Positions 1 to 64,000 are shown, counted from the stretch's first letter. The stretch: DNA of 64,000 nucleotides from Opitutales bacterium (GCA_965197745.1 CBDANS010000006.1:320001-384000); one strand, 5' to 3'. A program made the numbers and translations. The notes: a model not told the origin generated them from the letters alone.

Positions 1-2
1 AT

Positions 3-1310
3 TGGCAAAAGCGTCAGCTGAGTAAGAAACATCCAAACCTGGAAGAACGCCGGGCAATTATTGAAGAAGATGGTAGAGTAGACAAATGGATGGCGAGCAT
101 GGGCAGGTATACCGCGTCACCTGGCACAGCCATTGAAGTGGGTTGCGCCGAAGGATCCCTCTTGCACGCATTAAATAAGTTGGGTTGGAAAACGGTTGGC
201 ATAGAGCCCGATCCAAATACGGTGGACAAGGTGAAAGAAAAGACCGGCCTTGATGTTAGACCCGGGGTATTTCCCGATGTTGATAATTTACCGAAGACTG
301 AACTTTTTATCGCTTGTGATGTCATTGAACACACTGGTAATCCCGTGGCATTTATAAAAGCGGCCCACCGTCAACTTAACCCGAGCGGAGTTCTTTATCT
401 TCAATTACCATTAATCGATGAAAGTGACACCATAAATTCAATCAACCCCAACGTGTTTGATCCAGAGGAACACGCTTATATTTTTACGCGATCCGCAATC
501 ACAACAGTTCTCAATGCCTGTGATTTCGATATACTGGAAAATGATGATTGCTGGCAACGGTTCCATGAAATCACCATTGCCAGGCGAAGAGAACGCACGG
601 TCACAGGTCACCGCTACATAGCCAATTTGGGAGAAACATTCAGTAGAGAATACTGCGAATTCATCGACACTCTTAACGAATTAGCTGAACCGCTTGGATT
701 GCGCACCTTTTGCAACTGGGCTAAAATCTGGGAATATCCCAGGCTTTGGTATCAGGGTTTAGATCAACTGAATTGGAAAGGCTTACATCTCCTTGATATA
801 GGAAGTGAACAATCACCATGGCCCTGGCTGTTGGCGTTGAAAGGGGCTCGTGTAACCTTGATCGAGACAAAGTCGAACTGGGTGGAACAGTGGGAGGCAG
901 TGCGCCAAAAACTTGAAGTCAATGTTGATTGGATAATCACCGAATCCAGCCAACTGCCCATCGAGTCGGCATCAATTGACACCGTCACCAGTTTATCCGT
1001 AATCGAACATCAGGAAAATAAAGAGACCGCAATTAATGAAATCGTGCGGGTTCTTAAACCGGGAGGTTATCTCGGTATAAGCTTTGATATTTGCGAACCG
1101 GATTATGGCATGACCTATCCCGACTGGGGAGGCACCCCACTGACGCTCTCATCATTCGAACAATTGATCTGGTTTCATCATGCCTTTGGTAACAATCAAC
1201 CCCCTGAATGGAACCGCGAGGACATAGATGGCTTTCTCGCCTGGCATCAACTTACGGCGGCCCATCACAATTATGTTACCGGTGCAGCTCTCCTTCGCAA
1301 AATACAGTGA
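3..1310 (+). CDS. Two-domain class I SAM-dependent methyltransferase (5'-truncated by window edge)
   Basis: Frame is open from position 3 (WQKRQLSKK...) into the 90..1310 ORF. Two SAM motif I sequences (AIEVGCAEG; LLDIGSEQS), each followed by a VIEH motif and LNPSG/LKPGG. Confidence 0.8.
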   Translation, partial: WQKRQLSKKHPNLEERRAIIEEDGRVDKWMASMGRYTASPGTAIEVGCAEGSLLHALNKLGWKTVGIEPDPNTVDKVKEKTGLDVRPGVFPDVDNLPKTELFIACDVIEHTGNPVAFIKAAHRQLNPSGVLYLQLPLIDESDTINSINPNVFDPEEHAYIFTRSAITTVLNACDFDILENDDCWQRFHEITIARRRERTVTGHRYIANLGETFSREYCEFIDTLNELAEPLGLRTFCNWAKIWEYPRLWYQGLDQLNWKGLHLLDIGSEQSPWPWLLALKGARVTLIETKSNWVEQWEAVRQKLEVNVDWIITESSQLPIESASIDTVTSLSVIEHQENKETAINEIVRVLKPGGYLGISFDICEPDYGMTYPDWGGTPLTLSSFEQLIWFHHAFGNNQPPEWNREDIDGFLAWHQLTAAHHNYVTGAALLRKIQ

Positions 1311-1566
1311 TCATAAACCCACAATCGATTTCCGATCGCTGATTGTCGATTGCGGATTTTTTTCATTTGATGTCGGGGTGTACTCGATAGCCAATTATTC
1401 CTGGCGGTTAAAATATACCTCATCCATATTACCCTGGATTGCCGCGTCACCCGTTACTGCGGGTTCCTCGCAATGACAATACAAGAACACCCTTCTCAGT
1501 CCGCAATTGCATAGTTAAGCTTTGGGTTGACCTCATTGCCAAGTTATCAGATTATTATAGACGATT

Positions 1567-2148
1567 ATGCGAGTCCGCATTCCATTCTTTCTCAGGAAGG
1601 TCCTTTTCATTACATTAATGCCAGCAGCATTACTGCAAGGTCTGGGCTATGCATTAGAATACGTTCAACCTCACGAATTACAAAATTTAACGACCAATTC
1701 TCCCTTTATTCCGTCCGGATTTAACCAGAACCAGGTAGGATCAAAAGAATACAATGCCAATGAACCCGGTTTCTCCATTAATAAATTGGATCTCCGGGGT
1801 ATTGTAGAGATCGATGGGAATTATATTTTCTGCCTTCAAGAACAGACATCGAGCAAGGCGTTCTGGATCGGCATGAATGAAAACTATGAAGGTATTAATA
1901 TCGTCGATTACGATCCTTCCAATTACACCGTAGTCGTAAGTAAATCGGGTATTGAGCAAAAGATAAAACTGGCTAAAACCATTCACCCCACAGAAATGAC
2001 GAATATCGATCAATTACCTGATACCGAGCGAAAACGAAGGAAAGATCTTTTTCAGCAACTTTCACAGATCACGAAAGATGATATGGAAGCCGTAAAAAAT
2101 AAAAAACGGCCATCAGTGCCCACTAGAAGAACCCGGGTGAGAAGATAA
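1567..2148 (+). CDS. Hypothetical membrane-anchored protein with a GspC/PilP-like beta domain
   Basis: N-terminal hydrophobic segment, LDLRGIVEIDG...FWIGMNENYEGINIVDYD beta-rich module, basic tail. Family resemblance is by eye only. Confidence 0.55.
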   Translation: MRVRIPFFLRKVLFITLMPAALLQGLGYALEYVQPHELQNLTTNSPFIPSGFNQNQVGSKEYNANEPGFSINKLDLRGIVEIDGNYIFCLQEQTSSKAFWIGMNENYEGINIVDYDPSNYTVVVSKSGIEQKIKLAKTIHPTEMTNIDQLPDTERKRRKDLFQQLSQITKDDMEAVKNKKRPSVPTRRTRVRR

Positions 2149-2214
2149 GGGGATCCATTACCCCTCTATTACTAATCCAACAGCTTTTAAAATTTTAATT
2201 TTAATCAAATGATT

Positions 2215-2246
2215 GCCCATTTCCGGAGTCCGGGAATGGGCTTTTA
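2215..2246 (+). terminator. Probable intrinsic terminator
   Basis: GCCCATTTCCGG-AGT-CCGGGAATGGGC 12-bp stem (one G-U) followed by TTTTA, 66 nt after the 1567..2148 stop. Confidence 0.7.
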
Positions 2247-2252
2247 TATGTT

Positions 2253-2338
2253 CCTCTTCGTCGGTTTGACTGTATTGCTTTAATTTTAATATGTTATCCT
2301 TTGGGATAAAGACGAAGAGGCAGACGAAGACGAAGATT
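2253..2338. repeat. GACGAA-hexamer inverted-repeat element, copy 1
   Basis: CCTCTTCGTC (2253-2262) is the reverse complement of GACGAAGAGG (2311-2320). 2311-2335 matches 35235-35259 at 24/25 nt. Confidence 0.7.
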
Positions 2339-2420
2339 GTTATAATAAAAACAGAGCATCAAACCATTCAATCTTGACCCCCGGGAAGAATATTTGCGAA
2401 ATGGATGCGCCTGGATCCAG

Positions 2421-2494
2421 GCGGGCGTAGTTTAGTGGTAAAACTCCAGCCTTCCAAGCTGGTTACGGGAGTTCGATTCTCCCCGCCCGCACCA
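2421..2494 (+). tRNA. tRNA-Gly (anticodon TCC)
   Basis: GCGGGCG acceptor, anticodon arm CCAGC-CTTCCAA-GCTGG, GTTCGATTC T-loop, encoded CCA. Confidence 0.97.
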
Positions 2495-2753
2495 ACCCAG
2501 TGTCAATTGGCGAACAGGTTTTTCTATCCATGGGATTTCAAGACCCCTCCAGGCACAGCTTGGTGTTCTCCCGTGCTGAAGCGTTCATAAAGCTTTATGA
2601 AGGTTCAAGATATGACCTGCGCCTTCTTATTTAAATATGAGATCGAAACAGGTTTCCTACATAGTTTTACGCAGATAAATACGTATCTTTGTTCACTATT
2701 TTTACTCTTTTCACTCGATAGAGTAAAAACGTATTTAATGAGATACTTGTAGG

Positions 2754-3233
2754 ATGTTACAAATGAAACCAACCATCAAGTTCGGATCATCTGGCTTTAC
2801 CCTCGTTGAAATGATGATCGCTGTCTCCATCATCGCGCTTTTAACATCGATTGCGATACCCGCTTATAATTATAATTCGGTAAATTTAAAATCACAAAAC
2901 GCTTCACTTTTGAATGATTACCGGACCCATGCTGAAGCTTTAATTCGCAGCGCTATGGAAAGAGGTGACTACACCTCATTTGACGGATCTGGTCCTATAC
3001 CTTCCAGTATAAGTGGATATTTACCATACACTGTGCTTAACTCACCTGTGGGCGGTCATTGGAATTGGGATCACACCGATTGGGGCATCACGGCGGGGAT
3101 AAGTCTCAGTAATGCCAGTATTGGAACTCAACGAATGTCGTCAATTGACGAACAACTCGATGACGGCGATCTTTCCACGGGAGCGTTTCGAAAAACCAAT
3201 GTTAACCGTTACACCCTTGTCATCGAGGAGTAG
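2754..3233 (+). CDS. Type IV pilin / pseudopilin with N-methylation motif
   Basis: G-FTLVEMMIAVSIIALLTSIAIPAY prepilin cleavage/methylation motif with Glu5. Confidence 0.85.
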   Translation: MLQMKPTIKFGSSGFTLVEMMIAVSIIALLTSIAIPAYNYNSVNLKSQNASLLNDYRTHAEALIRSAMERGDYTSFDGSGPIPSSISGYLPYTVLNSPVGGHWNWDHTDWGITAGISLSNASIGTQRMSSIDEQLDDGDLSTGAFRKTNVNRYTLVIEE

Positions 3234-3499
3234 GTCGATCTCTCCCCCGGAGAATTTATATAAACGGGGTAATAATTAAGCATATGGGGGAGTTGTGCCG
3301 GGCCCCCTTGAACTAATTGCCTTGAGTAGCAATTGGCGGCTTTATTTTATGGGGTAAAGCATTTTATATCATTACTGCATAATTCTGCAGCGGTGCGCTT
3401 AATTAAACTTTCAGTCAATCTGGTTTCCTTATCTATAACAGCTATGGCTTAATGGCTGAGGGTGGCCATCTCGACAATCGAAAATCGTTAAATAACTAA

Positions 3500-4489
3500 A
3501 TGAGAGTAGGGATAACAGGGGCCAATGGTTTTATAGGGAATCATTTGACAAGGCACATTGCCGCTTTGGACCACGAGGTCATCGCATTTCTTCATAGAGG
3601 CACCTCGGATGCTCTTATCGAGGATTACGCGCACAAAATATTTTGGGGTGATATCACTGATATAGAGAGTCTGCGACCCTTTACAAAGAGTTGCGATGTT
3701 CTTTTTCACCTTGCGGGTTTCAACCGGTACTGGTCCAGAGATCCGGAAATTTTTTATAAATTAAATTTCGTCGGTCCCAAAAATATTGCAAGCGCCTGTA
3801 TGTCTGAAGGAATTGAAAAACTCGTTCATATAAGCAGCTGTATTACTCTGGGTGCCTCTGAGAAACCAGAAGCTCGTGATGAAGAATCAACATTTAATTT
3901 GTCCGGTATTCGATTTATGTATGCAGAGTCGAAAAAGGCCGGGGAAGACGAAATGAAGCTTTGGGCCAAAGAGAAAGGTTTACCAGTAGTCATTGCTAAT
4001 CCCGCTTCAGCTATTGGAGAGATGGATTACGGGCCGACGCCCATAGGCGAACCCATCATAGATATCTGTAAAAAAGGGTGGCCGGTCTGGGTAGATGGCG
4101 GCGCCTGTTTTATGGATATCGAGGACCTCGTTCAAGGATTATGGCTGACGCTGGAAAAAGGTCGTGCTGGCCAACAGTACCTCTTAGCGGGTGATAATTT
4201 ATTAAATAAAGATTTCATGGCAAAAGTGGCCGACCTTGCGGGAAGAGAACATACTAAATGGCGCATTCCAAAACCCCTGATCAGCATCGTGGCGCACTAC
4301 CAGGAGTGGATGGCCAATCACATTACACACCGGGCGCCAAAAATTACGGTGGGGATGCAGGGTCTCATTGGAAAGTATTTGTACTATAATAATGCCAAGG
4401 CTAGAAAAGAGCTGGGTTTTAATCCTGGCCCCTGTGACGGAGCGATTGAAAAATCCATTCAATGGTTCACCAACAATGGGTTTATATAA
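3500..4489 (+). CDS. NAD-dependent epimerase/dehydratase, HpnA (hopanoid-associated)/dihydroflavonol-reductase-like
   Basis: TGANGFIG Rossmann motif, YAESK catalytic YxxxK, NP..IG..D.GPTP.G segment, KARKELGFNP tail. Confidence 0.8.
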   Translation: MRVGITGANGFIGNHLTRHIAALDHEVIAFLHRGTSDALIEDYAHKIFWGDITDIESLRPFTKSCDVLFHLAGFNRYWSRDPEIFYKLNFVGPKNIASACMSEGIEKLVHISSCITLGASEKPEARDEESTFNLSGIRFMYAESKKAGEDEMKLWAKEKGLPVVIANPASAIGEMDYGPTPIGEPIIDICKKGWPVWVDGGACFMDIEDLVQGLWLTLEKGRAGQQYLLAGDNLLNKDFMAKVADLAGREHTKWRIPKPLISIVAHYQEWMANHITHRAPKITVGMQGLIGKYLYYNNAKARKELGFNPGPCDGAIEKSIQWFTNNGFI

Positions 4490-4491
4490 TC

Positions 4492-5496
4492 ATGCATGCT
4501 GATCTAATTACCGGGGCTACTGGATTTATCGGGCGTCATCTCAGTGAGCGATTGTTAAGGGAAGGCCGTAAATTAAAACTTTTCTGCAGACCGGAAAGTA
4601 AACATAAACTGCCCCCATTCCCCCAAGGATCGGCAGAAATTGTAATAGGGGATTTACGCATCCGCGATACAATAAATAAAGCCATGCATGGCGTTGAACG
4701 GGTCTATCATTGCGCGGGTCATGTATTGGATTGGGGCTCGCAAGAGACCTTTCATTCAACGAATGTGCAAGGCACGGAATGGCTGCTGGAAGCTTCCGTC
4801 GATAGAAAGATCAAGCGATTTGTCCACCTTAGTTCCATCGCGGTTTTTGGTGTTCCCTCACCTCCTTACTTTGACGACGAGACACCTTACAATCCCGGAA
4901 AAGACTTTTATTCTCAATCGAAAGTAGAAGGGGAAAGCCTTGCATTCAAATTTCATCGTGATCACGGATTGCCGGTAGTGGTCCTAAGGCCCTCAGTAGT
5001 ATATGGTCCCGGCAGCAGTTGGGTTGAAGAACCTGTTCGTTTAATTCGCAAGAACAGAATGTTTCTCATTGCCGGTGGTAAAGGCACCTGTCATCCGTGC
5101 TATATCGACAATTTGATTGATGCCATTATACTTGTATCGGAGCATTCGGGTGCGGTTGGTCAGGGGTATATTGTAGGGGATAACCAACCGATAACATTCG
5201 ATGAATTTTTCAATCATCTGGCTAAACTTGTCGGAGCAAAACCGGTAAACAGGTCCATCCCCCTTTTCTTATCACGCATCATGGCCTCCTTTTTTGAATG
5301 TTCACACAAGCGCTTAAAGATAGGAGACCGACCCTTCCTGACGCACACGGCCATTGATATGGTGGCAACTCAAAGCACCATGTCGATGAATAAGATATGC
5401 CGTGAACTTGACTATAAACCCGGAATCTCCATCGAACGTGGAATGGAAATTTTAAAACCGTGGTTAAATGATCCGCCTCACGGCATTTTAAGATAA
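4492..5496 (+). CDS. NAD-dependent epimerase/dehydratase, 3-beta-hydroxysteroid dehydrogenase-like
   Basis: ITGATGFIG, YSQSK, LRPSVVYGPG. Start moved to ATG 4492, 2 nt after the upstream stop. Confidence 0.8.
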   Translation: MHADLITGATGFIGRHLSERLLREGRKLKLFCRPESKHKLPPFPQGSAEIVIGDLRIRDTINKAMHGVERVYHCAGHVLDWGSQETFHSTNVQGTEWLLEASVDRKIKRFVHLSSIAVFGVPSPPYFDDETPYNPGKDFYSQSKVEGESLAFKFHRDHGLPVVVLRPSVVYGPGSSWVEEPVRLIRKNRMFLIAGGKGTCHPCYIDNLIDAIILVSEHSGAVGQGYIVGDNQPITFDEFFNHLAKLVGAKPVNRSIPLFLSRIMASFFECSHKRLKIGDRPFLTHTAIDMVATQSTMSMNKICRELDYKPGISIERGMEILKPWLNDPPHGILR

Positions 5497-5638
5497 CTGG
5501 CCGCAGGACACGCTATTATTGATTCTCATTCAAGTGTAAAAATAGCATTTGGGGGGACACCACAACCTGATCAGCATTATCGCCCTAACAAAACGAAGCA
5601 GTCCGATAAATAATTAATATTGATCGGATACATTTCTC

Positions 5639-6901
5639 TCACCGGGCAAGGAATCTGGCGTAAAATGAGTAGACTGCAAATATATTAGCACCGATAGCCG
5701 CAAGCCAAATGAATATGTCAGTACGATTGATCAGAGCCAGAACAAGTAGAATGAAAATAAAATCACGATTAGCTAATTTATTTTCAATATTACGGCGTCT
5801 GTTTTTTGAAATACCCTCAGAACGTTCAGGTGATTTACTCTCTGAGATTGACGCGCTAAGGAAAATAAAAGAAACGAGGCTGCCCAATACTGCCAATGTC
5901 CCGAGAGCGGTAAAGTAACCTTCTCCCGTTGATTGGGATAATCCAGCACCGATTGAGAAAAAGACCGCGAAATTAACGAGACAATCACAGGTGATATCCA
6001 GCTTAGCGCCAAATGGTGTTTCACCGAAGGTCAGTCGAGCCAATTCACCGTCCACTCCATCAATCCACGTGGAAATAACCAGAACGACAGCTCCGATTAA
6101 ACTCATCCCATAGGAGCCCTGGAAAAAAAACCAAATGGAGACTAACCCAAGAAAAAAACTAACCAGAGTAATCTGGTTAGGACTTATCGATGTTCTAATT
6201 GCAAGATGGGTTAAGAGACGAGAAACACTACGTGAAAAAAGCCTGTTTATGAGGCTGTCAGTATCCAAACCACCGGACTGTATGATACGGTCATGTTGAA
6301 TCTTAAAATCGTTTTCATCGTTAATTATCGTTTCTTGTCTATCGGGCAAATAGCCTATCTTCCGGTATATATCGGCGTCACTCCCGTCTTTTTTTTCAGC
6401 GCTTTTATTTGCTGATATTTCCAATCCCTTTTTATTGAAATCCCCAATATTGTTCAGGAGAAAGTCCAAGCGCTCGGAATCCATGTCAGACACTTTCATC
6501 TGATCACTCTGTAAAGAATTACCTGTTATTGAGGTTAAAGCGTTATTGATTTCGGTTTTGTCATAGAGCACAGATCCATTTAAGACAATGATCCGCCTAT
6601 AGTTCTGAACTAAACTTTTCAGATCCCCGACTTTCGATAGCCAATCCGTTTTAATATTAATTTTCGGTTCGTTTTTAATTCGGCTGCAAAGATCATTCAA
6701 TTCCTCTTCTTGATTATAATATATAATCAAATGTTCTCCCCCACCCCGTTGAATATTAAGAATATTTCTCAAGAGAAAGGGAACACCGGCAATAGGCGTT
6801 GTATACCAGTTTCCCGTTTTATGGGTGGGTGGCGTCGGGGTAAGTAATAAGAGGATTAGCGACCCCTTATGCACGTTGGTATCGAGTTGCGGATCGGTCA
6901 T
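5639..6901 (-). CDS. CDP-alcohol phosphatidyltransferase with an N-terminal degenerate NTP-transferase-like domain
   Basis: Family signature DGVDGELAR-x7-GAKLDITCD, several TM helices, N-terminal PIAGVPFLLRNI resembling nucleotidyltransferases. Confidence 0.85.
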   Translation of the reverse strand: MTDPQLDTNVHKGSLILLLLTPTPPTHKTGNWYTTPIAGVPFLLRNILNIQRGGGEHLIIYYNQEEELNDLCSRIKNEPKINIKTDWLSKVGDLKSLVQNYRRIIVLNGSVLYDKTEINNALTSITGNSLQSDQMKVSDMDSERLDFLLNNIGDFNKKGLEISANKSAEKKDGSDADIYRKIGYLPDRQETIINDENDFKIQHDRIIQSGGLDTDSLINRLFSRSVSRLLTHLAIRTSISPNQITLVSFFLGLVSIWFFFQGSYGMSLIGAVVLVISTWIDGVDGELARLTFGETPFGAKLDITCDCLVNFAVFFSIGAGLSQSTGEGYFTALGTLAVLGSLVSFIFLSASISESKSPERSEGISKNRRRNIENKLANRDFIFILLVLALINRTDIFIWLAAIGANIFAVYSFYARFLAR

Positions 6902-7127
6902 TCTGGTCGTGTTACTGGCAAACCTTTAAAGCTCGCTTACCCCGCGTATTAATTAAGGTAACGCGCCAGGGATAATCTGTCGTTCAGCCCTCGCGTAAAT
7001 TTAGCGGACTATGCTTCGATGTGCTCAATGTAGAATGCAGTCGAGACGCAGCGTGTTTCACAATCATATATATGACGCTATCAGACTAACGAGTCATTTT
7101 TTTTCTAAGAACGATTAACTCGATATC

Positions 7128-7490
7128 TTAGGGAGCGCAGCGTTCTTTTTCAATGTATGATAACAGCTGTCTGCTTTCTTCCAGATCCGACACAATAAGC
7201 ACCAACGTTCCAGGTTTTTTTAATACATCACGGGAATGTAAAACCTGCCCAAATCCTTCATGCCATGTATCGATGAAATTGACTTCATATATACGGGTAT
7301 CCGTAACAAGATCTGCCGCTAAATAGGGAATTTTAACCGTCATATCTCCCCCACCGATTTGAAATGCTAATAATTTTGTCCACGTTGACTCACGTGCTCC
7401 TGAAAAAATCTGAAATGTATAAACATCATATGCACTGAGTGAAGAATGCCCCAACGCGATAAAGAGTAGTGTTATTAATGTACAACGCAT
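7128..7490 (-). CDS. Hypothetical secreted protein
   Basis: 120 aa, signal-peptide-like N-terminus (MRCTLITLLFIALGHSSLSA), AGGAGA RBS upstream. Confidence 0.6.
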   Translation of the reverse strand: MRCTLITLLFIALGHSSLSAYDVYTFQIFSGARESTWTKLLAFQIGGGDMTVKIPYLAADLVTDTRIYEVNFIDTWHEGFGQVLHSRDVLKKPGTLVLIVSDLEESRQLLSYIEKERCAP

Positions 7491-7688
7491 TTATATTTTC
7501 TCCTAATTTTTATATTTGACATTTCCTGCACTCTATTCTTCTACCACAAGGTTTCAATAGAATATAGTAGAAATTGTCGATCTTCGATTAAGATAAATAA
7601 GAAGGCTCGATCCAGATTGGACAGAATGTGATCAGTCGTTGTTTTTCCGCGCTGATGAAGTTAAATCTAATCATGTTTACCTCCCCGC

Positions 7689-7734
7689 TTGTATTGCGAG
7701 GATCCTGCTGTTGCGGGATCCTTCGCAATGACAA
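7689..7734. repeat. Short palindromic element of the TTGTCATTGCGA family, copy 1
   Basis: TTGTATTGCGAGGATCCTGC-TGTT-GCGGGATCCTTCGCAATGACAA hairpin. 7719-7734 is the exact reverse complement of 36684-36699. Confidence 0.7.
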
Positions 7735-7876
7735 AGGGATATGCGTATACGCGTACCGAGGGCGAAGCCCGACACACTCAAATGTGTGCATGCGATAATG
7801 CGGTTATACATGGGAAATGAAAATATTTCCTGCCTCAACCGCAGATCAATTATTTATCCAGCAATCTTAAATTACC

Positions 7877-10153
7877 TCACTCAATTGTAAGCTCTTCGGT
7901 CGTCACTGTGATCTCATCACCATCCTCGTTGGAAAATGTCGCATTTATGCTCTGAGTCGGTTGGGGCGTATTGTCAGACTTGAAGTTGTTTTGGGTGATC
8001 AAAGTATCGAAACCAGTAGTCGTCGATCCGCTCTCAGCGACTACAATCGAAGTACCGTTCGTCTGCTCAAGATCCCCACCCGTAATCCGTAAACCGGGGT
8101 TGCCCGCAGGTACCGTGAAGGACCCTTCTCCGAACAGGAGGTGAGGCACCGCATCGCCATCGGCATCGATGTCGCCCACCGTTAAGCGTACCGCGATCGG
8201 CACTCCGCGTGCATCCACGCCTACTTTACCAGTGCTTCCACTGAACACGGTGTTCGACAGTTGTACCCCTCCAAGTCCCGTGGAATTAATTACTTCCACG
8301 AGGGTCACGTCAGCTTGTGCGTCATATACCTGTCCTTCGGGGAACAGCGCCTGGTTAAAGGCGTTGATCCTGCCCACCGTGAAGATGCTGAAGAAGGTAT
8401 TGGCGTCAGCTCCGTCAATGACCACGCTCGGTTTGCCCGTCACGTACTCTACTGCCTGATTGTAGCGTGGGGGAATGGCCGGGGGCAGGAAGGTGGCCGG
8501 ATCGAGGGTTACGGTAAAGGTCCCATTACCTGAGAATTCTACCTGCACGATATCCTCGTTTTCATCCATGAAGGAAACGCGGGTGATCTGTCCCGGTTTA
8601 GCCTGGAGTTGGACGGACTCTCCAGTGAGTAATATCTGATCGAAGACGTTACCGTTGGCATGCTGAATGTTTTCACCTGCGATATCGCCCGAGCCGTCGA
8701 GAACCAGGGGTACAGACGGTGCTGCGACGGTGATGACCGCGGTATCGCTGTCAGCACTGCCGCCGGCATTAGTTATCTGTGCCCAGTAGTTCGTGCTCGT
8801 GGTGAGCGCACCGGTAGTTAGCGTGCTGCCGGTAGCGCCGGCAACGGGAGCGGCGGTATCACCGCTGTTGCCGGTAAACCACTGATAAGTAAGATCATCA
8901 CCACTGACCACTACAGACAATACTACCGCTGTGCCGGACTGCACTTCCTGGCTCGCGGGCTGGGTGGTAATGGAAGGACCGGTTACCGGTGGCGGTCCCT
9001 CGGAACCACTTCCGGGGGCACCAACCGGGGTAAATCCAAAATCATCAATAACATTGTGTAGAACATCCCCTTGCGTAGAGACTAAATCCAGGTTGAGATA
9101 ATGAATTTTCCCAATCCCTTCTGGTGCTCCCAACTCCGCGGCATTAAAAGATATATAATCAAAGGGTGATTCAAAAAATAAGTGACTTATATTTAATGGT
9201 ATATCTTTGGTTGAAGTGAGCAGGTTATCATTGGTGTCGAATACTTGAATTTCCCCGTCTCCTTCAAGGAATACAGCGGCGTAAAACTCAACTTTAGCGA
9301 CAGGTGTCTCAAAAGTAATAATACCTAAGCCAGTTCCTCCGAAAGATTCGTCCTCAACTCTCCAGGCACCGGGGACCAGTGGAAAATCTCCACCCCCCTG
9401 TGTTACACCATCGGGAATAGTATGATTAAAAAAACCTCCACCTGAGACAGCCGCAATGCCACCGGTAAACGTTGCGGTGTAAGGTGACTCACCGATGGTG
9501 AAAATTAATCTCGAATTGGCACTGGAAGCTCCCGGCGTTCGAAAATAAGGACTAAGACCTATATTCGCAAAATCTTCATAAACGGTATTGTTGGGTGGAC
9601 CTACAACATAGGTAAAACCAAGATCGTCAATGGCCGCTCGGCCATTTACATTGATGATTTTAATTTCGAGGACACCGTTCGTAAAGGTAAGGTCGGTATC
9701 ATCCAGTATATCCCCACTGAAGGCGACGAAACTCTGAAGCGGGGGGTTGGCGCCGGGACTGATGTTTGCCGGCAACCCTTCTATCGTCCCCCCTTCCCTT
9801 AAAAAAAATCGATTTCTATCTCTAAGCTCCATACGGCCACCACCGGTTGATTCAGCAACATAAAACTGGAGTAAATTAGCGCCTCTTTCCAAAATAACTT
9901 TTCCTTCCTGACCCGCTTCAAGGACCAACGCTTTTGTTCCCGAGTGCGCGAGGGCCGGGTCATCCACAGTCTCCAGGGTAAACCCAATAACCCGGACAGT
10001 GAAGGGCGCAACGCCCAGGGTGAAATCGGTCCCCGTGGCTGTTTCATTTTCGAAATCGAAAAAAGTTTCGAGCGATTGCGGTTGAGCAGATAGCCAACCT
10101 GTATAAACAATCAAAATCAGCAACGTGTAGAGAGTATTTGTGAATCTCATCAT
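7877..10153 (-). CDS. Secreted modular surface protein: two repeated N-terminal domains, an Ig-like domain and a C-terminal module
   Basis: Signal peptide from ATG 10153 (GAAGGA RBS). PSITTQPASQ...LTYQW...YWAQITNAGGS Ig I-set-like motif. C-terminal NIQHANGNVFDQILLTG...DIVQVEFSG module. Confidence 0.8.
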   Translation of the reverse strand: MMRFTNTLYTLLILIVYTGWLSAQPQSLETFFDFENETATGTDFTLGVAPFTVRVIGFTLETVDDPALAHSGTKALVLEAGQEGKVILERGANLLQFYVAESTGGGRMELRDRNRFFLREGGTIEGLPANISPGANPPLQSFVAFSGDILDDTDLTFTNGVLEIKIINVNGRAAIDDLGFTYVVGPPNNTVYEDFANIGLSPYFRTPGASSANSRLIFTIGESPYTATFTGGIAAVSGGGFFNHTIPDGVTQGGGDFPLVPGAWRVEDESFGGTGLGIITFETPVAKVEFYAAVFLEGDGEIQVFDTNDNLLTSTKDIPLNISHLFFESPFDYISFNAAELGAPEGIGKIHYLNLDLVSTQGDVLHNVIDDFGFTPVGAPGSGSEGPPPVTGPSITTQPASQEVQSGTAVVLSVVVSGDDLTYQWFTGNSGDTAAPVAGATGSTLTTGALTTSTNYWAQITNAGGSADSDTAVITVAAPSVPLVLDGSGDIAGENIQHANGNVFDQILLTGESVQLQAKPGQITRVSFMDENEDIVQVEFSGNGTFTVTLDPATFLPPAIPPRYNQAVEYVTGKPSVVIDGADANTFFSIFTVGRINAFNQALFPEGQVYDAQADVTLVEVINSTGLGGVQLSNTVFSGSTGKVGVDARGVPIAVRLTVGDIDADGDAVPHLLFGEGSFTVPAGNPGLRITGGDLEQTNGTSIVVAESGSTTTGFDTLITQNNFKSDNTPQPTQSINATFSNEDGDEITVTTEELTIE

Positions 10154-10482
10154 AATATTTCCTTCATTAAAAAAATGCTCGTGATCAATGAACGAGCGAT
10201 AAAATAACCACTTATATAGAGTCAATGTCAATGACGTAAAACTCGATAGGTTTACAATATAATTGAATGGGTTAATCTCTTTAAGTCAAATCGACTTTAT
10301 ATATTTAAAATGCTGATTATTAGCTTCTTATTAATTTTAATTGATTTTATTCAGCTGCTTATTTGTAAGCGGTAAACGATAAGCCACTGACCATGGAAAT
10401 GAGTTAAACAAACGTAAGAAATCTCTATTCCCCAACCCAGAAATAGCATAATATAAATATCATTCCCGGAATATTCATCATC

Positions 10483-11205
10483 ATGAATCTCTTCTTATTC
10501 AGTGATAAATTCTCCCACTTAAACATTCAACCTGATGACCCGCGCGCGGAACATATTCGCACGGTGCTTAAAATGGGGGTTGGGCAGCTATTTGATGTCG
10601 GTGTGGTCAACGGACCGCGCGGTAAAGCACGCATTATTGCGGACGGGCCGGAGGGCATGAACTTGGATATCGAATGGGGTGATGTACCACCACGGCCCTA
10701 TCCTATTACTTTAATCGTAGGACTACCACGACCTCAAACAGCGCGGAAGATCCTGCAAGAATCTACAAGTTTAGGTATTGGCGCGATCTGGTTATTCCAG
10801 GCAGAAAAAGGTGAGTCATCTTACCGCCGCAGTCGCCTCTGGAGCACGGGTGAATGGCGACGTCACCTGCACCTGGGTGCTGAACAGGCATTTACTACGC
10901 ATATACCCGATGTCCGCAATTTTGATTCACTCGTAGAATGTATTTTAAAGTTGAGCGTGCCTGGTGACCGCATTGCCCTTGATAATTACGAGGCGGATGT
11001 ACCTTTAGGTTCTTATCAAATCAAACATCCAATGAGCGCTGTGGCCATCGGTTCTGAGCGTGGGTGGTCAGCATCCGAACGGGACCATCTGCGCAATGCT
11101 GAATTCAGCTTGTATAATCTTGGCCAACGTGTGCTGCGGACAGAAACCGCATGTATCGCCGCGCTATCAATCATTCTTTCAAAATTGAGCTCAGGCTCAA
11201 CATAA
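10483..11205 (+). CDS. rsmE: 16S rRNA (uracil1498-N3)-methyltransferase
   Basis: HIRTVLKM, STSLGI, AIGSERGWS, LGQRVLRTETA SPOUT motifs. Confidence 0.92.
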   Translation: MNLFLFSDKFSHLNIQPDDPRAEHIRTVLKMGVGQLFDVGVVNGPRGKARIIADGPEGMNLDIEWGDVPPRPYPITLIVGLPRPQTARKILQESTSLGIGAIWLFQAEKGESSYRRSRLWSTGEWRRHLHLGAEQAFTTHIPDVRNFDSLVECILKLSVPGDRIALDNYEADVPLGSYQIKHPMSAVAIGSERGWSASERDHLRNAEFSLYNLGQRVLRTETACIAALSIILSKLSSGST

Positions 11206-11232
11206 GGTGGTAGCGCCAGAATTGATTTATAA

Positions 11233-11796
11233 TTATTGTCGCTGAAAAAAAGACACCGTGGGCTCGTGGCGTCCTCGACCTAACTTATTTACCTCTATCC
11301 AACCTTGCCCTCTAAGTTCTATTTCTCCCGGCGCTTCAAATACCAGGCGTGAAGACGCCTTTTTACTAAGACAAGACTGTGCGAGAGAAAAAATCATCTC
11401 CATGCGCCCACTAATAATCTCATAGGGGGGATCCGCGAAAATAAAATCAAATCGTTGTTTTTTAGCGGGTTGCCATTTAAAAACGTCCATCTCAATAACA
11501 TTACAAGGGGACTGTTTCATTCCGAGTGATTTACACACGGAAGTTATATTTTCCTCTAGATATTTCTTAGTCCGATGTTCTCTTTCAATAAACAGCCCCC
11601 CCGATGCTCCTCTGCTTAGCGCTTCTAAACCATAGGCACCACTTCCGGCAAAAAGATCGAGAAACTCACTCTCAAAGATAACGGGACCGAGACTGGAAAA
11701 AACCGCGTGGCGGATGCGATCCATAGCCGGTCTAATGGCATCCGACTTATTAACCCTGAGCCGAATACCTCGAGCTTCACCACCAGTAATTTTCAA
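11233..11796 (-). CDS. rsmD: 16S rRNA (guanine966-N2)-methyltransferase
   Basis: KITGGEARG, RP..DRIR, LDLFAGSGAYGLEALSRGA, FADPPY. Confidence 0.92.
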   Translation of the reverse strand: MKITGGEARGIRLRVNKSDAIRPAMDRIRHAVFSSLGPVIFESEFLDLFAGSGAYGLEALSRGASGGLFIEREHRTKKYLEENITSVCKSLGMKQSPCNVIEMDVFKWQPAKKQRFDFIFADPPYEIISGRMEMIFSLAQSCLSKKASSRLVFEAPGEIELRGQGWIEVNKLGRGRHEPTVSFFQRQ

Positions 11797-11817
11797 TGCT
11801 TTTTTCTTTCTTTTGAA

Positions 11818-12303
11818 TTACTTTTCAATAATAATAAAAGTATAACGATAATTTTCATTACTGCTTTCATTTTGAGAAATTATTTTAGGGAAATAGGTTT
11901 CCCAGGCTGGGAAAAAGGCGTCCCCTTGAACCTCGTCATGAACAAGGGTGAGGTAAAGGGTGTCTGCTAAAGATATCGCCTGTTCATACACCTGCTGCCC
12001 GCCACTGATCCATATTTCACCATCAAATGCTTGCGCCTTATCTATCCCCTCTTCCAAAGATGGCGCAACAATTACTCCCTCGCTTTTCCAATCCGGATTA
12101 CGGGTCAACACGACGGTCCTGCATTCGGGGAAGGGATGATTGAATTCTTCAAAGGTTTTTCGACCGAAGATGACCGTTCCACCCTTAGTTTGTTTTAAAA
12201 AATAATCCCAGTCTTCCGGGATTTTCCAGGGCAACTTTCCCGCTCGTCCAATCACCCTGTTTACCGCGCAGGCGACGATGATGTTGAGCGGTTTCATCGA
12301 CAT
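11818..12303 (-). CDS. folA: Dihydrofolate reductase
   Basis: IIVA..NRVIG..GKLPWKIPED, IFGRKTF, GGQQVY, GDAFFP. Confidence 0.95.
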   Translation of the reverse strand: MSMKPLNIIVACAVNRVIGRAGKLPWKIPEDWDYFLKQTKGGTVIFGRKTFEEFNHPFPECRTVVLTRNPDWKSEGVIVAPSLEEGIDKAQAFDGEIWISGGQQVYEQAISLADTLYLTLVHDEVQGDAFFPAWETYFPKIISQNESSNENYRYTFIIIEK

Positions 12304-12345
12304 AATTATTTACCACTATTCTGCCCATGAGCAGAATATAACCTA

Positions 12346-12390
12346 AACTAAAAGGGCTCGCATAAATGCTGTAATATAAATTATGCGAGC
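12346..12390 (-). terminator. Probable intrinsic terminator after the DUF455-like gene
   Basis: GCTCGCATAA (12356-12365) / TTATGCGAGC (12381-12390) 10-bp stem starting right at the stop codon, followed on the minus strand by CCTTTTAGTTT. Confidence 0.6.
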
Positions 12391-13581
12391 TTAATTTGCC
12401 CGCCCCGTTCCTATATACTCAGCGCGTACATCCATAAGACGATTGAGATCTTCCATTAACTGGTCCCGGCTGCGTTTATCCCCGGTAATTTTCTGCACAT
12501 GTTCCAACCATTTATGACCATTACCAACATGCCGAGTCTCGTCACATATATCATAAGCTATATAATCAGAACTCTCTTCATCGTCCATGGATTTAAGCAA
12601 CTCGCGACTTCTGCGCTTAACGGGAAAAGCGTTGACTTCATCGAGAAAGACAATCATGCCCAGCCGTTCGACAAGCGACAGGCGGTCGCGGAATTCAAAA
12701 ACCCCGGTGCCGATGGGTAGATTCGCCGGATCCATACCTAATTCATTAAGGCGTTGTTTACCCATCATCGCATGCCGATATTCGTCCCAACCATGCCGCG
12801 CCATATCATAAAGGAACTCCCATTCGGCATGTTCCGGGGCATCAAATACAATACTGGCCACATTATCGCCCGCTCCGATCTCATTGAAATAATTACGGAG
12901 GACATTTTTACGCCAAGGTTCGCCGACTTCTTCTACGGGGGGTTTATCACGGCCGCGCTGGGTAATAACGCCATCCAAATGCTGTTCATGCGGGCGCTCA
13001 AAGGGCTCGCGTTGTGGAATTTTAGCGGCGGTAGCTTCGGATTGCGATTCACGGCCATCAATTCCACCCTGTGAAATAAGCATCGATGACACGGCAGCCT
13101 GCCACTCCTCGCATGCTTCTTTATGGTGTGTCGTGCGCAAATCGAATTCTGTCAACCCTTCAGCCCATCGGCATTGTTCTTCGAGGGTGGCAATATTGGC
13201 AGTTAACAATTCAACGGTGGCATCATCCAACGCGATATTGGTCGACTTATAGTGATGATGATAAGCTTCAAGGAGTGACGATTTTACCACTTTATACATA
13301 CCCGTTATATATTCGGAGGTGCTCACCGCGCGAGCTGCATAGTCGGCAACCTTGTCCAGACCTGAATTATTATCGTCGGCCAGAGGACCTGAGCGCAGCT
13401 CTTTCAGCCTGCGTCGAAGGCGATCAGCGCGTTGTGCATCCTGCCAAATATGCCTGCCCAGAGTTACCTTAATATCCCATGAAGAGGTAACCATCGCCCA
13501 TCCCGCGGAAAACCGCATCGCCGATCGCTCCAGCACTTCATATCTTTGCATTAACCGTGTATTTTCACCTATCAGTATCAT
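12391..13581 (-). CDS. Ferritin-like diiron protein, DUF455-type, two domains
   Basis: C-terminal domain has the diiron ligand pattern NE...DEYRH...DE...DETRH. N-terminal half has a degenerate RHIWQDAQR helix. Confidence 0.7.
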   Translation of the reverse strand: MILIGENTRLMQRYEVLERSAMRFSAGWAMVTSSWDIKVTLGRHIWQDAQRADRLRRRLKELRSGPLADDNNSGLDKVADYAARAVSTSEYITGMYKVVKSSLLEAYHHHYKSTNIALDDATVELLTANIATLEEQCRWAEGLTEFDLRTTHHKEACEEWQAAVSSMLISQGGIDGRESQSEATAAKIPQREPFERPHEQHLDGVITQRGRDKPPVEEVGEPWRKNVLRNYFNEIGAGDNVASIVFDAPEHAEWEFLYDMARHGWDEYRHAMMGKQRLNELGMDPANLPIGTGVFEFRDRLSLVERLGMIVFLDEVNAFPVKRRSRELLKSMDDEESSDYIAYDICDETRHVGNGHKWLEHVQKITGDKRSRDQLMEDLNRLMDVRAEYIGTGRAN

Positions 13582-13842
13582 TTTATACCCGTTTTATTTT
13601 TTGTCTTCGCTATAAAAACCTTCCGTCTAAAAAATGCTATGCCCAATATAAGAAAATTCCAATGTAAAACAACAGCCTTTTATACTATGCGCCCTTGCTT
13701 TAAGGGACATTTGAGCTCTAAAAATTTAATTGTTTATGCCAAAATACATATGATCCAGAGGATAAAACACTACAGCCGTATAAACTTTTTAGTGGCCTTG
13801 TAATGAACCGTTTCTTAATTTGAAGATTGGAAGCGAACAAAA

Positions 13843-15267
13843 ATGACCGAAATACCCAATATTCTCGCTGAACGCTACGCTTCAGATGAATTAAAAAGAA
13901 TCTGGTCATGCTCGGGTAAAATAATTCTCGAAAGGGAATTTTGGATCGCGGTGATGAAGGCGCAGCGCGATCTAGGGCTACCTATTCCAGAAGAAGCGAT
14001 AAATGCTTATGAGCTGGTGAAAGAGCAAGTGGACACCAATTTAATTCGCATACGCGAAGAAAAAACCCTTCACGATGTCAAAGCTCGAATTGAGATTTTC
14101 AACGAACTTGCCGGGCAGGAACATATCCATAAAGGATTAACCAGCCGCGATCTTACCGAGAATATCGAACAACTTCAAGTATTACGGTCTTTAGAAATTA
14201 TACGCGAAAAAGCGGTGGCCGCGCTTATCACATTGGGACAACGCGCTGAAGAATTTCGTGATCTCGTAATCACCGGGCGAACACATAATGTAGCGGCGCA
14301 ACCAACAACATTTGGCAAACGATTGTCCATGTATGGCGAAGAACTACTTTTCACCCTGGAAAGATTAGATAACCTTTTAAATATTTATCCCCTGCGCGGA
14401 CTTAAAGGGGCGGTGGGTACTCAAGTCGATCTCCTCATTCTTTTTGATGGTGACGCGGCGAAAGTCCAAACACTCGAAGAAAAAATAATGAAATACTTAG
14501 GTGCCTGCCGAATACTATCGGTAACAGGCCAGGTTTACCCGCGAAGCCTGGACTATGATGTAGTGAGCACTCTTTACCAGCTTTCATGCGCACCATCCAG
14601 CATGGCGAAGTCATTGCGATTAATGGCTGGCCACGAGCTGGTAAGCGAAGGGTTTGGAGCCGGGCAGGTTGGCTCTTCGGCCATGCCCCACAAGATGAAC
14701 AGCCGCAGTTGCGAGCGTATCAATGGATTTAATAATATTCTAAAGGGACATCTTACGATGGTCGCAGGACTGGCGGGCGATCAGTGGAATGAAGGCGATG
14801 TCTCGTGTTCGGTGGTACGTCGAGTGGTTATGCCCGACAGTTTTTTTACGACCGAAGGTCTGCTTGAAACCTTTATCTGTGTCACTAAACAAATGGAGGT
14901 TTACCCAGCCAATGTGGATAAGGAAAACCGCTATTTTCTCCCCTTCCTTGCGACAACGACGATCTTGATGGAAGCCGTGAAAAACGGTGCGGGCCGTGAA
15001 TCCGCGCACGCAGCCATTAAGGAAAAAGCGCTAAAGGCAGCAAAAGAGATTAGATCCGGTAAAATAACTGAAAATAATTTGCTTCAACAGCTCGCGGATG
15101 ATTCCCGCCTGGGTCTCGATCGAGAAAAAATCAACAGCATCATCGAGAACAGCCAGAAGTTAGTCGGATCAGCGGCAAAACAAGTGGACGCTTTTCTAAA
15201 AGAAACAGAAGCCTGGAGACTACGCTTTCCCAAAGCAGCCGAATATCGACCGGCAAATATCCTGTAG
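13843..15267 (+). CDS. purB: Adenylosuccinate lyase
   Basis: GSSAMPHKMN fumarase/lyase signature, TLHDVKA, GRTH, LAERYAS N-terminus. Confidence 0.96.
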   Translation: MTEIPNILAERYASDELKRIWSCSGKIILEREFWIAVMKAQRDLGLPIPEEAINAYELVKEQVDTNLIRIREEKTLHDVKARIEIFNELAGQEHIHKGLTSRDLTENIEQLQVLRSLEIIREKAVAALITLGQRAEEFRDLVITGRTHNVAAQPTTFGKRLSMYGEELLFTLERLDNLLNIYPLRGLKGAVGTQVDLLILFDGDAAKVQTLEEKIMKYLGACRILSVTGQVYPRSLDYDVVSTLYQLSCAPSSMAKSLRLMAGHELVSEGFGAGQVGSSAMPHKMNSRSCERINGFNNILKGHLTMVAGLAGDQWNEGDVSCSVVRRVVMPDSFFTTEGLLETFICVTKQMEVYPANVDKENRYFLPFLATTTILMEAVKNGAGRESAHAAIKEKALKAAKEIRSGKITENNLLQQLADDSRLGLDREKINSIIENSQKLVGSAAKQVDAFLKETEAWRLRFPKAAEYRPANIL

Positions 15268-15443
15268 CTGGCGTCGCCTGTCTATTTTGCTCCGCCTTCG
15301 CGAGACTGGGGCAAAGCAAGTTGTCGGTTTAGCCAGTCAGACTCCTCCAGTGATTCCTAACATTCGGCTGTCGTTTATAATTTTAGATTGCTTTGTTCAT
15401 AGCGGTTATCCAATGTGTCCTTCCCTAAAATTTTTTTATACTT

Positions 15444-16706
15444 ATGGCAGATGATTTAGAAGGTAATTGTTTAATCGCTCAGTCGGGAGGACCGACATCC
15501 GTTATCAACGCCAGCCTCGCGGGTTCTATTACGGAAGCGCTCAATCATGAATGCATTGAGGAAATTTATGGTGGACTGAATGGGATTCAGGGTATTCTTC
15601 GGGAAGAAATCGTCGACCTGGCTGAGGAATCTCAACAAAATATACGCGGTTTGCGCTACACCCCGTCTTCAGCCCTGGGCACTAGCCGCTATAAATTAAA
15701 GCGATCGCAGGATTACGAGCGCGTATTTGAAGTTTTCAAAGCACATAATATACGCTTTTTTTTCTATATTGGCGGCAACGATTCCCAAGACACTGCCTCT
15801 AAACTGTCCAAACTGACAAAAGAAAAGGGCCATGATATGCGTATCATTGGTATCCCCAAAACAGTCGACAACGATCTCACCGGCACCGATCACTGCCCGG
15901 GGTATGGGAGTGTTATAAAATATGTAGCCACAACGGTTAAAGAAATTGCTTTTGACAGTGCGTCCATGGGACAGGGTGATTTAGTAATGGTCCTTGAAGT
16001 AATGGGGCGTAACGCTGGTTGGATCGCTGCAGGTTCTTCACTCGCTAAAAGGCGTGACCATCCTCATGATCCCCCCCATCTTATCTACCTCCCGGAAGTC
16101 GCATTTTCACCGCAGAAATATATTGATGATGTTAAGCGTATTCTTAAAAGCGGTAATTATTGCTTCGTTGTTGTAGGGGAAGGATTAATTGACAGTGACG
16201 GCAACTATGTGACAGTCACTGGCGGACAGACAGATGCTTTTGGTCATAATCAGCTTGGCGGTGTCGGAGAATATCTCGGAAATCTTGCCGAGCAACACCT
16301 GGGCGTTAAAGCGCGCACGACAAAACTCGGTTACGCGCAGCGTGCAGCGGTACACTGCTCCTCCCAGGTAGACAATGATGAGGCATTTATGGCCGGACAG
16401 GCCGCTGTTCGCGCCGCAGTTGAAGGTAACACTGACAAATTTGTTACCCTTCAACGCAGCGATTCTGATCACTACAGTTGTGAAACGGGCCTCTGCGACC
16501 TAGAAGAAGTAGCTAACAATGTTAAAACTATCCCGCAAAACTGGATAAATGAAGACGGGGTCAGTCTTAATTTTCAGTACTTCAAGTACGCATTACCGCT
16601 CGTTCAAGGGGAATTGGAGATACCTTTCGAGAATGGAGTGCCCAAGTTTGTCCATTTAGGAAAATTCCGGGTAGAGAGAAAATTGCCTCCTTACACTGTA
16701 GAATAA
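15444..16706 (+). CDS. pfkA: 6-phosphofructokinase, probably PPi-dependent type
   Basis: AQSGGPT, IGGNDS, PKTVDND, EVMGRNAGW, LGYAQR. Confidence 0.92.
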   Translation: MADDLEGNCLIAQSGGPTSVINASLAGSITEALNHECIEEIYGGLNGIQGILREEIVDLAEESQQNIRGLRYTPSSALGTSRYKLKRSQDYERVFEVFKAHNIRFFFYIGGNDSQDTASKLSKLTKEKGHDMRIIGIPKTVDNDLTGTDHCPGYGSVIKYVATTVKEIAFDSASMGQGDLVMVLEVMGRNAGWIAAGSSLAKRRDHPHDPPHLIYLPEVAFSPQKYIDDVKRILKSGNYCFVVVGEGLIDSDGNYVTVTGGQTDAFGHNQLGGVGEYLGNLAEQHLGVKARTTKLGYAQRAAVHCSSQVDNDEAFMAGQAAVRAAVEGNTDKFVTLQRSDSDHYSCETGLCDLEEVANNVKTIPQNWINEDGVSLNFQYFKYALPLVQGELEIPFENGVPKFVHLGKFRVERKLPPYTVE

Positions 16707-16763
16707 TTATCCTGCCCATTGTGTAATTTCGCGTCTTTGTCTTTATGACAGGATCGCTTCGAA

Positions 16764-16841
16764 TGGCACCCCGTAGGGGATTTGAACCCCTGTTGCAGGG
16801 ATGAGAACCCTGTGTCCTCGACCAGGCTAGACGAACGGGGC
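16764..16841 (-). tRNA. tRNA-Glu (anticodon CTC)
   Basis: Reverse complement GCCCCGTTCGTCTAGCCTGGTCGAGGACACAGGG-TTCTCAT-CCCTGCAACAGGGGTTCAAATCCCCTACGGGGTGCCA. Confidence 0.96.
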
Positions 16842-16946
16842 GTAAACCGGAGTGAATGAATTGATTGAGGCTTTAACTGTGCAGAACTAACGTTAAGGGA
16901 AAGATGATGGATAACTCCAGCACCTTTCCTCTCTAAAACAGAAAAG

Positions 16947-17024
16947 TGGCCTCCCGTAGGGGATTTGAACCCCTGTTGCAGGGATGAAAACCCTGTGTCC
17001 TGGGCCAGGCTAGACGAACGGGAG
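16947..17024 (-). tRNA. tRNA-Glu (anticodon TTC)
   Basis: Reverse complement CTCCCGTTCGTCTAGCCTGGCCCAGGACACAGGG-TTTTCAT-CCCTGCAACAGGGGTTCAAATCCCCTACGGGAGGCCA. Confidence 0.96.
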
Positions 17025-17165
17025 GCTAAAGAGAAAGGCCCAAAGATTTAGATTCTGTCAGATACGGTGCAAGCAAATTCCGAAAAATTTCTTTGTCAGT
17101 CTATATTGCAAATGATTAAACAACGCTTGGAATAAAAACCAAACATCTTCATATTTAAACGCGAA

Positions 17166-18074
17166 ATGGACATAGAAAATTTCAAAAGTGCTCTCCCGAA
17201 TGAAGCCATAGTCGAAGTGGAATCATTGCCCTGGCCTAAATCCGGATCTGGCAAGGTACGTGAGATATATGATTTGGATGATCGATTACTCATTATTGCA
17301 ACTGATCGTATTTCGGCCTTCGATGTAATATTACCTGAAGGTATTCCGGCCAAAGGGATCATCCTGACCCAGCTCAGTCTTTACTGGTTTGCGATATCTC
17401 AAGATATCATCGCGAATCATCTCGTCCCCAATCATGAAGCATCGCTAAGGGATCTACTCTCTGATTACCAGCATTTAATATCTCGCAGTATGCTCGTTAA
17501 AAAATTAAAGCCGTTGCCCGTAGAAGCGGTTGTGCGAGGATACCTGTCAGGTAGTGGATGGAAATCTTATAAAGAAAACGGTAACTTATTCGGGGAGGCA
17601 TTACCTGACGGCATTCTCGAAAGTGATCCTCTCCCCCATCCCTATTTTACACCGACGACTAAAGCGACGAGCGGTCATGACGAACCGATGACATACAATC
17701 AATGCAAAGCTATGCTCGGCGAAGCAATTATAAATACAGTTAAAGACACAAGCATGGATCTGTATGAGCTCGGTGTTAAGCGCGCAAGAAAATCGGGTAT
17801 TATCCTCGCCGATACAAAGTTTGAATTTGGCATGGATGAAAACGGCAAGCTCTATCTTATCGATGAAATTCTCACCCCGGATTCTTCGCGCTACTGGCCA
17901 CAATCCGAATATAGCTCCGGTCGCAGCCAGCCGAGTTTTGATAAGCAATATGTTCGCGATTACCTGGAAACACTCGATTGGGACAAAAAGCCCCCCGCTC
18001 CCCATCTTCCGGCAAATGTCGTTGAAGGCACACAAAAAAGATACCTGGGGGCTCTTGAAAGGCTAATAGGCTAA
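17166..18074 (+). CDS. purC: SAICAR synthetase
   Basis: [50 protein letters not shown]. Confidence 0.97.
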
Positions 18075-18156
18075 GAATTTACCATTTGCCGCTGTCTGCA
18101 CACTTGACAGCGGTATTGAGAGTGTATTTGTTTTCAACCTTTTCTATCCAGCTTTC

Positions 18157-18291
18157 ATGCAATCCACTTATCGACCATCAAAAATCAGACGGAAGCGAAA
18201 ATTCGGTTTTCGCGCACGTAAAAGTACTCGTGGCGGACGTAAGATATTAGCAGCAAGGCGTGCCAAAGGCCGGAAACGCCTTGCCAACTGA
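18157..18291 (+). CDS. rpmH: 50S ribosomal protein L34 (absent from ORF track, 44 aa)
   Basis: Manual translation [44 protein letters not shown], directly upstream of rnpA. Confidence 0.97.
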
Positions 18292-18311
18292 TCCTTAGTA
18301 CACTTTTTGCG

Positions 18312-18671
18312 ATGCGTCTTCGCAACAACGCCCGGCACCGTCTGAGGCGCACTGCCGAGTTCACTGAGGTGCGTAAAGAAGGCAGACACATCAATGCTGG
18401 ACCATTTCGTCTGCAAATTCTCAATAGCCCTATAAGAGAAAATAAAGACCCCCACGCCCGATTAGGAATTATTGCTTCAAGTAAAGTGGGTGGTGCCGTG
18501 CGACGCAATCGGGCCAAACGTATTTTCCGTGAAATCTTTCATCGCAACAAGGATTCCATAGAGGGCGATGTTGATATTGTGGTTGTCGTTCATAAAAACT
18601 ATGACCATTACAATTTTAAAGAGTTAGAGGATAAATACCTTGAAACATGCCGCAAAGCCGGAATCAATTAA
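18312..18671 (+). CDS. rnpA: Ribonuclease P protein component
   Basis: [24 protein letters not shown] motif; rpmH-rnpA-yidD-yidC synteny. Confidence 0.95.
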
Positions 18672-18682
18672 CGAAATACTTA

Positions 18683-18991
18683 ATGAATTTGAAACCCATT
18701 AAAAATATTTCACGAAGGGCGCCTGTGCACATCGCGATTTATTTAGTCAAAATATACAGGTCTGTCTTTTCACCGTTAAAAAGAATTATACTAGGACCCT
18801 ATTGCGGTTGCCGTTTTCAACCGACCTGTTCCGCATATGCCATTGAGAGTCTGCGCCACCACGGTTTTATATGCGGCGGCCTCTATGCGGTGCGGCGAAT
18901 TCTTCGCTGTCATCCATTCCATGCGGGCGGCTATGATCCTGTCCCTGAAGCGAAAAGCAGGATCAATGACCGTGATAAATTTTTAGTATAG
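18683..18991 (+). CDS. yidD: Membrane protein insertion efficiency factor
   Basis: [27 protein letters not shown]. Start placed at ATG 18683 to avoid overlap with rnpA. Confidence 0.93.
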
Positions 18992-20836
18992 ATGGATAAA
19001 AAATACACTTTGATTGGCATTTTAATGCTTCTCGCCGCTTTTGCACTTATGCTCTTGCAGACGCAGAAGGTAAAGAAGCAGGCATGGGAGCAAGCGCAAA
19101 AAGAAGCGGAAGAGACGATCGTCGAGAGTGAAAATGGTGGGAGCAGTCCCATGGGAAGTTTATCCTCTGATAATGCACCCTCTTTTACGCAATCTTCCTC
19201 ATCTATATCCGAAGTAATCCCAGACCCGGATACATCGTTAAATCTTTCTTCTGAAAAAGACGAACCCGCCGCAGAGAGGCGCCAACCTGAAGAGGTATAC
19301 ATTCTTGAAAACGAATTTATAGGGGTAAAATTCACCAGCCTCGGCGGGGCCATAAAAGAAGTAAGTTTAAAAAAATACGCGGCAGTCAAAGGAGAAACAG
19401 ATCCCTATATTTTCAATGCATACAGTGATTTACCGGCCTTAAGTATAAGCATTATTGACGCGCAAGGACGCATTCAAAAATACGCTCCCGCTTATGAACT
19501 TTCAAACCGGGACAGAGAAAGTATCAGTTTTCATCTCAACCTCTTGCCGGGCATTGAACTTATTCGAAATTATGAGATTACCCAGGCCATGGAAGGAGCT
19601 GAACCTTACATCATCAAGCACACCACAACCTTTATAAATAATACCAATAGTGTATTTAATATTGATGAATTATTCATCAACGCGGGAACCGCGGCGCCTG
19701 ATGAAGCTGATCCTCGTGGTTTTTATTTAAATTTCGGTTATTACGATTCCGAAGACGCGGAGTTTATAAACATCCGCAAATTCAAGGGCGGTGGTTTTCT
19801 CGGGTTTTTCAAGCGTGATCCCGTGTCAGAAATTGTGCGCCGCCATGAGACCACCTGGGCCGCGGTAAAGAATCAGTTTTTTACGGGTATCCTCACCCCT
19901 GCCGAAAGTGGAATAGGAACACAGTCGCGAGCTGTTGAATATCCGGTGGTCGATAACAGCAGCCGCACGCGAGAAGGTATTACCGGGAGTATTGAGTTTG
20001 ACTTGCACAAGGTTAATCCGGGAACCGAGCGCGCACTTGAAATGGATTATTATGTAGGTCCTAAAGAATACGCCCGTATCTCTCAACTCGAACAACGCCA
20101 GGAGCTGGTCATGCAATTTGGATTTTTTGGAATTTTAAGCAAATTCATGCTTATAGTCCTTCTGGCTATCGAAAGAATGATTGGAAACTACGGTGTGGCT
20201 ATCATCCTAATGACTATTGTCATCCGTTTAATGATGTGGCCATTAACGGCAAAGTCCGCGCAGTCATCGAAAAAAATGCAGCAAATATCTGAACCGCTAC
20301 AAGCACTTCGCGATAAATATAAAGATAACCCGCAAAAGCTTCAACGCGAGACCCTCAAGTTATTTAAAGAGAATAATGTTAACCCCGCCGCAGGTTGTCT
20401 GCCCGTAGTTATTCAAATACCTATATTTATTTCATTTTTCTATATGCTGCGCACATCCTCTGAACTTCGGTTCGCGGGTTTCTTATGGATCGATGATCTT
20501 TCCAGGCCGGATACCCTCGCCATGATTGCTGGATTTCCGCTGAACATTCTTCCACTCATTATGGGGGTAACAATGTTTTATCAGATGAAGATAATGCCCA
20601 CCCCTTCGGTAGACAGCACGCAGCAGAAAATATTTAAATTGATGCCTTTTATCTTTCTTGTCTTCTGCTATACTTTTTCTTCCGGTCTTGTTCTTTACTG
20701 GACGATGTCAAACCTCATATCTATCCTCCAGCAGTTTATCACGAATCGGCAGAAAGATCCTGAACCGGTGATTAGACCCTCTGATCGAAACCGAGATAAA
20801 AGCAAAGGCAGGGGAAAGCCCAAATCTAACCGTTAG
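18992..20836 (+). CDS. yidC: Membrane protein insertase
   Basis: YVGPKEY, NYGVAIILMTIVIR..MWPL, NPAAGCLP, FLWIDDLS.PD, GLVLYW. Confidence 0.96.
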   Translation: MDKKYTLIGILMLLAAFALMLLQTQKVKKQAWEQAQKEAEETIVESENGGSSPMGSLSSDNAPSFTQSSSSISEVIPDPDTSLNLSSEKDEPAAERRQPEEVYILENEFIGVKFTSLGGAIKEVSLKKYAAVKGETDPYIFNAYSDLPALSISIIDAQGRIQKYAPAYELSNRDRESISFHLNLLPGIELIRNYEITQAMEGAEPYIIKHTTTFINNTNSVFNIDELFINAGTAAPDEADPRGFYLNFGYYDSEDAEFINIRKFKGGGFLGFFKRDPVSEIVRRHETTWAAVKNQFFTGILTPAESGIGTQSRAVEYPVVDNSSRTREGITGSIEFDLHKVNPGTERALEMDYYVGPKEYARISQLEQRQELVMQFGFFGILSKFMLIVLLAIERMIGNYGVAIILMTIVIRLMMWPLTAKSAQSSKKMQQISEPLQALRDKYKDNPQKLQRETLKLFKENNVNPAAGCLPVVIQIPIFISFFYMLRTSSELRFAGFLWIDDLSRPDTLAMIAGFPLNILPLIMGVTMFYQMKIMPTPSVDSTQQKIFKLMPFIFLVFCYTFSSGLVLYWTMSNLISILQQFITNRQKDPEPVIRPSDRNRDKSKGRGKPKSNR

Positions 20837-20868
20837 CTATTTTAATCGCCGTTCCATCACTTATTGCC

Positions 20869-21606
20869 ATGTCAGGACACAGCAAATGGGCTACGACAAA
20901 ACGGCATAAAGCCGCTATCGACGCCAAGCGAGGTAAGCTATTCAGCATTATAAGCAAAGAACTCTCCATTTCTGCTCGCGCGGGCGGTGGAGATCCGGAA
21001 TTTAATCCCGCTTTACGCACTATTATTAACAAGGCTAAGGCCGCTAATATGCCCTCGGACAATGTTGACCGCGCCATAAAAAAAGGCACCGGTGAACTTC
21101 CGGGCGTTAACTACGATCAACTCACCTACAAGGGATATGCGCCGGGTGGGGTTGGGATTATTGTTGAGGTCACTACCGATAACAAAAACCGAAGCGCGTC
21201 CGATGTGCGGAGCACTTTTACGAAAGCAGGGGGGAACCTCGCGGGCAGCGGCGCATTAGACTTCAATTTCCAGAAACTAGGACAGTTTTTAATTGCCATT
21301 GAAAAAATCAGTGAAGATGAGCTGATCGAAGCTGTGCTTGAAGCAGGTGCGGAAGATATAAAAGCTGAAATTGATCACTTTGAAGTTCACTGCCCCTTAA
21401 GTGATTTCGATGCTGTATCACAGGCGCTTGCTGAAGCCGGTGTTGAACCTGATTCAGCTGAAATCGCCTGGATTCCCTTAAATCTTGTCCCCGTGGGTGA
21501 AGCTGAAACTGCGAAAAAAATATTAACCCTACTCGAAACCCTTGAAGACCTCGAAGATGTCCAGCATGTATATGCCAATTATGATATCGACGACGGCCTG
21601 CTCTGA
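20869..21606 (+). CDS. yebC: YebC/PmpR family protein
   Basis: MSGHSKWATTK.HK..D.KRGK.F, NMPSDN..RAIKKG, TDNKNR, DVQHVYAN. Confidence 0.95.
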   Translation: MSGHSKWATTKRHKAAIDAKRGKLFSIISKELSISARAGGGDPEFNPALRTIINKAKAANMPSDNVDRAIKKGTGELPGVNYDQLTYKGYAPGGVGIIVEVTTDNKNRSASDVRSTFTKAGGNLAGSGALDFNFQKLGQFLIAIEKISEDELIEAVLEAGAEDIKAEIDHFEVHCPLSDFDAVSQALAEAGVEPDSAEIAWIPLNLVPVGEAETAKKILTLLETLEDLEDVQHVYANYDIDDGLL

Positions 21607-21615
21607 TTGCTGCGA

Positions 21616-22503
21616 CTATTGAATCATCATATAGCACAAATCAGCCCATTCGCCGAGAACACGGCTTTCAGATTCGAATGTCACGGACTGTTTTCTTAAT
21701 TCCATCTCAAATTTAGCTTTAATTTTTTCTACTTCGTCAGCCAGTATTCCGCTCATCGCGAGCATACTTCCAACGCCCAACGCTTCCAGGAAATTTTTTG
21801 CGTATTTACAATGGAGATCAGCTTGTAGATTCGCAAGGATGAGATCCGCTCGAGGTTTAATTTTCAGGCCCTTTTCGAGATCGGCTTGAATAAATACAAT
21901 GCGTTCTTCCATTCCGTTCATTTCACAGTTTTCGTTGCTCACTCTTATCGCCTCGGGATCGATATCAAAACCCAATACACTTCCGAACCCACAGGCCGCC
22001 GCAGTAATTGATAAAATTCCGGAACCGCATCCGGCATCAACTACCGTTGATCTTTTCCATCTCTCAGGATATCGGAGACGAAAATCGAACAATCGTTTAG
22101 CACATAAACGCGTTGATTCGTGGCTGCCGGTACCGAAAGCCATTCCTGAATCAATGTAAATGGCCCTTTCTTCGGGTGGGATTTTTACTTTTTCCCTATC
22201 CCAGATGGGGACCCAGTGAAAATCGCATATTTTCCAATGCTTAAGATGTTTTTTATAAGCCTCTTTCCAATTATGATCTTGTAGAAAATAACATTCAACA
22301 TGCTTCGGTAATACCTCGTATTGCGCAGATAATCGAGCCCAGCATTTCCGAGCTTCCTCTTCGTTTAAAAAATAACCCCAGAGGGTATATTTTTCATGGG
22401 TTAATGGCCTGACCAGAGACCATGGGGAATGCTCCCATTCACAGAAGTAGTCTTCAAGCTGATCAGCGAGTTCAGGCTCTAATGAATATTGCACTGTGTA
22501 CAT
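21616..22503 (-). CDS. prmA: Ribosomal protein L11 methyltransferase
   Basis: IDSGMAFGTGSHESTRLC, DAGCGSGILS, ILANL, SGIL, GEWA; downstream of dnaJ. Confidence 0.92.
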   Translation of the reverse strand: MYTVQYSLEPELADQLEDYFCEWEHSPWSLVRPLTHEKYTLWGYFLNEEEARKCWARLSAQYEVLPKHVECYFLQDHNWKEAYKKHLKHWKICDFHWVPIWDREKVKIPPEERAIYIDSGMAFGTGSHESTRLCAKRLFDFRLRYPERWKRSTVVDAGCGSGILSITAAACGFGSVLGFDIDPEAIRVSNENCEMNGMEERIVFIQADLEKGLKIKPRADLILANLQADLHCKYAKNFLEALGVGSMLAMSGILADEVEKIKAKFEMELRKQSVTFESESRVLGEWADLCYMMIQ

Positions 22504-22543
22504 GACGACGAATTAATATCCTCCCGCTCACTTAAACTTAAAA

Positions 22544-23050
22544 TTAACTGGTTGAGCGATTTATTCTTTTAATAAGTTCTGTCGTGCTATAACCGTTCAG
22601 GTAAGGCAGGAAAATAATTTCCGTTCCCGCTGATTCCAGGGCTTGCCGCTCCGATTTATTAATTGTCTCAAGTGAATAGTCACCCGCCTTAACATAGACG
22701 TCGGGTTTAATTGACAGAATTTCCGCATCAAGCCGCTCAGTATTAAAAGTAATGATTCCCTGAATACAGTTTAAGGCGGCAAGGTTATAAGCTCGTTCAG
22801 TTTCATTTTGGATGGGTCGTGTCGGGCCTTTCAGCTTTCGAATACTTTTATCACCATTGAGGGCGACCCACAGGACGTCACCAAGAGTTGCGGATGTGTT
22901 TAAGAAATAAATATGCCCGGAATGCAGAAGATCAAAACAGCCGTTGGTGAGAACAAGTTTTTTCTTTTCCCGACCAAGGCGTTCGCGTCGGTTCACCGCT
23001 TCCTCCAATGGCCACCATTTAGAGTTGAAAAGTTGCTTTTCAGCGGTCAC
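22544..23050 (-). CDS. rfaE2: Heptose-1-phosphate adenylyltransferase (RfaE domain II/HldC-like cytidylyltransferase family)
   Basis: TNGCFDLLHSGH, LNGDKSIRKLKGPTRPI, PDVYVKAGDY, GYSTT. Confidence 0.88.
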   Translation of the reverse strand: MTAEKQLFNSKWWPLEEAVNRRERLGREKKKLVLTNGCFDLLHSGHIYFLNTSATLGDVLWVALNGDKSIRKLKGPTRPIQNETERAYNLAALNCIQGIITFNTERLDAEILSIKPDVYVKAGDYSLETINKSERQALESAGTEIIFLPYLNGYSTTELIKRINRSTS

Positions 23051-23073
23051 GGGAAGAGAATCGTAAAATGTTT

Positions 23074-24201
23074 TTACTCAAAAAAACGTTTTGCCTTTTT
23101 TAAAAAACTCTCCCCCACCGGGTTTTCAGCATCCCCACAGGCGACAGCAAAATCTTCCAGTTTATTCCGCTGATCAGCTTTTAATTTAAGCGGCACTTCA
23201 ATTTGGACGCGCACCAGCTGGTCTCCTTTTCGGCCCGATCGCAAATTGGTCACCCCATGATCACGAAGGCGAAAGGTAGTTCCGGATTGGGTTCCCGCGG
23301 GTATTTTTAATGAGGCCTTGCCTGAGAGAGTAGGCAGGTCAATCGTGCCACCAAGCACCGCGAGAGTAAATTTAATAGGGATCTCGCAGAAAAGGTCGTC
23401 ACCATGGCGTTCAAAAATATCATGTTCCCGCAAGTGAATGACCACATAAAGGTCCCCTGATACACCTCCAAGCGAACCTGCTTCACCATTGCCTGAGGAA
23501 CGCAATTTAGATCCGGTTTCCACCCCGGGAGGAATATTCAGCTTTACTTTACTCGTTTCTGTAACACGCCCATCACCCTGGCATTTCTTACAGGGGTTTT
23601 CCATAACGACGCCAGTTCCATGACATGCCGGACAGGTTTGGCGGACACTGAAAAACCCCCGTGATGAGGTCACTTGTCCATTACCGCCACAGGTTGAACA
23701 GCCGACAGAACTGGAACCCGGTTCAGCCCCGGAACCTTCACAGCGATTACAGGCAACCGCCCGGCGGTATGAGATTTCCTTGCTTACTCCTTTAGCCGCT
23801 TCCTCGAGGCTGATTTCCAGATCATACCTGAGATCGGAACCGCGATGGGCGCCACCACGTGTCGAACTGCCCCCGCCGAAAAATTCTTCAAATATACCGC
23901 CACCACTACCAAAGACTTCTTTAAATATATCAAAGGGATCGTGAAACCCACCTGCTCCACCCCCTCTGGCAGATTGTTTATAGGCCGCGTGCCCGTATTG
24001 ATCATAAGTTGATTTTTTCTCAGGATCTTTAAGCACTTCGTAGGCTTCGGAGATCTCTTTAAAAACTTCTTCTGCTTTCGGATCATCAGGATTTTTATCC
24101 GGGTGATACTGTAACGCTTTTTTCCGATACGCTTTCTTTATATCACTGGCGGACGCATTTCGTGATACGCCGAGCAGTTCATAATAATCTTGATCTGCCA
24201 T
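23074..24201 (-). CDS. dnaJ: Molecular chaperone DnaJ
   Basis: J domain with HPD, G/F-rich linker, four CxxCxGxG zinc repeats. Confidence 0.97.
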
Positions 24202-24203
24202 CC

Positions 24204-24848
24204 TCAGGTATCTTTCTTCGTTTTCTTATCTTTGGCTCCACTGGATACGATAACTGAAGCAGGACGGACAAGCCGATCATGTAAAAGGTAACCTTTACGG
24301 GTAACCGAAATTATTTTACCCTCTTCAAGTTTCTCACATGGTTCGTGAGCTACGCATTCATGATGGTCAGGTTGAAAGGTTTCATTTAGAGGATTGATTT
24401 CTTTCATCCCGTGTTGCTGGAGAATACTTGTAATCTGCGACATGACCATTAAGAAACCCTCAGTTACCGGTTTTGCTTCAGGATGCTGTTCCGCAGCCTC
24501 AAGACCGAGAACAAGGTTATCAAGAGCGGGTAATAAATCTTCAACGAGAGACTCGGTAGCTAATCGCCTCGTCTCCTCTTTTTCGCGAACAGCACGACGG
24601 CGATAATTTTCCAGATCGGCAACAGCGCGCAGGTAAAGGTTTTTATTTTCTTCGGCTTCCGATTGTAGCTCATTCAATTTCATCATTAAATCATCAGCTG
24701 AACGCTCAGTATTGGGAACCTTACTATCATTTACTGAACCCTCCTCCTTATCATTTTCTATATTTGGTACTGCCTTTTCTGCGGTACTCGCGCCTTTCTC
24801 ATCAGATCTGAGATCAGGAGCATCGGACTCCTTTTTATTTTTTTTCAT
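24204..24848 (-). CDS. grpE: Nucleotide exchange factor GrpE
   Basis: [36 protein letters not shown]. Start moved to ATG 24848 (MKKNKK). Confidence 0.95.
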
Positions 24849-25084
24849 GGGTAATCTTAAATTAGGACAAAATAGATAGGCGCAATATACAAAAAACAGA
24901 CGGTGCAGGTTTTTAGTCTTTCTGCAAAATTTCAAATACTTTTTTTAAATCCTACGTATTATTCTGTAATCTTATTATCCGAATTATTGAGATTTTTAAA
25001 ATGTTTTTTTCACTACTCTTTAAAGCCCACCTGTTCGTGAGGGTCGATAAGGAGTGATTCCTGCCGGTTCGAACAGGGTATACG

Positions 25085-26038
25085 CTAAGCGATAAAATTA
25101 TCGGTAATAAGAATCACTGCTTCATTTACTGCTTCAAATGTGAAAGCTCCCATGAACGGTAAGAGAATGTTGTCACCGGGTTGCAGACGGGCTGCGGACA
25201 TTTTCTCATTAAGATGACCGGAAATAAGATGCAACAGGCGTGGCTGTTCCTCCGACACAACGTTTAAATCGCTCTGCCCCGGGAGCAAAGTAATTTTGCG
25301 AATACGAAATTCAGGACAGTCAGCTATAATCTGCTCATGGGTGTCTGTATGGATGGGGTGTGGCTCAAAGTCATCGAAATTAATGCTGCGCAATGATTCT
25401 TCGATGTGAAGCGCCCTGGATTTTCCGTCATCCCCGATGCGCCCCCAATCATGAATACGATAGGTGGTATCCGAGTTTTGTTGAATCTCGAGAATGATGA
25501 CACCCCCGACGATTGCATGAATTCTGCCGCTAGGGACAAACATTGAATCTCCAGGACTTACAGAAACACGATGGAGGAGGGACTCAAGAGCATCCTCATG
25601 GAGGGCTTGTTCAAATCCTTCACGCGTTACACCATTTTTAAAACCAACGTAGAAATAGGCGTCAGGCGTTGCCGACGCAACATACCAATTTTCAGTTTTA
25701 GGCTCTGCATTATCAACGTCAGACTCGGAGCCAGGCGGGTGCACTTGCAAACTCAGGCGCTTTTGACAATCAAGCCATTTAACTATAAGGGGGAAGCGTT
25801 GGCCGCCCTGATTATCAGGGCCGAGAAGGCGTTCACCGTGTGTTTCGATAGCCGCGCCAAGCGTCAGCCCGGTGAATTCTCCGTCCTCAATCACAGACTG
25901 TGCTTCCGGGCGATCAACGATGTCCCAACTTTCTCCAATCTTCGCGTCTGCTGGCAAGGTGCGGCCAAAAAAGGTATTAAGGCCATGACCACCCCATATC
26001 CTTTTTTGAAATAAGGGCTTAAATCTAACAAAATTCAT
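25085..26038 (-). CDS. manA: Type I phosphomannose isomerase (cupin)
   Basis: RIWGG, IGESW, LSLQVHP, KTENWY, GRIHAI, EIQQNSDTTYRIHDWGR. Start ATG 26038. Confidence 0.9.
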   Translation of the reverse strand: MNFVRFKPLFQKRIWGGHGLNTFFGRTLPADAKIGESWDIVDRPEAQSVIEDGEFTGLTLGAAIETHGERLLGPDNQGGQRFPLIVKWLDCQKRLSLQVHPPGSESDVDNAEPKTENWYVASATPDAYFYVGFKNGVTREGFEQALHEDALESLLHRVSVSPGDSMFVPSGRIHAIVGGVIILEIQQNSDTTYRIHDWGRIGDDGKSRALHIEESLRSINFDDFEPHPIHTDTHEQIIADCPEFRIRKITLLPGQSDLNVVSEEQPRLLHLISGHLNEKMSAARLQPGDNILLPFMGAFTFEAVNEAVILITDNFIA

Positions 26039-26133
26039 CAATTTTAAACGGCTGATTTTGGAGAATTGACAGGTCAAACTAGCAATATGAACTTGTATTT
26101 CAATCCTTTCCCGATAATCTTCATTACTTCGGC

Positions 26134-28746
26134 ATGGCTAGAGCAAAAAAGAAACGTTCCAAACAAAAACCGACATTTAACCCCAAGACGGCTAAAGCCA
26201 ATCCTGTATTAGGTCTGATCTATTTGATCTTGGCGATTCTAATTATAGTTTCGTTATGGGATTATCACCCATCACAGAGTCCGCAAGTCACGACTAGTGC
26301 TTATGATGATTCAATAGATTGGGAAGAGGAAGATTTCGATTTTTCAGAAGAGCCTGTAGAGGAAGAATCACTCGATTCTGGTGAAGAAATGGTGCGCGAT
26401 GAGAACGCTGTTGGTAAAATTGGCGCCAATATTGGTTTTTACTCCTTTTGGAGTCTTGGGTTTTCTGCCTGGCTGATTCCGCTCTATTTAATCTGGGCCA
26501 GTTACATGAATTTTTATAAAATGGGTGTGCTCGTTACCTGGTGGCGGTGGCTTGCCATTTTATTATGCTTAATAAGCTTTGCCGCATTCACCAATATGTT
26601 TGAGGTCGTAGTTTTCGAGAAGGAAGGCATAAACCTGCAAAAGTTTCCCCATGGATGGGGAGGGCTCGCCGGTAAAATACTATTTGAAGGTTTGCTCTAC
26701 AGAAGCCTTGGTCCCGCTGGGAGCAATCTCATTCTCCTGATCATTTTCCTCGGCTCAACAGGTTTTCTCTTACGTGATAATTTAGCCAGTATAGCTAAGA
26801 TAAAGAGGAAGATAGGGGAGTGGAAAAAATCACGGTTTGAAAGTAAAGAAGCAAGCAAAGCCAAAGCTGAGGCCGCGGCAAAAGCGGCGGCCAATGCCAA
26901 AAAAACACCTCCTTTTCCTCGACCGGGCTCTAAACGATTTACGGAGAAAACCGCCAATGAAAATGAAATGGTAGAGGGAGAAGCTCCAGCCGCAGAAGGT
27001 ATCGGTTTAATGGGAGCCGAACCCCTCATGGATGATGGTGAAGAAGCACCAATAGGAGGAGAATCCGTAGAAGAGCCAATGATGGCTTCAGATACAGCGG
27101 CCCCTGTCCAAAAGAAAGCGGGGGGTTCGTTTAAATTAGAAACCAAACCTTCTACCCCTAAACAAAGTCTCACAACGGGGCTTAAAATCATTGCTAGTGA
27201 ACCGACTAAAAAGGCCGGAACACAACTCCCTCAGAAACGGGGTGACTTTACTTTTCCCTCATTAGATCTCCTTGAATCAGAGGATGCTTCACCCATGGTC
27301 GGATTATCCGAAGAGGACCATCTGGCAACAGCTGAGGGGCTTGTTCGCACCCTCTCTGAGTTCGGAGTTACGGTAACTATGGGCGAAGTGCACACGGGCC
27401 CGGTTGTTACACGTTTCGATGTTTACCCCGCGGCAGGGGTACGGGTTGAAAAAATACTCAACCTTGATAAAAACATTGCTCTCGGTCTAAAAGCGACATC
27501 GGTTCGCATCTTAGCCCCGGTCCCGGGAAAAGGCTGTGTCGGGATCGAGGTCCCGAATCAAAACCCCTCCGCTGTCAGGATTCGTGACATTATTGAATCA
27601 GCAAATTGGGTCGATAGTAATGCTGAAATTCCCATGGCCCTGGGCAAGGAAGTCAGTGGTGTCCCTTTAGTCACCGATCTTACGAAGATGCCCCATCTGC
27701 TTATTGCAGGGGCCACAGGTTCTGGTAAAACGGTATGTATCAATTCCATTATTGCTTCTTTGCTTTACTATTCCAGTCCAGAGGACATTCGCTTTGTCAT
27801 GGTAGACCCGAAGATTGTTGAATTGCAGATCTTCAATGATTTACCCCACATGTTGATTCCGGTTGTGACCGAACCCAAGAAAGTGCCCGCGGCGCTGAAG
27901 TACCTTCTCAACGAAATGGAAAACCGTTATAAAATATTTGCCAAGCTCAGCGTTCGCAATATCTCAAGTTTTAATGCTAAACGCGCCCAGGACCTGGAGG
28001 CGGAAAAAGAGGGAATGGCTTCAGAAGATGGCGGCGATGACAGCCCCATTGAAGTCCCAAGAGATGAAGAGGTAGATATGCCTAATAAACTACCATACAT
28101 TGTCTGCATCGTGGATGAACTTGCTGATCTTATGATGGTTGCTCCTGCTGATATTGAATCCTGCATTTCGCGTTTAGCGCAACTCGCACGCGCTGCAGGT
28201 ATTCATCTTATCATCTCAACCCAGCGTCCCTCCGTAAATGTCATTACCGGGGTTATTAAAGCTAATCTTACCAGCCGAATTGCTTTTAAAGTTGCTTCAA
28301 AAGTAGACAGTCGCACTATCCTTGACCAGATGGGAGCAGATCATCTTATAGGACGGGGTGACCTGCTCTTTCTACCACCCGGGGCCCATAGTCTCATCCG
28401 GGCCCAAGGGGCTTATGTCACCGACGAAGAAATAAATAGAATTGTTGAATTCCTTAAACAAAACGGCCCTCCTGTTATCGACGAGGAATTCCAGAATCAT
28501 GTAGAAAGCAGTGGCGATGAAAAATCCCAGGGCGGTGGTGATGGTGAGGATGATGAACTATTGCCCGATGCGATGGAAGTGCTTAGAACAACCAAACGCG
28601 CCTCGACATCCATGCTTCAACGCCGCTTGCGTATAGGGTACAACCGCGCCGCTCGAATTATGGAAATTCTTGAGGACCGCGGTATCGTCGGTCCGGAAAA
28701 TGGTGCTCAACCAAGAGAAATTCTTACTGATATGGATGCGCTTTAA
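26134..28746 (+). CDS. ftsK: DNA translocase FtsK
   Basis: N-terminal TM helices, MPHLLIAGATGSGKT, DELADLMM, STQRPSV, gamma domain ASTSMLQRRLRIGYNRAAR. Confidence 0.97.
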   Translation: MARAKKKRSKQKPTFNPKTAKANPVLGLIYLILAILIIVSLWDYHPSQSPQVTTSAYDDSIDWEEEDFDFSEEPVEEESLDSGEEMVRDENAVGKIGANIGFYSFWSLGFSAWLIPLYLIWASYMNFYKMGVLVTWWRWLAILLCLISFAAFTNMFEVVVFEKEGINLQKFPHGWGGLAGKILFEGLLYRSLGPAGSNLILLIIFLGSTGFLLRDNLASIAKIKRKIGEWKKSRFESKEASKAKAEAAAKAAANAKKTPPFPRPGSKRFTEKTANENEMVEGEAPAAEGIGLMGAEPLMDDGEEAPIGGESVEEPMMASDTAAPVQKKAGGSFKLETKPSTPKQSLTTGLKIIASEPTKKAGTQLPQKRGDFTFPSLDLLESEDASPMVGLSEEDHLATAEGLVRTLSEFGVTVTMGEVHTGPVVTRFDVYPAAGVRVEKILNLDKNIALGLKATSVRILAPVPGKGCVGIEVPNQNPSAVRIRDIIESANWVDSNAEIPMALGKEVSGVPLVTDLTKMPHLLIAGATGSGKTVCINSIIASLLYYSSPEDIRFVMVDPKIVELQIFNDLPHMLIPVVTEPKKVPAALKYLLNEMENRYKIFAKLSVRNISSFNAKRAQDLEAEKEGMASEDGGDDSPIEVPRDEEVDMPNKLPYIVCIVDELADLMMVAPADIESCISRLAQLARAAGIHLIISTQRPSVNVITGVIKANLTSRIAFKVASKVDSRTILDQMGADHLIGRGDLLFLPPGAHSLIRAQGAYVTDEEINRIVEFLKQNGPPVIDEEFQNHVESSGDEKSQGGGDGEDDELLPDAMEVLRTTKRASTSMLQRRLRIGYNRAARIMEILEDRGIVGPENGAQPREILTDMDAL

Positions 28747-28832
28747 AAGCTTTCAATGCTGGTAATAGATATGGACCATCACACCTCTTTCATCGTTTTC
28801 CAGAAAAACTTATAAAATACCAGATAGCCATT

Positions 28833-29636
28833 ATGACCATTGGAGAAAGACTGGAAGAAGCCCGCAAGCGTAAGGGGATATCTATTCGGGAGGCTTCAGA
28901 AATCACCAAGATACGCGGTGATATTCTAAACGGATTGGAAAATAATGAGACGGAATTTATTCTGCCCGATGTTTATATTCGAGGATTTTTACGGAACTAC
29001 GCAAATTTTCTTAAGATTGACGCTGAAAATACTTTGACCGATTTCAATGCGATGCAGTTGCGCAGCAAGCAACAGATCAAGCGTGAAAGTCGTGAGTTTC
29101 TTGGACAGATGAACTTGACGGAAAAGACATCCGTTCCCGATTCTCAAGCAGCACCGGAAGATGAGCCACAGAAAATGGATTCGAATCATTTAGCTCCAAC
29201 TAATACCTATCAATCCTCTGTCGACAAGGATCTTTACTATAAAGTTGCCATGGTTTTTGGCGGCATTTTACTCCTCGTTCTCATTGTCATACTGCTCATT
29301 AATTTATTTACCTCCGATGATAAACCGGAAATCAATCCTGACTTGAGAGAGGAAATACAGACTGATGGGGGCAATGAATCATCCGGTGAAGTCAACTTGA
29401 TGGAAGAAGAGCAAATTACGCTTATCGCTCTCGATGATGTTACCGTCATTGTCGAACAACGCATCGACCGTAAAAGACTTTTCAGCGGTACTTTAGCCGA
29501 GGGTGAATCCGTACCGCTTATAAAAATCGGTCCCATAAAAATCAGTTTTACTGAAGGCGATAACCTGGTTGTTGAGAAAGACGGGAATAAATTTAAAATG
29601 GGTGTTTCAGGGATCAACAGCCGCACCCTGGAATAG
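28833..29636 (+). CDS. rodZ: RodZ-like HTH/TM protein
   Basis: IGERLEEAR...YIRGFLRNYA.FL HTH, single TM helix, C-terminal beta domain; follows ftsK. Confidence 0.78.
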   Translation: MTIGERLEEARKRKGISIREASEITKIRGDILNGLENNETEFILPDVYIRGFLRNYANFLKIDAENTLTDFNAMQLRSKQQIKRESREFLGQMNLTEKTSVPDSQAAPEDEPQKMDSNHLAPTNTYQSSVDKDLYYKVAMVFGGILLLVLIVILLINLFTSDDKPEINPDLREEIQTDGGNESSGEVNLMEEEQITLIALDDVTVIVEQRIDRKRLFSGTLAEGESVPLIKIGPIKISFTEGDNLVVEKDGNKFKMGVSGINSRTLE

Positions 29637-29722
29637 CTGAATCACTGAAAAAGTTACAGCCGCGAGGAGGGTATTTTCGAGTTATACAGCAACGCGACCC
29701 TTAACTCTAAATATACGAGGAG

Positions 29723-30331
29723 TTATTGATCTACGAGTGGGGCAAATGTGCTTTGACGCCTTTGTCCCATGGGCGTGCCAAAAATCTCGGAATAGAGAAA
29801 TGCCTTTCGCGCACTCTTGGAATCCTCAAGCATAGACGTGATTTCACGACGGAAAGTGGATTTAGAGCCCCGTTTTTTTCTCAAACTATAATCATCTCTT
29901 TGTGCTTTCCTCGTCATCGGTTGCTGCACTCTTTCCGATTCTCTGTTGGCTTCACGCAACCGCTCCATCTGGGCAGTCAGTTGTTTCTGCAAGTCAATAG
30001 CGGCAGGTGGTTCCGGTTCACGCATAGGGGTCACTCGGGGTTCGGGTGGTATAGGAATACTGAAAGGGGAACGCTGTGTCGCAGTTGGCCGATCGAAAGT
30101 CGGCATCGGAGGGGTCAATGTTGGTGAAGGTTCATCCTCCACTGTCTCCTGCTGACGCTCCGCAATTCTGCGCCTGATTTCGTCCTGTATTTTTCTTTGG
30201 CGTTCGGATTCATCAGGCGGCGTTGCGGGAGCCCCTGATTTATCATCTTCCCCTTTACCGAATAATTTGGATATACCGTAGAGGACAAAAAATATAATCG
30301 GCAGCAGGTACTCTATCCAATTAGTATCCAT
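29723..30331 (-). CDS. Hypothetical membrane-anchored protein, YqfB-like (flotillin operon)
   Basis: N-terminal TM helix, Pro-rich linker, ARKAFLYSEIFGTP C-terminal motif; last gene after floA. Confidence 0.7.
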   Translation of the reverse strand: MDTNWIEYLLPIIFFVLYGISKLFGKGEDDKSGAPATPPDESERQRKIQDEIRRRIAERQQETVEDEPSPTLTPPMPTFDRPTATQRSPFSIPIPPEPRVTPMREPEPPAAIDLQKQLTAQMERLREANRESERVQQPMTRKAQRDDYSLRKKRGSKSTFRREITSMLEDSKSARKAFLYSEIFGTPMGQRRQSTFAPLVDQ

Positions 30332-30362
30332 AAGCGCGTGCGGACAGTAAGGCGTTCAATTA

Positions 30363-31400
30363 TTAAGTGGCATCACTTCCGCTATCATTATCGTCATCTT
30401 TTCCAATAGATTGGCGCATCTCGGTATCCGACTGGATATTCATCATACGATAATAATCCATAACACCCATATTGCCCCCTCTCAGGGCCTCTGCCATGGC
30501 CATGGGGACTTCGGCCTGTGCTTCAACAAGTTTGGCCCGCATCTCTTCAACTTTTGCCGTCATCTCCTGTTCAACAGCAACCGCGGCAGCGCGACGGATT
30601 TCAGCTTGTGCCTGGGCTACTTTTTTATTCGCTTCAGCTTGAGCTTCCTGCAGTTGGGCCCCAATATTCTGACCTACGTCTATATCGGCAATGTCAATGG
30701 ATAATATTTCAAAAGCCGTCCCGGTATCCAGACCGCGTTGAAGAACGTTTTTAGATATTGAATCGGGATTTTCCAGAACCCATTTGTAGGTATCAGAAGA
30801 TCCAATGGTGGTAACGATTCCTTCGCCTACACGGGCGATAATTGTCTCTTCCTGTGCGCTGCCAACATAGTGATCGAGATCACTTCGCACCGTTACCCGC
30901 GCGCGCGCTTTCACCTGGATGCCATCTTTGGCCACGCCATCGATCGTAGCACGGCCGGACTCGGGGTTGGGGCAGTCAATAACTTTCGGGTTAATTGAAG
31001 TGCGCACCGCTTCCATTACCGACTTGCCGCTTCCTTTGGTGGCAAGATCGATAGCACACGCACGATTCCAGTCTATGGAAATTCCGGCTTTCATCGAATT
31101 GATGAGTGCCTGGGTTGTTTGAATGATATCGCCGCCTGCAAGATAGTGCTGTTCGAATTCATCACTTGGGATATCGACACCGGCTTTGGCCGCGGTGATG
31201 CGCGCCTCCACAATCAAAGAGTAAGGAACCCCGCGCAATCGCATAGCTATAAGGGTGGCGATGCTGACCGGTGCGCCCGACAACCAGGCCTTCAACCACA
31301 CATTAAAGAAGGAGATGATTAGAATAAAGACCCCGAGCAGAAAGATGCCAGCGATAACGAGAACAATCTGAGGGAAGGTAATGGCGATAGGAATTTGCAT
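30363..31400 (-). CDS. floA: Flotillin-like protein FloA (YqfA)
   Basis: [60 protein letters not shown]. Confidence 0.92.
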
Positions 31401-31574
31401 AATATTAATGGATCGAGTTAGTTCGAAATTTCAGTCCTTGTTCAGCGATACTCTCGCACGCTAAAGCTTATTCATAAAGATATATTTAAAATAATGAATG
31501 GATTCAGTACTTATCTTGTCAAGTTTCCAAATAATGTAAGCGATATTTATTCATCAAACAAAGAAGCTATTTAT

Positions 31575-32048
31575 TTAGTCTACTGACGCCTTTTTTACAA
31601 CCACTTTATAGTCATCATAATTGATAACCTCTACCGGTGTCCCTTTTTCAAGCATACCACTTTTTGAAGTCGCCTCATATTCTATGCCCTCGACGAGAAT
31701 CTTGCCGGTCGGCGCCATGGTCGTGAGTGATTCTCCACTTTTGCCGATGATATTCTCCTCTGTTTGGGGTATATTACTGCTTCCCTCTACAGCCGTTCTA
31801 AGAAAAAGTTTTTCTCCTAACCGGGTTTTAGGTAATATTTTTAGTTCAAGGATTAACATGCCTATGGAAAGACCCATCGCGATAAAAAAAACAACCATCG
31901 CACTGAGCGCGCCGTGATCAATGTAAGCCATCACACAGGCGGTTAACATGAGAATGCCGCCGAGGATGGCAAGGATCCCTCCGGGCACAAATATTTCAAA
32001 GAAAAACAGGAGCAAAGCAATGCTCATTAATGTGATTATAATACTCAT
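31575..32048 (-). CDS. Short NfeD family membrane protein
   Basis: FFEIFVPGGILA TM block plus C-terminal OB-like G..G.S.T.MAPTGKI...YEA domain. Confidence 0.85.
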   Translation of the reverse strand: MSIIITLMSIALLLFFFEIFVPGGILAILGGILMLTACVMAYIDHGALSAMVVFFIAMGLSIGMLILELKILPKTRLGEKLFLRTAVEGSSNIPQTEENIIGKSGESLTTMAPTGKILVEGIEYEATSKSGMLEKGTPVEVINYDDYKVVVKKASVD

Positions 32049-33694
32049 ACGCTTGTTTTTTTAACAATGAGAGCAAAGCTCTGATGGCCCGTTACCTCAA
32101 CAGCTTCACCTCGATCCAAGATTCCATAACCTAGTGTAGCCTCATAACGTCTGCCCTCAATCTCAATTTCTCCAGCGGGATGTAAGTCAGAAACCGCTAC
32201 ACCCTGTGCGCCGATCTCAGGCAACTCGACTCCTTTATCATAGCTGCTGCCACCGCCAGCCGTCAACGGGTCGGGCGCGGCTACCCCTCCGGAGAGCGTT
32301 AGTTTATCCCAAACCCAGGACTTGGGAAGAAACCGCCACAAGAGCAGGACTCCGAGAATAGCTATGGTGACCGAAAGCGCCAGTTCGTAAACAGGGGGCC
32401 ATAAAATATCAGGATTTAATTCAAATGCGTCTCCGGGCCAGATATCTGCCAAAGACCAGATGAGAGAGCCAAAAACCAAAGCCAGGCCGGTCACCGCGGG
32501 AAAAATGGTACCCGGTAAGACAAACAACTCCACGGCGATGAGAACCAGGCCCAATAAAAAAAGAATTACGGCTTCTTGTCCCGCGAGTCCCACTACATAA
32601 TTACTGATGAAAACAACCAGGAGCATGCCGATACCTATCCCTCCCACGATGCCAAAATTGGGTGTCTTAAATTCGATAATCAGGCACAGAATGCCAAGCC
32701 CCATGAGAACGGGCTTTATCATGTCTAGATACTGAGCAAGTGATTCGGACCAGGTGATTTCAAATGCTTTAATTTCATAATTACTCTCGCCATACTTATC
32801 GTTAAGCAGCTCCTCCAAAGACGCCGCGATCCCTGCGCCCAGCAGGGCACGCGGGGGATCACCGTATTCATCCATCGCTTCACTTGCTGTTAAAGTAAGA
32901 AGTTCTCCCTCCCCTTTGATAACTTTCCCATCTATTTCGAGGACAAAATTTTCGTCCATCATGGCGCGAATCACCTCAGCCCGGAAAGGGTACTTTTCCG
33001 TATAGGTACGTATCTTCGCCCTTAAATGACTCATTATTTTTAATTTTGCGGTCTCGGGAATTTCCTGCCCTCCAGGCATAATCGGCGCGGCAGCCCCTAT
33101 CTGGCCTTTGGGAGCAAAGTAAATTTCATGCGTGGAAGCGGCGATAAAGGCGCCTGCCGATGTGGCATCAACATTTACATAAGTAATCGTATCACCTTCA
33201 AAACGATCGAGCGTATCCATCATTTCCAAGGTCACATCCACACGCCCTCCCGGCGTGTTCATGTCAAGGACTACACTATCGACTTCATTGTCAATGGCCT
33301 CCTTGATACCACGACGGAGAATATACTCAATCGGTTTGGAGATAACACCCTCGACGGTTACGACATATACTTTATGATATTTTTTTTCGGGCGCGGGCGA
33401 AGACTCCTCAGCATCCTCTGCTTCACCCTGTTGGCTCCCGGCATCAGCTATCTCGGTAATCGCTTCTTTTATTTCGTTTTGCACAATCTCTGATTGCTCC
33501 TCTGTATCAGCGGCAGCTTCTTTATCATCAGGAGAAGGAGCCTTCTCCACTTCCTCACGGTCAGGGCTATGATCCTCTCCTTCTTCGCCATTTAATGGAC
33601 TTTTTATCACGAAAAAAGCCTGAGCGATAATAGCAGCTATGAAAACATAGCCATAACTGAATAGAACATTCTTTCGCATAGTATGTAATGCCAT
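32045..33694 (-). CDS. nfeD: Long NfeD (ClpP-class serine protease domain, TM domain, OB domain; YqeZ-like)
   Basis: DMNTPGG, ATSAGAFI, IGAAAP, LLTLTA, EFKTPNFG, LHPAGEIEIEG. Start moved to ATG 33694. Confidence 0.88.
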   Translation of the reverse strand: MALHTMRKNVLFSYGYVFIAAIIAQAFFVIKSPLNGEEGEDHSPDREEVEKAPSPDDKEAAADTEEQSEIVQNEIKEAITEIADAGSQQGEAEDAEESSPAPEKKYHKVYVVTVEGVISKPIEYILRRGIKEAIDNEVDSVVLDMNTPGGRVDVTLEMMDTLDRFEGDTITYVNVDATSAGAFIAASTHEIYFAPKGQIGAAAPIMPGGQEIPETAKLKIMSHLRAKIRTYTEKYPFRAEVIRAMMDENFVLEIDGKVIKGEGELLTLTASEAMDEYGDPPRALLGAGIAASLEELLNDKYGESNYEIKAFEITWSESLAQYLDMIKPVLMGLGILCLIIEFKTPNFGIVGGIGIGMLLVVFISNYVVGLAGQEAVILFLLGLVLIAVELFVLPGTIFPAVTGLALVFGSLIWSLADIWPGDAFELNPDILWPPVYELALSVTIAILGVLLLWRFLPKSWVWDKLTLSGGVAAPDPLTAGGGSSYDKGVELPEIGAQGVAVSDLHPAGEIEIEGRRYEATLGYGILDRGEAVEVTGHQSFALIVKKTSV

Positions 33695-33855
33695 TTTCTT
33701 AATTATAATAATGAAGCTTTTAAATGCCAAATGCAAGCATGAGAATGATCTCCTGCTTACTCGAAAGTGATCAATACAGACTGTCAATACAGGTTCTGGT
33801 TTCCTCTAAAATGTTAATTTTAAATAACAGAGCGGTTACCCCGGATAGCTAAAAC

Positions 33856-35034
33856 TTACCAATCGCCAACTGCGCCGTCCGCATAGTATGAACGCTGCGG
33901 TAATTCCTGCTTAAAAGGATGATTGGCTACTTTATCTTCATCAATTTCAACTCCCAGTCCGGGCTTCGTGTTCGGCCTCACAATCCGGCCCTCTTTTTCA
34001 ACTTCGAATCCCCAGGTAACAATATCCTCGCGCCAGGGAACATCCTGATGAACGGCTTCACAGATAATATAACTTGGCGTCGCAAAGCCCAGTTCAAGTG
34101 AGGCTGCCGTGCTGACGGGTCCCTGGGGGTTATGAGGAGCCATGGCCACACGGTAAGCTTCGGCCAGGCTCGCGATGCGTCGCGCTTCACTGAGACCGCC
34201 ACAGTGTGTGATATCAGGTTGAATTATGCTACAACCACCGCATGCCAGCAAATCGCGAAAAGCGTGTATTCCAATCATCCGTTCACCCGTGGCGATCGGG
34301 GTGGATACAGCTCTCTGAATTGCCGCAATGTCTTCGTAGACTTCCGGCCAACAGGGTTCTTCAAAAAAATAAAGGCCATAAGGTTCCAGGGCCTTGGCAA
34401 AAAGCATGCCCATTCGCGGCGAAGGCCGCGCATGGCAGTCTACCATGATGTCTATATTCTCGCCCACAGCTTCGCGCATGGCCTGAACACAGGCTTCCGC
34501 ATAGCGAATTGGCTTGAGGCCTTCTATAGGCATCGTTTCCGGCACCGCCATCGATTTAAAAGCGGTAAATCCATCCTCTACGACTTGTTGAGCCATCTCC
34601 GCGAAACGGGGTGCGTCCTGCGGTTTTGTCTCATAAAAGTCCTCCATTTTACCGCCCCCCAGATGGCAATATAGGCGAACATAGTCGCGCACCGGTCCAC
34701 CCCACAACTGATGGCAGGGGGTCTCTTTAATTTTCCCCAGGATATCCCATAAAGCGAGATCGATCCCGCTGATCGCTGTGCCGCGAACAACACCATTTCC
34801 ATGCCAGAAATGCTGACGGTACATCACTTGCCAAAGATACTCGATCCTCCGGGGATCTTCTCCAATAAGCAGACTTGAAATATCTTCAACTGCGCCAACG
34901 ACGGCGCGCGTGTGCCATTCCAGTGTTGCTTCACCCCAACCAAATAGGCCGGGTTGATCGGTTATGACCTTTACGAAAATCCAGTTACGCATGCGCGCGT
35001 TGCATACGATAGTTTCAATTTTTGTTATTTTCAT
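33856..35034 (-). CDS. dgoD: Galactonate dehydratase family (enolase/mandelate racemase superfamily)
   Basis: [64 protein letters not shown] terminus. Confidence 0.82.
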
Positions 35035-35123
35035 CGTAACAGAATCGCTTAACAATAAATCTCAAATACCGGAAGCTTTATTTTAAAAGGGGGCTTAAAA
35101 AAGTAGCATATGGACAAGCCGTA

Positions 35124-35259
35124 AATCTTCGTCTTCGTCCCTGTGGATATTTTCGAAATAATGACCAAGTAAAATTTTATAAATAAATCATTCTTTTACA
35201 GGAAAATGGTGGGGATAAGGTAGAGGAGGACGCAGACGAAGAGGCGGACGAAGACGAAG
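35124..35259. repeat. GACGAA-hexamer inverted-repeat element, copy 2
   Basis: CTTCGTCTTCGTCC (35127-35140) is the perfect reverse complement of GGACGAAGACGAAG (35246-35259). Confidence 0.7.
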
Positions 35260-35341
35260 CTTTATTTTATGGGTTCTGATATTTAAATTGTTTTAGTCCT
35301 ATCTAAATACTAACCTCTTCCGTTCAAAATTAACCTAATGA

Positions 35342-35370
35342 TTGACAATTCAATAAGATCGATGGTTAAT
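35342..35370 (+). promoter_or_regulatory. Possible sigma70 promoter for tRNA-Asn
   Basis: TTGACA (35342-35347), 17-nt spacer, GTTAAT; 21 nt upstream of the tRNA. Confidence 0.4.
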
Positions 35371-35391
35371 TCCGATCTTTTTTGAAACCAA

Positions 35392-35466
35392 TGCCCGGTA
35401 GCTCAGTGGTAGAGCAGGTGGCTGTTAACCACTTTGTCGCAGGTTCGAATCCTGCCCGGGCAGCCA
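35392..35466 (+). tRNA. tRNA-Asn (anticodon GTT)
   Basis: TGCCCGG/CCGGGCA acceptor, GGTGG-CTGTTAA-CCACT anticodon arm, GGTTCGAATCC T-arm, encoded CCA. Confidence 0.97.
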
Positions 35467-35531
35467 TTCGACGTGCTGACTAGGTCAGCTTGCTCATGAC
35501 AGGCCAATGTGCAAAGGTGAATAGATAGGTG

Positions 35532-35697
35532 GGCAGGATGAGAACCTGGGTTCGTTCCGAGGAGCTACTGCGACGACACAAGCGAAGCGTCCATCCTGCC
35601 CGGGCAGCCATTTGTTAAGGATGATGATTGGCAGGATGAGAACCTGGGTTCGTTCCGAGGAGCTACCGCGACGACACAAGCGAAGCGTCCATCCTGC
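35532..35697 (+). repeat. Two 68-bp direct repeats linked to tRNA-Asn; the first regenerates the tRNA 3' end
   Basis: 35532-35599 and 35630-35697 differ at one base. 35593-35612 is identical to 35449-35468. Confidence 0.9.
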
Positions 35698-35722
35698 GGG
35701 TGATGTAACCGCATGTAAATTC

Positions 35723-35757
35723 AATCGACAATCGGCAGTCCGCAATCGACAATCGAA
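35723..35757 (+). repeat. Five degenerate tandem heptamers (AATCGAC family)
   Basis: AATCGAC AATCGGC AGTCCGC AATCGAC AATCGAA. Confidence 0.75.
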
Positions 35758-35759
35758 CC

Positions 35760-36662
35760 ATGTCCCTTAACTTGACGCTGCTTGGCACCGGCACACCAAC
35801 ACCGTTGATTCATCGCGCTGGATCATCCTATTTAGTCACCCTGGAGGATGAGATGCTGCTCTTTGATTGTGGTCCGGGCTGTGTGCGACGATTGATTAAG
35901 AAAGGCATTGCTCCTACCCGTATAACCAGTCTTCTTCTGACCCATTTGCATTATGACCACTGTGTGGATTACGGCTATCTCGTTTTAAATCGCTGGGATC
36001 AAGGGGCAGGTCAGATTCCTGAATTAGACGTCATCGGTCCGGAAAATACACAACAGATAACAAACGCGCTTTTTAACAAGGGTGGGGCTTTTGATCCCGA
36101 CCTGACTGCTCGAACGCAACATCCAACCAGTCACTTTATCTATGAACAGCGTGGCGGTAAATTACCACGCGTACGCCCCTCCCCCGTCGTGACCGAGGTA
36201 GCATCAGGGACTTTAATTAAACGCGATAAGTGGAGTCTTGAAGTGGCGGAAGTCATTCACGTCCAACCTTACCTGGCCTGTTTAGCTTATCGATTAAATA
36301 CATCCTCCCACGCGATCGTCTTTGGGGGAGATACAGCACCCATTGCCAGCCTGACTAAACTGGCTGAAAGAGCCGATGTGCTGCTGCACATGTGTCATTT
36401 CTTTAATGGGGTGAACACCGATGCCCGACTGACGGACTTCTGTTCCGGCCATCTCGATGCGGCTCGCACCGCCCGCGATGCACAAGTCAAAACCTTGATC
36501 CTGGTCCATCTTACAGAACAATTGGAACAACCCGGTATTCGCGAGCGTGTATTAACCGAAGCTGGCCAGATATTCGAGGGTAATATCATTTTCGGTGAAG
36601 ACCTGCTCGAGGTGCCACTCGACCTCATTGAACCCTCCCCTTCCATAGAGAATAGCGGTTAA
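35760..36662 (+). CDS. MBL-fold metallo-hydrolase, RNase Z/AtsA-like subfamily
   Basis: LLGTGTP, FDCGPG, THLHYDH, GDT, SGHL, LILVHL. Confidence 0.85.
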   Translation: MSLNLTLLGTGTPTPLIHRAGSSYLVTLEDEMLLFDCGPGCVRRLIKKGIAPTRITSLLLTHLHYDHCVDYGYLVLNRWDQGAGQIPELDVIGPENTQQITNALFNKGGAFDPDLTARTQHPTSHFIYEQRGGKLPRVRPSPVVTEVASGTLIKRDKWSLEVAEVIHVQPYLACLAYRLNTSSHAIVFGGDTAPIASLTKLAERADVLLHMCHFFNGVNTDARLTDFCSGHLDAARTARDAQVKTLILVHLTEQLEQPGIRERVLTEAGQIFEGNIIFGEDLLEVPLDLIEPSPSIENSG

Positions 36663-36683
36663 CAGCCGATTGTATTATCCCCC

Positions 36684-36850
36684 TTGTCATTGCGAAGGAG
36701 GTGTAGCTGACTGCGGCTACCGAGTCCCACAACTGCGGGACGACAATCTTCCATTCCAGAGGAATGCCGGTTACGTCTTCACAGTCCCCTGGAATGGGAG
36801 ATGTTGCTGCGCTCGGTAGCCACCGCTGTCAAACAGCCTCGCGATGTCAA
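36684..36850. repeat. Long imperfect palindromic element of the TTGTCATTGCGA family, copy 2
   Basis: Nested arms: 36684-36696/36838-36850 (imperfect), 36715-36724/36812-36821 (10/10), 36746-36759/36789-36802 (13/14). Confidence 0.75.
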
Positions 36851-36881
36851 AGGAAATCAATTTCAATTAATTATAGACAAC

Positions 36882-37904
36882 ATGTCTCGCCGAAGTCTTG
36901 ACGAAGGAAGATCGAGAATTGATATTGAAAAGATGAATGCATTTGTAAGTTCCAAAGAAAAGATCCGAGCCTGGATGGACACCCATTTCGACGAAGAGGG
37001 AATCAGCACCGATGACGCCGATGATTCACGCTATTATTATAAGACACCCTACCTTCTTACCAAGGTGGGATTGCGGTCTAAAGGCGCGCGGGTGGCAAAA
37101 CAGGTTAAAGAAAGGTTTATAGACTCGGAAGGAAATCTCACGGGACCCCCGGAATTTTCGCTCGAAAATCGCGTTTATGCCATGGGTTGGTTGGGGTTTG
37201 GCGCAATGATCGTAGAACGGTTTGATCTAGCAGGGATAATGGCTGACCGCCTGATTCAAATGCAAGATACGGAGTCCGGGGGGATTCTATTGCCTGATGA
37301 AGACGCAGGCGAAGCGGTAGCGGAAGTCTGTTTTTCAGCCGGCGCGGGCATGGCCTTGGCCGCCACGGGTAAAAACGAGAGAGCAAAACTCATGGCTGAC
37401 CGGTTTGTTACATTGCTGGACGCGCAACCTGAGAGTGGCTGCTATTACAACCGCTTTCGCGGCGATGGTTCGATCTTCGCAAGATCAGCGGAAGGGGGTT
37501 GGGAAAAGTCATATAATCTAAAACTGGCAGAACAGCGTCCCGCCAATTTTGCAACCGTTGTCTTGGCTCTCGTCTGGACCGGTCGCGCGTTAAGAGATAA
37601 ATCCTATTTTACCGCAGCCCAACGCTATGTTGATATAGTCTATAGCCATGAAATGGACCCGGCCCATTTCGGGCGTGCGACTAAATTCGGATGGGCCATG
37701 CTTACCTTGTATGAAGAGACGGGCAACCCTGCCCTCTTCGAACACGCCAAACACTTAGGCGATGTTTTATTAAGCCATCAATGCGATGATGGGTTCTGGT
37801 TTTCAAAGCCGGGGCACAATGAGGACGAACCGGCATGGATGCGCCTGGCCTATTCTGCTGACTGCGCGATGACCGTTTGCTCACTGGCGAACATGTTAAA
37901 ATGA
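36882..37904 (+). CDS. Hypothetical protein, probably helical (alpha/alpha)-barrel fold
   Basis: Long ORF with repeated L..xQ..xGG/DGFW-type helix ends (LIQMQDTESGG, LLDAQPESG, LLSHQCDDGFW). The track start at 36801 lies inside a palindromic element, so ATG 36882 (or 36933) is preferred. Confidence 0.65.
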   Translation: MSRRSLDEGRSRIDIEKMNAFVSSKEKIRAWMDTHFDEEGISTDDADDSRYYYKTPYLLTKVGLRSKGARVAKQVKERFIDSEGNLTGPPEFSLENRVYAMGWLGFGAMIVERFDLAGIMADRLIQMQDTESGGILLPDEDAGEAVAEVCFSAGAGMALAATGKNERAKLMADRFVTLLDAQPESGCYYNRFRGDGSIFARSAEGGWEKSYNLKLAEQRPANFATVVLALVWTGRALRDKSYFTAAQRYVDIVYSHEMDPAHFGRATKFGWAMLTLYEETGNPALFEHAKHLGDVLLSHQCDDGFWFSKPGHNEDEPAWMRLAYSADCAMTVCSLANMLK

Positions 37905-37931
37905 GTCCCGGTAATAACACCCGAGATAACT

Positions 37932-39161
37932 TTATATTTCTTCAACGCGTTTTTGAGCATCTTTCACAATATTGGCAACAGGCCTATTGGTATTAATAGC
38001 CCCTTTCATTATGTCATCGATGATGGCCGCCAGCTGAATCCATTTTGGGTGTCGTGGTAAATCACGAGCATTATTTTGGAGTTTTTCCAATTTACGGTAA
38101 TAAGGTATAATCTGATTGAGCTGCTCATCCTGCCAGGTAGATAACCTGCTCCCGTTTCCTCCTTCCAGGGTTAGCAGTCTATCCATTTTTTTACTGACGC
38201 AGTGCCGGATAAAACGGTAGGCCAGATCTTTATTACGACACCCGCTGGCAATACCTAAGACCCAGTATACATTCAGCGTTATGCCACGCATTGAAGTGTC
38301 ATGCGGTAAATACGTCACCCCAACCTTTCCTTTTACTTTTGATTCGGGAAGCGATTCACACTGGGCGGCACAGCTAAACCAATTTATCATCATTGCTGCT
38401 TCACCTTTAGCGAAAACCCTACCCGATTCTACGGCGTCTAGCATCCGCGTATTCGAATTCATTACCGAGGAGTCATTAACAAAATCACGGTAAAATGATA
38501 ATGTCCCCTCCACAAGCGGCTGGTTTAAGTTAAACTCTCCATAACGATCATAAAGCACTCCGCCGCTGGACCAAAAATGAAGGAAAAAATCACAAATCGT
38601 GTTATACCCATCCTGGTTTGCGATAAATACAGCACCTGAAAATCCGTTTTCCGGACGATTAAAATACTGGGCCACCTCTTTAAATTCACCCTAGGTTTGA
38701 GGAACCTTGAGTGGATACCCGTATCTTTTTTCATAGGCTGCATCCTCTTCAGGATTATTTAAGAGATCTTTACGATAGATAAGGCATTTTTGACCATCAT
38801 GGTAAGGAAGGCCATAGACTTCGTCGCCATATGTTTGAAAATGCAATAAGGAGTTATCCCACCCATTGGGATAATTGTCCGGGGGCAAGTCGCGTAAGAA
38901 TAATTGCAAATCTATCAGATGTTGTCCGGTAACAGCTTCAGCGATCCAATCGGTCACGATGAAGGCAACGTCAAAATCACCCCGTTTAAGTCCCTCACTT
39001 TTAAAGAGAGCTCCATATAAATCAGGAATATCTAAAGCCTTTATATCCAGGGTCAGATCAAGGCCTTCCGATTCGCAAAAATTTTCCCACTGTTTTTTAA
39101 TGGCTCTTTCAAAGGCATCTAATCTTTTTACCGCGATTCGCAGGCATTTATGGTCGGTCAT
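37932..39161 (-). pseudogene. ABC sugar-binding protein (family 1 SBP) interrupted by one in-frame TAG at 38693-38691
   Basis: ORFs 38691..39161 and 37932..38675 share a frame and read ...LKVPQT*GEFKEVAQYFNRP... The stop sits at the Trp of the P-x-T-W-x-E motif. Confidence 0.85.
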
Positions 39162-39331
39162 TGAGAGTATGCTGAAGGGGTCAGCTGCTGGGGCCGAAAA
39201 TAAATCACGGCTTACCTGGCTTCTCTCCAGGCATAGTTATAGTGCTGTGGCTGAAGCCTCGGTGTATAAGGGTTGAAATCCTGTCTCGCCCTGAGAGTTA
39301 CGATGGCGGGTCAGTCGAAATCTGGAATTTT

Positions 39332-39751
39332 CTAGGACCAGCAGGAGAGGACACCACCCATAATTGTGGTGCTTAACACGCGGTATCCGGCATTTATAAA
39401 CAAAAGTTTCACCGGACGGTTTTCCCAGAGAATATCGGAATAAATATTGAAGGCATAAATGGCCAGACCCAACCCGAAACCGAGGAGCAAGCCGTTTGGC
39501 CAGTAGATGATATCCAGGCTTTCTATCGTCAGGGCAATTACGATAGCAGTACCCAGAGTTAGAATGAAGGTGAGGATCATCGCCTTAGTCGAACTGCCAA
39601 GATTATCTTTGTTGAGTCCGGTAGCACTCAACCACGCTTTCCCAAAGAGGGGGCCGTACCAAAGCCAACCAATTATGAAGGTGACGATTGTCACAACAAT
39701 AATAGCAAGCCAATTAACTTCGCCAATCAGATAAGAGAGTGGATTAATCAT
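39332..39751 (-). CDS. DUF1761 family membrane protein
   Basis: NWLAI, GWLWYGPLFGKAW, LFINAGY; four TM helices. Confidence 0.82.
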   Translation of the reverse strand: MINPLSYLIGEVNWLAIIVVTIVTFIIGWLWYGPLFGKAWLSATGLNKDNLGSSTKAMILTFILTLGTAIVIALTIESLDIIYWPNGLLLGFGLGLAIYAFNIYSDILWENRPVKLLFINAGYRVLSTTIMGGVLSCWS

Positions 39752-39961
39752 ATTGATCTCCTGGATTTTGATGAGTTTTCATTAAGGAATAAACAATTAG
39801 ACAGAGACAGCGCAAAGCGCTGCTCTCATGGTGATCGTTATTCGCCTACGGCGTCAATATAATTAACTGTGAATTGTCTATTTGCGATCCGTCGCTGTCC
39901 ATAGTTCCGTCACTGTTAATTGAAGGATGGACATCATCAAAATCGACAATCGGTAATTCCC

Positions 39962-41683
39962 CTATTCATCATCAATGATTCCGTAAACCAATGTATTGGG
40001 GAAAAAGGCGTACCAGCCAAACCAATAAGCGAGGTGGCCACTGATGCGAGGCACTTCTAATCCCTCTTCGTTGATTAAAGCCTCTTCGGTAATGCTCCAC
40101 TCCCGTCCTTCGGCGTCGATCACGGTATCAACACTCATACCCGGGCTAAAGGTCTGTACTCCTCGATCATAAGCGCGCACTTCCGCTCCTGCCGAATAGG
40201 TGAGAGGAAAAGGTGTTTCAACGAAATCAACCGTAGCAATACCGCGTTGAGCAATTAAAACTACAGGGGTCTCGCCGATGAGATCATTAACCACTTGCTC
40301 CTCGGTGAGGGATTCGATGGGATACGCCTTGGGGATCCCCTCAATTTCAAGAGCGTAAATCTGATCCTTGGTGTCTAAAAGATCTCTTCTTTGCGCAACT
40401 GGAAATAAGGTATCAGGCGAGCCAAAGTATGTACCGTAGGCTCTGCCATTGGCATAGGGTCGATTAAAACCCGTTTCGATGTCGAGAACCGTGGTTTGCG
40501 GGTGCTGTTCCTGCCAGGATGCCCAGTCGGTGAGAACGACGGGTAAAATTTTAAGTTGCAGATTAGTTCCCGCAAGAGGTCCCAGAACCGGTTTCCCCGT
40601 GAACTGGTTCCAGAGTGTTCGCGTTTGCCGGTCGTACATCAGCTTATTGCTGCGAAAGAGAAATCCGGAAGTACCAAAGTTATAGGTGATTCCCTCAGCA
40701 ACACGGCCATCGTAAGCGATACCGGCCCCACAGAGAGTGCAGTAAGCAAGGGAAACGGGCACGCCGCCAATCACTTCATTCGCCATTTCGTGCCAGTCCA
40801 TAATGCGTAAAGGATAGGCACGCGCGTCACCGTTAATAGAGATCCCGAAAACCAGATCAGTAAGTTCCAGATAAGTTGCCGCTTCCGTTGATAACCTATT
40901 CGGGTTGTCAAGAGGTGGGATACCGTCCACCAACACACCACCCCATAAAATCTCTTCGGTGCGTATGCGCGAGGGGAAATCATCCCTGAGAAAATCACCA
41001 AATTCAGAATCAATATTGGATAAGAGGCGCCCTTTCCAACCGGTAAATCCAGAAGGTGGCGCGAGCTTAGTTAAACCATACCATTCTACCCAAGCAGCCC
41101 AACTGCCGCCAAAATTTTCACCACTTAGCGCCTCCAAGGTATCAATTATAATGGAGCGGCCTACCGCGACTTGGATGAATACCTCCTGGGCACGCATCAG
41201 CTCGATAAATACTGCAATATAACGTGTATCATTACGACTAACGATATCATCAATTAAGGTTAGCGCCGCATCGCTGTTTTCGCTTACCAGGGTGTCCAGC
41301 GTCTGCGCGGTTGCTTCCTTCTCTGTTATACGTGCCTCACGCAGGTTTGTTACCCATACCGACGTCTCGTAAATAAATAGATAGGGATAGGATTCATCAC
41401 TGGTCCAAATCCAACCGAGTTGCGAGTCCCAGAACCACACACTATCCGAGCTCGTGCCATCACTGTAGAGCCAGCCCTGTGTTTCGTGATATATCCAAGG
41501 AAAGGATGTGTCGTAAAAAAATCCCAACCATGCCGATTCTTTCCAACCCGATCCCAAATCTACAGTGTCCGCTCCCCGCCAGTCTTCATAAACGGTAGAT
41601 TGAGCAGTGGCATTTGCGGCCAGCAATAACCCAATTACCAACAGCGTATACACCCGCCAAAATGAAACAGAGGAATGCATCAT
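39962..41683 (-). CDS. DUF3179 domain protein with signal peptide and N-terminal Trp-rich module
   Basis: DGIPPLDNP, ARAYP..IM.WHE..N, YCTLCG, FGTSGFL..SNKLMYDRQT.TLW.Q, YWFGWYAFFP.T. Confidence 0.85.
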   Translation of the reverse strand: MMHSSVSFWRVYTLLVIGLLLAANATAQSTVYEDWRGADTVDLGSGWKESAWLGFFYDTSFPWIYHETQGWLYSDGTSSDSVWFWDSQLGWIWTSDESYPYLFIYETSVWVTNLREARITEKEATAQTLDTLVSENSDAALTLIDDIVSRNDTRYIAVFIELMRAQEVFIQVAVGRSIIIDTLEALSGENFGGSWAAWVEWYGLTKLAPPSGFTGWKGRLLSNIDSEFGDFLRDDFPSRIRTEEILWGGVLVDGIPPLDNPNRLSTEAATYLELTDLVFGISINGDARAYPLRIMDWHEMANEVIGGVPVSLAYCTLCGAGIAYDGRVAEGITYNFGTSGFLFRSNKLMYDRQTRTLWNQFTGKPVLGPLAGTNLQLKILPVVLTDWASWQEQHPQTTVLDIETGFNRPYANGRAYGTYFGSPDTLFPVAQRRDLLDTKDQIYALEIEGIPKAYPIESLTEEQVVNDLIGETPVVLIAQRGIATVDFVETPFPLTYSAGAEVRAYDRGVQTFSPGMSVDTVIDAEGREWSITEEALINEEGLEVPRISGHLAYWFGWYAFFPNTLVYGIIDDE

Positions 41684-42028
41684 TAGCTTAAAATCGGTCA
41701 AATCTCTAATTCAAACCTAGTGGTTAAACACCTTACACCTCTACGACAATCCCACTCTAACAATCGTTCCAAGTCTGGAAGAGAGTGTCCATATTATAAA
41801 TAATTCGAGGTATTTCAATTAAAGGGAATAACCTTAGCTTTTTATGCCTATTGTCGATTTTTTGATTGTTCCCCGTGGTTACTTTATAATAAATCCGCTA
41901 TTATGGACCCTGCAACTGGCATCTCTATCTATAAATTCTAATCTTGTGTTTTTACATGCCCCTTGCTAATCCGGATCGCAGTTACGCATTGAGAAACGAC
42001 AACGGGTGGCTATTATTATAAATTAGAT

Positions 42029-43378
42029 ATGGGGAAATCGACTCAAGAGTCAGCAATTGTAACTAATCGCCATAATGATTTGTACAATACTGCGCAGCTT
42101 TATTTACCGGGAGGAGTGTCTGCGTCCGCCCGAGCGAACGAAGCTTTGGGGCACCCTCTATACATATCTCGCGGCGATGGAGCGAAAATATATGATATAA
42201 ACGGCCGTGAGTATATCGACATGTGCATGTCCCATGGGGCTTCCTTACTTGGGCACAATCATCCTAAGATAAAAGCGGCGATCTCACGTGCATTAGATCT
42301 GGGAATCATTTGTTCATACGAAACCGAGCACCATTCCGCTTTAGCAAAAAGCATCACCGAGATGGTACCCTGTGCCGAGATGGTGCGCTTTGCGGGTTCA
42401 GGCACTGAAACCATTATACATGCATTGCGACTGGCGCGTTCCGCTACGGGCCGCGAGAAGATCATTAAATTCGAAGGGCACTTCCACGGCTATTCGGATG
42501 ATCTCAATTACAGTGTCGCACCCCCCCTCGATAAAGCCGGCCCTGAGGAAAACCCTCTTCCCTATCCACAGTCAACGGGGATGGCGAAGCACCTCACAGA
42601 CAATTTGATTGTCGTTCCCTTCAACGATTTTGCAGCACTGGAAAATGCATTTTCTGAACACGGGCAAGAGGTGGCAGCACTGATCATGGAACCCATCAAC
42701 TATGACGCAGGTTGTATTGTTCCAAAGCCAGGATTTATTCAATCCTGTCGCGATCTTTGTGATCAGCACGCTGTCCTGCTCTTTTTCGACGAAGTCCTCA
42801 CAGCTTTCCGTATGTCAAACGGGGGCGCACAAAAGTATCTTAATATAACACCTGACCTGTGTGTCCTGGGTAAAGCTTTCGGTGGCGGGATGCCAATCAG
42901 CGCTATTGCCGGTAAGCGAGAAGTTATGATGCATTTTCGTCCGGTGGGAGAAAGCGAACACAGTGGCACATACCTGTCACATTTGACCACGGTTCTTGCC
43001 GCGCAGGCAGCCTTGGATATATATGCTGAACCCGACTTTTATGATAACTTAAATAGAATCGGAGATAAATTTTACACCGGGTTCCAGGAGATAATTGATC
43101 GCAGTAGTCTGCCGGCACAATTACAATATGCGGGTCCCCGTTTTGGTATATATTTTGGGGTCACACATGAAGTGATAAACTACCGTGAAGCAGCCAACCA
43201 AAACCATGAGATGCTTTTAAAATTTATCGCGGGCTGTATCAATCGAGGGGTATACTTTCATGTCTCTCCCCACCACGGATTTTCATCTGCGCACACCGAA
43301 GAAGATATCGATCGCTCATTGGAAGGAATTGAGGGTGCTATGTCCGAGGTAAAAGACGCATTCCCCAACGGAAAATAA
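42029..43378 (+). CDS. Class III PLP aminotransferase, glutamate-1-semialdehyde-aminomutase-like
   Basis: LPGGVSA, SGTE, KFEGHFHG, FDEVLT, LGKAFGGGMP (PLP lysine). Confidence 0.88.
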   Translation: MGKSTQESAIVTNRHNDLYNTAQLYLPGGVSASARANEALGHPLYISRGDGAKIYDINGREYIDMCMSHGASLLGHNHPKIKAAISRALDLGIICSYETEHHSALAKSITEMVPCAEMVRFAGSGTETIIHALRLARSATGREKIIKFEGHFHGYSDDLNYSVAPPLDKAGPEENPLPYPQSTGMAKHLTDNLIVVPFNDFAALENAFSEHGQEVAALIMEPINYDAGCIVPKPGFIQSCRDLCDQHAVLLFFDEVLTAFRMSNGGAQKYLNITPDLCVLGKAFGGGMPISAIAGKREVMMHFRPVGESEHSGTYLSHLTTVLAAQAALDIYAEPDFYDNLNRIGDKFYTGFQEIIDRSSLPAQLQYAGPRFGIYFGVTHEVINYREAANQNHEMLLKFIAGCINRGVYFHVSPHHGFSSAHTEEDIDRSLEGIEGAMSEVKDAFPNGK

Positions 43379-43397
43379 ACATATAAAAGTAAATAAT

Positions 43398-44363
43398 ATG
43401 GAAAAGGTAAATGTTCTCTTTGCGGTAAGTGGACTGGAATCATACGTTGAGCGAATACAAGCGCTCTCACCCGGGTTGTCTATTCAAGCAGTTCAGAATT
43501 TGGATGAATTGAATAATAACCTAACCGAGGTTGAAGTGCTGGTCACAGAATTTCCCGATTTCGATTTAGAAAAGGGGCCCCAATTAAAGTGGGTGCATTG
43601 GTGGGGCACCGGAATCGAGTGCTTCAGTGATCAACCTATTATGCACAGCGATGTTGTTCTCACGAATGCGAGTGGTGTATCTTCTAAGCCCATTGCCGAG
43701 TATGTGCTTAGTCAGATGGTAAGTTTATCCCGCGATTACCCACGGATGATGCTCGACCATAAAGAACATTTTTGGAACAAAGATCACTTTCTGGAATACC
43801 GGCGTCCCGAATTGAGAGACAAAACGCTGGGAGTTATCGGTTACGGCAGTATCGGGCGTGAAATTGCGCGACTCGCCCAGTGCTTTGGCATGTCAGTAAT
43901 GGCCACGCGACGCTCATCGACCAGCCGGGAGATTGAAAAAGAAGTCGAAGTATTACCAAAAAATGACCTCGACCACTTGCTCGCAGCAAGTGATTTCATC
44001 GCCTTGAGCGTTCCCCTCACATCCGAAACAGAAGGTCTTATCGGCGAGGAGGAATTCAGGAAGATGAAACCAACTGCCTATATAATTAATATCACGCGGG
44101 GAAAAGTAATCAATGATAAGGCACTGGGGAAAGCATTGCGGGAAAACTGGATTGCAGGTGCGGCATTAGACGCTTTTGCCGAAGAACCTCTGCCCTCGAG
44201 CAGTGAACTCTGGGATTTACCGAATACTTTGATCACGCCTCATATCTCTGGAGATACCGACAGGCATAACGACCGTAACGCGGATGTATTTTGCGAAAAC
44301 CTGCGGCGTTATCTTAATGGAGAAGATCGCATAAACATTGTGGACATTGCCAGGGGCTATTAG
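43398..44363 (+). CDS. D-isomer-specific 2-hydroxyacid dehydrogenase
   Basis: GVIGYGSIG, NITRG, LDAF.EEPL, ITPHISG (Arg/Glu/His triad). Confidence 0.9.
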   Translation: MEKVNVLFAVSGLESYVERIQALSPGLSIQAVQNLDELNNNLTEVEVLVTEFPDFDLEKGPQLKWVHWWGTGIECFSDQPIMHSDVVLTNASGVSSKPIAEYVLSQMVSLSRDYPRMMLDHKEHFWNKDHFLEYRRPELRDKTLGVIGYGSIGREIARLAQCFGMSVMATRRSSTSREIEKEVEVLPKNDLDHLLAASDFIALSVPLTSETEGLIGEEEFRKMKPTAYIINITRGKVINDKALGKALRENWIAGAALDAFAEEPLPSSSELWDLPNTLITPHISGDTDRHNDRNADVFCENLRRYLNGEDRINIVDIARGY

Positions 44364-44403
44364 GGATTGAGTCAGTATTTAAAATATCAAAGAATAAGAA
44401 AAG

Positions 44404-45585
44404 ATGCAGCTCATTGATTATACGCGCGCATCCGTATTGATGCAGAAAGCAGGTCTGGAATTAATCCTCGCAAATTCAATAAGCAATGTAAGCTACCTGC
44501 TCGACTACTATTGTCACTGTATCAATAATTCAAGCTGGTTGCTTGATGATGGGAGCATGTTTTACCAGTCCTTTGTCGGACTGCCTGTGGATGAAAAGCA
44601 AACACCGTTTTTCACCCCCTGGGTAGGCGAAGGGGGGTTTTTTTCTGAAAATGAACCCTGGGTTAAAGATCGTTACTTCTATGGCCGTAAAATGCCGATT
44701 CCAGGTGTGGGCATAAACAATGAAAGACAAGCTGGTGATCCAGTCGAAGCAGCAGTATCAGCGATAAAAGACCGAAACCTGGCTTCATCATGTATTGGTG
44801 TGGAGATGGCTTCCCTACCTGTAGCATCCTATAAAAGATTGTGCGACGAATTACCCAAAGCCCGCTTTGCTGATGCCGGACCGCTCCTCTCGCAACTGCG
44901 ATCAGTTAAGGCTCCTGAAGAAGTCAGGCGAATGAAAATCGCTGGCAATACTACGGAGCATGCGATAAAAACAGCATACGACTCTGTGAAGGAAGGGACG
45001 ACAGAACTGGAATTTGAACATAATTTAAAAGTCTCCCTTGCTGAGGAAGGGGCCAAGTTTGTCTGGGCTCACGTCGCCTTTGGACCCAAGGGAGCTTCAG
45101 ATATAGTGCCGCGTGATGTGGCTGCCCGGCCAGGGGAAGCATTGCGTGTCGATACGGGTGGCAGCTATGGCGGCTATATCTGTGACATGTCTCGTGTGGG
45201 AGTGTTAGGCGATCCTGATCCCGAGCTTGTGAGAGCCATGGAGGCAACCTTTGAAACTTATAAAGCCGTACGGGGAGCCGTCAAAGCGGGGGCACGGGCG
45301 GGTGATCTTCATGAATTGGGATCACGGGTTATGAAAAGTAACAGTTATGAGCTATTTTCCTTTATGGTCGGTCATGGCATTGGTCGGGATGCGCACGAAT
45401 GGCCTTTTTTAGTTAAGGGAAGCGATATAATCCTGGAGGCCGGTATGACAATCTGTGTGGAAATCCCTCTTCGCATCCAGGGTCTTGGTTCAATCAACAT
45501 CGAGGACATGGTGCATGTAACAGAAAATGGTTGTGAATCAATCACCACTTCCAGTCCTGAACTCTACCTTATCAATCAAAATTGA
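44404..45585 (+). CDS. M24 (Xaa-Pro peptidase/creatinase fold) hydrolase 1
   Basis: RSVKAPEE, RVDTG...CDMSR, GHGIG..AHEWP, VEIP, IEDMV; the D/D/H/E/E metal set is intact. Confidence 0.88.
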   Translation: MQLIDYTRASVLMQKAGLELILANSISNVSYLLDYYCHCINNSSWLLDDGSMFYQSFVGLPVDEKQTPFFTPWVGEGGFFSENEPWVKDRYFYGRKMPIPGVGINNERQAGDPVEAAVSAIKDRNLASSCIGVEMASLPVASYKRLCDELPKARFADAGPLLSQLRSVKAPEEVRRMKIAGNTTEHAIKTAYDSVKEGTTELEFEHNLKVSLAEEGAKFVWAHVAFGPKGASDIVPRDVAARPGEALRVDTGGSYGGYICDMSRVGVLGDPDPELVRAMEATFETYKAVRGAVKAGARAGDLHELGSRVMKSNSYELFSFMVGHGIGRDAHEWPFLVKGSDIILEAGMTICVEIPLRIQGLGSINIEDMVHVTENGCESITTSSPELYLINQN

Positions 45586-45648
45586 TTCCATGGTGGGGTA
45601 TCGAACTTCACCCTTGGGACGAATTGTCGATTCCTTGCAAAGAATATT

Positions 45649-46022
45649 AACCACGGATTACGCGGATTCGGCGGATAAATACGAGAATGACTACGGATTA
45701 CGCGGATAGATACTGATGTTGATTTATGGAGTGTAAGATTAACGAATAGTACCGAGGGCCAGGAGCGAAGCCCGACATCACCCATTCAACACCTAAAAGA
45801 ACATGGACAGAAAAGAAATCTGTAATGTAGAAAATAGCCTTCGCTTCACTCGCATTTGCGAGTGCTAGAACGATCCGTTCAGGTATTTACACAACAATTT
45901 TGTGTAAATACCTGAGTTGGCGTTCAGAAGCGCTACCGCGCGCAGCGAAGACGATTTTCCACATTACAGATTCCCTTTTTACCTTTTGAAATTTATCCGT
46001 GTAATCCGTGATATCCGCGGTA
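45649..46022. mobile_element. Nested palindromic, MITE/REP-like non-coding element
   Basis: Outer 9-mer-based imperfect IR (45649-45680/45991-46022), middle 26/29 IR (45817-45845/45944-45972), inner perfect 16-bp IR (45879-45894/45900-45915). Mobility is inferred. Confidence 0.65.
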
Positions 46023-46200
46023 TTATACTTTGGAGATTTCGCTGTGTTCTCGTATTGCCTTTTGCTTTGCCTGATATAGTCACGTAGCTGCGGGACGGTC
46101 AGCCCGCGCTCAAGCTATGGCCGTTCAAGACTGAAATTATCATAGTTTCTATCCAATTGGCTATTGCAAACCAGCTTCTGGAATTCGACAATTGAAAGCC

Positions 46201-47070
46201 ATGAATGATTCCAGCTGGAAACCCCTGGAAGGGAATATAGATGAAATGCTGAAGGAGAATAACAATCCCATAGGAGCGTTAGCGGCTGGGGAGATACCCG
46301 CGATTATTTTGCGCAATGCTTATCCCTCAGAAATGTGTTCACAACTTGTCGCGCGTTTCTATGAGCGGGATCTGGTCCCCGGCCTGCCAAAGCCCGGCGA
46401 ACTCATCACCGGGAAGCGTGACTTTGAACGCATAGATATCGGCACCAGTCTCTCCAATATCGGTGATGATCAAAATCATTTTTTCGCTGATGCTGAAAAG
46501 ACTACCCAACTCTATGAAACGCTCTTTGCAGGGATGCAAAATCCCATTCACCAACTATACGAAACCATCACCCGTTTATCACCGGGGAAACAGGCAGTGA
46601 CCGCCTACGAGCCTGATGGACGTCATTATGGGGCTGCAATTTTTCGTTGTCATATGCCCGACTGGGGCTATCCACCGCATATCGACTCGGTAAGTATTCG
46701 TGATGGGCGAACGAATTACGCTGTTCACCGGTTTCATACCCAATTGGGGGGTATATTACTGGTGCAAGCACCGGAAAAAAAACCAACCGGTTTTGATTCC
46801 ATCATACACCGCAGTGAATGGAATAAAAATCTGGAACTGGAACATTATAGCGCAGGGGGTATAGGCGTTCTAACAAAATCTTTTTATGAATACGCTGAAA
46901 AAAATCGGATCGAAAGTTACGGCGTGTCGCTAGCTGAAGGAGACATTTATTTTTTTAACTCCCACCGACTTCATGAGGCGCCGCGTTTTACGGGCAATCG
47001 TCCACGGATTGTCTTGGCTACCTTTTTCGGTTACACAGACGATGATCCCGAAATATTTGTCTGGTCATAA
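46201..47070 (+). CDS. Putative 2-oxoglutarate/Fe(II)-dependent oxygenase
   Basis: HID (HxD), GDIYFFNSHRLHE (distal His), RPRIV (2OG-binding Arg). Confidence 0.72.
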   Translation: MNDSSWKPLEGNIDEMLKENNNPIGALAAGEIPAIILRNAYPSEMCSQLVARFYERDLVPGLPKPGELITGKRDFERIDIGTSLSNIGDDQNHFFADAEKTTQLYETLFAGMQNPIHQLYETITRLSPGKQAVTAYEPDGRHYGAAIFRCHMPDWGYPPHIDSVSIRDGRTNYAVHRFHTQLGGILLVQAPEKKPTGFDSIIHRSEWNKNLELEHYSAGGIGVLTKSFYEYAEKNRIESYGVSLAEGDIYFFNSHRLHEAPRFTGNRPRIVLATFFGYTDDDPEIFVWS

Positions 47071-47134
47071 GGATATTAGTAAAGGGCCAAACAAGGTATT
47101 CACCATGCGTCATAATGATTAATCAAAGAAAAAG

Positions 47135-48328
47135 ATGATACTTTTCGACGAAGAAAAAGCATCATTAATGATGCAATCACAGGGTGTGGACATTATACTG
47201 GCCCACAGCCTGATCAATGGCGGCTTTCTCGCTGACCATTGGAAGCACGAAATCGTTTCAAGCTTTGGATCCTACATGACCGACGATGATGGGGTCCCCT
47301 ACCAGTTAATCGTCGGTCTGCCCGGTGACCGAAAGATAGAACCATTTATTACCTGCAGAACCGGGGGTGAAGAAGGCGACATGTTTTATACCGAGGTATG
47401 GATTGAAGATAAACGCTTTTGGGGACCCGGCACGGCGAACCGGGAATCAAATTCTCCCTTTGGACCCTATAACCAAATTTATAGTGATCCCATGGAAGCT
47501 GCCGTAGATGCCTTGCGTGACCGCAACCTTGATCGCGGGACGATCGGTATTGAAATGCGTTTCCTCGGTATAGATCCCTACCATCGTTTAAAAAGCCTTT
47601 TACCAGAAGCGACTTTTGTCGACGCAAACCCATTGCTGAATGACTTGCGTATGGTTAAAACCGAGGAAGAAGTCCGACGCATGCGCATCGCCGCCAGGGC
47701 AACAGAAAAAGCAATCGAAGCTGCATTTAAAACAATTGAGGAAGGGACAACCGGCCTGGACATGGAACGTATCGTCGGTGCCACGCACTATGAAGAAGGG
47801 GTGCGGCATGAGTGGCTGCATACTAATGTAGGCCCCAGTGGCGCGCAGGTCATCTGTCCTAATAACACATCGGTAAATCGCGGTGAAATCTTAAGGTTGG
47901 ATGTGGGCGCCAGCTACAGACATTATCAGAGTGATATATCGCGGGTCAGTGTATTAGGTGAACCCTCACCTGAGCTTCTTAAAACGCACCGTGGGATGCG
48001 CAAGGCATTGGACGCAGTGGTAGAAGCCGCGCGGCCGGGCGTTACTGCTGGTCATCTTTTTACGGTCGGAAATACTGTCGTTGAAGATGAAGGGCTTGAA
48101 AACTTTTTAACTATCGTCGGGCATGGTGTGGGGCGCGACATTCATGAAATGCCTTTCCTCAAAGAGGGTAATCCGATAATAATGGAATCAGGCATGACCT
48201 TAGCGATCGAATTGGCAACGATGATAAAACACCTGGGTTGTATCGCTCTCGAAGACGATATCGTTATTACAAAGGATGGCTGCGAAGCGTTGAGCACGAC
48301 AGGACGCGAACTTTATATAGTCGAATAA
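47135..48328 (+). CDS. M24 (Xaa-Pro peptidase/creatinase fold) hydrolase 2
   Basis: RMVKTEEE, RLDVG...SDISR, GHGVG..IHEMP, IELA, LEDDI. Confidence 0.88.
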   Translation: MILFDEEKASLMMQSQGVDIILAHSLINGGFLADHWKHEIVSSFGSYMTDDDGVPYQLIVGLPGDRKIEPFITCRTGGEEGDMFYTEVWIEDKRFWGPGTANRESNSPFGPYNQIYSDPMEAAVDALRDRNLDRGTIGIEMRFLGIDPYHRLKSLLPEATFVDANPLLNDLRMVKTEEEVRRMRIAARATEKAIEAAFKTIEEGTTGLDMERIVGATHYEEGVRHEWLHTNVGPSGAQVICPNNTSVNRGEILRLDVGASYRHYQSDISRVSVLGEPSPELLKTHRGMRKALDAVVEAARPGVTAGHLFTVGNTVVEDEGLENFLTIVGHGVGRDIHEMPFLKEGNPIIMESGMTLAIELATMIKHLGCIALEDDIVITKDGCEALSTTGRELYIVE

Positions 48329-48386
48329 ATTCTTTAAAAACCAAATAAAAGTTAGCGCGACAGTACCCAGCTTTACGGTAATTAAG

Positions 48387-50327
48387 TTGGATCATAAAAA
48401 GCTTATCTTTTTATCATCCATAATTCTCAGCATAATCCTATCTGGCTGTTTAGCGCCTGATCCCAATCTGGAACCCTTGTCCAAAGCAGAGGAAGGTGAG
48501 CAAACTTCTAACCGCGAAGTAAAAACAACCGCGCCCACCAGCATCGATCCGATGATCCTTGCCAATCGCGCGTTTCGTGAGGCACCGATGCTCACCGCGA
48601 AAGTTAAAGCCGGCGGATTACCTCCGGTCAGTGAACGACTGCCTGATAACCCACTTGTCATCGTCCCGCTCGAAGAAATTGGCACTTACGGCGGCACCAT
48701 TCGCCGCGCGCTCACCGGTGATGTTATCCAGACGCAAGGACCGGTCAAAGCCTTCAATGAAAATCTGATGGGCTATGAGCGCCCCTACCCTCCAAAAAGT
48801 ATTCAACTTAACCTGGCAGAAAGCTTTGAACTCTCCGACGACGGAAAAACTGCAATCGCGAGAATACGAAAAGGGGTCAAGTGGTCGGATGGTGTCCCCT
48901 TCACCGTCGACGACATTCTCTTCTGGTATTATGACATGGAATTTAACGATAACGCGCGACGGCCTACACGTCCCATTCCACCCGCTCACTGGCGAGTCGA
49001 TGGCAAGCCTATTAAATTTGAAAAGATCGATGATCTTACCCTTAAGATATCCTCCCAAAAACCGTTAGGGAGGGTTCGCCAAGCCCTCAGCCACGAAGAG
49101 ATTGCTTACCCCAAACACATTCTCGCCAAACATCACCCCAAATATAACCCGGAAGCCAACTACAAAGACTTTCGTGATCTCACGACCGACTCGCAACTAA
49201 TCATGGAACCGGACTTGCCCCGACTCTCGGCCTGGGTTCCCGTGGAATGGATTCGTGGACAGCGGATTGTTTATGAACGCAATCCTTATTACTGGAAAGT
49301 TGATAGCGCGGGAAACCAGCTGCCCTATGCAGACCGGTACACTTTTGATGTCATTCAGGATCCCAAAGTCATCCTTCTGAAATTCATCAATAGTGAATTT
49401 GACTTGTTTGGAAGGTATTTTCAAATGGACATGTATCCCACACTTAAATCGGAAGAGATAAAAGGGAGATTTAAACTTCGCGTATCCGGTCCTATAGGCG
49501 CCCAGGCTTACTACCTCAACTGGGATGCGCACAATCCCATGCTTCGTGAGGCATTCAGGAATAAGAATGTGCGAATGGGGCTTTCTCACGCTATCAACAG
49601 GGAAGAAATTAAAGAAATTATTTATTTTGGTCTCCTTCTACCTTCCGGTTATTCATTCGGACCCCTTGATCCTTATTTTTCCGAGGAAGTCTATAAAAAA
49701 TATTCTGAATATAATCCAAAATTGGCACGCGAACTACTGGACAAGGAGGGTTATCGTGATACTGACGGTGATGGATTTCGCGAGCTGAAAGATGGATCCC
49801 GTTTTGAGCTAAATATCGATGTGACTTCTTCGCAAAAGATTGCCGTCGATGTCTGCGAGCTGGTTACGGAACATTGGAAAGCAATCGGAATTAAGGCTAA
49901 CTTAAATCCTGCTCTTAGGGACATCATTATACCCCGCCGTTTGAACGGCGAATTTGACATTCACACCTGGGTTCAAGAGGGACACACCGACATTCTCGGT
50001 CGCATGTTTGACTATGGAATAACGGGCTCAATTTTCCCCTTCTGGCACCGAAATGCCCAACAAGAAGGACCGGAATGGTTACACGAGGTTACGCGTTATA
50101 TCAATTTAGCTATCACCACCGTCGATGCAGCCAAGCTTAGCGAGTATATGAACCACATTCGCGACCTGCATACGGATAACATTCCCGTTATCGTTGTCGG
50201 CTCGGCTTATTTTGTGTGGGGTGCTAACTCCCGCCTGGGTAATGTGCCTTGGACAAGCACCAATGCTTATGTTTACCGGGGCTGGGGTCGCTCACTTTAT
50301 AACGAGCAGATTTACATCAATCAATAA
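48387..50327 (+). CDS. ABC transporter family 5 (Opp/Dpp/Nik-type) substrate-binding lipoprotein 1
   Basis: Lipobox ILSGC, LPPVSERLP.NP, KWSDGVPFTVDD, ERNPYYWKVD..GNQLPY, DTDGDGFRE. Confidence 0.92.
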   Translation: MDHKKLIFLSSIILSIILSGCLAPDPNLEPLSKAEEGEQTSNREVKTTAPTSIDPMILANRAFREAPMLTAKVKAGGLPPVSERLPDNPLVIVPLEEIGTYGGTIRRALTGDVIQTQGPVKAFNENLMGYERPYPPKSIQLNLAESFELSDDGKTAIARIRKGVKWSDGVPFTVDDILFWYYDMEFNDNARRPTRPIPPAHWRVDGKPIKFEKIDDLTLKISSQKPLGRVRQALSHEEIAYPKHILAKHHPKYNPEANYKDFRDLTTDSQLIMEPDLPRLSAWVPVEWIRGQRIVYERNPYYWKVDSAGNQLPYADRYTFDVIQDPKVILLKFINSEFDLFGRYFQMDMYPTLKSEEIKGRFKLRVSGPIGAQAYYLNWDAHNPMLREAFRNKNVRMGLSHAINREEIKEIIYFGLLLPSGYSFGPLDPYFSEEVYKKYSEYNPKLARELLDKEGYRDTDGDGFRELKDGSRFELNIDVTSSQKIAVDVCELVTEHWKAIGIKANLNPALRDIIIPRRLNGEFDIHTWVQEGHTDILGRMFDYGITGSIFPFWHRNAQQEGPEWLHEVTRYINLAITTVDAAKLSEYMNHIRDLHTDNIPVIVVGSAYFVWGANSRLGNVPWTSTNAYVYRGWGRSLYNEQIYINQ

Positions 50328-50345
50328 ACACTATTTCGGACGAGA

Positions 50346-52292
50346 ATGGATACTATGTATCGACGAATTTTACCCGCGATCCTATCTTTGATTCTCGGCC
50401 TTATCCTGTTTAGTTGTTTAGCACCTGACCCCGATCTTGAACCCCTTACCGAAACCGATAATAAAGAAATTATCACGCAACGTGAAATAAAAACCCGGGC
50501 TCCATTAAAAATTGACCCCGCAATACTCACCGCCCGCAGCTTTAATGAGGCACCGATATTGGCCGTGAAAGTTAAAGCCGGTGAACTGCCACCGGTCAGT
50601 GAACGACTACCGGATAACCCGCTGGTCGCTGTTCCATTAGAAGAAATTGGTCAATACGGGGGCACTATTCGCCGGGCTCTCACCAGTGACATCGCTCAAA
50701 CACAAGGCCCAGTCAAGGCCTTCAATGATAACCTTATGGGTTATGAACGCCCCTACCCTCCAAAAAGTATTCAGCTCAATCTCGCTGATTACTTCGCATT
50801 ATCCGACGATGGAAAAACAGCCATTGTAAATATTCGAAAAGGGGTCAAGTGGTCGGACGGCGTTCCCTTCACTGTCGACGATATTCTCTTCTGGTATTAC
50901 GACATGGCCTTTAACGACAGCGCGCGCAGCACGCCACCGATACCACCACCCTATTGGCAAGTGGATGGTAAACCGATTAAATTAGAAAAAATCGATGATC
51001 GCACCCTGAAGATTTCCTCTCCCAAACCCCTGGGGCGTGTCCGCAGGGCGCTCAGTCACGAAGACATTGCCTACCCCAAACACATCCTCGCCAGGCACCA
51101 CCCCAAATACAATCCCGATGCCAATTACAAGGACTTTCGCGATCTCACGACCAGCGCCCAGCTGGTCATGCGTCCGGGTCTGCCCCGACTCTCCGCATGG
51201 GTCCCCGTGGAATGGGTGCCTGGTCAACGCATCGTCTACGAGCGAAACCCCTACTACTGGAAGATTGACAGTGAAGGAAACCAGCTACCCTACGCTGACA
51301 GGTACACCTTTGAAATCATTCAGGACCCAAAAGTTCTGCTCCTGAATTTTATCAATAGTGAACTCGATCTTTTCGGAAGGTATTTTCAGATGGATATGTA
51401 TCCCACGCTTAGATCGGAAGAACAAAAAGGGCGTTTTAAGCTTCGTATCTCGGGACCCATTTCCGGCCCCGCTTTCTATCTGAATTGGGACGCGCACAAT
51501 CCCGCGCTGCGGGAAGCATTTCAGAACATAAATGTGCGCATCGCTCTATCCCATGCTATCAACCGGGAAGAAATCAAGGAGATCATATATTTTGGATTAT
51601 TCAACCCGTCCGGTTATTCGTTTGGCCCGCCCAATCCTTATTACTCAAAGGAAGCCCACATGAAATATTCCGAATACGATCCTGAAAAATCGCGCGCCTT
51701 ACTGGAAACGTCAGGGTATCGTGATACCGATGGTGACGGGTTTCGTGAATTCAAAGATGGAACCCGATTTGAGATGAACATCAACGTAACTTCAACCCAA
51801 AAAATTGGTGTCGATGTTTGCGAACTTGTTTCTGAACATTGGGGAAAAATTGGCATTAAGGCTAACCTAAATCCGATGCTCAGAGAACTGATCTCGGCTC
51901 GCTGGTTAAGCGGCGAATTTGATATCCATCACTGGGGACAATCTGGGCATACCGATCCTCTCGGCCAAATGTTTATGTGGGCAATTTCGAGCCCAATGAC
52001 CCCCTATTGGCATCGTAATGCGCATAAAGAAGGCCCTGATTGGTTACACGAAGCAACCCGTAATGTCGAACGAGTACTCACCACTGTCGATCCGGTAAAA
52101 GTCCGCGAGTATATGATCCGCCTTCGCGACCTGCATACCGATAATATTCCGGTTATCGTTACTGGCTCGACTTACTTTGTGTGGGGCGCGCACACACGCC
52201 TCGGCAATGTCCCCTGGACAAGCACACACGCCTATGTCTATCGGGGCTGGGGTCGCTCTCTCTACAACGAACAGATTTATATTAAACAATAA
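50346..52292 (+). CDS. ABC transporter family 5 substrate-binding lipoprotein 2 (tandem paralog)
   Basis: Lipobox LFSC; colinear with and highly similar to the preceding gene. Confidence 0.92.
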   Translation: MDTMYRRILPAILSLILGLILFSCLAPDPDLEPLTETDNKEIITQREIKTRAPLKIDPAILTARSFNEAPILAVKVKAGELPPVSERLPDNPLVAVPLEEIGQYGGTIRRALTSDIAQTQGPVKAFNDNLMGYERPYPPKSIQLNLADYFALSDDGKTAIVNIRKGVKWSDGVPFTVDDILFWYYDMAFNDSARSTPPIPPPYWQVDGKPIKLEKIDDRTLKISSPKPLGRVRRALSHEDIAYPKHILARHHPKYNPDANYKDFRDLTTSAQLVMRPGLPRLSAWVPVEWVPGQRIVYERNPYYWKIDSEGNQLPYADRYTFEIIQDPKVLLLNFINSELDLFGRYFQMDMYPTLRSEEQKGRFKLRISGPISGPAFYLNWDAHNPALREAFQNINVRIALSHAINREEIKEIIYFGLFNPSGYSFGPPNPYYSKEAHMKYSEYDPEKSRALLETSGYRDTDGDGFREFKDGTRFEMNINVTSTQKIGVDVCELVSEHWGKIGIKANLNPMLRELISARWLSGEFDIHHWGQSGHTDPLGQMFMWAISSPMTPYWHRNAHKEGPDWLHEATRNVERVLTTVDPVKVREYMIRLRDLHTDNIPVIVTGSTYFVWGAHTRLGNVPWTSTHAYVYRGWGRSLYNEQIYIKQ

Positions 52293-52417
52293 ATTCCCCC
52301 TTTTGACCCAAATAAAAAATTCGATCTGCTATTTATTGTCTTATCTATTCTTATGGGTACAAGTTTTATAGATAGGGGATGCCTCAACTTACTTTCGAAA
52401 TCGAATAAGCACTTACG

Positions 52418-53416
52418 ATGATAAATTATATTCTGCGGCGCATCCTGAATATGATCCCGACTCTGATTCTTATCTCGATTTTCAGTTTTGTCGTTATTCA
52501 GGCTCCACCTGGAGATATGCTCACCTCAAAGCTGGCTCAATGGGCCGAGCAAGGTGAAATGGGATCGGGAGGTGCAGTAGAACAGATGGAAGCCCTGCGC
52601 GAACGCTATGGGTTGAATGATCCGATATTCGTTCAATATTTAAGATGGATAGGTAATATCATATTTCACTTGGATTTCGGGGAGTCATTCACTTATGAAT
52701 TGGATGTTATAATACTGCTGAAGGATCGGCTGGGACTTACCCTGATCCTTACCCTCACGACGCTTTTCTTCACCTGGCTGATCGCCATCCCGATAGGAAT
52801 TTTTTCCGCAACCCGGCCCTACACTTTCGGCGATTACAGTTTTACTTTTCTCGGTTTCATCGGTCTCGCAACGCCAAGTTTTCTCTTCGCGCTCGTCATC
52901 ATGTTTATACAAATCGTCGTCTTCGACACCGAGTCTGTAGGCGGTCTGCTTTCACCGGATTTTATTGGAGCTCCCTGGTCGATCGCTAAGATCGGCGACC
53001 TGCTTGCTCACATTTGGGTCCCCATCATTGTCATTGGAGCTGCTGGAACCGCAACCGTTATCCGCATCATGAGAGGGAATTTAATGGACACGCTTAATCA
53101 GCAACACATTCAAACCGGGCGGGCCAAGGGATTAAAAGAGCGCGTGGTAATTTATAAATACGCGGTGCGCATAGCTATCAACCCGCTGATCAGTAGAGTG
53201 GGAATTGAAATGCCCAATCTTTTATCGGGTACCGTGGTCACCGGTATTGTCCTGGGGCTGCCCACCGCGGGTCCCTTATTCCTCACCGCATTAATCTCTC
53301 AGGATATGCACCTCGCCGGGGCCTTCCTTCTTCTCTCGGCCACTTTTCTTCTCATCGGCAACCTTATGGCAGATATTGTCCTGGCCTGGCTTGACCCAAG
53401 GATTCGCTATGATTGA
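52418..53416 (+). CDS. ABC permease, OppB/DppB-like
   Basis: YILRRIL, APPGD, YGLNDP..VQY, DFGESF, GRAKGL.ER loop, LDPRIRY. Confidence 0.93.
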   Translation: MINYILRRILNMIPTLILISIFSFVVIQAPPGDMLTSKLAQWAEQGEMGSGGAVEQMEALRERYGLNDPIFVQYLRWIGNIIFHLDFGESFTYELDVIILLKDRLGLTLILTLTTLFFTWLIAIPIGIFSATRPYTFGDYSFTFLGFIGLATPSFLFALVIMFIQIVVFDTESVGGLLSPDFIGAPWSIAKIGDLLAHIWVPIIVIGAAGTATVIRIMRGNLMDTLNQQHIQTGRAKGLKERVVIYKYAVRIAINPLISRVGIEMPNLLSGTVVTGIVLGLPTAGPLFLTALISQDMHLAGAFLLLSATFLLIGNLMADIVLAWLDPRIRYD

Positions 53417-54566
53417 AGGTTCAGACAAAAATCACACACAGCCGTTACCCTCTCCTGTTTCTGAAGTAGTGGATAAAACGGGATCTACGGTCACCTATTC
53501 TCATCGCAAACTGATTTGGAGACGGTTCAAAAAGCATAAAATCGGAATTGCCGGTGGGTATGTCGTCCTCTTTCTCAGCCTCTGCTTTCTCTTCGCCGAA
53601 TTCTTGAGTCCCCATAATATCAGCAGACGCTATTTTAATTACACCTATTTACCGCCACAGAGCATTCATTTCTTTTCTTCGGATGGTTTTCAGATCCGCC
53701 CCTTTGTCTATGGGATCAAAAGTAGTTTAGAGAGCCAGACGGGCATTAAAAAATACACCGAAGATGCCACAAAAAAATATCCCCTTCATTTTTTAGTGCG
53801 TGGGGACACCTATTCTTTTTATGGATTGTTTAAATCCGATCTTCACCTGTTTGGAACCGGTAAGGGAAATCCACTCTTCCTCATGGGTACAGACCGATTC
53901 GGTCGAGACCTCTTTTCACGGCTACTGGTCGGGGGAAGGGTATCATTTACGGTGGGCCTGCTCGCAGTTTTTATCAGCATCGCACTTGGATCCAGTTTAG
54001 GTGTGATCTCTGGATATTATGGAGGAAGGATTGACAATATTATTCAGCGTATCATTGAACTCATATACGCCTTTCCACAGATTCCCATTCTTATGGCGCT
54101 TAGCGCTATATTGCCACCGGAATGGCCCTCCTATCTAACCTTCATGGGAATTGTTACTGTCCTTTCCTTCATTGGCTGGGGCAGTTTAGCCCGGGAAATA
54201 CGTGGCAAATCACTCTCCATCCGTGATTCCGATTTTGTGCTCGCCGCGCGTGTGTCAGGGGCTAAAGACCGACGCATTATTTTTAATCACCTTCTACCTT
54301 CGATGTTCAGTCACATAATTGTTATCTCCACCCTGGCCATTCCCGGTTTCATTCTCGCGGAGAGCACGCTGAGTTTTCTTGGCCTGGGTATTAAAGCCCC
54401 GATGACCAGCTGGGGCCTGCTTCTCTCAGAGGCAATGAATCTTCATTCCCTCAGTCTTTATCCGTGGCTCCTTGCCCCGGGAGCATGCATCATTATCGCT
54501 GTGCTTGCTTTCAACTTTCTCGGCGATGGGCTCCGCGACGCAACTGCTCCGTTCAGCGATAGTTAA
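53409..54566 (+). CDS. ABC permease, OppC/DppC-like
   Basis: MGTDRFGRDLFSRL..G.RVS, DFVLAARVSGA, ESTLSFLGLG, FNFLGDGLRD. ATG 53409 overlaps the upstream stop. Confidence 0.93.
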   Translation: MIEGSDKNHTQPLPSPVSEVVDKTGSTVTYSHRKLIWRRFKKHKIGIAGGYVVLFLSLCFLFAEFLSPHNISRRYFNYTYLPPQSIHFFSSDGFQIRPFVYGIKSSLESQTGIKKYTEDATKKYPLHFLVRGDTYSFYGLFKSDLHLFGTGKGNPLFLMGTDRFGRDLFSRLLVGGRVSFTVGLLAVFISIALGSSLGVISGYYGGRIDNIIQRIIELIYAFPQIPILMALSAILPPEWPSYLTFMGIVTVLSFIGWGSLAREIRGKSLSIRDSDFVLAARVSGAKDRRIIFNHLLPSMFSHIIVISTLAIPGFILAESTLSFLGLGIKAPMTSWGLLLSEAMNLHSLSLYPWLLAPGACIIIAVLAFNFLGDGLRDATAPFSDS

Positions 54567-54600
54567 GATTATTTATAAGTGATTACCCGATAATTTATCA

Positions 54601-55617
54601 ATGGCGCATACAGATAACAGTTCATCACCGCTACTTAAGATTCAAAACCTGAAGACTTATTTCTACACCGATGACGGTATTGTTAAAGCCGTAGACGGTG
54701 TCTCGCTCACGATTGGAAGCCGGCAGACACTCGGTTTAGTCGGGGAAAGTGGTTGTGGAAAAAGCATAACCGCGTTTTCCATCATACAGCTTGTATCAAG
54801 CCCTCCCGGTAAAATTGAGGACGGGGAAATTCTTCTTTATGAGAACGGCAATCAATCGACACCGATTGACCTTATCCAACTCGATCCCAAAGGAGAGGCC
54901 ATAAGGGATATTCGTGGAAATGACATCGCGATGATCTTTCAGGAGCCAATGACCTCGCTTAGCCCTGTCCACACCGTAGGCAATCAAATAGGTGAAGCCA
55001 TTATTCTACATCAGAAAGTGGACAAAAATGAAGCTCGAGAGAGGACGATTGAAGTTCTTCGGAAAGTGCGCCTCCCCGACCCGGAAAATCTCGTGGATTC
55101 TTATCCCCACGAATTAAGTGGAGGAATGCGGCAACGCGCCATGATTGCGATGGCCCTTTCCTGTAATCCCAGGCTCCTCATTGCGGACGAACCTACGACT
55201 GCACTCGACGTCACGGTCCAAGCCCAAATTTTAGATTTAATGCAGCAGTTGAAAGAGGAAAGCGAGATGTCGATCATGCTCATTACTCATGATCTTGGCG
55301 TCGTCGCGAGAATGGCGGATTATGTCGCGGTGATGTACCTTGGGAAAATTGTCGAATACGGTGATGTCAGGACCATTCTGAAAAACCCAAAACATCCTTA
55401 CACCCGGGGATTATTAAAATCGATACCACAAATTGGACAAAAGGAGCGGCTGGTTCCAATCGAAGGGACCGTTCCCGATCCTTATGAATCTATTGTCGGT
55501 TGTTCATTTGCAGCCCGTTGCCCCTACGCGATGGAGAAATGTCGTCAAGTCCCCCCTTTAGAGGAGATTAAACCGGGTCATTCAGTAAGCTGTTGGTTAG
55601 AAAATAAGGATGAATAA
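54601..55617 (+). CDS. ABC ATP-binding protein, OppD/DppD-like
   Basis: [25 protein letters not shown]-terminal GCSFAARC...C. Confidence 0.95.
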
Positions 55618-56647
55618 AATGGCCAAGAGTGAATCCTCAAAAATTGAGGATCTTTTACTTGAAGTAACTGATCTTAAAACTTATTTCCCTGTCAAAAAGG
55701 GTATTTGGCGACGAATTGTCGGTCAGGTAAAAGCGGTAGATGGCGTCAGCTTGACTCTGGGAAAAGGAGAAACTCTCGGACTGGTGGGAGAAAGCGGGTG
55801 CGGTAAAACAACACTGGGACGCTCTCTCATCCGGCTGATAGAACCAACAGAGGGAAAAATAATTTTTCATCATGATGAAGCCATAGTCGACCTGCGAAAA
55901 CTTGACAAGGAGGCGATGCGAAATTTCCGGCGCCATCTTCAATATATATTTCAGGACCCCTTTTCATCGCTTAACCCGCGCATGACGGTATTCGATATCG
56001 TAGCTGAACCCCTGATTATAAACAGGGTAGCTTCGGGGTCGGAGCTTGATGACAGAGTGGAACAGCTTTTATTGCATGTTGGATTGAATGCTGAACATCA
56101 ACGGCGTTATCCCCATGCGTTCAGCGGTGGTCAGCGACAGCGCATTGGCATTGCTCGAGCCCTCGCTCTCACTCCAAGCCTCATCATCGCAGACGAACCC
56201 GTCTCCGCGCTGGATGTCTCGATCCAGGCACAGGTTATTAACTTAATGGACGATCTACAGGATGAGTTTAATCTTACCTACCTTTTCGTCGCCCATGATC
56301 TGAGCGTTGTCGAACACATCAGTGACCGCATCGCCGTTATGTATCTGGGTGAAATAGTTGAAATTGCCCCTGCCGATCGCCTTTATCAAAGGCCTCTGCA
56401 CCCTTATACCTCGACCCTCTTATCAGCAGTGCCTTCGGTCGATCCCGATCAACAACCTGCCCGTCAGTCCGTCGAAGGCGACGTCCCCAATCCCGCTAAC
56501 GCCCCCAGTGGTTGTAAATTTCACCCCCGCTGTCCTTATGCCCAGGATATCTGCCGTATTGAGAATCCCTCATTGCTTGAGATCGAATCTGATCATAAGG
56601 CAAGCTGCCACTTTGCCGGCGAGCTCAATTTTGAAGAAGAAGGCTAA
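55610..56647 (+). CDS. ABC ATP-binding protein, OppF/DppF-like
   Basis: [33 protein letters not shown]. Confidence 0.95.
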
Positions 56648-56671
56648 GCTGCGACGAAATATTACTTCACC

Positions 56672-59268
56672 CTATTTTCTATTGAGAGAATAAATAGTAA
56701 GTCGATCCAGGGATTTACTTTTCACCGGAATTATAAAACTGGCAATATACCCCAGGCAAAAACATAGCATGAATCCAATGGCCGAATAGAGGAAAATATT
56801 TACCTCGGTGTATGTCTTGATTAAGAAAAGAATAATTGCACTACCAATCGCGCCTACGAGCGCACCGGGACCATTAGACCGCCGCGTAAATATGCCCAAA
56901 GCAAAAAGACCTCCGAGACCACTTCCGATGAGACCAAGCATGGAAACGAAGAAAAGGGTCACTGATTTTATGTCCATGGTGGCAAACATTATCGCGACAA
57001 TAGTGGCAAAAGCTCCAACCGCTAAGGTAACTAAACGAGCCAGATTCAAGGATCTGTTTTCCGATTTTGATGGGATTAATCGCTGGTAAAAATCCGTTAC
57101 TACCGCGGTGGCAATCGAGTTCATACCACTATCTAGAGTGGACATTGAGACGGCAAAGATTGCTGCAATTACAAGTCCCGCTAAACCAATAGGAATTTTC
57201 TGGGTAATGAACAGCGGATAAATGGCATCATTTTGCATACCCAGGTCGAGAGCGGCAGGGTTACTTTTATAGTAAACATAAAGAGCGGAACCCACGGCGT
57301 ATAAGATAAAGGTTATGGGAAAGACAAGAATGGCATTCATCCATAAACTTTTAGCCGCGGTTTCTTCATCAGTAGTCGTAAGGTAACGTTGGACTATTGC
57401 CTGGTCGGAGGAATAAGCGACAAGCGCTCCGAACGTTGAACCGATTAACATTACCCAGGTATTTCTCATGTCTGAAATGTCACCATCAAGATAAAGCATG
57501 CGAAATTTATCGTCAGCGATACTGGTTTTGATGAAACCGCTGATCCCGCCTTCAATATAAAAGGGGATGATGATCAGGGTAATGACCGCACCAAGAATGA
57601 GAACTACAGCTTGTATAACATCGGTCCATATCACGGCTTCAATACCTCCCAAAACGGTGTAAAAGGTGCTCAACACTCCCATCGAGAGAATGCATACATA
57701 TATATTTAAACCGGTTATGGTGGAAAGTGCGATAGACGGTAAATACAGCACCATGCTGGTTCGCACTAATTGATACAGGATAAACTGCGCGCTACCGTAT
57801 AAACGCACGAAATAATTAAACCGGTATTCGAGGTACTCATAAGCGGTGGTCAAATTCAATCGGCGAAAAAACGGCAGATAGAAAAAAATAATAAATATAG
57901 GGATGAGGGCAAAACAGAGCTTTTGCGGGTACATAAACCAGTCCACGGAATAAACAAGCGCAGGTTGAGAAAAAAAAGTATCCCCACTGAATATCGTGGC
58001 CACAATGCTGAATCCAGCGGCCCACCAGGGGATACGATGTCCGGCCAGAAAGTAGTCTTCCGTTTTCTTCTCTCGTCTGACAAAATAGAAGCCCATGTAA
58101 ACGAGCGCTATCATGTAGAGACCTAAAAAAGCGTAATTTACAAAACCGAAGTCGGCGTTAGCCCCGGCCTCGTGGATCATAACCTGAATCGCACCCGTAC
58201 TTTTTCCAGGACTTATTTCTCCGTTAGGGATGACCACGCCGCCATTCCATGAAACCGCGTTTGTCATAAGTACACCTTGCGGCATTTCCCCTTCTTTTAT
58301 CCACGTGTCAGTAATGGTATGGTAAACTAACAGGTCTTTAGAGAAGGCTGAATCCAATTGATTTTCGAATGATCCGCCGAAGATGATGAGGTGGGATTGG
58401 CCAAATGCAATGTGGGGTGCAGCAGATACAGGTTGTGGCGCATCTTTTATCGGAACCCATTGTTTTTTAAAGGGATAATAGCGGTAGCCGTCCCTCACCG
58501 CAATCATCTCAATTTCGCCATTGTCTTTGAACTTCAGTTCATCGCCTCCGATGAGATAAAAATAATGATCTCGACTGATGTTTTGCCTTACCGCGACCGC
58601 ATTTTTTCGGGCTGAACCGGGCCACGGTTCCAGTTTTTTCCATCCGGCCTCAAGATCTTTTAAGTCCAAGACCCAAAAATTCTTCAACAACGCTAAAGGA
58701 TTCGTCACATCCTGACCTCCAACAAGGTAGAGGGTATCGCCAATAATGTCAGCAGCAGTATAGGCCACAGGCCCGGGCAAAGATGGTAACGGTTCCTGTT
58801 CAATTTTTTGTGTCGATGAATTCCATCTAAGACGAAGAACATCAGTATAACTTCTCTCTGCATCGCGTCCTCCAATGACAATCAAGCTGTCACCGGTACT
58901 AACCGATGCACCGTAAGCAAGGGGTCGGGGCAACTTGAAACCGGTTAACCAAGCTTCATTTTCATTACTCGTCTTCGGCAGCACATAGATAGCATCATGC
59001 CAGCTGTGCCCGTTCCCCTCTCCCAGGGAACTTTCAGAAAAATCCACTCCACCTGCGACGATTAATGTGCCATTACTCACACCGGCATAGGTTCCAGATA
59101 GACCAGCTGGAGCAGGTAACTCGGTTAGTCTTTCCCAGCGAATGACCTCTTGCTGTGGGGTACTACTTAAACTACACCCCACTAATCCGCTTAAAGATAA
59201 AACAATAAAAATATACTTCAGCAGATTAATATTTAATACCCGTTAAGTTTGCGCGGATTGTTCGACAT
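56672..59268 (-). CDS. Kelch-repeat (NanM-like) / sodium:solute symporter fusion; 5' end has a frame break
   Basis: Kelch blades (LIVAGG, LIVIGG, LYLVGG, YLIGG, IIFGG with downstream W), then SSS core (DYFLAG..IPWW, TAYEYLEYRF, GGIEAVIWTD, DQAIVQRYL, MSTLDSGMNS). The RBS-backed ATG at 59268 is out of frame with the main ORF (track start 59182). Confidence 0.85.
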
Positions 59269-59390
59269 TAATTTCTCCATTAGATTAAATCATAACGGTT
59301 AAAATGCTACCCTTTTTTAGTTGCTGACAACTGCCAGGGGTGAGCGTGTATAGATTGGATCAATTGGGAACTCAATGCAATCCATTGAAC

Positions 59391-60254
59391 CTACTCCGTG
59401 CTTTCAAGTGCCGGACTCTCTTGAGTATCGCTATTGTCGGTACCTCTATCAACCGCGTCTTCGTCCCCCTCATAAAACGCTTCGTCATCGAAGAACAGAT
59501 CATCTTCAAGCATAAATTCAATGGGTGGATTGCCATCGTGAATTTCAAATAACCTGTTATCACGGTAGGCTTCACGAACATAGATATAACGGTCGATGGC
59601 GGATTCATCGATGGTCTTAATGGTATCGATATGCCTTGCTCTGGTATTTAAAGATCCCGTCAAGCCAAGGGCAATTCTTACATCATTCTCATTGATGAAT
59701 ATGAGCGGATTTGTAATTGAACTGACAAACCGACTGGGTAAATCCCTAAGCGTAGTCGGTCCTGTCAATGGTATAACAAGATAAGGACCTTCCCCGAATC
59801 CCCATACAGCAAGGGTCTGGCCAAAATCTTCATGGTGCTTTTCCAAACCCATTGAGGTTCCTACGTCAATAATGCCTCCAATTCCTAAAGTTGAATTTAC
59901 GATAAAACGGAGGGAATCCGATACCCCAATATTCAGTTTACCCTGTAATAAATCGTTAACAATGACATTGGGTTCTCCCAGATTACTAAAAAAGTTCGAA
60001 ACCCCAGATTGTACCGGCTGGGGAATGACTTTAACATAAGTTTCCGCAACGGGTTTTAGAATAGCCGTGTCTAATGTATGATTCAAATTATGTATCGGCC
60101 GGTTGATCTTCTCAAGCGGATCACGGTTCTCTTTCACCTGTGCCGTGGTAGCGCAACCCGTGATATAAAAAACCAAAAAGAATAAGAATAATGAAAGAAG
60201 AGTGGAACGATAGAGTTGCCGACCGCCTTCTATGCAACGATTATAACCATACAT
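59391..60254 (-). CDS. mlaA: MlaA/VacJ family lipoprotein
   Basis: Lipobox ITGC, DPLEKINR, NFFSNL.EP, EDFGQTLAVWG..GPYLVIP..GPTTLRD, D.Y.YVREAY. Confidence 0.92.
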   Translation of the reverse strand: MYGYNRCIEGGRQLYRSTLLSLFLFFLVFYITGCATTAQVKENRDPLEKINRPIHNLNHTLDTAILKPVAETYVKVIPQPVQSGVSNFFSNLGEPNVIVNDLLQGKLNIGVSDSLRFIVNSTLGIGGIIDVGTSMGLEKHHEDFGQTLAVWGFGEGPYLVIPLTGPTTLRDLPSRFVSSITNPLIFINENDVRIALGLTGSLNTRARHIDTIKTIDESAIDRYIYVREAYRDNRLFEIHDGNPPIEFMLEDDLFFDDEAFYEGDEDAVDRGTDNSDTQESPALESTE

Positions 60255-60312
60255 GGCGTATAAAAATAGAGGGTAAATAAATTAAGTAATGCCAATAACT
60301 GTTAATGATTGT

Positions 60313-61002
60313 TTATGTCCCTTCTTCTTCCTGCTTTTGCCGGACTTCTTCGACTTTTTCCGTCAATTTAACCAGTAACGATTCGAAACCCTCTTTTTCA
60401 ATAATACTCGTAAACTCCGCCCTTTTCAGCGCAAGGTCGCTAACTCCTTTAACCAGGATATTGACGATTTGCCAATTGTTCTCAAATTGGCGTAATACGT
60501 AGTTAAAACGTGTAGAATCTACTCCATTCCCCCAGTAGAGATCAGAGATCAAAATAACGTTCCCTCGTTGCAGATTTTCTTCTGATACGAATTCGAAATA
60601 TTCGCCCTTATATTTCTTAAACATGGATGCGTAGCGGGAAACTACCACACTGCTGAATTTATCGACAAATAATTTTTTTTCTTCCTCGCTCAAATCTCTC
60701 CAGTATCGACCAACCGTCAAACGTGCGATGTAGGTAATCTGGTGCGTGTTCTTGATGACTGGCTCAAGCCGGTCATAGCGTCCCGCGTAGAGGATCTCGG
60801 GCCCTTCTTTCATAATATCGATCAATGTCGACTGCAATTCATCGACGACAGCGCTGGGATCTTCATTCGACTGCGCATGAAGAGAAGTATGGAATAATAT
60901 ACTCGTGAAGAGACAGATCAGCGGTAAAAAAACAGGCCAGAGAGTCGAAAGATTATGGTCATGATTTGACCTGTCATTTAAATATTCTAAAGATTTGCGC
61001 AC
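60313..61002 (-). CDS. hpnM: MlaC/Ttg2D family protein, HpnM-like
   Basis: RYDRLEPVI, VGRYWRDLS, WQIVNILVKGVSDLALKRAEFTSII; adjacent to hpnB/hpnH. Start uncertain. Confidence 0.75.
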   Translation of the reverse strand: MRKSLEYLNDRSNHDHNLSTLWPVFLPLICLFTSILFHTSLHAQSNEDPSAVVDELQSTLIDIMKEGPEILYAGRYDRLEPVIKNTHQITYIARLTVGRYWRDLSEEEKKLFVDKFSSVVVSRYASMFKKYKGEYFEFVSEENLQRGNVILISDLYWGNGVDSTRFNYVLRQFENNWQIVNILVKGVSDLALKRAEFTSIIEKEGFESLLVKLTEKVEEVRQKQEEEGT

Positions 61003-61157
61003 CTTCTAGCTTTTTTTATTTTTAAAAACATTTATATCTATAGGAGTAATAATTAAAGCAAATATTCGATCATATAATTACACATGACAATTTTGTAATG
61101 AATATTTTATATTTAATTCATAAATGGAATATTTCATTTCATTTAATAACGATGGAT

Positions 61158-62261
61158 TTATAGACTCTGCTTTTCCATTGAGATCGTACCCCCTTCCAAT
61201 AGCGTAAAGCTGAGTGCCAAGTATAAGAGCCCAATTAAGGGCAATGAAAATGCCCAGATCTTTGATCTATGATAAAAATTAAGGGTTGGTAAATAAGTTA
61301 AAAGCATGCCCAGCAAAGCACCGACAGCGAGATACCGAGCAAGCCCTGAAGAAGTAACGAGGATAACGATGGGGACGAAATAGACTAAAACCATGAATGC
61401 GGAAGTCAGGAGTAATAAAACGACCGAATAGCGCAATTGGGTAAAAGCAGTACGTGCTACCATATCCCAAATATCCTGTAAGTTCCGGTATGGTCGAACA
61501 CTACGAACCGATTGAGTTAATCCAATCCATGTTCTATAACCTGATGATTTAACTCGAGAAGCAAGGGAGCAATCGTCGATCAATTCACCTTTAATCGATT
61601 CAAAACCATTAACATTTTCTAATATGGCTGTTTTCATAAGAATACACCCACCGGCAGCGGCAGCCACCCTGGAAGTCGGTGAATTGGCCAACCTGAAGGG
61701 ATACAGTAGTTTGAAGAAATAGACAAAGGCGGGCATTAATAGTTTCTCCCAATAGCTTAACATCGAAGGTGTTACCATCAAGGACATGAAATGTATGTCC
61801 TTATTAATCAAGGTCTCCCGCATTTTATTAACAACTCCCGGGCCCAGTTCAATGTCGGCATCCAGCAATACCGTATAATCCGTATTTATCTCTTTACGCC
61901 CTTGTTCCAAGGCCCAGAGTTTACCCACCCATCCTTCAGGTAGTGGCTGACCGCTTATGATTAGCATGCCTTCTCCGACTTCATTTCGAGCGATGTCAGC
62001 TGTCCCATCCGTTGATTCATCATCAACGAGTATAATATTTATCCCGCTCCCCTGATTGATGACAGATTGAAGCGTGCGTTTAATTACAGCTGTTTCATTG
62101 CGGGCGGGGATAAGTACAGTAACGTCCCCCAGTTCCGGATCAATTTCTGATTCCTGTGCATAAAATATCTCGCCTGTTTTCCATGGTTGCCAGGGTAATA
62201 ATAAAATAACGAACCAAATAAGCAGGGCACTTCCCGCGAGAATAAATGTAAAAGTCTCCAT
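61158..62261 (-). CDS. hpnB: Hopene-associated glycosyltransferase HpnB (GT2); extreme C-terminus frameshifted
   Basis: IPARNE, VDDESTDGT, LPEGWVGKLWALEQG, DADI, PAFVYFF.LLYPF, AAAAGGC, LIDDCSLA, WDMVARTAFTQLRYS. Confidence 0.88.
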   Translation of the reverse strand: METFTFILAGSALLIWFVILLLPWQPWKTGEIFYAQESEIDPELGDVTVLIPARNETAVIKRTLQSVINQGSGINIILVDDESTDGTADIARNEVGEGMLIISGQPLPEGWVGKLWALEQGRKEINTDYTVLLDADIELGPGVVNKMRETLINKDIHFMSLMVTPSMLSYWEKLLMPAFVYFFKLLYPFRLANSPTSRVAAAAGGCILMKTAILENVNGFESIKGELIDDCSLASRVKSSGYRTWIGLTQSVRSVRPYRNLQDIWDMVARTAFTQLRYSVVLLLLTSAFMVLVYFVPIVILVTSSGLARYLAVGALLGMLLTYLPTLNFYHRSKIWAFSLPLIGLLYLALSFTLLEGGTISMEKQSL

Positions 62262-62474
62262 CTTGAAAAATAGAATTGATCATTGAACGATCCCTTATGG
62301 TTAGACAAGGATTTGTAGATAAAATCCTAAACTACCTGAGATGAGAATGAGATACTATGCTTATTTATGCAAGGTCCCGTTAGCATTGCTATGCAGTGTC
62401 ACCCTCACCAAATTTTCCCTGGGAAGACTTTTGTCCCCTTTACTCAATGGCAATTGTAATTTGGCCTGGAACGA

Positions 62475-63539
62475 CTAATTAGACTCCACCCCATATTGGA
62501 TGGGAAGTTCCGGAGCCATCGGACCCTCTGTCCTGGGACCCTGAATAAATTTTCTTAATGCTTTAATTGGATGGGCAAAGGTGTCGTTAACAGCAGTGGG
62601 CTCATAACCACAATGGGCCATACAATTAGCACAGCTGGGGTTTTTTCCGGTACCGTATTTATCCCAATTGGTATCTTCCATTAACGACTTAAAATCAGGT
62701 GCGTAACCCTCATCTACCAATAAGTAACAGGGGCGTTGCCACCCAAAAACATTGCGCGTTGGATTTCCCCATGGAGTACAATGATAGGTTTCATTACCTG
62801 CGAGAAATTCAAGAAACAGTGTGGAATGATTAAGTCTCCATTTCCTACCCACACCATTTTTAAATATATCTCTAAAAAGTTGCTTACTCGCATTGCGCTG
62901 CATGAAAACTTCCTGTTGCGGTGCGTGATCATAACTGAATCCGGGTGACATCGTCACGCCTTCGATACCCAGGGTCATTACATAATCGAGGAACTCAGCT
63001 ACTTCAACTCCCGTTTCCCCCTGAAATAGGGTACAGTTAATATTGACACGAAAACCTTTACCAACCGCCAGTTTTATCGCGTCTACCGCCTGGTCAAAGA
63101 CACCCGTCTTGCAAACGGAGGTGTCATGCCGTGCTCGGTTACCATCTAGATGGATAGAAAAAGTCAAATAAGGCGAGGGGGTGTAATCATCTATGCGCTT
63201 TTTAAGCAGCACCGCATTGGTACATAAATAAACAAATTTCTTCTTTTTAATAAAACCACTTACAATATCGGGTAATTCTTTATGTACGAGGGGTTCTCCT
63301 CCGGCAATTGAGATGATGGGGGCTCCGCATTCGTCGATCGCTTCCATACATTCTTTAACCGACATGCGACGGTTGAGAATTTCGTCGGGATAATCTATCT
63401 TACCGCACCCGGCACATGCAAGATTGCAACGGAAGAGCGGTTCGAGCATTAGAACCAGCGGATACCGTTTCTCACGACGGAGTTTCTTACTTATAATATA
63501 ACGTGCTACGCTATATTGTTGACGCAGTGGTACACCCAT
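62475..63539 (-). CDS. hpnH: Adenosylhopane synthase, radical SAM
   Basis: YPLVLMLEPLFRCNLACAGCGKIDYP, CTPWGNPTRNVFGWQRPCYLL, CANCMAHCGYE. Confidence 0.95.
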   Translation of the reverse strand: MGVPLRQQYSVARYIISKKLRREKRYPLVLMLEPLFRCNLACAGCGKIDYPDEILNRRMSVKECMEAIDECGAPIISIAGGEPLVHKELPDIVSGFIKKKKFVYLCTNAVLLKKRIDDYTPSPYLTFSIHLDGNRARHDTSVCKTGVFDQAVDAIKLAVGKGFRVNINCTLFQGETGVEVAEFLDYVMTLGIEGVTMSPGFSYDHAPQQEVFMQRNASKQLFRDIFKNGVGRKWRLNHSTLFLEFLAGNETYHCTPWGNPTRNVFGWQRPCYLLVDEGYAPDFKSLMEDTNWDKYGTGKNPSCANCMAHCGYEPTAVNDTFAHPIKALRKFIQGPRTEGPMAPELPIQYGVESN

Positions 63540-63565
63540 TTTTTTTACCTTATTTTGCCATGAAC

Positions 63566-64000
63566 TTAGCTGTCATTTTTTACTAAGCCATTTTTTCTAA
63601 GAGACATAGGCAAGGGGAAAGTGACTCCCTCGGGTTCGCTTTCCATGTCAATTATATTAGAAACACCAAATTGCTGTAGTTTATCGAGAACTTCCTGAAC
63701 AAGCACTTCCGGCGCCGAGGCACCCGCGGTCAAACCCACACGAGGGCTTTTATTAAACCATGATTTATCCAGATCCTCAGCATCTTGTACTAGATAGGCT
63801 TCGAGCCCATTTTTCTCACCGACTTCTCGCAAACGAGTGGAATTGGAACTGTTTCTCGCGCCGACGACTATAAGTAAATCGATATCGTCCATCATTTGTT
63901 TTACTGCCGTCTGCCGATTCTGAGTTGCGTAACAGATATCATCTTTACGCGGACCGCCGATAGCGGGAAATCGCTTTCTCAAAGCATCAATTATCTGTTT
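63566..64000 (-). CDS. ispH: 4-hydroxy-3-methylbut-2-enyl diphosphate reductase (5'-truncated by window edge)
   Basis: DDICYATQNRQ, VGARNSSNS, TAGASAPE; frame is open to position 64000. Confidence 0.95.
   Translation of the reverse strand, partial: KQIIDALRKRFPAIGGPRKDDICYATQNRQTAVKQMMDDIDLLIVVGARNSSNSTRLREVGEKNGLEAYLVQDAEDLDKSWFNKSPRVGLTAGASAPEVLVQEVLDKLQQFGVSNIIDMESEPEGVTFPLPMSLRKNGLVKNDS

Follow-up and report, generated by a model that had tools for sequence, protein, structure and literature searches.

A putative eleven-gene operon for import and catabolism of a nitrogenous conjugate in an Opitutales bacterium

What would a bacterium take up and degrade with an aminotransferase, a 2-hydroxyacid dehydrogenase, two M24 hydrolases, an Fe(II)/2-oxoglutarate (2OG) oxygenase and a complete ABC importer, and do the genes for these proteins belong to one system? 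The question is raised by a compact operon of eleven co-oriented plus-strand genes (42029-56647) in a marine-type Opitutales bacterium; positions are those of the window, i.e., the whole 64,000-nucleotide stretch that was analyzed. The answer favored here, with a probability of roughly 55%, is that the operon imports and catabolizes a small carboxylate-bearing nitrogenous conjugate, a short modified peptide or an N-aminoacyl compound being the likeliest.

Organization of the cluster

The features of the locus are as follows.

41702..42028, +: upstream intergenic region, presumed promoter region (328 bp)
42029..43378, +: HemL-like class III (PLP) aminotransferase, 449 aa (Aminotran_3 PF00202, E 4e-62)
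43398..44363, +: D-isomer-specific 2-hydroxyacid dehydrogenase, 321 aa (2-Hacid_dh_C PF02826, E 9e-56)
44404..45585, +: M24a, creatinase/prolidase-fold metallohydrolase, 393 aa (Creatinase_N + Peptidase_M24)
45586..46200, no strand: enlarged intergenic gap with nested inverted-repeat insertions (about 45650-46021)
46201..47070, +: WelO5-family Fe(II)/2OG oxygenase, predicted hydroxylase (PF22814, E 4.8e-21, 76 bits)
47135..48328, +: M24b, creatinase/prolidase-fold metallohydrolase, 397 aa (Creatinase_N + Peptidase_M24)
48387..50327, +: SBP1, family-5 substrate-binding lipoprotein, 646 aa (SBP_bac_5 PF00496)
50346..52292, +: SBP2, family-5 lipoprotein, 648 aa, paralogue of SBP1 (about 77% identical)
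52418..53416, +: OppB/DppB-type permease (BPD_transp_1 + BPD_transp_1_N)
53376..54566, +: OppC/DppC-type permease (OppC_N + BPD_transp_1)
54601..55617, +: OppD-type ATPase (ABC_tran + oligo_HPY)
55610..56647, +: OppF/DppF-type ATPase (ABC_tran + oligo_HPY)

All eleven genes named in the first-pass annotation are present as open reading frames at these positions, with Pfam families in agreement. Its remark that a regulator is absent also holds: profile searches found no regulator domain in the cluster or in the tested open reading frames of at least 110 aa on both sides. The upstream region separates the aminotransferase gene from a divergent DUF3179 gene; two sigma-70-like consensus matches lie within it (41862-41890 and 41989-42016), but such matches across the whole region are not above those in shuffled sequence, and the region has no Rfam match.

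Distances from gene to gene are, in order, 19, 40, 606-615, 64, 58, 18, 125, -41, 34, and -8 bp, so that one junction, between M24a and the oxygenase, stands out. The gap there is made up of inverted repeats (I1-I5) and includes terminator-like hairpins; a further copy of the inner element, 73% identical, lies at C6:1355976-1356296, and Rfam gave no match to the gap. In a three-genome alignment the same junction measures 606 bp in the window, 360 bp in the sister genome G401, and 106 bp in the sister genome G402. Because nested repeat insertions account for the gap and the junction is as short as 106 bp in G402, the eleven genes are taken, across the gap, as a single predicted operon. Gene order is the same in both sister genomes at 80-95% amino-acid identity, and the arrangement is therefore not a matter of chance; since the flanks are likewise syntenic, order kept in these genomes alone reflects relatedness rather than selection.

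The enzymes and the importer

The aminotransferase reaches 387 bits against the HemL model (TIGR00713, cut-off 527.3) and 368.4 bits against that of the guanitoxin transaminase GntE (NF041362, cut-off 525), and both identities are rejected. GntE acts on a cyclic-guanidine aldehyde. A true HemL (glutamate-1-semialdehyde 2,1-aminomutase) is found on contig C7 (589.6 bits on TIGR00713), and by these scores the window enzyme is a HemL paralogue. Lys282 aligns with the PLP lysine of GSAM and Arg35 with the arginine of the GGVxSPVR motif; a seven-residue insertion falls in the loop that the alignment places at GSAM residues about 150-180, which we take to be the gating loop. The dehydrogenase has the NAD-binding and catalytic domains of D-isomer 2-hydroxyacid dehydrogenases (188.5 bits on PF02826; 23.8 bits on PF00389, just below the cut-off of 24.6); it reached no NCBIfam equivalog cut-off, as holds for every enzyme of the cluster, and among solved structures it is nearest to archaeal glyoxylate reductases, PGDH, and McyI.

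The oxygenase belongs to family PF22814, its score lying well above the cut-off of 27. Translation probably begins at ATG 46201, as the first-pass annotation had assumed, rather than at TTG 46192 as called by the ORF lister, since homologues open with MND. H163, D165, H261, and R272 are invariant in all 21 aligned homologues and provide the HxD...H facial triad of a generic Fe(II)/2OG hydroxylase together with the arginine for the 2OG C5 carboxylate. The AF2 model (pLDDT 89.7) matches WelO5 (5iqt) in Foldseek with TM 0.76 and E 4e-18; the second distinct fold match is SadA (TMq 0.56). The site reads H163-I-D165, and D165 aligns with WelO5 residue 166, which is glycine in the wild type and aspartate in the 5iqu variant. 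The 150 best of the family's 884 representatives include 109 that cover this site, 91 of them with HxD and none with HxG or HxA; 54 of the 150 are full-length HxD..H..R oxygenases. A WelO5-type halogenase is rejected, the Gly/Ala of the chloride site (HxG) being replaced by Asp165; the HxD iron site points to a hydroxylase, and the enzyme is predicted to be one.

M24a and M24b (E 6e-38 and 3e-39 for the Creatinase_N + Peptidase_M24 matches of the two proteins) are 43% identical to each other, and both retain the five binuclear-metal ligands of PepQ and aminopeptidase P. These are D250, D261, H324, E353, and E367 in M24a, and D256, D267, H330, E359, and E373 in M24b, the latter aligned to the conserved D, D, H, E, and E of the Pyrococcus furiosus Xaa-Pro dipeptidase 1pv9, its closest solved relative (E 3e-34). 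With 95.7 and 125.5 bits against a PepQ cut-off of 630 (NF040821), the pair appears prolidase-like at the level of fold only. Identity with the ectoine hydrolase DoeA/EutD is rejected at 72-84 bits against cut-offs of 613 (TIGR02993) and 575 (NF038259).

The remaining six genes supply every component of an Opp/Dpp-type importer: family-5 SBPs (E 4e-60 and 6e-64), two BPD_transp_1 permeases, and two oligo_HPY ATPases. Both SBPs have a lipobox (LSGC with Cys21 in SBP1, LFSC with Cys24 in SBP2). The OppB/DppB-type permease scores 235 bits against Opp4B, under the cut-off, and the OppF/DppF-type ATPase reaches that of NF008453 (408.7 bits, cut-off 408); ATG 53409 is a possible alternative start for the OppC/DppC-type permease. 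An orphan third SBP copy, 88% identical to SBP2, lies at C6:1172203-1174077. The genome holds about 20 family-5 SBPs and, beyond the window's own, 14 NanM-SSF fusions.

By solved structure, SBP1 is nearest to an unliganded Thermotoga maritima protein (5ipw), followed by SPH1118 (E 4e-61) and the alpha-galactoside-binding AgpA (E 5e-36), its best liganded relatives; SPH1118 is described as pectin-oligosaccharide-binding (PMC9314435). The SBPs score 255, 211, and 128 bits against the Thermotoga protein and sugar-binding family-5 proteins, compared with at most 86 bits against solved SBPs that are entered with a peptide as ligand, and Escherichia coli OppA and DppA are absent among their solved-structure matches. 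An identity as peptide-binding DppA or OppA is rejected (37-45 bits against a cut-off of 1005, and 25-30 bits against 947). To judge from these scores the SBPs are closest to sugar-binding members of family 5, which would count against a peptide as substrate.

Neighborhoods in other genomes and the readings they favor

The complete set does co-occur elsewhere, in the sister genomes, but it is restricted to three of the four genomes of one Opitutales family. Of 401 genomes taken from across the phylum, one gave a match to the oxygenase; M24b (E<=1e-60) turned up in 4 of 401 genomes from the order and the aminotransferase (E<=1e-95) in 4 of 401, three of the four lying in the window's family each time. 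Outside the family, orthologue-level matches in the 401-genome samples come from one genome per gene, without the rest of the set. Among these genomes SBP copy number varies, with four copies in tandem in G402, and the enzyme block is fixed. Both sisters have an extra gene just 5' of the aminotransferase gene (56 bp away in G401, 85 bp in G402); that of G401 is annotated as a SiaT-like Na+/solute symporter (best solved relative 5nv9), a hint of an acidic sugar that runs against the peptide reading. The close relative L003 keeps only the oxygenase and M24b; the importer and the left half of the cluster are missing from it, and this arrangement argues for a putative tight pairing of hydroxylase and hydrolase.

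Of 79 metagenome loci, six have a HemL-like aminotransferase gene adjoining the oxygenase gene; flanks of 2 kb or more on either side are available for only 49 of the 79. Two lineages, with 35-39% identity between them, account for the six. On peat contigs the order is an MFS transporter, an M81 peptidase, an aminotransferase (44% identical to the window's), an SDR, and the oxygenase, and behind this module come genes for an aldose 1-epimerase and a Sugar_tr MFS transporter; the marine contig L011 has a Liv-type ABC transporter, an alanine-racemase-like protein, the oxygenase, the aminotransferase, and a DoeA-like M24 protein (184 bits). The window oxygenase groups with the L011 lineage in a quick tree (SH-aLRT 99). 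Two unrelated lineages thus link the left and right halves of the cluster independently. Most oxygenase homologues at 40-57% identity have other neighbors, including PhyH dioxygenases, MR/MLE, GFO/IDH/MocA, sulfatase, and housekeeping genes, with a sulfatase gene next to homologues at 55%; verrucomicrobial paralogues lie among SDR, GFO/IDH/MocA, MR/MLE, HpcH-aldolase, and Amidohydro_2 genes. In G491 the neighbors of a 53% homologue of M24b are another M24 gene and members of the DAO, DHDPS, and MR/MLE families, a setting that presumably resembles proline/hydroxyproline catabolic contexts.

The first-pass annotation had proposed a single route of uptake, hydrolysis, oxidation, deamination, and redox conversion. 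Tight spacing, the 106-bp junction in G402, and the recurrence in other phyla of an aminotransferase together with a WelO5-like oxygenase, a metallohydrolase, and a dehydrogenase support one route, which remains the most economical reading; against it stand the confinement of the set to one family and the other neighbors of most oxygenase homologues. The scissile bond of the substrate would resemble Xaa-Pro or another N-substituted amide. The analysis establishes the gene identities, the catalytic residues, the operon architecture, and, in other lineages, the tie of aminotransferase, oxygenase, and hydrolase; the order of steps given here, the redox direction of the last, and the substrate's chemical class are those that we infer. 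The paralogous lipoproteins, two here and up to four elsewhere, would hand variants of the compound to the Opp/Dpp-type importer; in the cytoplasm the HxD Fe(II)/2OG enzyme would then hydroxylate an unactivated carbon, either in the conjugate itself or in a released residue. SadA, described as hydroxylating N-substituted amino acids (PMC3665795), may serve as a working analogy for this step. The paralogous binuclear-metal M24 pair would cut amide bonds, one perhaps in the hydroxylated form and the other in the unmodified form; the HemL-like aminotransferase would strip the amino group off the released amine or amino acid, and the glyoxylate-reductase-like D-2-hydroxyacid dehydrogenase would interconvert oxo acid and hydroxy acid, leading into central metabolism. 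The cluster is without enzymes for the rest of the carbon skeleton.

The main rival, to which a minor share of the probability is given, has as substrate a conjugate derived from a glycan: an amino sugar, aminoacylated or not, or else a nonulosonic or uronic acid to which an amino acid is joined by an amide link. The SBPs would then bind the sugar part and the M24 enzymes take off the aminoacyl group; hydroxylation or demethylation of the sugar would fall to the oxygenase, and turnover of the amino sugar via a keto sugar to the aminotransferase and dehydrogenase. This rival draws on the nearest liganded structures of the SBPs (SPH1118, AgpA, and chitin-oligosaccharide binders), the extra gene 5' of the aminotransferase in both sisters, SiaT-like in G401, the epimerase and sugar transporter behind the peat module, the genes typical of sugar-acid routes around verrucomicrobial paralogues, the sulfatase after the 55% homologues, and the genome's stock of NanM-SSF fusions and family-5 SBPs. 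It has to contend with a cluster lacking a glycoside hydrolase, kinase, isomerase, or deacetylase, with two aminopeptidase-fold hydrolases whose metal sites are intact, with an aminotransferase that keeps the carboxylate-binding arginine of GSAM, and with the amino-acid-type (Liv) ABC transporter and racemase of L011.

It is unlikely that unrelated units merely lie side by side, a general oligopeptide importer plus peptidase next to a separate aminotransferase/dehydrogenase/peptidase trio. The hairpin-bearing 606-bp gap, the reduced pair in L003, the rarity with which distant homologues keep the set, and the uninformative synteny of the sisters would all fit such a juxtaposition; the 106-bp junction of G402, the adjacency of left-half aminotransferase and right-half oxygenase in two unrelated lineages, and an enzyme block that stays fixed as SBP copies vary do not. 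Catabolism of an ectoine-like cyclic amidine or guanidine osmolyte, with ring opening by a DoeA-type M24 enzyme, a second hydrolase, a DABA-type aminotransferase, and EctD-like hydroxylation, is very improbable: the M24 pair matches the DoeA models weakly and scores lower there than against PepQ, the importer is Opp-type, the oxygenase is not EctD/PhyH-type, and DoeB and DoeC equivalents are missing from the cluster, even if the DoeA-like M24 protein of L011 and the 368 bits of the class III aminotransferase on GntE lean that way. Known ectoine importers are family-3 SBP, TRAP, or BCCT systems. The kinship of the named relatives WelO5, GntE, and McyI with secondary metabolism makes biosynthesis of a modified amino acid or small natural product conceivable, yet hardly credible, for two SBPs with a full importer argue for catabolism, the HxD site excludes halogenation, and Pfam found no NRPS, PKS, ligase, methyltransferase, or exporter in the cluster.

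Beyond the proposed import of a nitrogenous conjugate by this operon, a wider reading is put forward only tentatively: that the window shows one version of a widespread, undescribed module in which an enzyme of a non-halogenating (HxD) clade of the WelO5 family hydroxylates a small polar amino compound, alongside a HemL-like aminotransferase, a metallo-amidohydrolase (M24 or M81), and an NAD(P) dehydrogenase, and that this module has been joined, depending on the phylum, to an Opp-type ABC, an MFS, or a Liv-type ABC uptake system. Were this so, its substrates would constitute a class of marine or soil dissolved organic nitrogen with a degradation route not yet described; peptides carrying beta-amino or otherwise unusual residues, or conjugates of sugars with aminoacyl groups, would be examples.

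Comparison with known systems

The combination had been flagged as matching no described pathway, and searches of the literature likewise yielded no characterized pathway that maps one-to-one onto the eleven-gene set; partial likenesses are to several systems. WelO5 and AmbO5, carrier-protein-independent Fe(II)/2OG halogenases of hapalindole-type alkaloid biosynthesis, share with the window oxygenase the Pfam family, the fold, the two histidine ligands, and the 2OG-binding arginine; WelO5 differs in sequence (about 20% identity), in the halogenase glycine that is Asp165 here, and in context, an alkaloid cluster as opposed to an importer operon in a heterotroph. SadA, the N-substituted L-amino-acid dioxygenase of Burkholderia ambifaria (PDB 3w20), is 17-18% identical and belongs to another Pfam family. 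It works together with a desuccinylase, and the analogy lies in a hydroxylase paired with an amide hydrolase, although the window cluster has no N-succinyl-type enzymes.

Ectoine catabolism (hydrolase DoeA/EutD, aminotransferase DoeD) likewise applies an M24-fold hydrolase and a class III aminotransferase to a small nitrogenous solute; it differs in having DoeB, DoeC, and another class of transporter. The oligosaccharide binders SPH1118 (pectin) and AgpA (alpha-galactosides) are family-5 proteins like SBP1, with an expected identity of about 30%. Opp/Dpp importers accompanied by the M24 prolidases PepQ and PepP have the same five-component architecture and the same M24 fold and metal ligands, but the window SBPs are nearer to sugar binders and the M24 pair lies far under the PepQ cut-off; general peptide use, moreover, proceeds without an oxygenase, an aminotransferase, or a dehydrogenase, and the window cluster adds all three.

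Gene content and continuity of the cluster

The eleven co-oriented genes that the first-pass annotation placed at 42029-56647 are confirmed by the ORF listing and by Pfam and NCBIfam scans, which also agree with it that the cluster has no regulator; in these scans a regulator domain is likewise absent from the neighboring flank genes. The flanking genes are unrelated to those of the cluster. Every cluster gene falls within a known superfamily, and OppF alone reaches an NCBIfam equivalog model, marginally. The features of the locus are as follows.

Features of the cluster and its flanks (window coordinates)
Upstream flank: FtsK, FloA/NfeD, MR/MLE, MBL-fold protein, split family-1 substrate-binding protein (SBP), DUF1761, DUF3179
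37932-39161, minus strand: family-1 SBP gene broken into two ORFs, 38691-39161 (N-terminal part of the SBP_bac_1 profile) and 37932-38675 (C-terminal part); probably a pseudogene
42029-56647, plus strand, left part: class III aminotransferase (AT3), D-2-hydroxyacid dehydrogenase, Creatinase_N plus M24 hydrolase (M24a)
Same, middle: 2OG oxygenase (ORF from TTG 46192, probable start ATG 46201), second Creatinase_N plus M24 hydrolase (M24b)
Same, right part: two family-5 SBPs with lipoboxes (SBP1, SBP2), OppB, OppC, OppD, OppF
56672-59182, minus strand: NanM-like Kelch mutarotase fused to a Na+/solute symporter (NanM-SSF), 836 aa
62475-63982, minus strand: radical-SAM protein with DUF3463, adjoining LytB/IspH
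Downstream flank: NanM-SSF fusion, MlaA/MlaC, GT2, radical-SAM DUF3463 protein, LytB

The NanM-SSF fusion has 14 paralogues elsewhere in the genome at 40-57% identity (tblastn), an unusual expansion. The pairing of the radical-SAM gene with LytB/IspH resembles a hopanoid side-chain (HpnH) context.

Successive genes of the cluster are separated by 19, 40, 615, 64, 58, 18, 125, -41, 34, and -8 bp. The one wide junction, a 606-bp gap between M24a and the oxygenase ORF, had raised doubt about co-transcription of the two halves; it is built from inverted-repeat insertions, one nested within another. Aligned with two sister genomes, this junction measures 106 bp in G402 (the empty site), 360 bp with one element in G401 (the single-insertion state), and 606 bp in the window, where a second element sits inside the first. 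Because the gap is made of insertions and the junction is 106 bp in G402, the cluster was compact ancestrally and, from these alignments, is best treated as one operon. The approximately 75 nt just 5' of the oxygenase start are almost identical across the three genomes. No Rfam match to a riboswitch or ncRNA at E<=1 was found in 41600-46300, which covers both intergenic regions, and a scan returned 17 promoter-like sites (23.8 expected) and 20 terminator-like sites (15.2 expected), neither of them an informative count.

Insertions in the M24a-oxygenase gap
45650-46021: MITE-like element with 31-nt terminal inverted repeats and a palindromic element nested within
Nested palindromic element: 42-nt arms and a perfect 16-nt hairpin at 45879-45915
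A further copy of the inner element lies at 1355976-1356296 of the same contig (G000:C6), of which the window is 320001-384000.

Distribution among relatives and distant homologues

The oxygenase (E<=1e-10) matches one of 401 genomes across the phylum, the window's own, and 6 of 61 relatives, with orthologues in G401 (81%) and G402 (95%). M24b (E<=1e-60) and AT3 (E<=1e-95) each match four of 401 genomes of the order: the window's genome, both sisters, and one more, G491 for M24b (53%) and G507 for AT3 (44%). The window's genome and its two sisters make up three of the four genomes in family f1; the fourth, G403 (82% complete), has only a 37% oxygenase paralogue. A scan of genome contigs with one protein returned a sister genome as its sole hit. 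Both sisters carry a twelfth gene directly upstream of AT3, which the window lacks: in G401 a SiaT-like Na+/solute symporter of 528 aa (L001:4427-6013), in G402 a gene at L096:19025->20000 that extends past the end of that stretch.

Metagenome contig L003 (L003:1-11553), from a close relative, keeps only the oxygenase (83%) and M24b (89%); the 8.3-kb SBP-Opp block is missing with precise limits, from where M24b stops to where OppF stops, and M24a is not what lies upstream. Short repeats with similarity to C7:1462542-1464643, on another contig of the window's genome, occur on both sides. A deletion, a rearrangement, or a chimeric assembly could account for this state.

A metagenome scan with the oxygenase profile kept 80 loci, 79 of which (L004-L082, 39-57% identity, median length 5.9 kb) were examined; in 49 of these the flank reaches at least 2 kb on one side or more, and in 26 it does so on both. 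The expectation that the genes keep company beyond this genome holds in part: the entire cluster, in the same order, is present in G401 and G402, but none of the 79 loci has the full set. An AT3 homologue adjoins the oxygenase in six of them, which split into two lineages with 35-39% identity between them. Five peat contigs (L012, L013, L020, L024, and L026) have in common a block encoding an M81 peptidase, AT3 (44% identical to the window's over its full length), an SDR, and the oxygenase. In L012 and L020, which extend beyond it, the block is followed by an aldose 1-epimerase and a sugar-type MFS transporter, and in L020 it is preceded by an MFS transporter. Marine contig L011 encodes a Liv-type ABC system, an alanine-racemase-like protein, the oxygenase, a HemL-like aminotransferase, and a DoeA-like M24 protein; its short relatives L014 and L015 have the same upstream genes. 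In an oxygenase tree of 86 rows, from a quick rather than careful IQ-TREE search with long branches flagged, a clade with SH-aLRT 99 unites the window's family with the L011 group, L004, and L005/L006; the peat group belongs to the second large clade.

The recurring unit is an oxygenase, a HemL-like aminotransferase, a metallo-amidohydrolase, and a dehydrogenase, joined to three different uptake systems. Its recurrence with different importers ties AT3, in the left half of the cluster, to the oxygenase, in the right half, by evidence that does not depend on synteny between close relatives. The remaining oxygenase homologues lie beside PhyH dioxygenases, MR/MLE, GFO/IDH/MocA, sulfatase, beta-lactamase-fold hydrolase, or housekeeping genes. 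In G507 an M81 peptidase gene is directly followed by the AT3 homologue, and genes for RidA, an AKR, a lactonase, and an ABC system of sugar type lie in the vicinity; the 258-aa ORF after this pair is unrelated to WelO5 (hhalign probability 0.3). The M24b homologue of G491 lies near DAO-family, MR/MLE, and DHDPS-family genes and a second M24 gene.

Enzymes and binding proteins

The oxygenase belongs to Pfam WelO5 (76 bits) and, when aligned with WelO5 structures, shows about 20% identity to them; its AlphaFold model (pLDDT 89.7), built from 21 homologues, matches WelO5 at TM 0.76. In WelO5 a glycine opens the chloride site, whereas the oxygenase has Asp165 at that position, and H163, D165, H261, and R272 are invariant in all 21 homologues. 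A halogenase is thus rejected, and from its HxD iron site the oxygenase is predicted to be related to the halogenases but of hydroxylase type. The WelO5-like family is small: searching 1.84 billion representatives with a profile gave 884 proteins (as clusters) at E<=1e-3, of which 313 reach <=1e-10 and 88 reach <=1e-30. Homologues P0006-P0013 are 55-57% identical to the oxygenase, and the genomes of three bear the labels Planctomycetota, Planctomycetes, or Phycisphaeraceae. Among the best 150 of the 884, the first iron motif is covered in 109, of which 91 have HxD, 15 HxN, and one each HxS, HxP, or a gap; none has HxG or HxA. In titles and abstracts, the retrieved papers naming the WelO5 family, its homologues, or PF22814 concern halogenases or halogenated metabolites, and the literature retrieved contained no description of an HxD WelO5-like hydroxylase or of a function for such relatives; this clade is the genuinely uncharacterized element of the locus. 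The next distinct fold match of the model is SadA (TMq 0.56), which is described as hydroxylating N-substituted L-amino acids (PMC3665795).

AT3 falls short of the cut-offs of both the HemL (387 bits; cut-off 527) and GntE (368 bits; cut-off 525) models; it is not the housekeeping HemL, a genuine copy of which lies on contig C7 (589.6 bits). It retains the PLP lysine (K282) and R35, aligned with the arginine of the GGVxSPVR motif of GSAM (HemL), which there binds the substrate carboxylate. A 7-residue insertion falls in a loop aligned to GSAM that we take to be its gating loop. The closest matches of the dehydrogenase are archaeal glyoxylate reductases, PGDH, and McyI.

M24a and M24b are 43% identical, and among solved structures they come closest to Xaa-Pro dipeptidases of archaea and bacteria. 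Both keep all five metal ligands, which creatinase is not known to have, so a creatinase-type amidinohydrolase is set aside.

The SBPs score 255 bits against unliganded T. maritima 5ipw, 211 against SPH1118, 128 against the alpha-galactoside-binding AgpA, and at most 86 against chitin-oligosaccharide and peptide binders; SPH1118 is described as pectin-binding (PMC9314435). G402 has four copies in tandem, and the window's genome has two plus an orphan third, 88% identical to SBP2, that may feed the same permease. Because copy number varies in this way, the SBPs suggest that uptake of the compound class is under active selection. The orphan (C6:1172203-1174077; L083:9201-11153) lies beside a xylose-isomerase-like TIM-barrel gene; its neighborhood (AP_endonuc_2, an Ig-like protein, and SSF) holds no substrate clue. 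Genome-wide there are about 20 family-5 SBP paralogues at roughly 30% identity.

Substrate class and comparison with known systems

The reading preferred here, with a probability of about 0.55, is that the substrate is a modified peptide or N-aminoacyl compound. A small conjugate would be imported and hydroxylated at an unactivated carbon; its N-substituted amide bonds would be hydrolyzed by enzymes of the aminopeptidase fold, which require a free amino group, and the released amine or amino acid would be transaminated, with interconversion of oxo and hydroxy acid. We infer both the order of these steps and the substrate class.

A glyco-conjugate is an unlikely but serious candidate, favored by the predicted affinities of the SBPs, whose nearest liganded relatives bind sugars, by the SiaT-like symporter of G401, and by the sugar genes beside distant homologues; the dipeptidase-like hydrolases and the SadA match sit on the side of the peptide or N-aminoacyl reading. 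Chance juxtaposition of unrelated units seems improbable beside the recurring unit and the ancestrally compact junction, and an ectoine-like solute still more so, the M24 proteins scoring lower against the ectoine hydrolase DoeA than against Xaa-Pro dipeptidases. A biosynthetic cluster, at a locus whose right part is an importer, is scarcely credible.

If the module is real, it would provide the first physiological role for hydroxylase-type relatives of the WelO5 halogenases and point to a way in which Verrucomicrobia and other heterotrophs use a nitrogen-containing compound. Interest would be greater if the module is widespread and its substrate a significant pool of dissolved organic nitrogen; if the operon is a specialized peptide-use locus, the finding is an ordinary one. 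The first-pass annotation did not recognize the gene combination as a described pathway, and the literature retrieved likewise contained no description of it. The locus is a substrate-specific ABC-import catabolic operon, which is a known kind of system, and its combination of genes is apparently new.
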